Shown here: positions 1 through 45,611 of the stretch, piece after piece | Position numbering within the stretch: the first letter of the stretch is position 1 | Layout of the letters: every line of letters starts with the position of its first letter | The notes under the pieces: model-generated | The model's database searches: none | The model's input: only the letters and a program-made list of their open reading frames with translations | Told to the model about the DNA's origin: nothing | Made by a program: the position numbers and the translations under genes | Assembly (NCBI RefSeq): GCF_025526975.1 | Contig: NW_026515704.1 | Location: forward strand, 248,001 to 293,611 | DNA from: Fimicolochytrium jonesii | Lineage: Eukaryota | Length of the DNA stretch: 45,611 bases | Reading direction: 5' to 3'

Positions 1-48
1 TATATGCGACTGCCCCGTTTCGTTCTCCCGCACCCTAGTTAGCCCTTT

Positions 49-2298
49 ATGCCGACCCCTCGCCCGGCGGCCCACACCTCATCTTCCACATCCTCCTCAC
101 CGCGTCCTGTTCCCACGACCAGCAAATCCGCCGGCCCTCGTGTAAGCAACTCCCCACGAAGCAGAGACAAGGCTCGAAAAGGCACCAGCAGCCACTCTGC
201 ACCGTCTGGCAACGCGAAATACACGCTGGTCGACGAAGACGACGAAACGACGAACGACTTTCTAATGAGTGACGTCAGCCCGGTGAGTGAGTGGGGAATC
301 AGTGCTGTGCTGCCTTGCCATCTGTGTCACCTCCAGTCTGGTCATACTTCCGAATTCTCACGCTGTTTGTTCGTCTATAAGCAGCATCCCAGCAGCTCGC
401 ATAATCGGGATCTTGCACACGGACATGACTCGGATTCCGAGTCGGATTCTGGTCATGGGACGCAACAGAGTGGGGCGGAGTCCGCCAAGTCGTTGATACA
501 AGGAGACAAAAGGTCGTCACGGGGAAAGAAGAAGGGGAGGCGGAATAGGAATGCATCCAGAAATACTGGGGGAGCAGTCGTGTCTCACGCGCCGAGCATC
601 ATGGACGGGTTGGAAGAGCCGTCCACTGAACACGGCGGGCGGTTACTTTATGCGGACTCTCTGGTCAATCCACCCGCCAACTACACGAACCCAGTCGCCC
701 CAGTCACACCTCTGACCGCGACAGAGTTCCTCGCCATCGTTGCAGAAGTGCGAGCTGCCATTGCTGAAGGCATATACCCAACCCTTATCTCGCAAGGCTC
801 GAGCGGTTCCTATTTCTGCAAGAACCGAGCAGGAGAGATCGTCGGCGTGTTCAAGCCGAAGAACGAAGAGCCATATGGACACCTCAACCCGAAATGGACC
901 AAATGGATCCATAAGAATTTGTTCCCGTGTTGTTTCGGAAGGAGCTGCATAATACCTAATCTCGGCTACATCAGTGAAGCCGCCGCGAGCTTCATCGACC
1001 GTCGTTTGGAACTCCGCGTCGTGCCACGGACGGAAGTCATCTACTTGGCCAGCCCAACGTTCTACTACTCGCGAAAAGATTGGAAGGCGTACACGAAGGG
1101 AGGCGAGCTTCCCGAGAAGGTTGGGTCCTTCCAAGTGTTCTTGAAAGGATACAAGGACGCTACCCGGTTTTTCCGCGAAGGATATGAGAAGATGCGGAGA
1201 TCCAACTCCACGTCTCTTCCTGCATCGAACCGCGCGTCGGCGGAGAACCTGCCGCGACAGTTTCGGTCGTCAGGCAATCAGGCCAACGCAAACTCACCTT
1301 ACGAATGGAGCGAGCGCGCGCGAATGGAGTTCCAATGGGGCTTTGAGAGGCTTGCGGTGCTCGATTACCTGATACGGAACACTGATAGAGGACTGGATAA
1401 TTGGATGGTCAAATACGACGAGGCGCGTGATGAAGCGGAAAAGTTGGCGGATTTGGAAGGTGCGATGCAGGGGCCTCGAGGTGCAGAAGCTCCGACGGTA
1501 CCGCCATTGTCAACCACAATCGATATCGCGGACCCGGCTTTCGATTCTGGTCACGATGACGATAGTGCGCCGCTGATCAATGGTGTGGCTGACGCGATAT
1601 CCTCGACTGCCGACAAGCTCCACTCCCGGGTTCCCGATCAGGCGTCCCATGACGTCTCAGCTTCCGGAGATTCCTCAATCGTCGTCGACACCCCCGCCGC
1701 ATCCCCCCACCACACCGGCCTCACCTCCCCCGACTCCCAACCCCCCATCATCCAAGTTGCCGCGATCGACAACGGCCTCGCCTTCCCCTACAAGCACCCG
1801 GACCGCTGGCGCTCCTACCCCTTCGGCTGGTCCTACCTCCCCGCCTCGCGCATCCCCTTCTCGTCCGAAACACGCATGCACGTCCTGCACCTCCTCACCT
1901 CCCCCTCCTGGTGGCGCGAGACGATGGACGGCCTCGAACGCCTGTTCCGCATCGACGCGGATTTCTCTGAACGCATGTGGCGCAAACAGCGCGCGGTTGT
2001 CCGTGGGGAGGGATACAACCTCGTTGAATGCCTCCGACGGTCTGAGACCGGGTCCCTAGGTGGTTCTCCATGGGGCCTTGTGCGAAGGCCGGTGGTTAGT
2101 GTGTATGAGGATGAGACGGATGATTTGGATGAGCCGGAGCTGGAGGGAATGGTGGGTGGCCCGGCGATGGGGATGCGGCCGGGCCGGAGACGGAGTTTTG
2201 TGGAGAGGCAGGTTGGGGGTGGCAAGAGGTTTGTGAGGAAGGTGAAGCAGCGGTTTGAGACGTTCGCGAGGAATCGGCCGTGTTTTGAGAATTGGTAG
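49..2298 (+). CDS. LSB6: Type II phosphatidylinositol 4-kinase
   Basis: Motifs ISQGSSGSYF, VFKPKNEEPYG, CCFGRSC (palmitoylation motif), LDYLIRNTDRGLDNW and AAIDNGLAFP. A probable in-frame 99-nt intron lies at 283-381 (GTGAGT...TAAG). Confidence 0.95.
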   Translation: MPTPRPAAHTSSSTSSSPRPVPTTSKSAGPRVSNSPRSRDKARKGTSSHSAPSGNAKYTLVDEDDETTNDFLMSDVSPVSEWGISAVLPCHLCHLQSGHTSEFSRCLFVYKQHPSSSHNRDLAHGHDSDSESDSGHGTQQSGAESAKSLIQGDKRSSRGKKKGRRNRNASRNTGGAVVSHAPSIMDGLEEPSTEHGGRLLYADSLVNPPANYTNPVAPVTPLTATEFLAIVAEVRAAIAEGIYPTLISQGSSGSYFCKNRAGEIVGVFKPKNEEPYGHLNPKWTKWIHKNLFPCCFGRSCIIPNLGYISEAAASFIDRRLELRVVPRTEVIYLASPTFYYSRKDWKAYTKGGELPEKVGSFQVFLKGYKDATRFFREGYEKMRRSNSTSLPASNRASAENLPRQFRSSGNQANANSPYEWSERARMEFQWGFERLAVLDYLIRNTDRGLDNWMVKYDEARDEAEKLADLEGAMQGPRGAEAPTVPPLSTTIDIADPAFDSGHDDDSAPLINGVADAISSTADKLHSRVPDQASHDVSASGDSSIVVDTPAASPHHTGLTSPDSQPPIIQVAAIDNGLAFPYKHPDRWRSYPFGWSYLPASRIPFSSETRMHVLHLLTSPSWWRETMDGLERLFRIDADFSERMWRKQRAVVRGEGYNLVECLRRSETGSLGGSPWGLVRRPVVSVYEDETDDLDEPELEGMVGGPAMGMRPGRRRSFVERQVGGGKRFVRKVKQRFETFARNRPCFENW

Positions 2299-2831
2299 TT
2301 TTGGTTATGGGATTTAGGCTTGTGCGAGCAATCAAGTCGGTGCCTTCGACTCGGACTCGCTCGTTGCTTTTGAGTCTTCCCATCGCCCGACTCGCACCCT
2401 CCCTTCTCCTGCTCAATCCTCTTGTATCACCTCTCCCCGCTTGGATTCTTTCTGTATACTTCTTTTGAGGCCCCATCACTGTACAGAAAACTATGTATCG
2501 CTCAATCTCAGTTCACATGGAATGCAAACTGAACCCAGACAGACCGAGGATGCGGACGAAAGCACGGGCCAATTTGACCCTTTCCAGAAGATACACCAAG
2601 CATGCAGCAAAAGCATCACCTCAAATTCATTACATGGCTGTTTCGTTCTCAACTAAATTCAGAATTCAAACACAAGAAACCTCAGAACATTGTTTACGGA
2701 CAAAGGTATAGATTACAGCTCCCACAAATAACGTTCCGAGACGGCGTCCATATCGTCCCACTCCAAAAAGCAAAAAAAAGGCAGGGCATCCATATACCAC
2801 CAATCAACACCCCAAAATCCATATCCCTCTC

Positions 2832-3272
2832 TCATCCCACCCTACAACTCATCATCAACAGCCCTCTTAAACCTAAACTTCTTCTCCTCCTCCAAACGCA
2901 CATCACTCTCGGGCGCCGTAACAGTCGAATCATCCACCGAGCGGGGTCCAACAACGGGATAAGTGCGCGGGCCAGATCGACCGGTCGCGAGGCGCGGGTG
3001 GATGATGAAATCCGGGATGTGTTCGTGGCCGGAGCCGCCGGAACGACGGCTGAGATGCGGGAGGCCGCCGCCGAGGTGGGAGGGGGGTGGTTGGAGTGGG
3101 TGTTGGTCTGAGGCCTTAAGAAGGAGGCGGCAGGGGTTAACTGGGGTGGATGATGAGGAGAGGGTAGAAGGAGGAGGGCACTTACTTTCACTGGCGCAGT
3201 GAAGAAGTCGACGACGGCGAAGATGACGAGGACAAATGTCCAGAAAACTTTGACGTACCACGTGGTGTGCAT
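2832..3272 (-). CDS. Hypothetical small protein with an N-terminal hydrophobic segment
   Basis: ATG at 3272, TM-like VFWTFVLVIFAVVDFF, then a GTAAGT...CCCCAG intron-like segment. The downstream frame is uncertain and no family was recognised. Confidence 0.35.
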   Translation of the reverse strand: MHTTWYVKVFWTFVLVIFAVVDFFTAPVKVSALLLLPSPHHPPQLTPAASFLRPQTNTHSNHPPPTSAAASRISAVVPAAPATNTSRISSSTRASRPVDLARALIPLLDPARWMIRLLRRPRVMCVWRRRRSLGLRGLLMMSCRVG

Positions 3273-4634
3273 TATGTGTATCTGCTCCGTAAGATGGCTT
3301 GGTGGTTGCTAATGCGTTCGGGTAGGTCTCTTGTAATTGTGAAAGAGTGTATTGCGAAAAAAAAGGAGCTTGGGTGAAAATGGGGGTGCAACGGGAGTAA
3401 ACAAGCTGCTGCGCGGGTGAGCGCCTCTCGCGTTCACAAGTCGTGACGTGAGCAGATGCACGCCTCAGAACTTGGACGCTCCTCGGGCTTCAAAATCTAT
3501 ACAAGGACGGTTGACTTAACCCCCCCTAAACATGGACCGAGCTCGGATATTCATTAGTTCTGCAAAAGATGGTGCTCATTCGAGAGAGCAGAACCGGAGC
3601 AAGGCGACCGACTCCGGCTAGCCCGCGAAATCCACTTAGCATACATTCATCTTCAAAGTCAGTTCCGTAAAAGGCGAATATGGATCGAAGCGTCTTGCGA
3701 GCCGGTTTTGACCAGTATAGCGTCTGGCGGGATACTAGCATGCCACCAGCGTAGCCGCAAGATCAGCAAAAGCGACATTAAATGTAAGTGTGGAAGCTCA
3801 TTAGTGGCGTTGAGATACTTTTCGGTGATGCGTTTGGTGTCAACTTCCCGTCCAAGTCAGTTCGTGAGGCGCATTGGTCATCCGACTCACAATCGGGTAA
3901 GTACATTGGTGATAACGTTCTTTAATGTGGTTGCCGAGCACGGTTGTTCCTTCGTATTTCAACGTGCTGTAACCCATTTGGCAAACAATCCCATGCTTTG
4001 TTCCCTTATTTTGTAGATGCTCGTGAGAGCTTTGGCGTCACCCAGAAGTAGACACCAGTGCCGGGGCCATGAGCAAGGCCATGGTAACCCAACTCGCTTC
4101 AAAAATACGATTGACAGTAAGATTGGACATGCGAGTAAGTTTAGCCTAGTTGCCAAACTAAGCAGAACTGATACTTGATGATTGATGATCTTGCAAAGGT
4201 AGTGGGAAACCTCACCCAAAGACCCTGTATGTGGAGTAATGGAGAAAGGTGCCCTTACGGAGCGGGTAACCTAAAGGGGCAGGAAGCCTCTTACAGTCAT
4301 TTACTCCTTTTGGTTACTCATCACCCAAACGCATTGGCATCACCAGAGAACCCGTAATTGGCCAGCTTCTTGACAGCATGACAGCATACGTTCAGCTGTC
4401 AATCTCTTTTGGCTCATCATGCACACCACGCCAACAGCCCGGCCTTTCCATCCTGCGGCCATCGCACAGGTATATCATTCGATTGGATCAGAAAAACCAA
4501 AATCACTGGTGATTCGTCAAAGGTATCTATATATATGTCTAAACGATATACCTACATTGAATCTACATTATGATAAGACAGGATTCGCCCGAGTCAAGTT
4601 ATGATAAGCTTCCAATGCAAAGCGATAGTTGTGC

Positions 4635-6404
4635 CTATCCGTCGTTTATCCCGTTCAGCTGGCTCTTAACGGCAGCATCCACCAGCCCCAGGACTTCTTC
4701 GTGCGGGATCCAGATCCACTCCTCGTTCTGCCAGCCCCGTGCGTCGCCGTCGCCTTGCTTTGCGGGACGCCAGCCTTTCGGGACGGGTTTCCCACGGTAT
4801 TTTTTCTCATACTCCTCCTTCCACATCGCTTTCCCAATGAAGTGCACGAGGCCGCGCATGCGGGACATCCGGCGGAACCCTCGGGACCCGAACACGGGTG
4901 GAAGGATCTCCACGACCGCCGAGTCTGGCCGCATCACCATCGTGAAGCTCATGCCGGCGCCGTGGTGGCCGACCAGCACGTCCGAAGCGTGGATGAGCCG
5001 GACCTGTTCCTTCTTGGACATGGTGCCCAAGTCGACAACGTTGACCTGAAACCCCGGGTGCTGCGCACGTATCGATTCGACCAGTTGGTCGATGTGGCGG
5101 AACTTGCGCGTCTTGGCCCGCTGAATCACTGTGATCGTCGGCTGGCGATGGATGTCGGCCGCTGAGCGCTCCTTCAATCCGTAGAACTTGAAGATCCAGC
5201 GCACGAATGTCGACAGCAGCGTCTCGCGCCGGCACGTCTCGTACGTGGCGCTGAGCAGGGCCGACCAGAACGGGCTGGCCCAGCCGACTGTCCCGATGAC
5301 CACGTCGTAACAGGTGTCTGGCGAGAGCTGGGAGTAGCGCAAGGGCGTTCGGCCGGTCAGCATCTTCCATTCCGCATCCCATGGCCCTTTGCGATTGTCG
5401 GGGAAAACCACCAGCGCCTTTTTGATTTGCTCCTCCGTCAAGAGCGGATTTCCCGTAGCGGGATCGATGGCGATGCGCATCGCGTCGTATGACAGCTTGT
5501 TCTGCCAAAGCTCCATCAGCCTATGCCATACATTGTCATTATGCTCCTTCAGCGCCGGATAGATGATCAGCTGCCTCTTGCTGGTATTTTTGTCACACCG
5601 GAGCGTGCTATTGCCCTCCAACATGGCTCCGTAGCTGACTTCCGGAATAGGGGTCCCATAAATGACAGGCCGCTTCACCTGGGGACCAGTGCATTGTGCG
5701 TGGAACTTGCGCTCGGTCTGGTTGAAGGTCACGCCCTGCAGCAGATAGACGGGCGTGGCGCCAGTGAGTTTCCTATGGTGCGGGTGCGTCTGGACGGCGA
5801 ATCCGTGCACCCGAGAGCCGCCGTCACATAGCGTTTCCGAACTGTTTGCGATGTTGTACACGTAGTCGTCTGTGAAGAACGACTGGCAGAGCTCGTCGTC
5901 CTTCGACTTGTACTCATCCGGTAGGTCCAGGTACGGCCGCCGTTCCACTTTACGACCCTCTGCGGGGACGACGCGGGTCCGGGAAAGCGCCGAGGGGTTA
6001 ATTTTTGACGAAGGGGCGACGGCCTTCAGACTCGATGCAGTTGCGGTGGGAGCTCGATCCAAGTTCTGGGGAACAGTGGGAACAGTGAGAACTGCTGGTG
6101 GCGGACCGCTGGGAGTTCGGTCCAATTTCTTGGGAACAGTGGGAACAGTGAGCACTGCTGGTGGTGGACCGGGGGCAGCGTGTCTGGGGTTCGATGCAGA
6201 AGCGTGTGCCGATGGAGCTCGCTGCAACTTCTCCGGGACGGTGAGCACCGGTATCGCTGCCGTTGCGACCGCCGAAGTCCTTCTTGCAAAGACGCTTGAA
6301 GCAGTGTAGTAGTATGAATACCCGGTTGCGGTGAGGAGCAGGACGGTCGCGGCCAGCCGGACAAACTTCCTATGTCGCCAGGGTGCGACTGCGGCGACGG
6401 TCAT
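4635..6404 (-). CDS. Glycosyltransferase family 61 (DUF563 / EOGT-like), type II membrane protein
   Basis: Intronless 589-aa ORF with an N-terminal TM anchor and Pro/Thr-rich stem. The C-terminal GT61 signature reads ITVIQR...RKF...VVDLGTMSKKEQVRLIHASDVLVGHHGAGMSFTMVMRPDSAVVEI. Confidence 0.85.
   Translation of the reverse strand: MTVAAVAPWRHRKFVRLAATVLLLTATGYSYYYTASSVFARRTSAVATAAIPVLTVPEKLQRAPSAHASASNPRHAAPGPPPAVLTVPTVPKKLDRTPSGPPPAVLTVPTVPQNLDRAPTATASSLKAVAPSSKINPSALSRTRVVPAEGRKVERRPYLDLPDEYKSKDDELCQSFFTDDYVYNIANSSETLCDGGSRVHGFAVQTHPHHRKLTGATPVYLLQGVTFNQTERKFHAQCTGPQVKRPVIYGTPIPEVSYGAMLEGNSTLRCDKNTSKRQLIIYPALKEHNDNVWHRLMELWQNKLSYDAMRIAIDPATGNPLLTEEQIKKALVVFPDNRKGPWDAEWKMLTGRTPLRYSQLSPDTCYDVVIGTVGWASPFWSALLSATYETCRRETLLSTFVRWIFKFYGLKERSAADIHRQPTITVIQRAKTRKFRHIDQLVESIRAQHPGFQVNVVDLGTMSKKEQVRLIHASDVLVGHHGAGMSFTMVMRPDSAVVEILPPVFGSRGFRRMSRMRGLVHFIGKAMWKEEYEKKYRGKPVPKGWRPAKQGDGDARGWQNEEWIWIPHEEVLGLVDAAVKSQLNGINDG
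6049..6251. repeat. 63-bp coding tandem repeat in the GT61 stem (PPPAVLTVPTVP-x-x-LDR), two copies plus a diverged third
   Basis: Units start at 6049 and 6112 (period 63), with a degenerate copy from ~6214. Confidence 0.85.
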
Positions 6405-8205
6405 CGTCGGCGGGGCTGATGGCGGAAGGCGGGCGAATGAGAAGGCAACGGAGAGCAGACAACGAGCGGACAGAGGTTGGAGCGCAACATCACGTTGCGA
6501 AAAGGCCGAGACGATCTATTACATATAGGCCAGCCCTGCACCGTGGGGCGGCCGATATGGACATTGAGGCGTCAAAGCGTCTCTCATAGTGCAAGCCCAC
6601 TTCCTTTTCCGGCTCGTAATAATACCTCGTCTAAGTCCATCGTAAATTTAAAGTGCGTGCACAGGAAAAATTTGAGTTTTCTGCGGTCGAGATGCGGCCA
6701 TTTGTGGTCATACCGTATCCAGCTGCAGCTGCATGCAAGTGGGTTTGCGGGCCACTCGGAAGCCAAAACCTTTCCAGTGTGAACAGTCAACACTGGATGG
6801 AGGATGGGGGAGCTGTGGGGAAGCGAAGTTGAACGTTCCAAGCCTGCCATTCACCTGCCATTCGTCCATTTGCTCCAGGCAAGTCCGTGAGACGCTTGAC
6901 CGCCACCTCCCAGAACCCCTTCGGTATATACATACTCTACACAGATCTCTCTGCCGTCCCTCACGAAACTCTGGATCCCGCCTCTCGGACGCAGAATGTC
7001 TAACCGTAAGCTCGCGAGCAGCTTTCGTAAGGCTTCTGCGCGGGTTTGTTTACTCCCGCGCTCAATCGTGACGTGAGCATATTACCTCTAGAAACCCCTC
7101 AGTCTTGCGCCCTTAGTTCCGCAAAACGATGGGGCGGATGAGCTAGGCTGATGAGGAGGGCGGAGGTTCCAGTTGGCAACAAGTCTCTGCAGTGTGCTAA
7201 ACACCTGCCATACAAATGGGTGAGCTGATTTACATGCGCATATCGCCCGTAGCAGTTTCAGAGGTGTGCGAGCAAAGCGCACGGACTTCTTCAGTCCAAA
7301 GGTGGTCCTGAGAAACGAGAGAGGTTTCGCAATGCAGAAAGATGCAGAGCGAGCGTGTCGGCGATCTTAACCTTCTAATTCTATCAGCAACAGGCAACAG
7401 ATCAGCCAGCATCATATTGAGCCTTCACAGAACGGAGGTATCTTTTAGAGGGCCATGCGGGAAAGCATCAGGGAGAGGAAAGAGGGTACCTGCCCTCACA
7501 ATTTCAACGACCTCCAGGACCTTTTCTTTTACATATACATTCGTTCGCAATCTGCGCTTCACAGCCTTCATATATTTGATATGGTACCTTGAATCAATGC
7601 ATTAGAAGCACTATGCAACAAAAAACGGTGTTTTTCCATTTCCCAGCAGGAATATCGGGAAGGAAGAGAAAGTGTGGGGAAGGAAACTTCATTGCTTTGA
7701 CTTACGCCAATCGTGTAAGCATACCTAGGAAGCTCAAAGGATTGGCATAAGTAGAGCAACGTTAGCCTGCGTAATATGCTGATGTCCCTCGGAAACTTCG
7801 TCTGTTCAGCGTTAGTGCTGTTCACCGCCCTCTTCTCCCGACAATAAGGAAGATCGCTTTCCTTCCTAAATCAGGCCATCTTCCTGTCCGATGCCAAATC
7901 TTGAAGCAAAAGCGATGTCGTTGGAAACCATTTTACGCCACATTCGGCACATGCTACGCTTCCTGGCGGTTTGGCGTTGCGAATCGTGATTTACTTCCAT
8001 ATCTGTTGTATGTAAATCGTATGTGCGTAGCCCGCTCGACTTCCCAAAATAATTACGAAGACATACAAATTTCACGTATCAGATAAACAAACCACTTCCT
8101 CCCACTTCGCATTCCGGAACCCCCCCCCTCCAAAAAGAAAATAACGCTCCATCGCCTTCACTACAATATACTAATATACATATGCGACCTACGGCAACCT
8201 TTCCT

Positions 8206-11200
8206 TCATGCCACATTTGGCACATGGTTTTTAACAATGAGCAACGTGCCCTGGCCGTTGGGCAGCGTTTGCGTAGTTACTTTCACTGTTTCGCCGTCGC
8301 GGATGGAGCCCTCTGTGCACGTGAAGTAGATAGATGATAATGAGCAGGTTGAACATGCGGCTTGTGATGTGGAGTGATTATTGGACTTACCGATGAGGGC
8401 CTCGGCCAGGGGACTCATGAGCCGCTTCTGTATGACTCGGTTGAGCGGTCGTGCGCCTATCAAGAGGGATTTTGTCAGTCTCAATGCAAGAACTCCGAAC
8501 GCATTCCGCGCCTGGCCATCAGAGACGACCAACATACCATAAGCAGGATCATACCCCTCCTCCGCCAACCACTCCTTCGCCGCATCGTCCACATCCAGCG
8601 TCAGTTTATGGTCCTGCACGCGTTTAGCAACGTCTTTGATGCGCACGTCCACGATGTCGCGGATGCGGGCGCGGGAGAGGCGGTTGAAGACTACTAGTTC
8701 GTCCACTCTGGTAGTGCGGAAAAGGAGAGTTGTTTTATGATCAGTATGAGGAAGTGTGATGTGGACGAATGGAAGGGGACTTGCCTGTTGATGAATTCCG
8801 GAGGGAAGTGTTCACGGACTGCGCCGAGAACTTGCGCTTTGGCTTGGGTGGTCAGCTCGCCTTCGGGTTGGAGGGTCAGGTAGTCGGCACCTAGAAAGCG
8901 GATTATGTTAATTTCTCAGTCTGGGCGTTCCCACTGAGCTATGAAAGTAACATACCTAGGTTCGACGTCATGATGATGATGGTGTTGCGGAAGTCGACCT
9001 TGCGGCCTTGCGAGTCGGTTAAAAAGCCGTCGTCTAGGACTATCGTTTGTACGATCGCAGGAATGATGAGGCAATGGAAACAGTCAGTGAATGTGATCAC
9101 TAATACAATCTAGCCAATAGAAACAGTGATGAAGCCTACCTTGCAGAAGGATATTGTTCACCTCCCGATGCGCCTTCTCTATCTCATCCAGTAGCACGAC
9201 CGAATACGGTTTTCGGCGTACGGCTTCCGTCAACTCGCCGCCTTCCTCGTACCCGACATAGCCCGGGGGCGCGCCGATGAGCCTTGACACGGAGAACTTC
9301 TCCATGTATTCGCTGGGAAAATGTTTGTCATGTTTAGTACACTTCTCCAACAAAGTTTTACGTTCAACTTGACCCTCACCTCATATCAATCCGGACAATG
9401 GCCGACTCCGTATCAAACAAAAACTGTGCCAACGCTTTGCACAGCTCCGTCTTTCCCACTCCCGTGGGTCCCAAAAACATAAACGACGCAACCGGCCTAG
9501 TCTGCGACTGCAACCCCGCCCTACTCAACCTTACAGCCTCCGTCACAGCCTCAATCGCCTCATTTTGCCCAACCACCCTCTGCTTCAAAGCCTCCTGCAT
9601 ATGCAACAACTTCTCCCGCTCGCCTTTCATCAGCGTCTGCACGGGGATCCCCGTAGCTTTCGCGACCACTTTCGCGATATCGTTAGCCGTAACGCGTTCG
9701 TGGAGGAGACGTTCAGGGCCTTCGGTTTCCTCAGTGTCTTGAGGGATCTGACGTTCTAGCGCTGGGATTTCTTGATAGAGGAGTTGGGAGGCCCGGGTGA
9801 GGTCGCCGTCGCGTTGAGCTTTTTCGAAGTCGACGCGCGCTTGTTCGAGCCTTTGTTTGATGGTTTTGATCTCGTTGATGCGGGCCCGCTCGGTCTCCCA
9901 GATTTTGGTGAGCTCGTCTTGTTGGCGTTTTTTGTCTGATAGCTCGTTTTCGAGTTTCTCGCGGCGTTCTTGGGAGACTGCGTCTCGTTCCTGCAGAGGA
10001 TCATGTTAATAGTGGTAGGTGCATTGACACGTCGCTCTGCACAGGCAATTAGGTGGCTTACATTCTTCAGAGACTCGAGTTCGATCTCCGTCGTCAAGAT
10101 TTGCCGCTCCAGGTTCTCCAGCGCTTCTGGCTTACTCTCCTGCGCCAGACGAAGCGCCGAGCAGGCTTCGTCGACGAGGTCAATGGCTTTGTCCGGTAAG
10201 AACCGGTCGCTGAAAGGACAAGAACATGTAAACCACCGGGACGCATCGCAGAGGCGCCATGGTGCAAGAGGCAAAACGAGGCAAAAGCACTTACGTGATG
10301 TAGCGATGCGAGTACTGGGCGGCCATGACTAATGCGCTGTCGGCAACCCGCACTCCGTGATGGACTTCATATTTCTCTTTCACTGGTTTGAGCAACAGTA
10401 GAGTCAGTGTCCACCTTTCAAACTAAATGACGGCAATTGTACAACAAACAAAAAACACTTACATCCACGCAAGATCGAAATCGTCTCCTCAACAGTCGGC
10501 TCCCTCACAAGAACCGACTGAAACCGCCTCGCCAATGCCGCATCCTTCTCGATGTACTTTCGATACTCGTTGATGGTGGTGGCGCCCGCGCAGTGCAACG
10601 TGCCGCGAGCCAGCGCTGGTTTGAGCATGTTGCTGGCGTCCATGCCGCCTTCGCCTTTACCGAGGCCGAAGAGGGTGTGGAGCTCTGTGGGAAGAGGGGG
10701 CGGTGAGTGACAGAGTAGGTTCGAGTCCTCTCAGACGGGGACTTACCATCAATGAAGAGCACAATCTTGCCCTCTTCAGCCTGCACGTCGGTCAACACCG
10801 CTTTCAGTCGTTCTTCAAATTCACCTCTAGAACGGCCGCATTGCCTCAATATCTCAGCTTCACCCGCCTCCCGCACGCTCTCCTAACTGAAAGCTTACCG
10901 ATACTTGCTCCCGGCAACAAGCTGCCCTAGATCAAGCGCAATCACCCTTTTGCCCTTCATGCTTTCCGGCACTTCCCCTTTGACAACGCGCTGCGCTAAA
11001 CCTTCGATGATGGCGGTCTTCCCCGCTCCGGCTTCGCCTATGAGCACTGGGTTGTTCTTTGTTCGGCGACACAATCTGTTGTATGGTGCATCAATATCCT
11101 GTGCGTTGGTAAGGGCAATGATGCAAAACAATGCACTTACACTTGTATTGTACGCCTAATTTCCTCATCTGCATTCGGAGAGAGCGGGATTAATCGTATT

Positions 11201-11642
11201 GGACATCTTCTCCAATACCTTGTAAAAGCATTCTCCCGCGATCTATTCCCCTTACCTCTTCCAATGACAGGATCCAACTTCCCGTGCGCGGCAAGCTCCG
11301 TCAAATCGACCCCAAACTGCTTCAACGCGGCTCCTTTCTCAGGCGCCTGATTCGGGTTCATGTTCATGCGGAAAGGCATTCCGCCCATGTTTCCACCACC
11401 TGCCAGCAATACGCTCGGTCAGTATCGCGTCAGAAGTATCACCTGCATTTTCAAGATGTGGGTAGATCACCTGGCCCATGTTGGTGTCTAACATGTGGAA
11501 CGAAAGCACTTCCCACAGGGTGAATGACAACCGCACTTCGCAACAGCAAGGAGGCTGGCGCTCTCGCAAGAGCTGCCTGTGGTTCCAGGAGCCGTAGGGC
11601 TCTTGCTTGTTTGATGCAGTTCAGTCGAAGCGGTTTGAGCAT
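8206..11642 (-). CDS. HSP78: Mitochondrial ClpB-type disaggregase Hsp78 (multi-exon)
   Basis: Basic presequence and no ClpB N-domain. Motifs [83 protein letters not shown] and [10 protein letters not shown] lie across GT-AG-bounded exons. Confidence 0.93.
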
Positions 11643-11847
11643 CTTGATACTCTTGTTTCGGAATTCCAAGGTTGACCAGTGCGGTGGTGTCGCCTATTTT
11701 CTGACTATTCAAAGTGTTGTCCTGAACAAGGTTCACTTGATCTTATCCTTCACTCCCTTCACTGCTGCACCTCTCTCCCGGTGATGGCAGGTCATATATA
11801 TTGCGCCTAATGTGGGGGGGGATATCAAGTTCCGAACGCGGCGGTCG

Positions 11848-11870
11848 TTCTCCAACGCTCCAGAAATTTC
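11848..11870. promoter_or_regulatory. Degenerate heat-shock element upstream of HSP78
   Basis: In-phase TTC-nn-cAA-nn-cTC-nn-GAA-nn-TTC about 200 bp upstream of the HSP78 ATG, with a TATA-like ATATATAT at 11794-11801. Confidence 0.55.
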
Positions 11871-12864
11871 CTTGGTGATGACGACTTGAAGGCAGCATCG
11901 CGTTGGACATTTTCAATTTAAAACCACGCGTAACCCTACCCTTGCTAACCCTAACCCGTAACGCTCGACGTTCCGTCGTCCCTCATATTCCGCCAACGCT
12001 CAGAAAAGCTGAGAAAACGCCTTCGATGCCTTCAATTTATAACCCATTGCCCGGCCTGTCATGTGTATGCATCGATAGAACAGTATGTCAAGTCGGTGCT
12101 CGGCAGCGACATCCGGTTCAATCAAAATATCGACCGTGAGCAGAACCGTGAGGTCGCATTAAGGCCTCAAGATTCGAGTCGGCTTGTCCCACGACAGCAC
12201 AAGGCTCAAGCCTGGGTTCTCGGCGCTCTCGCAGCTGTTGTGGGCTGGCTCTGGGAAACGGTAACGCCGGTACGTGATGCTTGGAAACAAACACCAATTG
12301 ATATCGCGCATTGCCCCTCAACTGTTTCATATCGCGGAAAGCGGCCGCAGCTGGGATGGGCTTTGTGATCCCCCCCAAATCGGCGTGGTGGGCCGCCAGC
12401 ATTCCATCCCCCCTTTTTGAACCACAACAGACCAGGGCCGCTAATCAACAAAATTGCTGATCGTCCCCATATTTGATTCCAAACAAGCACGGACTCCGCT
12501 TTGGTTGTTCCCGGCCCGTTTCACCTGCCGTTGCAGGTTCAAAATAGACGGACTCCCATCTCGAAGGCTCCTGCGGGCAGCACTATTGTTGCGTCGGGGG
12601 TTGTACTCGTCGCCAGCTGCCATATTACTTCTGCTCGACATTACGACCGACCAGCTTGTTCGGGATTTTGTACGCATTCTCGAGTCATCCGAACATCTTA
12701 CCTCCTGCAAGCGTTTTGGAGATTACTTCTGGACGGTTCAAGTGATTGGAAGTCGCTCTCGATTGGCCGGCCCATCGAACGACTGTATATACGACTGTAT
12801 CATACAAAACCGTCCTTAGACTTTCGGTGACTTCGTCTAGAGTGGCGCATTTCTTCCCGCCACA

Positions 12865-15800
12865 ATGTCCTACGACCAGCAATACGGGCGGGGCGCACCT
12901 TCGGCTCCTCCTCGCAGCTACACGCAGGGGACTTCTGGGTCGTCCAGTGCGGGTGGATACCGGAACAACCAGCAGTATGCTCAGCAACCGCCACGGCAGC
13001 AAATGCCGCAAGTTCCCGCGCGGAGCAACTCCCAGCCGTATCAAATGCAACCGAGCCCCCCGCCGCAAGCGCAATTTCCGTCTCCACGCCCTTACGGTGG
13101 GAGCGAGCGGTCATACACTGGTTCGGCTTCGGCTTCCGGCCGGAGTCAAGCAGGCTCTGCGCACCCTCTTAGCCCTCATGTGCCGCCGCAGGCCGGACCG
13201 GCCTACAATGGTGAGCTTCGTTTGGGGTAAGAACACTCTTGCCCTATGATTCTGATTACCTTATCGCCTGCACAGATCCTCGCGCATTCGGATCTCCCAA
13301 TGGGTTCCTCGGTCAGAACCCAAATGCTCCCGGCATGGGCGGCTATGCCCCGATCGACTATCTGCCACGTAAGAAAACCGTGCGCAAGATCCCACTGACT
13401 CCACAAGGAAACTTGGTGGTGGACATTCCCGTCTCGGACAAAGTGTTGAGCAATGGCAAACACCGCCAAGAGGAGGAGTTTTCCCACATGCGATACACTG
13501 CCGTGACCTGCACGGCAGATGAGTTTTCCACCAAGGGTTACAGCCTGCGTCAGCAAGAATACGGCCGTCACACGGAAATTTTTATCGTCGTTACCATGTA
13601 CAACGAGGATGATTTCCTTTTCTGCAAGTCCATGCAGGCGATTATGAAGAACATTGCCCACTTGTGCACTCGTTCCCGGTCCAAGACTTGGGGAAACGAG
13701 GGCTGGAAGAAGGTCGTGGTCTGCATTGTGTCGGATGGTCGTACAAAGGTCAACCGACGTGTGTTGGATGTGCTAGGTCTCATGGGAGTCTACCAGGATG
13801 GAGTCATGAAGGATCACGTCAACGAGAAGCCTGTCACGGCTCATTTGTTTGAGTACACCACGCAGGTTGCTGTGGATCCGCAGCTGAATATTAAGGGTTA
13901 CGACAAGGGTTTTGTGCCGGTCCAGATTCTGTTTTGCTTGAAGGAGAAGAACGCCAAGAAGGTAGGTCCCAGTGATTCAGCAGTTATGAACATCGGTGAC
14001 AATCAGCTAATCTCTTCAAACCCCTTTAGATCAACTCGCACAGGTGGTTCTTCAGCGCCTTCGGACCGCTCATCAAGCCCAACATCTGCATGCTTATCGA
14101 CGTCGGAACAAAGCCCCAGGAAACCTCTTTATACCACCTGTGGAAGGCATTCGACCGAAACCCCTCCGTGGCAGGGGCTTGCGGTGAAATCTACGCCGAG
14201 CTCGGCACCGGCTGCAGCAATCTTCTCAACCCCCTGGTCGCCGCGCAGAACTTCGAGTACAAGATGTCCAACATCCTCGACAAGCCTCTCGAATCCGTCT
14301 GCGGTTACATTTCGGTGCTTCCCGGAGCTTTCTCTGCATATCGGTACATTGCTCTTCAAGGCAAACCCTTGTCGCAGTACTTCAAGGGCGAGACGATGCA
14401 CGGCGGAGCTTCCGTGTCGACCGCCAACATGTACTTGGCGGAGGATCGTATCCTATGTTTTGAGCTCGTGACAAAAAAGGATCAGGCGTGGGTGCTGAAG
14501 TACGTCAAGTCGGCCAAGGCCGAAACGGACGTTCCCGACAATGTTCCCGAGTTTATCTCCCAACGTCGTCGTTGGTTGAACGGGAGTTTCTTTGCTGGTG
14601 TGCACGCGCTGCAGCATTGGTACCACATCTTCAAGAGTGGTCACAATATCGGACGCAAAATGCTGCTGTTGCTCGAGTTCCAGTACAATGCTATTATGAC
14701 CCTCTTCAACTGGTTCGGTTTGGTGAGTCATCGCTGTTCTGTTGATATGCTCAGGTTTCGACTGACGGCGGTTGTCGTTGGTTCTAACGCTCTTTTCCTA
14801 TGCAGTCATTCTTCTACCTCACCTTCTACTTCCTGGCGCAAACCACCCAACCCACCGAAACCACCTCCGGGCAGAAAAACTGTGACGGACTTTTCGGATG
14901 TTACGGGACCGACATCTTCGCTATCCTCCGCCAAGTCTACATCGCCGCCATCGTCACCTGCTTCATCTCAGCCATGGGCAACCGGCCACAAGGCTCACGT
15001 TGGATTTACATCGGATGCATGGTCCTGTTTGCTCTCATCATGGGCATCATGCTCTTCTTCTGTGGATACAGCGTCTACACTGCAGTGGATAGTGCATTCG
15101 CGTCACGCACTGTAAAGGGGTGGACTGACATCAAGGGGGTCCTGATGATTCCGCGATTGAGGGATATCGCCTTGTCGCTGGCCGCGACGTATGGCCTGTA
15201 CCTGATCTCCAGTTGCATGTTTTTGGAGCCGTGGCATCTGGTCACGTCGTTCTTGCAGTACCTTGCGCTTATGCCCAGTTTCATCAACATTCTGATGATC
15301 TATGCATGTAAGTCTTCCGGTCTTCGCCCCACTCGTTGAGTCTTTGGGGGAATGCTGACCGCCTTCTCTTATTCGTCAATAGTCGCCAACCTGCACGACG
15401 TGTCCTGGGGAACCAAAGGCGACAATTCCGCAGCCACAGATCTCGGCGCCGTAACCTCCTCCAAATCCAAAGACGGCACGCACGTGGTTTCCGTCGAGAT
15501 GCCCAGCGAACGCACCGACATCAACGCATCCTACGACAAGTTTCTCAAATCGCTCGCGCAGCCGCGGCCAGACGGCAAGCAGAAGCGTGACGCAAAGACG
15601 AAGCAGGAGGATCATTTTAAGCAGTACCGAACGAATTTACTGCTGTCGTGGATGTTTAGCAATGCGTTGGTTATTATCGTGTTGACTACGCCCGCGCTGG
15701 CGGGCAAGGTGATGACGGGGTTAGGCGTTACTCAGCGGCAGGAGGACTTCAACCCGTTTTTGAAGGTGAGATTTATCAACACTCTTCCTCCCTCGGCGAT

Positions 15801-15923
15801 CGAATCACTAAATATCCAATTTATCATCTTCATTAGTTCACATTCTACTCCGTCCTGGGCATCTCCTTCGTCCGCTTCTTGGGAGCAACGGCGTACCTGG
15901 TCAACCGCGCCATCTGCGGTTAA
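12865..15923 (+). CDS. CHS: Chitin synthase, division 1 (multi-exon)
   Basis: Motifs [74 protein letters not shown] and HDVSWGTKG. Stop TAA at 15921-15923. Confidence 0.96.
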
Positions 15924-16481
15924 AAGACCGGACACATTAGACGGCGTAAAAGGACAAACCCCAGCACCCTTTTGGGGACCAGTCATTGTAAATATAGAAC
16001 AAATCACCGGGACTCTTCCTCCGTTCCCTCGTCTGTTTCCCGGTTTTGCTGAGGCTAGAGCGATATACAGTACCCCTCTGTGACACTTTGAACACTTTTG
16101 TTTTATGTTCGGGTTTTGCTTGATAGACTTCTCCCTTTTTTGCTGTCACGTTTTTCTGTATGTATATAAGTAACTAAACACTGTCAGCGGTAAAGAGGAA
16201 AGAGGTAAACCATCCGTCGAGCGGTGTACTTCTTCTTCACCTTCCATTCTGAGCTTCTCTCAGTCCTCTACCGCCTCGTCGGCCCTCTTGAAAAGTATCG
16301 GTCGTTTGTCGACCATCATCCGTTAGAAGTACTGATTATAGGATATTGATTCATGAAGGATGGAAGAACGGCACAAAAATGGGTTTCACTGCATACCAAA
16401 AGGATTACGCCGCAATCGAGGAGTCTAGTCTAAGGCGCTCTACACTTGCTATTACCAAAACGGAAGCCCGAATATCCTATG

Positions 16482-17216
16482 CTACAAGACGACGAGGAAC
16501 CCAAGACCAGCCAGTACAGCTCCCAGCAGACCCGACGAAGCACGCAAGCTGTCCACCGCACCTGCCGTAACGATCTTTGCATCCGGCGGCGGCGGTAACA
16601 ACGTCCACGTCGGCATCGCCGGTCCCCCAGCCCCTCCTCCACCAGTCGTCGTATTAGGTTTCGGCACCGCGGAAGGATCAATAGCCGAGCAAGTCCTATT
16701 AACCGCAAACGGCGTAACAACATCCCCAACAGTGAAGTTCTTAACCGCATCACTCCCATCCTTCCCATACGCCCCACTCCACCCCGTCGCCGCGTAAAAG
16801 TACAGCGTGACCGGCCTCGTCCAGCATTTCTCCTGCGTCACGTTCCGCAGCTGATATAACCCGTTCGTCAGCGGTGGTAGAGTGCTGGCCGCGCCCGTCG
16901 TGTCCAGTAGTTTGACGTAGTTCACATTTCCGCTGTCGGGAGTCAGGCATTCCGTTCCTGTTGGCGCCACCGGGGAGTATCCGAGGGCGAGGATGGCGGG
17001 GGCGACGCTGACGGCGAGGGTGAGGGAGCTGTTGAGGGGGACGGTGTAGGTGAAGACTGAGCACGAGAGGGCGGGGATGGTGTAGGTTGTGTTGGGGGTT
17101 AAGGCTTTGGGGGCGGGGATTGGGTCGAAGGCGTGGACGGGCTGGTGGCTGAAGAGGGTGAGGGCGGTGAGGGCTGTGAGGAGGAGACCTCCGGATTGCG
17201 AGCGCTTTGAAGTCAT
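16482..17216 (-). CDS. Secreted, probably GPI-anchored protein of unknown function
   Basis: ATG 17216 with a signal peptide (LLLTALTALTLFSHQPVHA), a Cys-containing Thr-rich body, a Gly/Pro linker and a hydrophobic C-terminus (GLLGAVLAGLGFLVVL). Confidence 0.7.
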   Translation of the reverse strand: MTSKRSQSGGLLLTALTALTLFSHQPVHAFDPIPAPKALTPNTTYTIPALSCSVFTYTVPLNSSLTLAVSVAPAILALGYSPVAPTGTECLTPDSGNVNYVKLLDTTGAASTLPPLTNGLYQLRNVTQEKCWTRPVTLYFYAATGWSGAYGKDGSDAVKNFTVGDVVTPFAVNRTCSAIDPSAVPKPNTTTGGGGAGGPAMPTWTLLPPPPDAKIVTAGAVDSLRASSGLLGAVLAGLGFLVVL

Positions 17217-17788
17217 TGCGAGCGCTTGGAGGGAGTGCCGGAGTGTAGCCGTGGGACGACGGTAAGCTGTCGGTGCGAGCGAGAGGTCGTCGTCTCGTCT
17301 TTGTATCGGGAAGTTCCACACCAGCGAAGAAGTCGAACGGCGCAAAACAGCGGGAACTGGACAGCAACATTTTGAACCAGACCGTGACTGCGCCACTTGC
17401 CGCACGGACAGGGGAAACGTCAACAGCTGGGGCACACTCCTCATCCGCCCAACACACCCTTTGGCACCATCACAAGCGGCAGCACGACAAAAGAGCCAGT
17501 CGCATGGCGAAGATCAGAAGGAGAAATTTGAGGTATGGACGCTCAGAAGGCTACAGGTTGGACGTGTGGGTAGCGATGGAGCGGACAGATACCAGGGACA
17601 CGTAAACGAACAGACTGGATGGCGCACTAGGTCATCCTTGGAACCAACGGGCTGGGCTGACTGACATCTTGCACCAGGCTGTAGTGTTCCGCCATATGAT
17701 CGTCGGTTTGCTGAATAGACCGCCGACACTATCAATACTCCGACGCAGCAAATCAATTCAAGTTCGAGGACCTCGTACTTACATCACA

Positions 17789-19226
17789 ATGTCAGCAAGT
17801 AAGGCTGACCCACACTCTTCTTACATTGCCCACTCCTTGCAGCTCTTTCTCACGCTGGTGTTCGATTTTCGAAATATAGGTCTTGCACACGAACGGAAGG
17901 TCGCAATCGACGCGGTGCTCCGCGCGTCGAAGCTTTGTCAAACGGTGTTCCACAATCTGGTGTCGACGCAGGCGATTAGCAAGCAGGATAAGAGCCCTGT
18001 AACGAGTAAGAGCTGCTACGGCATGCTTTCCCTACCGTGCGGCGGAAATCTGATGCGTATATCATGCATGATCTTCAGTCGCAGACTTTGGAGCACAAGC
18101 AGTGGTCAACTCCATCCTTCACGCCGCGTTCCCAAACGATCCTATAGTCGGTGAGGAAGATTCGGCGGAGCTCAAGAAGAACGAGGACGTCAAACGGAAG
18201 GTGGTGGAGTTAGCGAACTCGGTGGTAGATCGGAAACTTTCTGATGAAGAGGTAGGAAGGCGGCTTTGGTGTACTGGAAAGGTGGAGATGCGTTTATCTG
18301 ACCTGTCCGTCGAATGAAGGTCATAACCGCGATCGATCTGGGCACGTACGCGGGAGGAGCCAAGGGGCGATTCTGGACATTAGATCCGATAGACGGCACA
18401 AAAGGTTTCCTGAGAGGCGAACAGTTCGCAGTGTGTCTGGCGTTGATTGAGGATGGTGACGTGAAGCTTGGGGTCATGGGCAGCCCCAATCTGCCCGTCG
18501 ACTTGTCGAACCCCGATGGAGAGCGCGGTTGTCTCTTCACGGCAGTGAAAGGCGAGGGTGCCTTCCAAGTAAGCAATCGCGTCGTGTACATTCCCTTCCG
18601 TCCCCTTTTTCCGAGCTGATTCCTGACGCCCCATTTGCAGAGCACATTCACATCACCAGAAGCCTTCACACGCATCCACGTCTCCACAGCCAGCACTGCC
18701 TCCGCCACAACCTTTTGCGAGTCCGTCGAAGCTGCACACGCGTCGCACGGTGACGCTATCGACATTGCGAGGAAGCTGGGCATCACGAAGCCGTCGACGC
18801 GGATGGATAGTCAGTGCAAGTATGGCGTTATTGCGAGAGGGGATGCGGGGATTTATCTGAGGTTACCGGCCAATAAGGAGTATGTCGAGAATATCTGGGT
18901 AAGTTGCGGATTCTGCTTGTGCACTGTGAGAGCAAAGCCCTGCCTTGGACGTGGACTGGGCTCGTCATCTGTTGTTTTAAGGGATATGCACTTCCCTAAA
19001 CATGAACTAACGTAATCTCTCCTGAACACCTAACCAGGACCACGCCGGCGGCTCCCTCCTCGTACACGAAGCGGGCGGCAAAGTCTCCGACGCCCACGGC
19101 AAGCCGCTGGATTTCTCACAAGGGCGTAATCTGATACGTAACAAGGGTGTTGTGGCGACGAACGGCAGGATACATGATGAAGTAATGGCCGTGGTCGGTG
19201 AAGTGCTGGGGGCGAAGAAGCAGTAA
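17789..19226 (+). CDS. MET22: 3'(2'),5'-bisphosphate nucleotidase (multi-exon)
   Basis: Motifs KQDKSPVT, FPNDPIVGEEDS, FWTLDPIDGTKGFLRGEQFAVCLAL, FCESVE, RMDSQCKY and IW|DHAGG...EAGG. Confidence 0.94.
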
Positions 19227-20049
19227 GGCGAATTTTTCTGTGCAGGGAGATCACAGCGGAAGGCTGCTGATAGATAGATATGCTCTTGGAAATATGATCT
19301 AGGGCTAGATTATGATTTTAGCAAAGGAAAGCCGTATTGGGAGAAAGGCTAGTCTTGACGCAGGACGGGCGTCAAAGGAAGTGGCAAGGTAAAAGATGTA
19401 TCGTATGAGCGCCGGCCGCTTAGAACACTCAGGACACTCAGAACTCTGAGCTTAATGGTCTGAGATACTATGATAGTTGGTTGAGTAGGTGCTGTAGTTA
19501 GGGTTGAGAGAATTGTGAGAAGACTCGCTTTTCCTTGAGCTGACTTTATATTGGCGGCCGCCAACCGGGATAGGAACCACATCCAACTAGCCCATTGGCG
19601 GGGCTGGGGTTGTGCTCGTTGATAGAAAGTCCTACAAGCTACCCTTACCGCTGGTCATCTCAATTGCGCTGCTCTACGCACTGATCGGAGACCGGGTGTG
19701 GGGAGAAGTCTGTTCGCTGTTGCTGTGGGATTGTTGAAATGATTGCGGTGAAGGAAGAACACGAAAGCTTGGAAAGCTCAAGACTGCCACGCGCTTTCCT
19801 CGCCGCAGGATCTTCATCGACTTCAGTCAATTCACAGCAACTCACCGCCGGGCGTCCCGACACATCCCAAAGCCGGATAGTCGCTTAAAAAGCAATCTTC
19901 CGTCCACGAAACGTAAGTGTGCTCTGTCCGCGGATACCGACGGTGCATCGTAATGGCCCCTACGGCGCGACTGACCGACCGACCCTCCTTCGCCTTTGCA
20001 CATGCAGGCCCACTCCCGCCGCCTTATCGACACACACGCTAGTATCACA

Positions 20050-20925
20050 ATGGTAGCAAGACCTCACCTCACGGTAAGCAGAACAATGGCTCTGAAAACT
20101 TCACCTATCTAGTCTGTCTCTAATTCCGGTCAATACACCTGTTTGCAGACCTTGTACACGACGAAAGCGGTCATCATCCTGGACAGCGAAGGCAAACGCA
20201 TCTTGGCCAAATACTACCAGGCTGAATACCCAACACTGAAGGAGCAGCGGGTGTTTGAAAAGTCGTTGTTCGATAAGACGAAGAAGACTAATAGTTACGT
20301 ATGGCGGGGTGGCATACTGCTGGAGGGCTGGAACTCGGCGCGGGGAACGATATCCCTGCTTCTGCTAACACTGGTTTCTACTTGTGATTGTCATCACACA
20401 CAGGCGAGATCATTCTCTTCGACAACCAGATCGTCGTCTACAAGAACTCTATCGACTTGCTCATCTATGTACTGGGGTCAGCAGAGGAGAACGAGCTGAT
20501 ATTAAGCCATTTGCTGAACTCGTTCTACGAGACGCTGTCTATCCTACTCAAGTAAGGAACCTTTATGAAAAGATGGTCCGCGAGAGGTGGGAGTGGTTGT
20601 TAACCATCGTGCTTCATTCACTTGTGTACAAGCAGGGGCTTAGTCGAAAAGCGGACTATCCTGGAAAACTACGATCTCGTCGCGCTAGCACTGGATGAGA
20701 CTGTTGACGGCGGGTCGGTTTCCCATCATGTCACTACTCCTGGCCGTGTGAACATGCACTCATCCATAGCTTCTTTTACCTTCACTTGTCAGAATAATAC
20801 TGGAATCAGAACCAAGCATCACAGCCTCAAGGGTAACAAAGAAGAACGAGACGGAAGCGGAGCCCTCGTTGTCGCAGATGTTCCAGAAGGCTCAGGAGCA
20901 GGTCGCTAGGTCGTTGTTGCATTAG
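20050..20925 (+). CDS. RET3: Coatomer subunit zeta (multi-exon)
   Basis: Motifs LYTTKAVIILDSEGKRILAKYY, FEKSLFDKT, EENELIL and VEKRTILENYDLVALALDETVDGG. The protein ends QVARSLLH*. Confidence 0.93.
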
Positions 20926-21416
20926 GGGAGGGGCTGTTTTTGGAGAGGTGTGGGGCTGCATGATGTACATTATCGTTGGGTGCGACGACCTGGATGCATC
21001 GATAACTCTGTATGGCGATAGAATGAAGAGGGACATGTTTCCAGGGCATACGCTTGAAGCCCATCCTCTGCAATGATTGGTGGAACCGAAACAGAGCGCT
21101 GAGTGAATACAGTCTCGATATGAACATGAAAGCATGAACATCAACCCACACAGGTTTGTTGTGGTGTTGGGCAATAGCTCATGACGCTGGCGATGCATGT
21201 GCAAAGAAACGCGTAGTCTCGCGCGTCTTGCTGCTCATAATGGAAGGAAACGCGTCAGTTTCGCTCTCGTCTCTTTTCTGTCGTCCTGCGGTTCTGGGTT
21301 GAACTCAGGTCTAGATAGACATACAATTATACATATACAGGCGGACTCGTCCTGTCTTCCATCTTTCTCCGGTCTTGGCTCAAGTAGTCAATTGTTGAGA
21401 ATCGCTTTTTCAAAGC

Positions 21417-24400
21417 ATGGCAGCCTACGCAAGACCCGAGTCCGCCCTTTCCAACAACGATGGAGACGGCTTCAGATACGTCGAGTCTCACTCGTAAGTG
21501 ATAAGCTCCCGAATGCTTCTTGCAATCGCTTCATTTCCTCTAGCCGAGCAGAGAGAATCCACGATTAATGCGCTCCTGTCTCTCCATAAAAGCACCCAAG
21601 ACCAACTCTCCTTTGACGCCGACCTCTCCAAAGTAACCGTCAACGATGTGTCCAAGCTAATGCCGCAGGCCGCCGAGAGCGCGCTCGGCACTTCCCGCGA
21701 CTACCCGCTCTCAGGACCGCGCAAAGTCGGGTGGGCGGCAGATATTGTAGAAGGGAGGAAAGGGATTGGATCGAGACCGCCGTCGCGGGCAAAGACGGCT
21801 ACCCCGACGGGCGCCGCACAGCGGATATTGTATCCGGGGGATAAGACGAGGCCGAGGGTGTTGGTGGATATGCTGCAGTATTTGAAGACGGAGATCAGGG
21901 AGTTGGGGGCGGAGAGGTATGATGGCCGATGTCAACGCAGTTTTTGGCCTGCGCGGACTCAATTCGTCAAGCGTTGATGGCCGTCCTCATCGTCATTCTT
22001 CATCGGTGCTGGTAGTGCGGCGCCCGGGGATCCCAGAAGGCTGCAAGTCTACGGCGAGGTGTTCGGTAGGTGTCCTGTCCAGTGGCTCATCAAACGTGAG
22101 GCTACCGATACTCACTAACACTTCTACGCCTCTAGAACGCTTCATCGAGGAGTTCACAACCTACCAGCCCTTACTGAGCAACGTCAAGCTCGAATACGAC
22201 ATGGCTCTCCAACGACAACAGTCTCTTGCGGACAAGGTGCAGCCGCTGGAAAGCCAGTTGGCTGTGCAGCAGTACATGGCTACGCGCGAGCTTGAGGCGG
22301 CAAGGGCGGAAGGGCAGCGGCAACTTGAGGCGCAATTGTAAGCGATTGATTATGAACGGCTTTGCCTCTCTACGTAAGGTTGACTCGTGTTGACCTTTTT
22401 GGCGCTTTATAGGCAAGCGAACCACGATCTGCATCGCAAATGCGTATTCCTCGACTCACAACTCGAAAGCCTGCGACATCAGCACGACAAACTCAGTGAG
22501 GAGGTGCGACGGCGAGATGCCCGCAGCGAAGTGCGTAGGACGGGCGCCTCATTGATCATCGTTGCTGTATGCAAAAGGTGACGCCAGCAAGACTGACGCT
22601 CAGCCCTCAGTATAGGAATACATATCCATTAAAATCGCCGAGATGCGCGAGGAGATGCAGACTCTGGATCGACAACGGCAGGAAGAGCTAAGGGTTAAGG
22701 AGACACGGTGTGCGGAACTGACCAGGGCTTTGAGAAAAGGTACCTGGGAAGAGCGCGACAAGAGACGACTGTACAAGAGGGTGTAGGACTGTTGCTGATG
22801 AGAGCTCGCAGCACAGGAAGATGGACAGAAAGCGACAAAAGCCCTAGAGGCGCTCCAAATCACACAACTGGGTTCCGTCACGCAGGCCGTGCATGGGGCT
22901 GTCATCAAACAGCGTGACAAAGCGCTCGAAGACTGCGATGCTGTCCGGTTGGAGTTGGGTCGCAAGGTGAGTTCCACGTCGATGCACGTCATCCATTGTA
23001 CATGTCGCTGATTGTTCGCTTCATGCAGGACATCCAAATGGGCGGCCTGCGAGATGAGATCACGAAGCTGCAGCAGACGCTGAAACGGAAGGAGGAGGAC
23101 AAGGTGAGATTCCAGCCGGGAAAAACACATCTCTAAAGCAGTGACGCTCAAATCCTTCTCTCCCCAACAGTATCCCGACTGGCAGTACATCGAATCAATG
23201 TGTCCCGCCGGCATCCGTCAGTACGAGCTTACCTGCAAGGACAAGGACTACAATGATTCGATCATACTTTTGATACGGGAGATACTTAGAGTGAGCGGAG
23301 CCCTTTCACCATTCGCAAGAGCAAGGACATTGCAACTAATGGACTTCTATTCGCCTGCAGTTGAAGTCGTCACAACCTGCAGCAAGGGTTGCGGATTCCG
23401 GGCAGATGGGGTGAGTTGTTACGACGGTCTTTGCCCCGTGCATACTACTCGAATCCATTACTGAGCGACATGGCGGCCAACTACTCACTATCATTCGACG
23501 AGATCAGATTTACAGAGACGGAACCCCGCTTCTTCGTCGGACTCGGCCTAAACGCATCCGTGCCCAAACACCTGCGGTAAGATCCCCGACAGTCTCCATC
23601 TTCCATGATGGAACCTCATCCGCTATGAGCTTTATACCCTGGCGGAAAACAAAAAACTCAATCACGCTTGGCATTTCCTCGTAGGTACAAAGGCAAGATC
23701 CGCAACCGCCAACTCTCCCGCAAAAACCTCTGCCTCCTCCTCCGCGACGTCTGGACCGCCAAAGCCGTGTACGATGCCACCAACGCCGCCAAATCAAAGC
23801 GTGGGGCCGTGCGGTCTACGGTAACGTTCAAACCTCCGCATGTCACATGCCCGCTGAAACCCTCCGAACTCACACATCCCGACTCTGCAGCTGGCAGATT
23901 TCCTGTACGCGTACCTAAAGAAACGGTTCGGATCGCAAGATATCGTCGCCGAGTTTGGGTATAACATCCATGAAGCGTGTAAGAAGCATCGGTTCCAGAG
24001 TGTTGAGTGTTTGTTGTTCTACGATATCCTTACAGGTATGCCATATTGTGACCAAACGTTGTCATCGAGCCCTCGGTGTGGAACCCAACGGATCGACATC
24101 CCATACCATATTCATCACTTTCCCACATCCTCCTACTCCCACAACCCACAGAACAACTGAACGAAGACGTGCACCACCACCAAACGCGGCAAATGGAGCG
24201 GCTCAAGAACCACTTCTACCGCCACGACGTCGACCTGCACGAAGGCAAAGCGAGGGGTATCGTGCCCAAGGAGAACGCTATCGAGGGACTGAGGAGTTAT
24301 TGGCCGGAGAAGACGCAGAAGCAGCTGGAGCAGTTGCGGCACGTGAGTGGCGAGCGGAGGGATTCCTGGAGCGGCGAAATCAGGGTGTCCGTTTGAGATC

Positions 24401-25235
24401 CCCCTAAATGCCAGTTGCGGTTCACTTTAGGCTATGGACGCTGACCAGCCTGGGCCGAACCTGACGTATCGGTGGTTGTTCCAGACGGATTCTGATTGCA
24501 TGTTTCTGGTAAGGGATCGCCTCGCCGTGGGTTCTTCTCTGTCCTGACGGACGGTCTCTGTCCCTTCTCCAACCATTCGAGCAAGAATCCGTGCTAGGGC
24601 ATCTTTTCTCATTTTGCATACACAAATTACATACGCACAGGACATCGTACAAGAGCAAGAGATGGAAATGCGCGAGATCTACATCGCGGGCCTAACGGTA
24701 AGGAATCGAAGGAAAGGCCTTAAGGCGAAGTAAGGCGAAGAACAGACGTCGAAACTCGACCATCTACCCTGCCTGTTCCCTCCCTACCGTTGCGCCGATC
24801 CTCACCAACGACCTCCACTAACACCGCTCGTTCCCCGACTCCCATCCCTCCCAGAACCACCTCTGCTCAACAATGCGCTCCGAGCCCTGGCGGAACCGCG
24901 CACCCTCCCCCACTAAGGCACTAACACCCGCAACTGACAAGTTCCGCCTCACAGCCGCAGATTACCAGCGCGGGATATCGCGATTCGATCCGAGTAAACC
25001 CAAAGCGGATGTAGATCGGTTGGTGTCGCGCGGGTTTGGGAATGCGGATGAGGGAGTAGAGGTGAAAAGTAGGGCGGTGATTGATGTTGAGGCGTTTTTG
25101 AAGGTAAGTGGTGGGATGGAGCTGCTGTGTGGCGAGGGTTTTGAGGGTGGGTGGAGCTGGTGCTAATGCTGTTACTGGTGGGATTTCGAACAGAATGTGA
25201 CGCGAGGGGTGATATGCAAAGGCCCGCTGGAGTGA
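21417..25235 (+). CDS. TSNAXIP1: Translin-associated factor X-interacting protein 1-like (flagellar/ciliary coiled-coil protein, many exons)
   Basis: RPRVLVDMLQYLKTEIRELG...RLQVYGEVF|ERFIEEFTTYQPLLSNVKLEYD followed by coiled coil, then FFVGLGLNASVPKHLR|YKGKIRNRQLSRKNLCLLLRDVW. Internal exon boundaries are approximate. Confidence 0.8.
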
Positions 25236-25419
25236 AGCGGGAGAAACGGTGTACGTGCAAGGTTTTGGTGTTGATCTGACATAAGCGTTCACGACTGTGA
25301 CATGTATATTTGTGCTGTTGAACGCAAAGTGCGTAAGGATGGACGTTCGAGGACTGTTGAGTAGAGCTCCTTTCATACACTCTAAGTCATCTACCGCACC
25401 TTTCGATGACTCCCCCCCG

Positions 25420-26295
25420 TTATTTGGTTACTTTGGGGAACGTCAACGGCGCAGAGCCTGCCGCGTCCGTCAGCAAAATCCCCACATGTGGAATAACATT
25501 CCAATGCAAAGACAGCTTCGCTTGTACCCCCCTAAGAAAGGCATAAAAATGCGTGAGTATTCCACACATCAAGTAACAGCAAGCCCCTCGCATATCTTCT
25601 CATATCCGTCAGGGAACGTACGCCAGCTTATTCTGTATATCCGTCGCGCGATACTCCGCGAGCTGATCCGTCAACTCGATGATGGTGTCTTCCTTTGTGA
25701 GGATGATGTCGTCCCATAGCATTATTTGGTTCGTGCTCTGTGGTGAAACAGACGACCGAGAGGATCAGAATTGAGCTCAGCATATCGTACACGTTTGGTG
25801 GCTTACGTGCGATGGCGTCTCGTACTCGGCGACCAGGTATACAAACAATTGCTTGGTGTTCCAGTTCCATATCGGGGACAGATCTGTCATAAGATCGGTA
25901 GGCAGCGGTCAGTCCTCGGTCGGCTGTTCTCAGTACGATGATCTCCAGCCCAGCAAGTAAAACGCACCAGCCGTAACGTTGAAATGCACAAACCCAATCT
26001 CCGTCTTCGGCTGACTATAGTCATAGTAATACCCCTGTCGGCCCAACTTCCTATTCAGCCGGCAAGAAAGGAAGACACGATCGTAAGTCAAACCCCGACG
26101 TGCCAAACCAAGATCATGTACACATCAATAGACATACGTAACGACACTCTGCACGCCAATGACCGGCGCCTCGACTTTCTGCACAGCCGAGTGGTTGAGG
26201 ATGGGTCCTGAGAGGGCAACGGCGCCTAACACGCAGAAGACCACTGTTACGAAAAAGGCTGAGAGCGCATTTAGGCGTTGGAGGGCGGAGTACAT
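25420..26295 (-). CDS. SPC3: Signal peptidase complex subunit 3 (multi-exon)
   Basis: Motifs MYSALQRLNAL + TM, DLSPIWNWNTKQLFVYLVAEY, NQIMLWDDII and LHWNVIPHVG. Confidence 0.92.
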
Positions 26296-26580
26296 TGAGA
26301 GCTTCTTTTGGACTAGCGTAGGAGAAGATGAAACCGAGGTTGCGAGACGAAGCCCTGTCAAGTGATCCCAGGAGGATGTTCTAGGGTGCTACCAGGGGCC
26401 TTTGCCGTGCGGGATGAGTTGAGACCTGACGAGCAGAATGTCAGTCAACGTGGAGGCAAGCTTGCGGTAATCCGACGCGGTGCATTCAAGGCTCGTTGCA
26501 TTCGGCCATCTCCCGTTCTCAAGTCGCACTCAACTGCCTCCAACGACCTAATTAACATATTGGCAGCAACCACCTCAGGC

Positions 26581-27253
26581 ATGGACAGGGTCACACAGCT
26601 ACAGGAAGCTCTCGACAAGGTGCTTGTCTCTTCCGCTCCGTCACGCATTCGAACATCTGGGCACTATGCTAAGCCAGGGCGTCCTTCTCTCATAGACGGT
26701 GGCAGACTTTGCACAAGCCATATTAGCTTTGTCAAACGAGGTGCCACCAAAAGCTGAAGAAGGTAAGGCAGGAGCGAATTAATGTTGATTAGCCGTACTT
26801 ACGGTTTTCGTGAGCGTTCGGAAGCGCTTACTTCCTCTCTATTTTCTTTCAGAAGAGAAACCAGGGCAGGCTAGGCCAGGTTCGTTGATATACCGCCGTC
26901 CCCAGTCGTATTCTCGATCACATTGTGCCCTAATGCGACCTTGCCCCCCACGAAGCCGTCATTCAATCCACATCCCACTCCTTTTTCCAATCGATCCAAA
27001 ATCTCACCCTTCTCGTAGACAACCTCCCCGGCATCGAGCTCTCCGAACAAGCACAGCTAGCGCGATTACGCGAGCTCGATAGGGCGAATAGCGCCGCTGA
27101 TGCGGAGCTGGAGGAGGCTATTATGGAAGCTGGTGCGTTGCGGTGGGTGTTGGATGAGGGTGATACGGCATGATGAGGACTGACGCATGTGGTTTAGATG
27201 AACTGCTGGCTGGATTGGGGAGTACGACGGGTATTTTGCAGAAGAATGGATAG
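26581..27253 (+). CDS. MED21: Mediator subunit 21 (Srb7), multi-exon
   Basis: MDRVTQLQEALDK and NLPGIELSEQAQLARLRELDRAN...ELEEAI. The middle exons are uncertain. Confidence 0.78.
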
Positions 27254-27871
27254 AGGCCAGTGAACGGGTTTTTGTTCCCTTCTGGGTCGGATTGGTGGGG
27301 CAGGCGCTGGTGGCAGCGGTCGAGTCGAATGTGGAAATGCCAGCGATGAGCACGGTATCCTTTAGCACGGGTCAGGGCCGAAAAGTTGCCCGGGAGACAT
27401 TGAGATTCAGCCCGGCTGACCGCAGCGAACATGCGCGGCGGACCAAAGCGACAGTGGCGCGGCGTTCACCGTTCCAGCTGCCCAACTGCGTATGAGAATG
27501 CGATCGGAACGTGACTGAACTCTAAGAATAGGGCCGACTGACACTTTGCGGGGTTCTCGGGCGGTGTACAGTTGATGTAGAGATGCGGTTGAACGCTCTT
27601 GTGGGAACCCCAGGCACGTTTAGTAATACCTTTTGGGGATGTAGATGAAACGACCGTACGGACACACTTCTCAGCTCTGGTCCCGCACGTACTGGTTGAT
27701 CGGCACCGTAGGACAGATAGTCTTGCGATGGAATACATTGATGTATTTACATGAAGTAATAAACCAAAAGACAACGCACCCAGCGTGGACATGAGCCAAA
27801 GAGCTGAAGATGCGTCCAAACTCCCTCAAGAAACCCTATCATAAAACGTGATCCATAATCCAGCACCGTCA

Positions 27872-28713
27872 TCATTCCGCAATCTTCGTAGTGCGAAGGT
27901 ACGGCAACACGGTCTTGAACCCGGGAAACAGCTTCGACGCCTCCTCATCACTAACCCCATTATGAATAATCACCTCGTCGCTCAACCCGCTCCACCCAGC
28001 CGGTGTCGCCACGCGTCGCTTGTCACCCAACTGCAGCGAGTCGACTGTACGCAGGATCTCTGTGAAGTTGCGGCCGGTTACGGCGGGGTAGGTCATTGTC
28101 AGACGGATCTTGTTGTAGGGGTCGATGATGAATACGGAGCGGACGGTTAAGGGCAGGCCTTTTTTGTCGACGTTGGAGGGGTCTTGGTAGTCCAGCATGT
28201 CGTAGAGGGTGGCTACTTTGCGTTCGGGGTCGGCGATGATGGGGAAGTCTACCGTGCACCCCTGTAGTCAAAGCCCATCAATTTGAGTTCACCTACTTTC
28301 CGAATGCACATCAGTGCTCCCCACCGGTAACATACCTGGGTTGTATCGATGTCGCTGATCCATTTGTCGTGGCTCCTGAGGTCGTTGCAGGATAGCCCAA
28401 TAACCTTGACATGACGCTTCTCCCACTCGCCCCTCAATTTCGCGACCTGCCCAAGTTCAGTTGTGCAAACTGGTGCTGGAGATTTGCAGAGGTTCAAAGT
28501 GATTCATTAGCTTTCATGATAACGCCAACGTCTGCATAACCGGCAGGCCAACAGAAAACGCGGCCCTTCTATCTTCTTCTGACACTTACTGAAATCCTCA
28601 GGGTGAGAAAACAAGATAGCCCAAACCCCCTCCTTCCATTTTTGGAACTCAATCTCGCCCTGTGTAGTTTCGCTTCTGAAGTTCGGCGCCTCGTCTCCCA
28701 ATCGTAAACCCAT
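27872..28713 (-). CDS. PRX1: 1-Cys peroxiredoxin (Prx6 class), multi-exon
   Basis: Motifs LRLGDEAPNF, WAILFSHPEDF|PVCTTELG, LPLTVRSVFIIDP and TYPAVTGRNFTEILR. Confidence 0.95.
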
Positions 28714-29075
28714 CTTGGGACTGCTTTTCGTGTGTTGAGTGGTATTCTGGTGTTCTGGAATAGTGTTGAATATTTAAATGCGCGAACAGATGGAGGTTGA
28801 GTGTTGGACGGGCGGTAAAGCCTACCTGACTGCCTTCCTCTTCCTTGGTCGTTGGAGTTGCTGGCCCCGTGACGGCTACTGTGCAGACTGTGTGTGTGCG
28901 ATGCGGGAGAAAGCGGGCCGGGGGTGACGTGCGACTTCCTGTTGAGGCTGGCGCTTTGTGACCCGCGCGTGGCTTGCCTTTCTCGCCTTCTCGCCTTCCT
29001 ATTAGGACTTGCGTGCAGCACAACGTACCAATCCAATCCAATTCACTCCCCAACAGCTACTTCTCTTACCTAACC

Positions 29076-31572
29076 ATGGGGCAGAGGACTTGCGCGATAG
29101 TCACAGGTAAGCATACGTATGCAGACTCTTTCTCCAGTTTGCCATCTTGACCAACCACACTCCTGCAGTCAGCGACCGAGTATCCGCCGGAACAGCGGAG
29201 GACCGCAGCGGTCCAGCTTTAGCACAGCTGCTCACGAACGCGCAATGGGAGGTAGTGGAGCGGCAGACAGTGCCCGACGAGAGCGCCAATATACAGTCCG
29301 TCGTGGAACGGCTTGTGGAGAATGGCGTTGATTTGATTGTCACGACGGGTGGGACGGGCTTCTCGCCAAGGGATGTTACTCCCGAGGTAAGCGATGAGAT
29401 AAGCGGCCAGACGCTTTAGATACCTTTTTACCTAACCGTATATCTATCCCGCAAAAAGGCCATTGCTCCCCTCCTCGAGCGTCAAGCACCCGGCCTCGTG
29501 GTCGCCATGATAACCACCTCCCTCGAAAAAACGCCCATGGCAGCGCTCTCGCGGCCCGTATGCGGCACGAAAGGCAAATCGGTCATCATCACGCTTCCCG
29601 GGAGTGTGAAGGGCAGCACGGAGAATCTGGAGAGTGTGTTGGACGTTTTGCCGCACGCGGTGGACTTGGCGAAGGGGGATGTGGGAGCTGCGGAACAGAC
29701 GCATAAGGGGATGAGTGGGGCCGAGGTAGGGGCTGAGAGTGTGGGGGGGCATTCAGAGGGAGGCCGGCGAGAGCATCACTGTCATCACCATCATCACCAC
29801 CATCATCCCCATCATGGGCATCACCACAACCCTGCGCATGGAGACCGCCCACCGGCGACAGGAGCAGGGACAGACGACGGGAATATACCCGTCGCACGGC
29901 GGCCGCGGACATCCCAGTACCCGATGGTCTCCTTCGAAGACGCGTTGGCAACGGTCGTTGCGCAGGCACCGCTGTTGGTTGCGGAACAGACTTTCATCAC
30001 AAGTCCGAATGTCGTGGGTTCGATATTGGCGGAGGATGTAAGATCTAGAGAGGCCGTGCCGAACTATAGGGCATCGATTGTGGATGGGTATGCGGTGGTA
30101 GGTGTGTTGCGCATCACGTGCCCCTTGTCCCATTACTTGAAGCAGAAGAACGAAGCAGCGGACTGACACCCCATCGTCCCGAACTAGTCACGGACGGCCC
30201 CGGCACCTACCCAGTCCTAACCGCCTCGACCGCCGGCACCTCCACCGTCCCGACCCTCCACCCCGGTCAAATCGCCCGAATCGCCACCGGCGCCCCACTT
30301 CCCCCCGGCGCCACCGCCGTCGTCATGGTCGAAGACACAACTCTCATCAAAGCCTCCGCCGATAACCACACGGAAGAACTAGTCCAAATCCACGTCAAAC
30401 AACGCCTTAACGATAACATCCGCGAGATCGGATCGGATGTCGCGCTGGGTGACCTGGTTCTCGCCAAGGGGTCTATAATCACACCCGCGGAGATCGGTCT
30501 ACTTACATCGGTGGGCGAGGTGGCCGTGCGGGTCATCCGCAAACCAAGGGTCGCGGTCATGTCGACGGGGAACGAGGTGCTCGAGGCGGATGCAAAGGAG
30601 CTTTATTATGGGTGTATTAGGGACTCGAATCGGCCCATGCTGCTTTCGGCGGTTGCGGAAGCTGGGTTTGCGGGGAGGGATTATGGGACTGTTCGAGATC
30701 GGTATGTAGGTCTGATGCTGCGTTGTGGGTAAAGCTGGAAGTCTCCGTTCGCGCATCATTGTTGCTGATAATTTACCGTCTCCCTTTCGTACCCCACGCA
30801 GGACCGCCGACCTAGAAACAAGCATACGCACCGCTCTCACCGAATGCGACGTGCTCGTCACAACCGGCGGCGTCTCAATGGGCGAACTCGACCTGCTCAA
30901 ACCGGTATTGGAGAAAGGACTGGGTGCGAAGATCCATTTCGGGCGTGTTATGTTGAAGCCGGGGTATTGTATCTTCCTCTTGCGGGTTATGGTGCGGTAT
31001 GCAAGTTCCGATGGACTCATCCAGGTCTATCTCTGAAACAGCAAACCAACGACGTTCGCAACACTAACCCTCCCGACCGACCCAACCGCGACACCCAAAT
31101 TGATCTTCGCACTCCCCGGCAACCCTGTCTCGGCGTCGGTCACGTTCTACCTCTTCGTCCTGCCCGCGTTGCGCAAGATGGCGGGGTATGAGCATCCGTA
31201 TCTGCCTAGTGTGAAGGCTGAGGTAAGGCAAATGTGCCCTCTGCTACTACGCACTCCATCGGACAACCAGGATTCTGACGTTGACGATTCTTTCTAACCT
31301 AGCTTTCATCCCCCGTAACCCTCGACCCCGCCCGCCCCGAGTTCCACCGCGCCTACCTCTCCATCGCCGTCGACAACACTGCCACGTCCGCTACCAACAG
31401 CGACGGTTCACCACGCACGCGGACACGCATCGTAGCCCACAGCACGGGCTCACAGCGCTCGAGCCGGATGCTGAGTATGCGTGGCGCTAATGCTTTGTTG
31501 AAACTGCCGGCGGGGGATGGGGTGTTGGGGGTGGGGGAAGTGGTTGAAGGGGTTATGTTTCGCGGGTTTTGA
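29076..31572 (+). CDS. Gephyrin/Cnx1-type molybdenum cofactor protein (MogA G-domain + MoeA E-domain), multi-exon
   Basis: Motifs [40 protein letters not shown], a His-rich linker, [52 protein letters not shown] and QRSSRMLSM. Confidence 0.95.
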
Positions 31573-32019
31573 TGGAGGGGTGAGGGGGCGGCGTATTGGT
31601 TCCTGTTTTGTAGGTTAGGCACGTTCATGTAGATTGATGTGGATAGAAAAAAGGATTCATCGATAATCTGCATGCGCTATGATGAATATTTGGGCGGTCC
31701 AGGCGGATCTTGCCCATTGCCTGCATGTGTGTACCCTCCTCTGCGCTGCATATGTTGCGGAACCTCGGGAGTCGGAACGCGCGATAAACGCGTGGTGCGA
31801 CTTCAGTCCATTATTATAACAATGGCCGGAGTGCTCGGAATGAGCGACGAATGTGACGTTCCTGACAACCTGCACATGCACGACCGGAAAACGCGCCTTC
31901 CATGTTAACGCGTCGCCGCCGAAGCCTTTCCATCTGGAAAAACAACACACAAAGCAACCCCAGGTCAACGTCCGCCAACGTCGTCCGATACTTTTGCAAA
32001 CAAGAGGTCTCTCGCAATC

Positions 32020-32702
32020 ATGGCAGACAAGCAAGGTACTATTCATCCCGCTTGCATCCATATTAAAGCTAATACCATCCACACCAATTCAGGAACACCA
32101 CCCCCAGCCCAATCCTCCAGCCCAATCACTGACCTGGTCACTACTAGCCTCTCAGCAGCGAGCGGGAGCATGGGGGGCTTGGTGGCAGCATCAGGGGACG
32201 GTGAGGGACCCACAATAGGTGACACGCACCAAGCAAACAACGGGGTTAATCCACATGAGTCGTTTGGGTTGACCAAGGAGTTACTGGTAAATGTCTATGC
32301 ACTTCGCAAATATGCTGTGAAGTTGTTGATCACATTTATGGATTTCTCTTCAGGAAGCCATTGATGCAGGCCGACAACGTGTGACATCTACGGACCCAGA
32401 CCACGTCAACAGCCTGCCATTACGCAGCTACTTGGATCAAACGGTCGTGCCGGTGCTGATTGAGGGGTTGAAGGCGCTTGCTAAAGAGAGGTGCATATCC
32501 CAACATCCGCGACATCTATCAATATCGCTTCATGTACTGATCTGCGCCTCGGCTTCATAGACCACCAAACCCATGTGAATACCTTGCAGTATACCTCCTC
32601 CGGAACAGTGGGAAGACTGCTGCTACAGTGGGAGCGACCGCGCCGCCGTCGTCATCGGTGGCTCAGCCGGCTGCTGGAGCATCGACAACTGCTGCTCGGT
32701 AA
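32020..32702 (+). CDS. DPY30: Dpy-30/Sdc1 COMPASS subunit (multi-exon)
   Basis: SLPLRSYLDQTVVPVLIEGLKALAKER|PPNPCEYLAVYLL is a Dpy-30 motif. Confidence 0.9.
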
Positions 32703-32770
32703 ACTTTTCTTGGCGGTCTATATTTATATAGGACTTCCCTATTCCTTGATCATCATTGATGAACTATGTG

Positions 32771-33012
32771 TTACACACAAATGCAACCTATCGTCTCGAT
32801 GCCGCAATCCAAGCTTGAAACTATAGTACCCCCAGCACCGTTCAGGTTATAGATGTCTCCATCGGAAAGTCCCTCGGTTCCGTAGAAGTTGTATTTGACG
32901 AGTAACGGTTTCCGACTGGAGAGTGCGACGCTCCATGCTTTGCACACCAAGAGGCAGTTGCGCCGATCCGATGGCAGAGGATGTGAGACAGGAGGTCTGG
33001 AGTCTGTTGCAT
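32771..33012 (-). pseudogene. Frameshifted F-box gene remnant
   Basis: MQQTPDLLSHIL in one frame continues as LPSDRRNCLLVCKAWS in another. Joined, they form an F-box-like motif with a small deletion. Confidence 0.4.
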
Positions 33013-33331
33013 TGTATGTATTCAATGTATTCATGTGTATCTGCAAACCCAATGCACATTCTGGTACGTAAGGATGAACGTTCTCGGTCCAGGAGGGCCT
33101 CTGAGCGACGCTGAGCCTTATAGGGAAATTCCTACGCGGAAAGCAGCTTTGAGAGAAACGCGTGTGTTTTCAAGGCAAGGCTCAGTCCCTCTCTCAGACA
33201 GCGGGTTCGGCTGCCGAACTGGGCATCTTCCCACGGACGGGCATTCCCATAGACAGTCCCCACTCCCACCCAGGGGCTCTTCTCTGTTTATATAGACTCC
33301 TGCTCTCTGTCCCGTCTACGTGCTGGCACCA

Positions 33332-34929
33332 ATGGGCTACCACCGGGTCTTCATCGGTAAGCCAAGAGACCATGGCCTGGAAGCTGTCAAAAACGTCCCT
33401 ACCGCCATTCCCCCATTTCCAGCCCATTTCCCCACACATCCAAAACTAACCAACCGGCCATTTCCACAATAGGTCGGCTCCCGCGGGACGTTACCAGACA
33501 TGAAATCCGCAAGCTCACGCGCCGCTACGGTCCAGTCGAGGATATCCACTGCCTGTCCGGGTTCGCGTTCGTCGAGTTTGACTATAGCGCGGACGCGAGG
33601 GATTGTGTGAGGGATTTGGACGGTGTACGGTTCGCTGGAGAGAGGTGGGTCGTTTGTCGTTTCTTTGAACATCCGGATCCTCCGGTCTTTGTGTGTCTTT
33701 TCTCGACTTCCAAACGCACTTATGCTAACGTTTCCCACGGTTTCTTCAATTTAGACTGCAAGTCGAACCCGCTCGCCTTCAAGAAAGAGCTCCTCCCAGG
33801 GAACCTCCTCGTCGCCGTTCTCCAGATATTTACATTCCGCCCAAGCGCAACGACTACAGGTTTGGAAGGGCAAAAAAAACGGGTTTTCGTGGTGTTTCGG
33901 CAGCTCCGGCACAGTCACGACCTCACATTTTTGACGTGTTTTGACAGCGTTACTGTCACTGGACTGCCTGAGAGTGCGAGTTGGCAGGTACGGATGGCCA
34001 AGTGTTGGTGAAAAATGCTGGACTTTGAGCGGTGGAGAATCGGATTCGGAGAAATGACGGGCGAGAAGCGGGGAATGTTTGAGCTTACACCTAACGGCGA
34101 ACGTTTTCCTTCATGGGAACCCTACAAACTTCTACTCTGCGCACCTGTCAGCGCTCCCTGGTGGGAATCACACTTCTTCCGCATGCTACGTGCGCTACTA
34201 CTCTACTGGCTGCTGCTGCATTCAACCGGACGGGAGGGTCCCTGAAGCTGCTACTATCTACTTTATACGCTGGATGACATGACACGTCTGGGGGTCACCC
34301 GCCTCCTTCTCCTCCTCCTACATCGCGCCGAAGCTTCCATCGTCTCACCACTCATCTGCTCCTCCACTCGGGCAGGACCTGAAAGACCTCATGCGTAAAG
34401 TTGGAGAAGTCGCTTACGCGGACATTGAGCGTCCCGGGACAGGGTGAGTGACTTTTATCAATTGGCGCAACCGCTGCGATATAAGCCCTCATGTTAAGCC
34501 ACGCAACCCGTCCCATCCTCCCCAACCCGTCCCCAGGAGGGTGGAATTTACATGCGAAGCGGACGTCGAGGAAGCCATCTCCAAGTTCAACAACTCCGAG
34601 CATGAGGGAAGGACTTTGACCGTCACGCAGGTAATCGTTCCGGAACCCCCATTCGCCTTCCCATACACTCCAAAAGAAACCCCTCAACTCATTTTCGCAC
34701 ATACACACAGAACGCCCCAAAATGGCATGACCAGAAAGCCGCAGCGCCCAAATCCGCTCTTCCCGTCCGTGTGGATGAAAAGAACGGCAGGCGTAGCGCG
34801 TCCCCTTCCCCTGCGCGTGAGAAAACCGCCAGGCGTCCCACGCCACCTCCCTTCAAGAGTAGGTCCCGGTCCCCGAGTGCGCAGCGAGGTCGGAGGTCTG
34901 TTACGCCCTCGCCAGTTCCGTTTCGTTGA
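33332..34929 (+). CDS. SR splicing factor with RRM + pseudo-RRM (SRSF4/5/6 / Srp2-like), multi-exon
   Basis: MGYHRVFIG|RLPRD...GFAFVEF (RNP1), VTVTGLPESASWQ|DLKDLMRKVGEVAYAD (SWQDLKD) and an RS/SP-rich tail ending at TGA 34927-34929. Confidence 0.9.
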
Positions 34930-35562
34930 GCTGCGGTGGTATCCCTGGACGTGGCGTGCGAGTTTACAGCGTGTGTGTGCCCTCTCCGTTCGTTGCGTGT
35001 TCAAGAACGGACTGCCTTTAGTCCTTCCTGTTGTTGTTTTTTGTTTTGTTTGGTGTACTGTATGAGAATCGGGATACCCATCCTCCGAGCCGCGAGGGCG
35101 CACTCCATGCGTTCGGAAGCTTTTCGCGGATTCTGCGCAAAACTTAGACAACCCACTCCTCTTTCTTCAACACCGCCAGCAAATGGCATTTTGCGTCATT
35201 TGGTATGGACAACACAGTACAATAAAAAGGAGAAAAATACATTAAAAGGGGAGGGGAAGAGACTAGGCCCAAGAGGGGATAGCGAAAAGGGCGGGAGGCG
35301 AAGGCGAGCAGCCACGATGTGAGCAAGTTACAGCCTCAAGGAGTATATACATCCTAACGGCACGCCACCACATCCACACATCCCTGATCCGAAAGATCAG
35401 ATCGGCTCGCCAATACGCAAAAAAAAGGAGCCGCTGCCTACAATCAAAATCGCAATCTTGCCCGTCTCCGTTGGGGCAATTGTTGATCGGTTATGAGGGG
35501 ACAGAGATTGTTCCTGGTTATCGTGTTTTCTTTCACATGATGCGCCGGATGATGACCGTGTT

Positions 35563-36384
35563 TTAGCAGCATCCACCGACTTGCTCGACCATGACTTGGA
35601 TGATGTCGTTGTCTTCCATTTCCATCTCATCGGGTGTCTCATGGCCTTCAATTCGTGCGCCTTCGTACAGGAATCGGACGGACCGGCGGTCCTGTGAGGT
35701 AAAGGGGAAGGGAGTATACATTAGTACTCTAGGAACCGATCCACCGCGTTCTTCCGCACTTCGCCCTTCGGCTCGACTACGTGAGCATTTATACTTTCCG
35801 AGGCAACCTGCATGACCCCACGGAAACACACAAAAGCAATGCCCCGGGAACCCCCTCCGCTGTTCACCAAATCCTCACCTGGCCAGCTTTTTGCACGTAT
35901 GCACCGATAAGACGTTCCAACGGAGTTGTTCGCTTGATCTTGAATGCTGTAAGAATCGCACAAGACGGCAGAGTGCGCCCAGAACATGTTAGCACCCAGT
36001 CGCACGTCCATTGACTATGCAACGCACCCTCCCTCGTCGGGAGTGCCCGTTTGGCAGCGAGAGGGTGTGGGAAGAGCGCAGGTGGATTCGGTGACTCGTA
36101 CCTATCTCAGCTCCATCGTTGCTTATTACTTTCAAGTTAATGTGCTGCACGGTCTCAGGCTACATAACAAAAAAGATTGGGTGAGGTGAGAAGGCGTGTT
36201 TGAAAGAGGCTGCAAGCCGGATCCCGGGCTGCCAGCGCCGTCGGTCCCAACACGATCTAGCTTGCCCCCCCTCTTTGCATAGACCGGCTGAGAGTCGCGA
36301 ACCCCGTGATGTGCAAAGACGCTGGAAAGGCACTTGGAGACCGTGACGTACCTTGTTTTCTTGGGGTTCTTGGTTGTCGGTCAT
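35563..36384 (-). CDS. SMT3: SUMO (multi-exon)
   Basis: Motifs HINLKV, FKIKRTTPLERLIGAY and VRFLYEGARI...TPDEMEMEDNDIIQVMVEQVGG. Confidence 0.94.
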
Positions 36385-36688
36385 TGTTACTTTGTAGTTT
36401 TGTAGGGTTGGTGGGAACGAGGTTGGTATGATGGGCGTTGAGGGTCTGGTTTGAGTGGGCTATTGCAGAGGGGTCTTTGGCAGTTTCTGTGGGGGATTGC
36501 GCTCGATGGAGTTGATTGTCGGACACGGCGGTTTAAACGGTGCATTTAAAGAATCCACGTGATATGTCCACTCCAAGTGACATCTTGCGCTGTCAGTGAG
36601 GCCGTCGTCTGCTCTTCCCCAAAGCCACCAACTCGTCAGTGAGTGCAAACGAAGCCGTAGCCAACCGACTTATTCACTGCTACGTACT

Positions 36689-37711
36689 ATGGACGGCCGC
36701 CGACCCACTTATCGCTTCCATCCAGGCCGCTGGCGAACTGCCGCCCTCTCAGTTTCATTATTGCTCCTGATCCTCGCCACTACAGCCACCGCCTCCTCCG
36801 GCGACCGGGATTCAATCTACACCAACTGCGTTCAAAAATGCCGCTTCACATCCTGCCGCAACCAACCCGCAGCCGACGAATCCCTCCCACTCTCCCTCCG
36901 CCTCCTCCAATGGACTTGTCCGCAAAACTGCCAATACGAATGCATGCACGATCTCACTTCCCTCAACGTGCAAACCGGCGAGCGCGTGCAGCAATTCCAC
37001 GGCAAATGGCCGTTCATTAGACTGTGGGGGGTACAGGAACCAGCTAGCGTGCTGTTCTCGGTATTGAATGGGTGGATGCACTTCCGGGGATACCGGAAAC
37101 TGAGGACGCTGTCTCCAAGATGGTACCCCATGCGCCGGGTCCTGCTCCTGAACGCATTACTGGGCGTGAACGCATGGATCTGGTCGACGGTCTTCCACGC
37201 CCGGGATTTCCCCATCACCGAGAAACTCGATTACTTCTCCGCGATTGGGTCGCTGCTGATGGGCAGCTACCTCGCCCTCACTCGCGCGTTCGAGCTGTAC
37301 CGCGACCCCGCGACATCCACACCCACCCGCCGGGGGCTAGCCTACGCGATGCTAGCATTCTACGCTGCGCACGTCTCCTACCTAACATTCTGGCCGTTCG
37401 ACTACGGGTACAACATGAAAGCCGGCATCGTCGTCGGCGCGGTGGCGAATCTCGCATGGGTGAGCTGGGCGGTGCGCAACTGGAGAACGCGGCCGTACGC
37501 GTGGAAGATTGTGGTGATGGTGGTGGCAATCACGGCGGCGATGGCGTTGGAGGTTCTGGATTTCCCGCCGTGGATGTGGGTGCTGGATGCGCATGCGCTG
37601 TGGCATGCCGCGACGATACCGCTGGTGAGGTTTTATTATGAGTTTTTGGTGGATGATGTGAGGTGGGAGGTCAGGATTGGGAAGGGGAAGGGGAAGGTTG
37701 CTGTGCAGTAA
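36689..37711 (+). CDS. PER1: Per1/PGAP3 GPI-remodelling protein
   Basis: Signal peptide, SSGDRD..Y..C, WTCPQNCQYECMH, QFHGKWPF, QEPASVLFS, WSTVFHARD, EKLDYF and DFPP...DAHALWH. Confidence 0.95.
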   Translation: MDGRRPTYRFHPGRWRTAALSVSLLLLILATTATASSGDRDSIYTNCVQKCRFTSCRNQPAADESLPLSLRLLQWTCPQNCQYECMHDLTSLNVQTGERVQQFHGKWPFIRLWGVQEPASVLFSVLNGWMHFRGYRKLRTLSPRWYPMRRVLLLNALLGVNAWIWSTVFHARDFPITEKLDYFSAIGSLLMGSYLALTRAFELYRDPATSTPTRRGLAYAMLAFYAAHVSYLTFWPFDYGYNMKAGIVVGAVANLAWVSWAVRNWRTRPYAWKIVVMVVAITAAMALEVLDFPPWMWVLDAHALWHAATIPLVRFYYEFLVDDVRWEVRIGKGKGKVAVQ

Positions 37712-38279
37712 TGACGGGAAGATGCAGTTGACGTGATGAGGGCATGTTGTATAACATGTACATAATCCGCACAGACAATAGTATCGCATGTTTCATTTAT
37801 CATATGCACAGATTAGTAAACCATCATTGTAAATTGAAGCCTGTGTCTGTATGTCTATGGATATGCCCTCCCATCAAGATGCATTGAATGCGATTACCCC
37901 TAAGCGCATCCCCGCATTCCCATCACATCATCAGTACAAGAGATGCAATGGGATGGAAAGCGGTCGTGGTGGCTTTCTTCCCATAACGGCCGCCACACCC
38001 ACTTCTCGCGGCGATGGATCTGGACAGTCGTCCGCTTTCGATGAGAAAAACGGCAGCATTGATCGTCGGTACGAGCTCATCCCATCCTACCGAGACGAGA
38101 CTTGGCACCCTAAGACCACCTCCGCAATCTCACCCTCCAGCTCCCTCCACCCAGCATTCCCATGATCCATGACCCATGCCTCCCAAATCTAACTTCCCAC
38201 CCTCTCATCCCACTATCCTCTCCCGTCCTTCCTTCCCCTCCCATCCCCACCCCCCTCTCCCCTCTACCACCTACGAAAT

Positions 38280-38731
38280 TCACTCCTTCAAAACCTCCTT
38301 AGTGCACGTCCTACACAAATGATGTATCAACGTCGGCTGTCCACAGAACGGGCACGACGAGATGTTGCGGAGCGGTTTGAGCCACTTTGTCGCCATCCTC
38401 ATCCGCTAACAATAGACAATTCAAAAAATCACCCATCAGCTCCTACAAATAACCATAGTGATTGAAAATGTGATGGGAAGGTTCTTACCTTCTTCCGATG
38501 GGTCGTCTTCTTCTTCGGCACAGCCCACAGCATCCCGGACAGCCAGCCGAGGGCGGCGCCGGTGAGGGAGGTGAGGGTTGGTGATGTTGATACCGTTTGT
38601 GCCGGGGCTGTTAATGCGGCGAAGTGGGACGTCAGTGTCGTTGGGAGGGGTAGGGCTGCTGCTGCGGTGGTGGTGGAGTGGAGGCGGGTGAGGGGCCGGG
38701 TGGAGCGGGGGATGTGGCGGGTGAGCGGCAT
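38280..38731 (-). CDS. MRPL32: Mitochondrial ribosomal protein bL32m (two exons)
   Basis: Presequence, then WAVPKKKTTHRKK|RMRMATKWLKPLRNISSCPFCGQPTLIHHLCRTC. Confidence 0.92.
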
Positions 38732-39381
38732 GGTGGTTGGGTTGGCGAATGGGGATTGAGTGAGAATTTGCTTAGCGACGGCGGACTGAGAGATCTTGAA
38801 GCAATGTGGAAGTCACTGGCGGTTTTGGCTCCCTGTGAGTGTCCCGTCCCGGTAGGTGTGTATGTGCTGTGCGGGTGTGCGTTCTAACGGGAATGGCAAA
38901 GCCAGCAAAGATCTGCAACAAAAAAGTGCGAAAAAGCTGGAGTTATCGAACTCACGCTTTGGCTGGTGCGCGTTGCTGGACAAAAACTCAGAATGCCCTT
39001 GGACGTTAGGAGCTTGCCCTCCCATATATACCTCACCTCTGCCCCTCAGCTCAATTGATCCTCAAAGCCATCAAACTTTCTGGTCTTCGTGCGTTATAAT
39101 GAATATGATGAGAACATGGATTTTTCGAGAAGCTTTGTACAACTATGCAGAAATATGGTGGGATGGGTGCGATGTTTTATATATGGAGGCAAGGGGGTTC
39201 TAAGCCTATCTAATCTTGAGATCCTGCGTGCCTCTTGGGCCTACGTAAACGTGAACACCGAGCTCACGTATCGGGCCGGTGCGTAAATAAAGTGTGGTGG
39301 TGGAGGTGGTGGTGGTGGTTTGGCGGATAGCGTCGGGCAGGGAGAAGTATCGACTCCCTCGCGGTTTTGCGGTGCACCGCT

Positions 39382-40116
39382 TTACTCCAACTTGCCCAGA
39401 ATCTCCTCCTCCCTATACAAAAACATCTCCTTCTCCCCAACCTTAACCTGGTTTCCCCCATACGGCGGCAGCAGTACACGCTCGCCCTCCTTGATGCTCA
39501 TCGGTCTTACGGACGAAGAGTCCTTTGCGGGTGCGCCGGGCCCGACCGCGACGACGATGCCTTCGTTGAGGGTTTCTTGTGCTTTCTCGGGGATGAAGAG
39601 GCCAGAAGCTGTGCGCTGTTGAGGCGGGGAGATGGAGGATTAGTGGGGTTTAGAGGGGAGAGAGCGCCGGGAACAAGTGGGTGTTCGTTTCGAGCATACC
39701 TCAGGAGCCTTGATCCGCTGGATGAGCACGCGGTCGAAGAGAGGGATGATCTTGCTGGCTTGCTTGAAGGTGGACTGTTAAAAACAAGAGGCAAGCTTTC
39801 CATCAGTATGCTGATTTTTTCGTTCTTCGGCGTTTCTGTTTGTTTCGACTGCCCAGATCACTTCCGTCCCCCCCATCCTGCCCGACGGGTTCACATGACG
39901 ACGAGAAGGACTACCGCAAAGGTGTCCCCGACCCCCCCGGCGTAACCAGCTTCCTCCGCGCCGAAAACTATTTCCGCCTTCGCTGACTCCTTCCCGTAGC
40001 ACCCAGTCCGAAATCCTCGCTATTTTCGCCGAGTGTGAGGGAAAGCCACACCAATAAAGGGACGCTAGACACTACTTCAAACCAAGCGAGAGCACGCTTC
40101 AGCAGCAACCTACCAT
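39382..40116 (-). CDS. HSP10: Mitochondrial co-chaperonin Hsp10; the first coding exon is the ATG only
   Basis: ATG|GTAGGT at 40116-40114 and an intron at 39775-40113. Then IIPLFDRVLIQRIK, TASGLFIPEKAQ, VVAVGPG, GERVLLPPYGG and LYREEEILGKLE*. Confidence 0.93.
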
Positions 40117-41574
40117 AGCTGCGAATTTGGACTGCGTCGACAGGGGATGAGCGCTTGAGAGATCGTCGTCCGTTGTGTGTGTGCGAGCGACGAGGGTTGA
40201 AATACGACGTCGGAAGTTCCCTCGTGACCGCGCGCGTTTTTTCCATTTCGTTCTTTTCGTTCTTTCCGCTCCATCGGCAGCGTACGTACTGGATATCAAC
40301 TTGCAACTTCACAACGGCCGCTCGTAAACCCGAACAGGCTCGGATAGGTATAAAGGATCCGATGCATGCGAACGGGGGAGTCGAGAGTCTTCAATAGGCT
40401 TCTTTGAAGAAACACCAGGAGATAATGTCCCACTTGTGGATCGACGCCGGACGCCGATTCATCCGGAAGCCACTCCCAAACGAGGTCCTACGACGACGGA
40501 CCTCGGAAACGGACTCTGGTTTTACGGATGCAGTATCATACACGGAAAGCCCGCGCAAGCTCGAAGTGGAGTATACGTGTCGCAATCACCGACGACTCGC
40601 TTCACGGCTGTCAGGTTGGCAGGAGACGCTTTCGTCTGGCACTCCACGCGCGCAATAACCCGGTGGTACGGGGTAATTGCACCTCCATCTACACCAACGC
40701 CGTACTTGCGAACTGGAAGAGGGAAAGGCCTGCCTTGTGGACTGAACCGAAGAACGGATGACCGGTCTCACGGTGTGCTGTCCGCGACCACTCACTTCGC
40801 AGATGTTTGGCAGGTACCAGTCGGGCGGTTTGAGAAAAGGGCTTGCGGAGGAAGCGGTTCGGCATTCCGGCTTCAACGCCTGGCTGATTGCCGAATTATG
40901 TTGATGCGAATATGCAGAAGAGGAACGTTGGAGACTGGGCAGGGGATGCAGGAGACACGTATTCCGGCATGGACCATGCATCCAGGCCGGACAAACAAAA
41001 GAGAGCGTTACACAACAGTAAGGCCCCTACGCCTTTCCAATCTCCAATCCGCCACATAGATTAGATTGCTCGCAAAACGGGGCCGAGGTCGCCAGGATTT
41101 CTCCAGATGGTTGGCGACAGTCATGGGCGGGGTTCCCCTTACCGATCCTATGGCAACATGTTTGCAAGCCCGCTGGAATGCCACAAGCACAGCGTTTAAG
41201 CATGTTCACACCGCTCCTCTCAGCCCTCTTGTTGAGTTCGCTGAAAGGAGCGATATGAATTATGAATACAATGAAGGAGTTGCACAGACAAAATCGCTCC
41301 TGATAGACGGACGACATGTGCCCGGGCGCTTCACATGCGTCCCCTCTGCGGGCTGTGAATCCCATTTCAGGCGTGTCACACGTTTTTGGGCATTCTTGCT
41401 AGCATAGGATTGTTCGGACGGTCTCATCTCTCTATTCCGTTCTCCGAACGCCGCGCAAGCAATTACGGGAACAAACTGATACGCCGTTTTCCGTTGTTCT
41501 GAGCTTCCGTTCGCGAATCGAGCTAAACTGCATCCCGCATGCCTGCCTCGCCCTGCCTCCCTACCCGCCATTCT

Positions 41575-41655
41575 ATGTTACAAGTTGCCATCATCGGCGA
41601 TGCCTCCGGCAGAGGTACAATGATGTGGATGGCAGATAACCACCACGGAAAATGG
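41575..41655 (-). ncRNA. Candidate Fanzor omegaRNA scaffold / element right end
   Basis: Lies directly 3' of the Fanzor stop. Nested stems GTTA/TAAC, TGCCATC/GATGGCA and CCTC/GAGG are visible, and the segment ends ...TTGTAACATA. Boundaries are inferred. Confidence 0.55.
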
Positions 41656-41675
41656 GATGGGGTGAAAACTCTAGA

Positions 41676-43729
41676 CTACCGGGAGAATGCATCTGGTCTG
41701 CGGCCATTGCCAAGCACCACCGAACGCACAATCGAGAGGAAATTCTTGGTACTTAGGACGTCCCGATTGTGCACTTTCATCCGTAGTCGTAGTGGTCGTC
41801 TTCCAGGAATCCCAAATGGCGTCCAGTCTTGGTTGATACATTCGGGGTTGGGGCAACCCACCAATCCATGGACGAACTCCTTTCTTCCCTTTCTAGCTTG
41901 CCACGGCCGAGGTGATAGCCATCGTCGGATGTTTTTCCTCACACGACCGTGGCAGTGGGGGCACACGGACGACGTTCGATACTCATCTAGCAAGTAGCAT
42001 GGAATGCTGTTTCTTGCAAAGAGTGTGCGGAATCTAATTTCCATGATGAGTTAGCATATTATAGTACATAAAAAACAATGATGGTCACTCACCCCTTGGT
42101 CTTCGATGACTCCTGAAAGCGCATCGTTTTCCCAGCATCGCTCCAATCACCCAAGATGACCGAAAAATGCTTTCCATACCGGCGTCGGATGTTCTTAATG
42201 AGCTTGCTCTCAGACTTTTGCCGCAGTGAGAACGCCTTGAATCTGCGAGCCACGTGAATCTCATCCCGGTAAAACTCATCCAGGGCGGGATCTGGGATAG
42301 GGATGTCAGCCCATGTATTACTAAATTTGAAAATCAAAATTGAAGTAGAACATTATACCCGCATGTACGTGATCCACAATGAACGCTGAGAACGCCTCGA
42401 TGTTCATGCTCTTGTGCGATGGAATATGTGATTCCATCTTGGCGATGCCGGCATTGATCTTTTGCTCTCTCATGTCGCTTTGAAAGAACCGAGATTTTGT
42501 CTCGACCGCCCGTTGATTGGATGTGTATCTGGTATGGTATGGGATGGTGCATTGTGAGGACACTGCAACGGAATGTCAAAAGCAGTAATGAACTAAAACG
42601 TACCGAAATGGCCGCTCCTTCTTGTTGTCTTGACAGAACAGGAGGTCACGCTTGCCCGGATCAATGCAGACGATGTTTGGAGCCTCCCTTAATTCGTCAA
42701 TGTGGTGCTCAAAATACAGCTGCTTGACTTCTTCCCGCATTTGGGCTTTGCTGCGCTTCCGGGCACGATACCCATACTTGAGCCCTGGCTTCTTGAAGTG
42801 GATGGTAACGGAATACCCGTTGGTGCCGATTGACCCATCAAATTTGAGACCCAGCTTCTTTCGATGTTTGAAGACCTTGTTCTGTAATCCGTCATTCAGC
42901 GACATAATCTGATTGAAATAAGCGCATAAGGATAAGGACTTACATTCATGTTGATAAACTGCCCCCACAGCTCCTGCTTGCGTTCATCAGTGAGTTTCCC
43001 CATGCGACGTCGGCCGACATCCAGGATATGAGTGCCTAGGATCAGCGTGTCGATCCGAACAGATGACTGGATTCGAGATTTGCGCAGCGGGATAGCGGAA
43101 AACAGCCGCATTCCACGGCGCTCATAAAGGTGTGAGAGCTCACAATAGGCACCTGTGATGAGGCAGGTGCAGACCAAGTTTAGACAAAAGAGGAATCCGC
43201 AGGGGGGGGGGGGGGGGGGTGGGGTTCGCTTCCTGTCGGTCAACATGCCGAGCATGCTGCTCCCCGGTCGCCTAGTGGGGACCGGCGCAAACTCCGCGCA
43301 AAGTCCCAGTGCTGCTGTATGCCCACCGCTGTATGCCCGCTGCTGCGCGATGTGGGTGTGTATGTTTGGCGCGCGGCGAACGCGTTGTCGGCGATGGCAA
43401 CAGCGCATCACAAACCACGTCGGCCGGGGTCCCAGCGCGCAGCCAATCAGCCAGGTCAGTGTACCAAGCGAGGCGCTTGCTCGCGTTGCTGCGCAGCCAC
43501 CGCACAAGCTGGGGGGGGGGGGTGGGGGGGGGTGTAGAATATACAGGATGCAACTCACCTAAAAATGGCATTGCATCCACCGCAAGGCTGTATGCAAGCG
43601 GCTCATCCTGGGGAGGAAACAGAGCCCATAACTCGTCGAGGACGGTCCGCTCAAGTCGTGTGAGGCGGCCAAACTCCTCTTCGGTTGGGTACTCTTCAAA
43701 TGTTGCGTACTTTGTGAATTGATGGACAC
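41676..43729 (-). CDS. Fanzor1 (eukaryotic TnpB-derived RNA-guided RuvC nuclease), 5' part interrupted by an LTR retrotransposon
   Basis: Exons 43729-43559, 43152-42944, 42881-42604, 42528-42359, 42291-42093 and 42033-41676 join in frame (~460 aa). Motifs: IPLR..VRIDT, FDGSIGTNGYSV, RuvC-I VCIDPGKRDLL, FRYTSNQR, ILGDWS, RuvC-II LLDEYRTSSVCPHC, VHGLVGCPNPEC, RuvC-III HNRDVLSTKNF and the terminal RPDAFSR*. Confidence 0.92.
43202..43532. repeat. Two G-tracts (G18-T-G4 and G12-T-G9) bracketing ~285 bp inside the first visible Fanzor intron
   Basis: Tracts at 43202-43224 and 43511-43532. The intron (43153-43558, 406 nt) is much longer than the other Fanzor introns (59-75 nt). Confidence 0.7.
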
Positions 43730-44259
43730 TGTTATGGACGACGCGTCCATACCATGCGCTTACCTCATGACAGCATCCCAACAGTCAGTCAATGTCAATT
43801 CCCTGTCAAAACCTGACATCTGCCAAACCTCGCAGCCGCACGCAGCCGCGCTACCCCACACCTGCCACTGCCTTCATTTCTCCACGCAGCCGCACGTAGC
43901 CACACCTCCCAACACTCGGCGCTTACAAACCCTTCTCCATACTTCCCCACGTACCCGCCCACAGCCTCAGCGTAGCCACCCCATCCCCAGTCTTCTGTTT
44001 CTATGCTTCCCCACCCTTGGCGCTTCTCTTGGCTTCCCTCTCATTCCGTACCCTTCTGCTTCCCCACGCTTCCCCAGCCTTCCCAGAAAAACATAAATAG
44101 CCGCCTCCCCTGAGCTCCCCACTTCCTGATCCCCCAGCAGATCAACACCAGTTCTTCCTAGTCTTGTTCTAGTTCTTGTTTTGGTCTGAATACCATTACC
44201 TGTCAACAACCTGCACCACAAGTCGCCTCTATTTCCATCGGCTCCGCCCATTCATAACA
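43730..44259 (+). repeat. 5' LTR of a Ty3/gypsy retrotransposon (530 bp)
   Basis: Starts TGTTATGGA and ends TTCATAACA (8/9 inverted termini, TG...CA). Contains a TATA-like ATAAATA at ~44093 and is followed at once by a PBS-like sequence and the gag ATG at 44311. The partner LTR is not in the window. Confidence 0.82.
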
Positions 44260-44310
44260 GTTTGATCTGCTCAACAACCCCCAGCCGCTGTACCTCCACG
44301 CCAAATCACC

Positions 44311-45383
44311 ATGTCCGACGCCCTTCCCCTCACGGCCGAAGCCTGGCAAGCCATGTGCAATGCGATTGACGAACTTCGAGCACAGAATACCACCCTACAA
44401 GCCGAACTAGCGCAAACCCAGACCACTGCCCCTGCCACCCACGCCCCGAACCCAAAATCAGTCTCCCAGACAAATTTGATGGCACCCGAAGCAAGTTCCG
44501 TGGGTTCCTCAACCAGATCCGGCTCATGTTCGCCCTCCAACCCAGGCGCTACCCCAACGATCAGACCAAGATACGAACTATTGGCACCTACCTCACTGGC
44601 ACCGCCCAGGCCTGGCTGGCGCCCCTTGTCGAACAAGACCATCATTCCCTTACGAACCTGGATGATTTCATCCAGCAAATGCAAGCAGTCTTTGGAGACA
44701 GCGACAGGATCCGCACATCCAAAAACAAGCTCCAGAACCTTCAACAAACCCGTGCAGCAACAGAGTATGTAGCTGAATTCCGACAGCTGCAATGCGATGT
44801 GTCGTGGAATGACCAGGCATTGATTGCCACCTTCCGTCGCGGCCTCAAAGAAGACGTCAAGGACTTAATGCTCACGATGCCCCCTACCGCCTCAATTGAC
44901 ACCGTGATGGAACAGGCCATCCAATGTGACAACCGATTGTTTGAGCGCCCTCTAGAGCGAAGCAGGAACCGACAGCCATATGTGCCAGTTACCACTAGCC
45001 CCACCCTCATGAGCCCCGACAACCGCCCAGACGACCCTATGATCATTGACGCTGCTCGTCCGGGAGGACCCCTCACACCGCTAGAGCGCCAACACCGCAT
45101 CACAAACAAACTTTGCCTCTACTATGGTAAACCCGGCCACATAGCCAAACTCTGCTCCCCGAACAAGATACGCACGGCGAATGTCGCGGTAAGGAACCTG
45201 CACCCATCCAGGATTTTGCCCAAGTCCAGCTGCAGTACAGGCCGAGCAGCTGGGCAACACCTGTCCTGGCCTTCTCACCACGCAAGTACTGCCAAGGGAG
45301 AAGCCACAAAACCGTGCTCCGATCCTGGCATCTCCAGCACACACCCTTCTCCTGACCACCAACAATGTCAATCTCCTATCTGA
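44311..45383 (+). pseudogene. gag: Retrotransposon gag, frameshifted
   Basis: The ATG 44311 frame switches near 44445 into EPKISLPDKFDGTRSKFRGFLNQIRLMF...YLTGTAQAW...LQQTRAATEYVAEF...WNDQALIATFRRGL. The zinc knuckle reads CLYYGKPGHIAKLC (second Cys replaced by Tyr). Confidence 0.85.
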
Positions 45384-45396
45384 GATACCCTCACCC

Positions 45397-45611
45397 ATGC
45401 GGACTTTGGGGCCCATCCTCACCATTCGAGTAACCCTGTTACCCTGCAGATATCGCCAGCGAGCTCCAGTTCAGCTTTCAGCACTACTCGACACCGGTGC
45501 GATGTCGTGCTTCATCGACGAAAGTTATGTCCGCAAGCACCGCATCCCACTTGTCAAGAAGGAGGACCCCATGCGCTTGTGAACTGGTTGACGGACGTCC
45601 AGCCATGCGGG
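45397..45611 (+). pseudogene. pol: Retrotransposon aspartic protease (start of pol), frameshifted and truncated by the window end
   Basis: LSALLDTGAMSCFIDESYVRKHRIP. After 45580 the typical continuation ELVDGRP is in another frame. Confidence 0.85.

Follow-up and report, generated by a model that had tools for sequence, protein, structure and literature searches.

A likely SpuFz1-type omegaRNA scaffold gene at the right end of a Fanzor1 element in Fimicolochytrium jonesii

Introduction

TnpB is a TAM-dependent RuvC nuclease whose omegaRNA (reRNA) in IS200/IS605 elements such as ISDra2 comes from the right end of the element and takes its guide from the flank. The Fanzor family and its guide-RNA mechanism have likewise been published. 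Whereas the TnpB RNA overlaps the 3' end of the open reading frame and includes a pseudoknot, the SpuFz1-type RNA is described as lying after the stop codon and as having no pseudoknot (PMC10432273). The SpuFz1 omegaRNA has a 75-nt scaffold situated between the stop and the 3' inverted repeat and followed by a variable extension of 14-15 nt (PMC10432273). In this RNA, U5, C6 and C7 contact the protein, and they are followed by stem-loop 1 (SL1), a linker (A29-C34), stem 2 (U35-A75) and the guide, which starts at U76 (PMC10432273). The SL1 arms are GARCYGG/CCGGUUC with a loop UUGUCG or UUAUCG, while PpFz1 of Parasitella parasitica has other arms and the loop UUAUCG (both from Saito 2023, supplementary file 5, PMC10432273). 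On the protein side, W570 and W596 of SpuFz1 touch the 5' end of the omegaRNA and SL1 (Saito 2023, PMC10432273). In each of the three solved Fz1 complexes SL1 consists of 7 bp, and the sequence past it is said to be seemingly unconstrained (Xu 2024, PMC11423790).

The Spizellomyces punctatus elements of the Spu-1 type have 30-nt inverted repeats, CA before the left one and the TAM CATA (PMC10432273). Gene-less 'ghost' elements in the same species are reported to still yield working omegaRNAs, and at the 11 S. punctatus Fz loci with further genes Gypsy/Ty3 insertions are reported on either side of the Fz gene or within it (PMC10432273). Here we analyse a 45,611-nt stretch of Fimicolochytrium jonesii DNA (contig NW_026515704.1, positions 248,001 to 293,611), referred to below as the window. 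Judging from its sequence, we consider it quite probable that a Spu-1-like Fanzor transposon has its right end at 41653-41579 on the minus strand and that these nucleotides represent a 75-nt omegaRNA scaffold gene.

Results

Partial Fanzor1 gene and its neighbourhood

The scaffold region is preceded on the same strand by a gene fragment, which in turn adjoins a retrotransposon:

41676..43765, minus strand: partial Fanzor1 gene, approximately the C-terminal two thirds, with similarity to SpuFz1
43765-43559, 43152-42944, 42881-42604, 42528-42359, 42291-42093 and 42033-41676, minus strand: Fanzor1 exons of the spliced model
41678-41676, minus strand: Fanzor1 stop codon TAG, which ends the frame 42050-41676
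43776..45611, plus strand, running off the window: Ty3/Gypsy retrotransposon with a putative LTR, gag and a protease-like start
44312 (ATG) to 45383, plus strand: Ty3/Gypsy gag, identified by Pfam

By sequence similarity, the minus-strand gene is a Fanzor1 closely related to SpuFz1. Its five introns are all of the GT..AG type (406, 62, 75, 67 and 59 nt), and the spliced six-exon model encodes 472 aa without internal stops, showing 92% identity and no gaps against the annotated 563-aa paralogue P0002 (aa 106-561). The last exon matches SpuFz1 (PDB 8GKH) with an E-value of 1.7e-26 and PpFz1 (PDB 9CF0) with 8.4e-11, so that the original prediction of a Fanzor stop just upstream of the RNA is borne out by a gene ending at 41676. 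A longer paralogue, P0003 (707 aa), matches 8GKH at E 2.7e-122. When the last exon was used as a query, 13 F. jonesii proteins were matched, nine of them along its entire length with 86-94% identity, and in the alignment F. jonesii paralogues are up to 96% identical to this exon. Pfam was less informative: for single Fanzor1 exons it returned only a sub-threshold match to the Cas12f1-like TNB (E 0.01), and for the F. jonesii paralogues it gave no match. The database records of these paralogues do carry a precomputed PF26935 label.

The RuvC motifs IDPGKRD, LLDEY and NRD are present in the window Fanzor1, as is a zinc finger of the form CPHC...CPNPEC. In the alignment with SpuFz1, the catalytic residues E541 and D606 fall on the E of LLDEY and the D of NRD, and IDPGKRD is the counterpart of SpuFz1 IDPNKRD (D383), with G replacing N385. 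Two RNA-contacting residues of SpuFz1, W570 and W596, align to the tryptophans in the window motifs RPWQ and QDWT. Other residues in contact with SL1 differ from those of SpuFz1, R601, Y602 and W603 being replaced by K, V and H, respectively, and R572 by A.

The gene is truncated. A tblastn search with P0003 covered only aa 267-705 of its 707 residues, Fanzor homology stops at 43745-43765, and none was found upstream of about 43765 within the window. In other words, the N-terminal part is missing, and this copy does not encode a full-length protein with WED and REC lobes. The Ty3/Gypsy element adjoins the Fanzor1 copy at about 43775. Its gag is supported by Pfam matches to Retrotrans_gag (1.7e-16) and Ty3_capsid (5.3e-13), and the frame after gag has a weak match to Asp_protease_2 (0.0062). 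This element probably interrupts the Fanzor1 gene; as the window ends at 45611, interruption rather than deletion is inferred. A Ty3/Gypsy element in or beside the Fanzor locus is a feature shared with some of the 11 S. punctatus Fz loci that have further genes (PMC10432273). The other genes of the window are ordinary fungal ones, namely those for a PI3/PI4 kinase, a chitin synthase, MoeA, Per1 and a ClpB-like protein.

Right end of the mobile element

Downstream of the stop codon, three features relate to the end of the element:

41579/41578, reading ...CUUGUA / ACAUAG on the minus strand: right end of the mobile element, from contig breakpoints
41608-41579, minus strand: predicted 30-nt right inverted repeat, within the stem-2 region described below
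41654..41675, minus strand: variable 22-nt stretch between stop and scaffold, in which contig differences cluster

The breakpoint data come from three soil or straw metagenome DNA runs (X1-X3; small shares, 0.06-0.08), which were the only sequencing runs listed for the stretch; no RNA run was among them. Six contig pieces fell on 41440-41760, all of them from X1 and X2, X3 having given none, and four contigs reach 41579 (X1 records 1, 2 and 3 and X2 record 6). Each of them matches the window at 95-100% up to 41577 or 41579; past this point each carries a further 22-77 letters with no likeness to it, and none bridges the junction. The loose end at 41577 (X1), the one at 41579 (X2) and the X1 consensus at 41579 are three different sequences. 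Since the two X1 contigs behind that consensus agree only 0.62 with it, their flanks differ too. The sequence common to the contigs ends ...AACUUGUA, and the bases that follow vary (AC, AC, G and U). Because four of four contigs match as far as 41577-41579 and then enter unlike flanks, we place the end of the element at 41579|41578. The support for this boundary consists of four short contigs that are near-identical in the scaffold, so that covariation could not be extracted from them, and missing contig cover below 41577 was not counted as evidence. A mobile-element end just downstream of the Fanzor stop had been predicted originally, together with a test, namely that copies should align to about 41575 and then diverge abruptly. 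This behaviour was seen in every one of the four contigs, at 41577-41579. The boundary itself has to be moved: it had been assigned to the TA at 41575-41574, whereas the contigs put the end at the TA at 41580-41579, about 4 nt away.

Within the element, the scaffold is nearly invariant in the covering contigs, with one recurrent difference at 41607 (nt 47). The three that match across 41579-41637 or further (X1 records 1 and 2 and X2 record 6) show 0-3 differences over 59-87 nt. A further contig, X1 record 4 (41608-41707), has two substitutions and seven inserted letters within 41654-41675. X1 record 3 diverges upstream of 41617, and therefore not all copies have the same 5' half and a variant class exists. 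The 45.6-kb window holds no detectable second copy of the element region, and an inverted copy of the right end was not found in it either (18 nt, with up to 3 mismatches allowed, matched nowhere else). The search for a left inverted repeat in the window returned only chance matches of 8-10 nt, with no CA/TAM context visible; the left end may be situated on the far side of the retrotransposon, where the window no longer reaches. A 24-nt pattern from the right end had no matches in a prokaryote genome collection.

These observations bear on what we regard as the most serious competing explanation, even if a rather unlikely one: that the region derives from an omegaRNA gene whose transcription or use has ceased at this locus, the retrotransposon having cut off the gene and any upstream promoter. 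Since the Fanzor1 gene is probably interrupted, the locus may indeed be dead; its match to the 707-aa paralogue is confined to aa 267-705, the Ty3/Gypsy gag lies directly upstream, and the left end is absent from the window. However, the scaffold is near-identical to other copies in three contigs and the retained Fanzor1 exons are free of stops and frameshifts, so any decay would have to be recent. In addition, loss of the gene need not silence such an element, as the S. punctatus ghost elements are reported to make working omegaRNAs without one (PMC10432273).

Scaffold and guide

Numbered as in the published SpuFz1 RNA, with RNA nucleotide n at window position 41654-n, the region is divided as follows:

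41579..41653, minus strand: likely omegaRNA scaffold, 75 nt, with length and frame as in published SpuFz1
41647..41650, minus strand: 5' UUCC motif, nt 4-7, corresponding to SpuFz1 U5-C6-C7
41625..41646, minus strand: stem-loop 1, nt 8-29, 7 bp, pair probabilities 0.36-0.82
41620..41624, minus strand: linker AUCAU, nt 30-34, in which A30, U31 and C32 equal SpuFz1 at the same numbers
41579..41619, minus strand: stem-2 region, nt 35-75, with two candidate folds (A and B) and a sequence unlike SpuFz1
41564..41578, minus strand: predicted guide ACAUAGAAUGGCGGG, 15 nt of flanking DNA, by analogy with the 14-15-nt guides of SpuFz1

After the TAG, the minus strand reads ...AUUUUCCGUGGUGGUUAUCUGCCAUCCACAUCAUUGUACCUCUGCCGGAGGCAUCGCCGAUGAUGGCAACUUGUAACAUAGAAUGGCGGG. 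The scaffold lies on the Fanzor1 strand between the stop at 41676 and the element end at 41579, and its 3' end at 41579 is fixed independently of the SpuFz1 comparison because it follows from the contig breakpoints. A SpuFz1-type scaffold of about 75 nt between stop and end, as originally predicted, thus finds support in hallmarks that occur at the same numbers as in the published RNA. In comparison with the SpuFz1 RNA of the solved structure, 20 of 36 positions are identical in nt 1-36 and 6 of 37 in nt 37-73, the final UA is identical, and the overall identity is 28/75, all by hand count; the comparisons with the SpuFz1 and PpFz1 RNAs were made by eye and not by an aligner or a covariance model. 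At the 5' end, nt 1-8 are AUUUUCCG in the window and G/C-UUUUCCG or CUUAUCCG in the five listed S. punctatus RNAs. The motif TTCCGNNNNGGTTRTC has a single exact match in the 45.6-kb window, at 41635-41650 on the minus strand. An Rfam search with E-values up to 10 matched no family to the region.

The pairs of SL1 are G8-C29, U9-A28, G10-C27, G11-C26, U12-A24, G13-C23 and G14-C22, with U25 bulged and a loop UUAUCUG. All seven positions are pairable in only 0.1% of scaffold shuffles. In a hand comparison, the arms differ from those of both SpuFz1 and PpFz1 and yet the pairing is retained.

The guide is likely to be 41578-41564, its length and use being assigned by analogy with SpuFz1. That the guide is taken from the flank agrees with the original prediction, but its start does not: the guide is now predicted to begin at 41578 (ACAUAGAAUGG...), 4-6 nt before the position proposed earlier. 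Allowing up to 3 mismatches, ACAUAGAAUGGCGGG has no second match in the window.

Folding

Energy-based folding does not single out the region. The minus-strand fold of 41555-41675 has z = +0.54 (141 of 200 shuffles are equally stable or more so), that of 41500-41800 has z = +1.11, and that of the 75-nt scaffold alone has z = -0.60. As a fold, the stems are not above chance; the excess lies in the match to known omegaRNAs and in the conservation break at 41579. The letters quoted in the original prediction are correct, and the complementarities UGCCAUC/GAUGGCA, GUUA/UAAC, CCUC/GAGG and CAUCAUUG/CGAUGAUG are all present. Of the secondary stems proposed there, CAUCAUUG/CGAUGAUG and CCUC/GAGG are indeed favoured in the ensemble, but the fold is not more stable than shuffles.

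These two stems make up fold B of the stem-2 region, in which CAUCAUUG (29-36) pairs with CGAUGAUG (58-65) at a probability of 0.39-0.71 and the inner CCUC/GAGG hairpin forms at 0.60-0.71. Here, bases of the linker pair with nt 60-64, and a 10-nt single-stranded 3' tail (nt 66-75) is left over. Fold A would have a SpuFz1-like base of two A-U and two G.U pairs (U35-A75, G36.U74, U37.G73 and A38-U72); these are pairable in 2% of shuffles, and the fold costs about +6 kcal/mol relative to the minimum-energy fold. In the solved Fz1 complexes the helix of stem 2 closes beside the guide, whereas the favoured fold B has the 10-nt tail at this place. Stem 2 is likely to be rewired relative to SpuFz1.

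The unremarkable stability of the folds is also what one would expect if the region were only a transposon end, that is, a terminal inverted repeat, subterminal DNA bound by a transposase and a 3' UTR, with no RNA role. Conservation that stops at the element end would fit this explanation as well, as it would for any transposon. However, the best match to SpuFz1 and PpFz1 consists of UUCC and SL1, which lie outside the 30-nt terminal repeat and form the part bound by protein in the solved structures (PMC10432273, PMC11423790), and the SL1 arms change while the pairing is kept. We consider an end without an RNA role very improbable. Least credible of all is the fold put forward originally, a long-range UGCCAUC/GAUGGCA helix extended by GUUA/UAAC, with 41575/41574 as the boundary: the complement has no mismatch over its 7 nt and its probability is 0.08-0.12 once the guide is included (0.00-0.12 throughout), but it clashes with the conserved SL1 that homology supports (GUUAUC being the loop and UGCCAUC the 3' arm), it evaluates at -13.4 kcal/mol against -16.1 to -20.0 kcal/mol for SL1-containing folds, and the GUUA/UAAC stem, besides clashing with SL1, would reach past the element end to A76 and C77, two bases that vary among copies.

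Discussion

An SL1-containing omegaRNA scaffold, which we prefer for 41653-41579, resembles that of S. punctatus Spu-1 in many respects. The gene strand, the position from the stop to the right end, the length of 75 nt and UUCC at nt 4-7 are shared with SpuFz1, and so are the 7-bp SL1, the UU(G/A)UC loop, the identical A30, U31, C32, U35 and G36, and the terminal UA at the element end (PMC10432273). The differences from SpuFz1 are another host genus, SL1 arms changed at four of seven pairs, a bulged U, a 7-nt loop, and nt 37-73 that are unrelated in sequence (PMC10432273). The genes differ as well, the window Fanzor1 having at least five introns while SpuFz1 is described as a single ORF (PMC10432273). 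With PpFz1 the window RNA shares UUCC followed by a 7-bp SL1 and a variable region after SL1, but PpFz1 has a shorter scaffold, a 4-bp stem 2 and a far more distant protein with an inserted domain (PMC11423790); its loop is UUAUCG, compared with UUAUCUG in the window (PMC10432273, supplementary file 5).

By analogy with the solved systems, the locus would give rise to a minus-strand RNA of about 90 nt, running from 41653 to about 41564 and combining the scaffold with a flank-derived guide of about 15 nt. The 5' UCC (within UUCC) and stem-loop 1 would dock on the RuvC and TNB (NUC) domains of Fanzor1, the guide would pair with DNA beside a TAM, and the nuclease would cut there, the natural target presumably being the same site without the element. 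Since the local gene lacks its N-terminal third, the protein partner would have to be supplied in trans by intact paralogues, in the manner of the published ghost elements. One might go further and propose that only the docking module (UUCC and SL1) has been kept and the rest rebuilt, with either a 10-nt tail before the guide or UGCCAUC/GAUGGCA competing with SL1, and that an orphan guide gene is served in trans; this extended scenario we consider unlikely.

The family and mechanism being known, the finding is likely an ordinary further example of a known guide-RNA gene and would leave the understanding of Fanzor systems unchanged. With it, the SpuFz1 guide-RNA family, which has been defined by experiment, likely gains a member in a second genus of Spizellomycetales. 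Our literature search on this genus and its order found no description of a Fanzor guide RNA in Fimicolochytrium, and the genus is absent from the eight (of nine) Saito 2023 supplementary files that were searched (PMC10432273). The natural variation seen here agrees with the structure-based claim that the constraint on Fz1 guide RNAs falls on SL1 and that the rest is free to change. As for practical value, the locus offers a candidate scaffold together with a family of nuclease paralogues, a possible variant for genome editing.

A scan of metagenome proteins gave 77 pattern matches, which reduced to seven loci, and only one of these (L001) is a true Fanzor. The other six (L002-L007), which match over 25-26 residues only, were set aside; a loose motif match in L002-L004 lies upstream of their protein matches and was taken as chance. 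The L001 scaffold would be about 47 nt, although its end is not fixed because there is a single copy. The L001 Fanzor1 has 38-42% identity to the F. jonesii paralogues, and its UUCC begins 26 nt after the stop, the same offset as in the window; next come a 6-7-bp hairpin whose loop is UUCACG(C), then another short hairpin, and UUGUA.

Intron structure and Fanzor subfamilies

In its retained part (window 41676-43765, minus strand), the Fanzor gene carries five introns, and the spliced model aligns with an annotated paralogue with 0 gaps. By contrast, SpuFz1 of Spizellomyces punctatus is described as a single ORF; consequently, the two genera, which belong to one order, appear to differ by intron gain or loss. 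The first intron is as follows:

43153-43558, minus strand: first intron of the Fanzor model, 406 nt, with long C runs at its bounds

In one contig from the metagenome run X1, position 43223 is joined to 43508, so that 284 nt of the window are left out. This suggests an insertion in the first intron private to the window copy, albeit weakly, since no more than 22 letters flank the joint on one side and the joint falls within a homopolymer.

At window 42291-42310, an X1 contig has 4 extra letters after 42300, which would bring the stretch GLTSI(P/H)IPDP in frame, as in the F. jonesii paralogue P0003. In the window gene and in paralogue P0002 the same stretch is spliced out. So there are two Fanzor subfamilies, differing by this 11-aa segment; SpuFz1 is without it.

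Variation at the 3' end

The protein of the window copy ends in ...DAFSR* (window 41670-41678), whereas most F. jonesii paralogues end in ...DAFSRNR(R). Around the Fanzor stop, 7 additional letters are present in one metagenome copy. Within the scaffold, X1 record 3, a metagenome copy compared over only 30 letters, has nt 37-75 in common with the window but differs upstream of 41617 (window 41617-41650 compared). This record may represent a variant of the ghost type in which the 5' half is a different one.

The distant Fanzor1 locus L001 lies on a soil metagenome contig (region of interest 2785-2994). It has a likely scaffold that is short, about 47 nt, with UUGUA as its end at 2856. Located 121 nt downstream, at 2979-2994, is an inverted partner of this end, 16 nt long, which could mark where a neighbouring element has its left end.

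Neighbouring retrotransposon

A Ty3/Gypsy retrotransposon adjoins the end of the Fanzor homology:

43776-45611, plus strand: Ty3/Gypsy retrotransposon, continuing beyond the window edge
44312 (ATG) to 45383, plus strand: gag of this element

The element also has a weak aspartyl-protease match at window 45193-45582.

What the first reader, a model, noticed from the sequence alone, without database searches (positions are those of the whole stretch)
41676..43729. Intron-rich Fanzor1 RNA-guided nuclease hidden across six exons
Seen: five GT-AG introns (43153-43558, 42882-42943, 42529-42603, 42292-42358, 42034-42092) join short minus-strand ORFs into one stop-free ~460-aa frame with consistent phases. 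It carries RuvC-I D (IDPG), RuvC-II E (DEYRTS), RuvC-III D (NRD) and a CPHC...CPNPEC zinc finger. Established: these motifs define Fanzor1, TnpB-derived omegaRNA-guided DNA endonucleases of eukaryotic transposons, first characterised in the chytrid Spizellomyces punctatus (SpuFz1). Inference: this is a spliced family member that ORF-level mining would miss, and its catalytic half could be reconstituted.
Basis: partly seen in the sequence, partly recalled or inferred. Interest (0 to 1): 0.9.

Follow-up and report, generated by a model that had tools for sequence, protein, structure and literature searches.

The report
Spliced Fanzor copy cut by retrotransposon
This is the rear 60% of a five-intron fungal gene of the Fanzor1 family (RNA-guided DNA cutters), cut in two by an inserted retrotransposon and so likely dead, with a predicted guide-RNA gene behind it; it is one of dozens of copies of an already annotated family closely related to the well-studied SpuFz1.

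Summary
The five introns join 460 stop-free codons. A spliced alignment of SpuFz1 alone recovers exactly these introns (score 951; controls 52-65). The product is 48% identical to SpuFz1, keeps the D-E-D triad and CCCC finger, and folds like it (TM 0.85).

Three corrections:
1. It is not hidden. RefSeq model XP_052921416.1 (Fimicolochytrium jonesii) is 100% identical to residues 71-460, and plain tblastn finds the locus at E=1e-84.
2. The copy is broken. A Ty3/Gypsy LTR sits in the coding sequence at 43729/43730, and about 297 N-terminal residues (most of REC) are missing from the window.
3. Intron-rich Fanzors and Ty3-split Fanzors are already published.

Two additions: a predicted 75-nt omegaRNA scaffold at 41653-41579, and the five introns are absent from the seven relative loci examined (33 of 35 site checks contiguous, 2 untestable), which carry introns at other sites. 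No RNA data were available. The scan has noted spliced Fanzors before on other DNA. Verdict: new member of a known kind.

The parts
43559..43729 (-). First exon fragment in the window (end of REC region; starts at P0022 residue 298, about SpuFz1 186), cut at its 5' side by the LTR
43153..43558 (-). Intron 1, 406 nt, phase 1, 65% GC, two poly-C tracts; at SpuFz1 residue 244
   Evidence: related sequence appears in mis-spliced paralogue P0027
42944..43152 (-). Exon 2 (WED region); holds the internal ATG (43111) where RefSeq model P0017 starts
42882..42943 (-). Intron 2, 62 nt, phase 0; SpuFz1 residue 311
42604..42881 (-). Exon 3: WED end, Tyr matching SpuFz1 Y345, RuvC-I Asp (codon 42662-42660, matches D383)
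42529..42603 (-). Intron 3, 75 nt, phase 2, contains an in-frame stop; SpuFz1 residue 401
42359..42528 (-). Exon 4 (helices of the RuvC region)
42292..42358 (-). Intron 4, 67 nt, phase 1, branch-point-like CTGAC about 20 nt from the 3' end; SpuFz1 residue 457
42093..42291 (-). Exon 5: Gly of the GDWS motif, the likely canonical RuvC-II position
42034..42092 (-). Intron 5, 59 nt, phase 2, branch-point-like CTAAC about 23 nt from the 3' end; SpuFz1 residue 524
41676..42033 (-). Last exon: alternative RuvC-II Glu (41984-41982, matches E541), CCCC zinc finger, RuvC-III Asp (41762-41760, matches D606), stop codon
41579..41653 (-). Predicted omegaRNA scaffold, 75 nt, two stem-loops (41625-41647 and 41589-41624), ending in TA; likely right end of the element (an alternative TA lies 5 nt further, at 41575-41574)
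   Evidence: prediction only
41564..41578 (-). Predicted 15-nt guide (flanking host DNA)
   Evidence: inference from the SpuFz1 75+14/15 nt layout
43730..44259 (+). 530-bp LTR of a Ty3/Gypsy element inserted in the Fanzor coding sequence, opposite orientation; 7-bp terminal inverted repeat; candidate 5-bp target duplication at 43725-43729
44262..44271 (+). Primer-binding-site position complementary (10 nt) to LTR 44136-44145, likely self-priming
   Evidence: the self-priming reading is recalled knowledge
44311..45611 (+). Ty3/Gypsy gag (frameshift near 44440) and start of protease, running off the window
   Evidence: (PF03732 E=1.7e-16, PF19259 E=5.3e-13)

Best explanation
This is the 3' 60% of a five-intron Fanzor1 gene of the SpuFz1 group, interrupted in its REC-coding region by a Ty3/Gypsy retrotransposon and therefore likely unable to make an active nuclease, followed by a predicted omegaRNA at the likely right end of a multi-copy DNA transposon. 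How the family likely works, by analogy with SpuFz1: intact copies (about 700-760 aa gene models) are spliced by the host spliceosome (junctions shown by homology, not by RNA). The protein would bind a roughly 90-nt RNA from the element's right end plus about 15 nt of flank (predicted). It would cut double-stranded DNA next to a TA-ending motif at element-free alleles (inferred), and repair would restore the element (inferred). This copy lost that role when the LTR element landed (insertion shown, loss of function inferred). Its RNA scaffold looks intact and could still load protein from intact paralogues (untested).
For: Splice structure. Homology: exon 6 vs 8GKH E=1.7e-26; P0017 vs SpuFz1 48% over 390 aa, E=9e-117; D383/E541/D606 kept as D130/E289/D363. 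Model pLDDT 93; Foldseek top four hits are SpuFz1, E 1e-36 to 3e-34, query TM 0.82-0.85. Tree: sister to Gaertneriomyces P0056 (SH-aLRT 99) within a 28-row clade (98) holding SpuFz1 (quick tree). Break: LTR begins at 43730; residues 1-297 of paralogue P0022 have no tblastn match in the window. Multi-copy: 55 F. jonesii gene models fetched, 7 with REC, triad and finger motifs. omegaRNA: motif once in the window, 0.02 expected; 22 nt after the stop vs 21 for SpuFz1 by published coordinates; 75 nt ending in TA; first hairpin z=-3.1; a like layout in L002.
Against: No RNA evidence for any junction or for the small RNA. The whole 75-nt scaffold does not fold better than shuffles (z=-0.6). The motif was chosen after I saw the resemblance, so its chance figure is optimistic. 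MAFFT did not align the window and L002 scaffolds in register, and no terminal inverted repeat was found for L002. Only 9 of 24 RNA-contacting SpuFz1 residues are identical, and N385 is Gly. The left end, the second LTR and the 5' exons are outside the window, so TIRs and target duplications are untested. The 460 codons are undamaged, which does not prove death.
Confidence: 0.85

Rival explanations
1. The truncated 390-aa product annotated in RefSeq is really made (from an antisense LTR or intron-1 promoter) and acts as a REC-less omegaRNA-binding protein, for example a dominant-negative damper of the family.
For: A gene model exists with an internal Met; the fragment folds at pLDDT 93; the frame and all splice sites are intact, while the inserted gag carries a frameshift.
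Against: The model is a prediction. 10 of 55 models have triad and finger but no REC motif, as expected of fragmentary annotation of decaying copies. One frameshift in about 1.3 kb of retroelement against none in 1.4 kb of exons is not a significant contrast (my estimate, not computed). Q130/N133 TAM contacts are lost.
Confidence: 0.07
2. The whole locus still gives a full-length nuclease because the retrotransposon is spliced out, or the junction is an assembly chimera.
For: Only one LTR is in the window, so the far junction is unseen.
Against: The LTR has clean TG..CA ends abutting a codon that matches paralogues; it lies inside an exon; equivalent Ty3-split Fanzors are in the S. punctatus data.
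Confidence: 0.04
3. The gene call is right but the 75-nt region is ordinary 3' UTR or flank; this copy's guide RNA is lost or lies elsewhere.
For: Whole-scaffold fold not significant; no Rfam match; post-hoc motif; the stop lies 2-3 codons earlier than in most paralogues.
Against: Position, length, terminal TA, the 5' motif, the loop motif and a 7-pair first stem with changes on both sides (by eye) all agree with SpuFz1, and a third lineage (L002) shares the 5' motif, length 76 and the TTGTA end.
Confidence: 0.15

Closest known systems
SpuFz1 / SPu-1 element, Spizellomyces punctatus (KNC96900.1 = P0058; PDB 8GKH, 9CEU-9CEZ; Saito 2023 PMC10432273; Bao and Jurka 2013 PMC3627910; Xu 2024 PMC11423790)
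   Same: 48% identity over 390 aa, same triad, zinc finger, fold, TAM residues R291 and Y345; multi-copy; 75-nt TA-ending scaffold about 21-22 nt after the stop; Ty3 insertions into copies are also reported there.
   Different: SpuFz1 is one ORF; this family has at least five introns. Gene models of intact paralogues carry about 125 extra N-terminal residues with a basic NLS-like run. N133 is Ala and N385 is Gly, so the TAM may differ. The scaffold sequence is strongly diverged. This copy is interrupted.
RefSeq XP_052921416.1 / KAI8816447.1 (EV422DRAFT_608315, Fimicolochytrium jonesii), 'uncharacterized protein'
   Same: 100% identical to residues 71-460 of the spliced product, so four of five junctions are already modelled.
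   Different: It starts at an internal Met, omits intron 1 and exon 1, and is not named as a Fanzor.
Intron-containing Fanzor1 of Chlamydomonas (CRe-1/2/3, CrFNuc; Bao and Jurka 2013, Jiang 2023 PMC10530073)
   Same: Spliced Fanzor1 genes (5-10 exons) in multi-copy transposons.
   Different: Helitron-associated and algal; no cleavage was detected for CrFNuc-1 in that paper. Not compared by sequence here.
Ghost Spu-1 elements (Saito 2023)
   Same: Loci that keep the omegaRNA without a working nuclease gene.
   Different: Ghosts are a separate ~550-nt family with no Fanzor ORF; this locus keeps 60% of the gene.

Membership tests
Fanzor1 | RuvC D-E-D triad | tested here: met
   D130, E289, D363 of P0017 align with SpuFz1 D383, E541, D606
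Fanzor1 | Rearranged RuvC-II: Gly/Pro at the canonical site, alternative Glu downstream | tested here: met
   G253 and E289 invariant in 121 rows; definition in Jiang 2023; spacing is 36 residues against 'about 45'; G253 as the canonical site is my reading
Fanzor1 | CCCC zinc finger | tested here: met
   C296, C299, C332, C337 at least 90% conserved
Fanzor1 | Fold and tree position with Fanzor1 rather than Fanzor2 or TnpB | tested here: met
   Foldseek ranks 1-7 are all Fanzor1 (E to 1e-36); TnpB 8IAZ E=3e-3 and Fanzor2 9B0L E=4.5e-3; tree (no TnpB or Fanzor2 rows included)
Fanzor1 (functional copy) | Complete N-terminal WED/REC lobe in one reading frame | tested here: not met
   Interrupted by an LTR at 43730; P0022 1-297 absent from the window. 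Met by paralogue models: 7 of 55 hold all motifs
Fanzor1 | omegaRNA encoded at the right end | tested here: inconclusive
   Sequence and structure resemblance; no small-RNA data
SPu-1-like TIR elements | About 30-bp TIRs and TA target duplication | not testable with these tools
   Left end outside the window, no genome held; no second copy of the right-end sequence in the window
Fanzor1 | RNA-guided, TAM-dependent dsDNA cleavage | not testable with these tools
   Needs biochemistry
Ty3/Gypsy LTR retrotransposon (the insert) | TG..CA LTR, gag, protease | tested here: met
   protease match is weak (E=0.006, below cut-off); RT and integrase lie beyond the window

The most novel reading that the evidence does not exclude
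Chytrid Fanzor1 genes are intron-turnover hot spots: this family gained at least five spliceosomal introns in 1.4 kb of coding sequence at sites empty in every relative sampled, while SpuFz1 lost an older intron (residue 164) that five other loci keep; and retrotransposon-broken copies like this one persist as 'proto-ghosts' that go on supplying guide RNAs to intact paralogues in trans.
Probability: 0.3. Interest if true: 0.55.

Novelty: new member of a known kind. Interest (0 to 1): 0.32.

Why it matters
The family, not this copy, is the useful thing. It is a natural SpuFz1 orthologue at about 45-50% identity with intact-looking paralogues, changed TAM-reading residues and a predicted guide scaffold, so it is a ready candidate for a compact editor with a different target motif. 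The diverged scaffold also points to the RNA features that matter. The intron pattern offers a small, datable case of intron gain and loss inside a mobile nuclease gene. None of this changes what is known about how Fanzors work.

Tried and rejected
No whole genome is held, so paralogue DNA, the left end and the far LTR could not be read. Sequencing runs: none was listed; no evidence either way. Metagenome scan with P0017 found no relative. Single-sequence fold failed (pLDDT 32) and was replaced by an alignment-based one. Pfam gives no Fanzor family above cut-off (best PF07282 E=0.009 on exon 6). Rfam: nothing at E<=1 in 40500-45611. No TIR for L002, and L003 is the same locus as L002. Fixed-gap pattern over 44 loci: no match, uninformative because the gap length was not tuned. 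Apparent introns near window sites in L005 (315) and L008 (458) were rejected as frameshifts. Intron 1 as a unique nested insertion: disfavoured, since paralogue P0027 carries related sequence. A general PCNA-binding motif: not supported, 2 of 130 proteins vs 0.85 expected. Three JGI/ENA 'cluster members' (P0030, P0043, P0047) are unrelated small proteins and were dropped. The careful tree did not finish; only the quick tree is used. Literature: 'Fimicolochytrium', 'Fanzor + chytrid' (74), 'Fanzor + intron gain' (51) and 'Fanzor1 + orthologs + SpuFz1' (75) listed no paper on this family; Saito supplements have 0 hits for the genus (one scanned file and one oversized PDF unread). Jiang supplement searches were uninformative, as Spizellomyces also scored 0. 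The Yoon preprint's supplements and Xu Data S1 were not seen and may list the family.

Full report
1. Observation. Splicing gives one stop-free frame of 460 codons from 43727 to the stop at 41676-41678. Keeping any single intron ends the frame at codon 142-343. It returned exactly these five introns, with score 951 against 56 on the opposite strand and 52-65 for ten shuffled proteins. Paralogous gene models that hold both flanks of a junction show the same spacing in 7/7, 15/16, 17/17, 33/35 and 42/42 cases. They are predictions from similar DNA, so this is weaker support. No sequencing run was listed, so there is no RNA confirmation.

2. The protein. The last exon alone matches SpuFz1 in the PDB (8GKH, E=1.7e-26) and PpFz1 (E=8e-11). 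All 13 hits of the first protein search are Fimicolochytrium jonesii gene models at 69-94% identity. One cluster member, P0017 (XP_052921416.1, 390 aa), is 100% identical to residues 71-460 of the spliced product, so this locus or an identical copy is already annotated as a spliced but unnamed gene. P0017 is 48% identical to SpuFz1 (E=9e-117). The catalytic residues named by Saito et al. (D383, E541, D606) are kept; N385 is Gly; 9 of 24 listed RNA-contact residues are identical; R291 and Y345 are kept. A model built on 121 sequences has pLDDT 93, and its first seven Foldseek hits are Fanzor1 structures, SpuFz1 at E 1e-36 and query TM 0.82-0.85. A quick tree of 39 rows puts the family next to a Gaertneriomyces protein (SH-aLRT 99) inside a 28-row clade (98) that holds SpuFz1; the backbone is mostly unresolved. 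Neighbouring genes (chitin synthase, Per1, Cpn10, PI3/4-kinase) fit a fungal chromosome.

3. The copy is broken. The coding sequence runs up to 43729 and meets a 530-bp LTR (43730-44259) with a 7-bp terminal inverted repeat, followed by gag (PF03732 E=1.7e-16) and a protease-like frame on the opposite strand. The break falls at residue 298 of the 761-aa paralogue P0022 (about SpuFz1 186), and residues 1-297 have no match in the window. The missing part holds most of REC, including the Q130 and N133 positions that read the TAM in SpuFz1. Saito et al. report 11 S. punctatus loci with extra genes, including Ty3 inside the Fanzor gene, and their supplement shows one split as residues 18-91 / Ty3 / 91-638. 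Of 55 F. jonesii models fetched, 7 hold REC, triad and finger motifs and 10 hold triad and finger without REC, which fits a multi-copy, partly decayed element family. The count is a sample, not a census.

4. SpuFz1's RNA is a 75-nt scaffold plus 14-15 nt of flank, starting 21 nt after the stop by the published coordinates. In the window a 75-nt stretch starts 22 nt after the stop (41653) and ends in TA at 41579. A motif shared by the two SpuFz1 RNAs shown matches once in the window with one mismatch, at 41635-41652, against 0.02 expected; I chose it after seeing the likeness, so the figure is optimistic. The first hairpin folds at z=-3.1 and a second, bulged one follows, but the whole scaffold is not more stable than shuffles (z=-0.6). 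By eye the first stem can be drawn with seven pairs plus one bulge, three pairs changed on both sides relative to SpuFz1; Xu et al. describe seven pairs in all three solved Fanzor1 RNAs. Locus L002, from another branch, has the same 5' motif 13 nt after its stop, a hairpin-plus-bulged-hairpin layout in its centroid fold and the same five last bases at 76 nt. Against: an automatic alignment did not put the two in register, and no inverted repeat was found for L002. I put the call at about 80%.

5. Intron history. SPu-1 is a single ORF. A metagenome scan gave 37 loci and a viral scan 7. I examined the seven most similar distinct loci that span the gene (L001, L002, L004, L005, L006, L008, L011); L003 duplicates L002, L007 is partial, and the rest (mostly 22-37% identity) were left out. 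At the window's five sites (SpuFz1 244, 311, 401, 457, 524) 33 of 35 checks are contiguous and 2 have no alignment across; one of these is a frameshift. Five of the loci have introns elsewhere and so are genomic: residue 164 in L001, L002, L004, L006, L008; 585 in L002 and L008; about 534 in L001 and probably L006. The window lacks the 534 and 585 introns; 164 lies in the missing part. The simplest reading is five gains on the branch to this family or to its pair with Gaertneriomyces (exon structure not seen), and loss of the 164 intron in SpuFz1. This is inference from few loci on a weak backbone.

6. Mechanism. Shown: spliceable frame, Fanzor1 fold and triad, LTR insertion, many paralogous models. 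Inferred from SpuFz1: splicing, nuclear import, binding of the right-end RNA, cutting of element-free sites beside a TA-ending motif, and restoration by repair (the last is a proposal in Saito's discussion). For this copy, loss of nuclease function is inferred. Continued supply of guide in trans is possible and untested.

7. Novelty. Introns in Fanzors are published: up to about 9.6 per kb, found with annotated proteins and gene predictors (Jiang 2023), and 5-10 exons in Chlamydomonas elements (Bao and Jurka 2013). Here the density is about 3.6 per kb of coding sequence. Plain tblastn finds the locus at E=1e-84. I found no paper naming this family, with some supplements unseen. The scan's own notes list other spliced Fanzors in other genomes and none for this sequence; I did not check them. 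Papers seen: Saito 2023, passages and supplement searches; Jiang 2023, passages and supplement searches; Bao and Jurka 2013, Xu 2024 and Yoon 2023 preprint, passages only. The self-priming reading of the LTR is recalled; one search was a listing only. Verdict: new member of a known kind, interest 0.32.

Noticed in passing
window 44136-44145 and 44262-44271: The primer-binding position of the Ty3/Gypsy element is complementary over 10 nt to a stretch inside its own LTR about 35 nt after a TATA-like box, as in self-priming Tf1/sushi-type elements (family trait recalled).
   Followed up: partly
window 44311-44460: The gag start (ATG 44311) is in a different frame from the capsid domain, so the retroelement itself carries a frameshift or an assembly error.
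   Followed up: partly
window 43153-43558: Intron 1 is 65% GC (other introns 31-44%) with two poly-C tracts about 290 nt apart; paralogue model P0027 reads through related sequence in a different order, and P0033 through a low-complexity expansion at intron 3, suggesting repeat-driven length changes in the family's introns.
   Followed up: partly
L002 2752-2990: This Rhizophlyctis-like Fanzor starts with a basic run and a PIP-box-like motif (ITDFF) in a disordered N-terminal extension; not general among 130 relatives.
   Followed up: partly
P0003, P0010, P0012, P0013, P0022, P0027, P0033, P0048: F. jonesii paralogue models share about 125 extra N-terminal residues, proline-rich, with an RRKRRK run; P0027 is modelled as fused to an unrelated acidic C-terminal region, probably a prediction artefact.
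   Followed up: no
L009, L010, L012, L013, L020: A distant Fanzor-like element shares about 95 nt after its stop codon across several contigs and then diverges, marking a likely guide-RNA end; same pattern in L015 and L023.
   Followed up: no
window 6047-6171: Two 63-nt tandem copies (90% alike) inside a long ORF with a glycosyltransferase-61 domain.
   Followed up: no
window 43-2298, 8206-10005, 13215-15115, 29420-30732, 33361-34011, 36581-37711, 39382-39860: Ordinary fungal genes: PI3/4-kinase, ClpB-like AAA protein, chitin synthase, MoeA-like, RRM protein, Per1, Cpn10.
   Followed up: no
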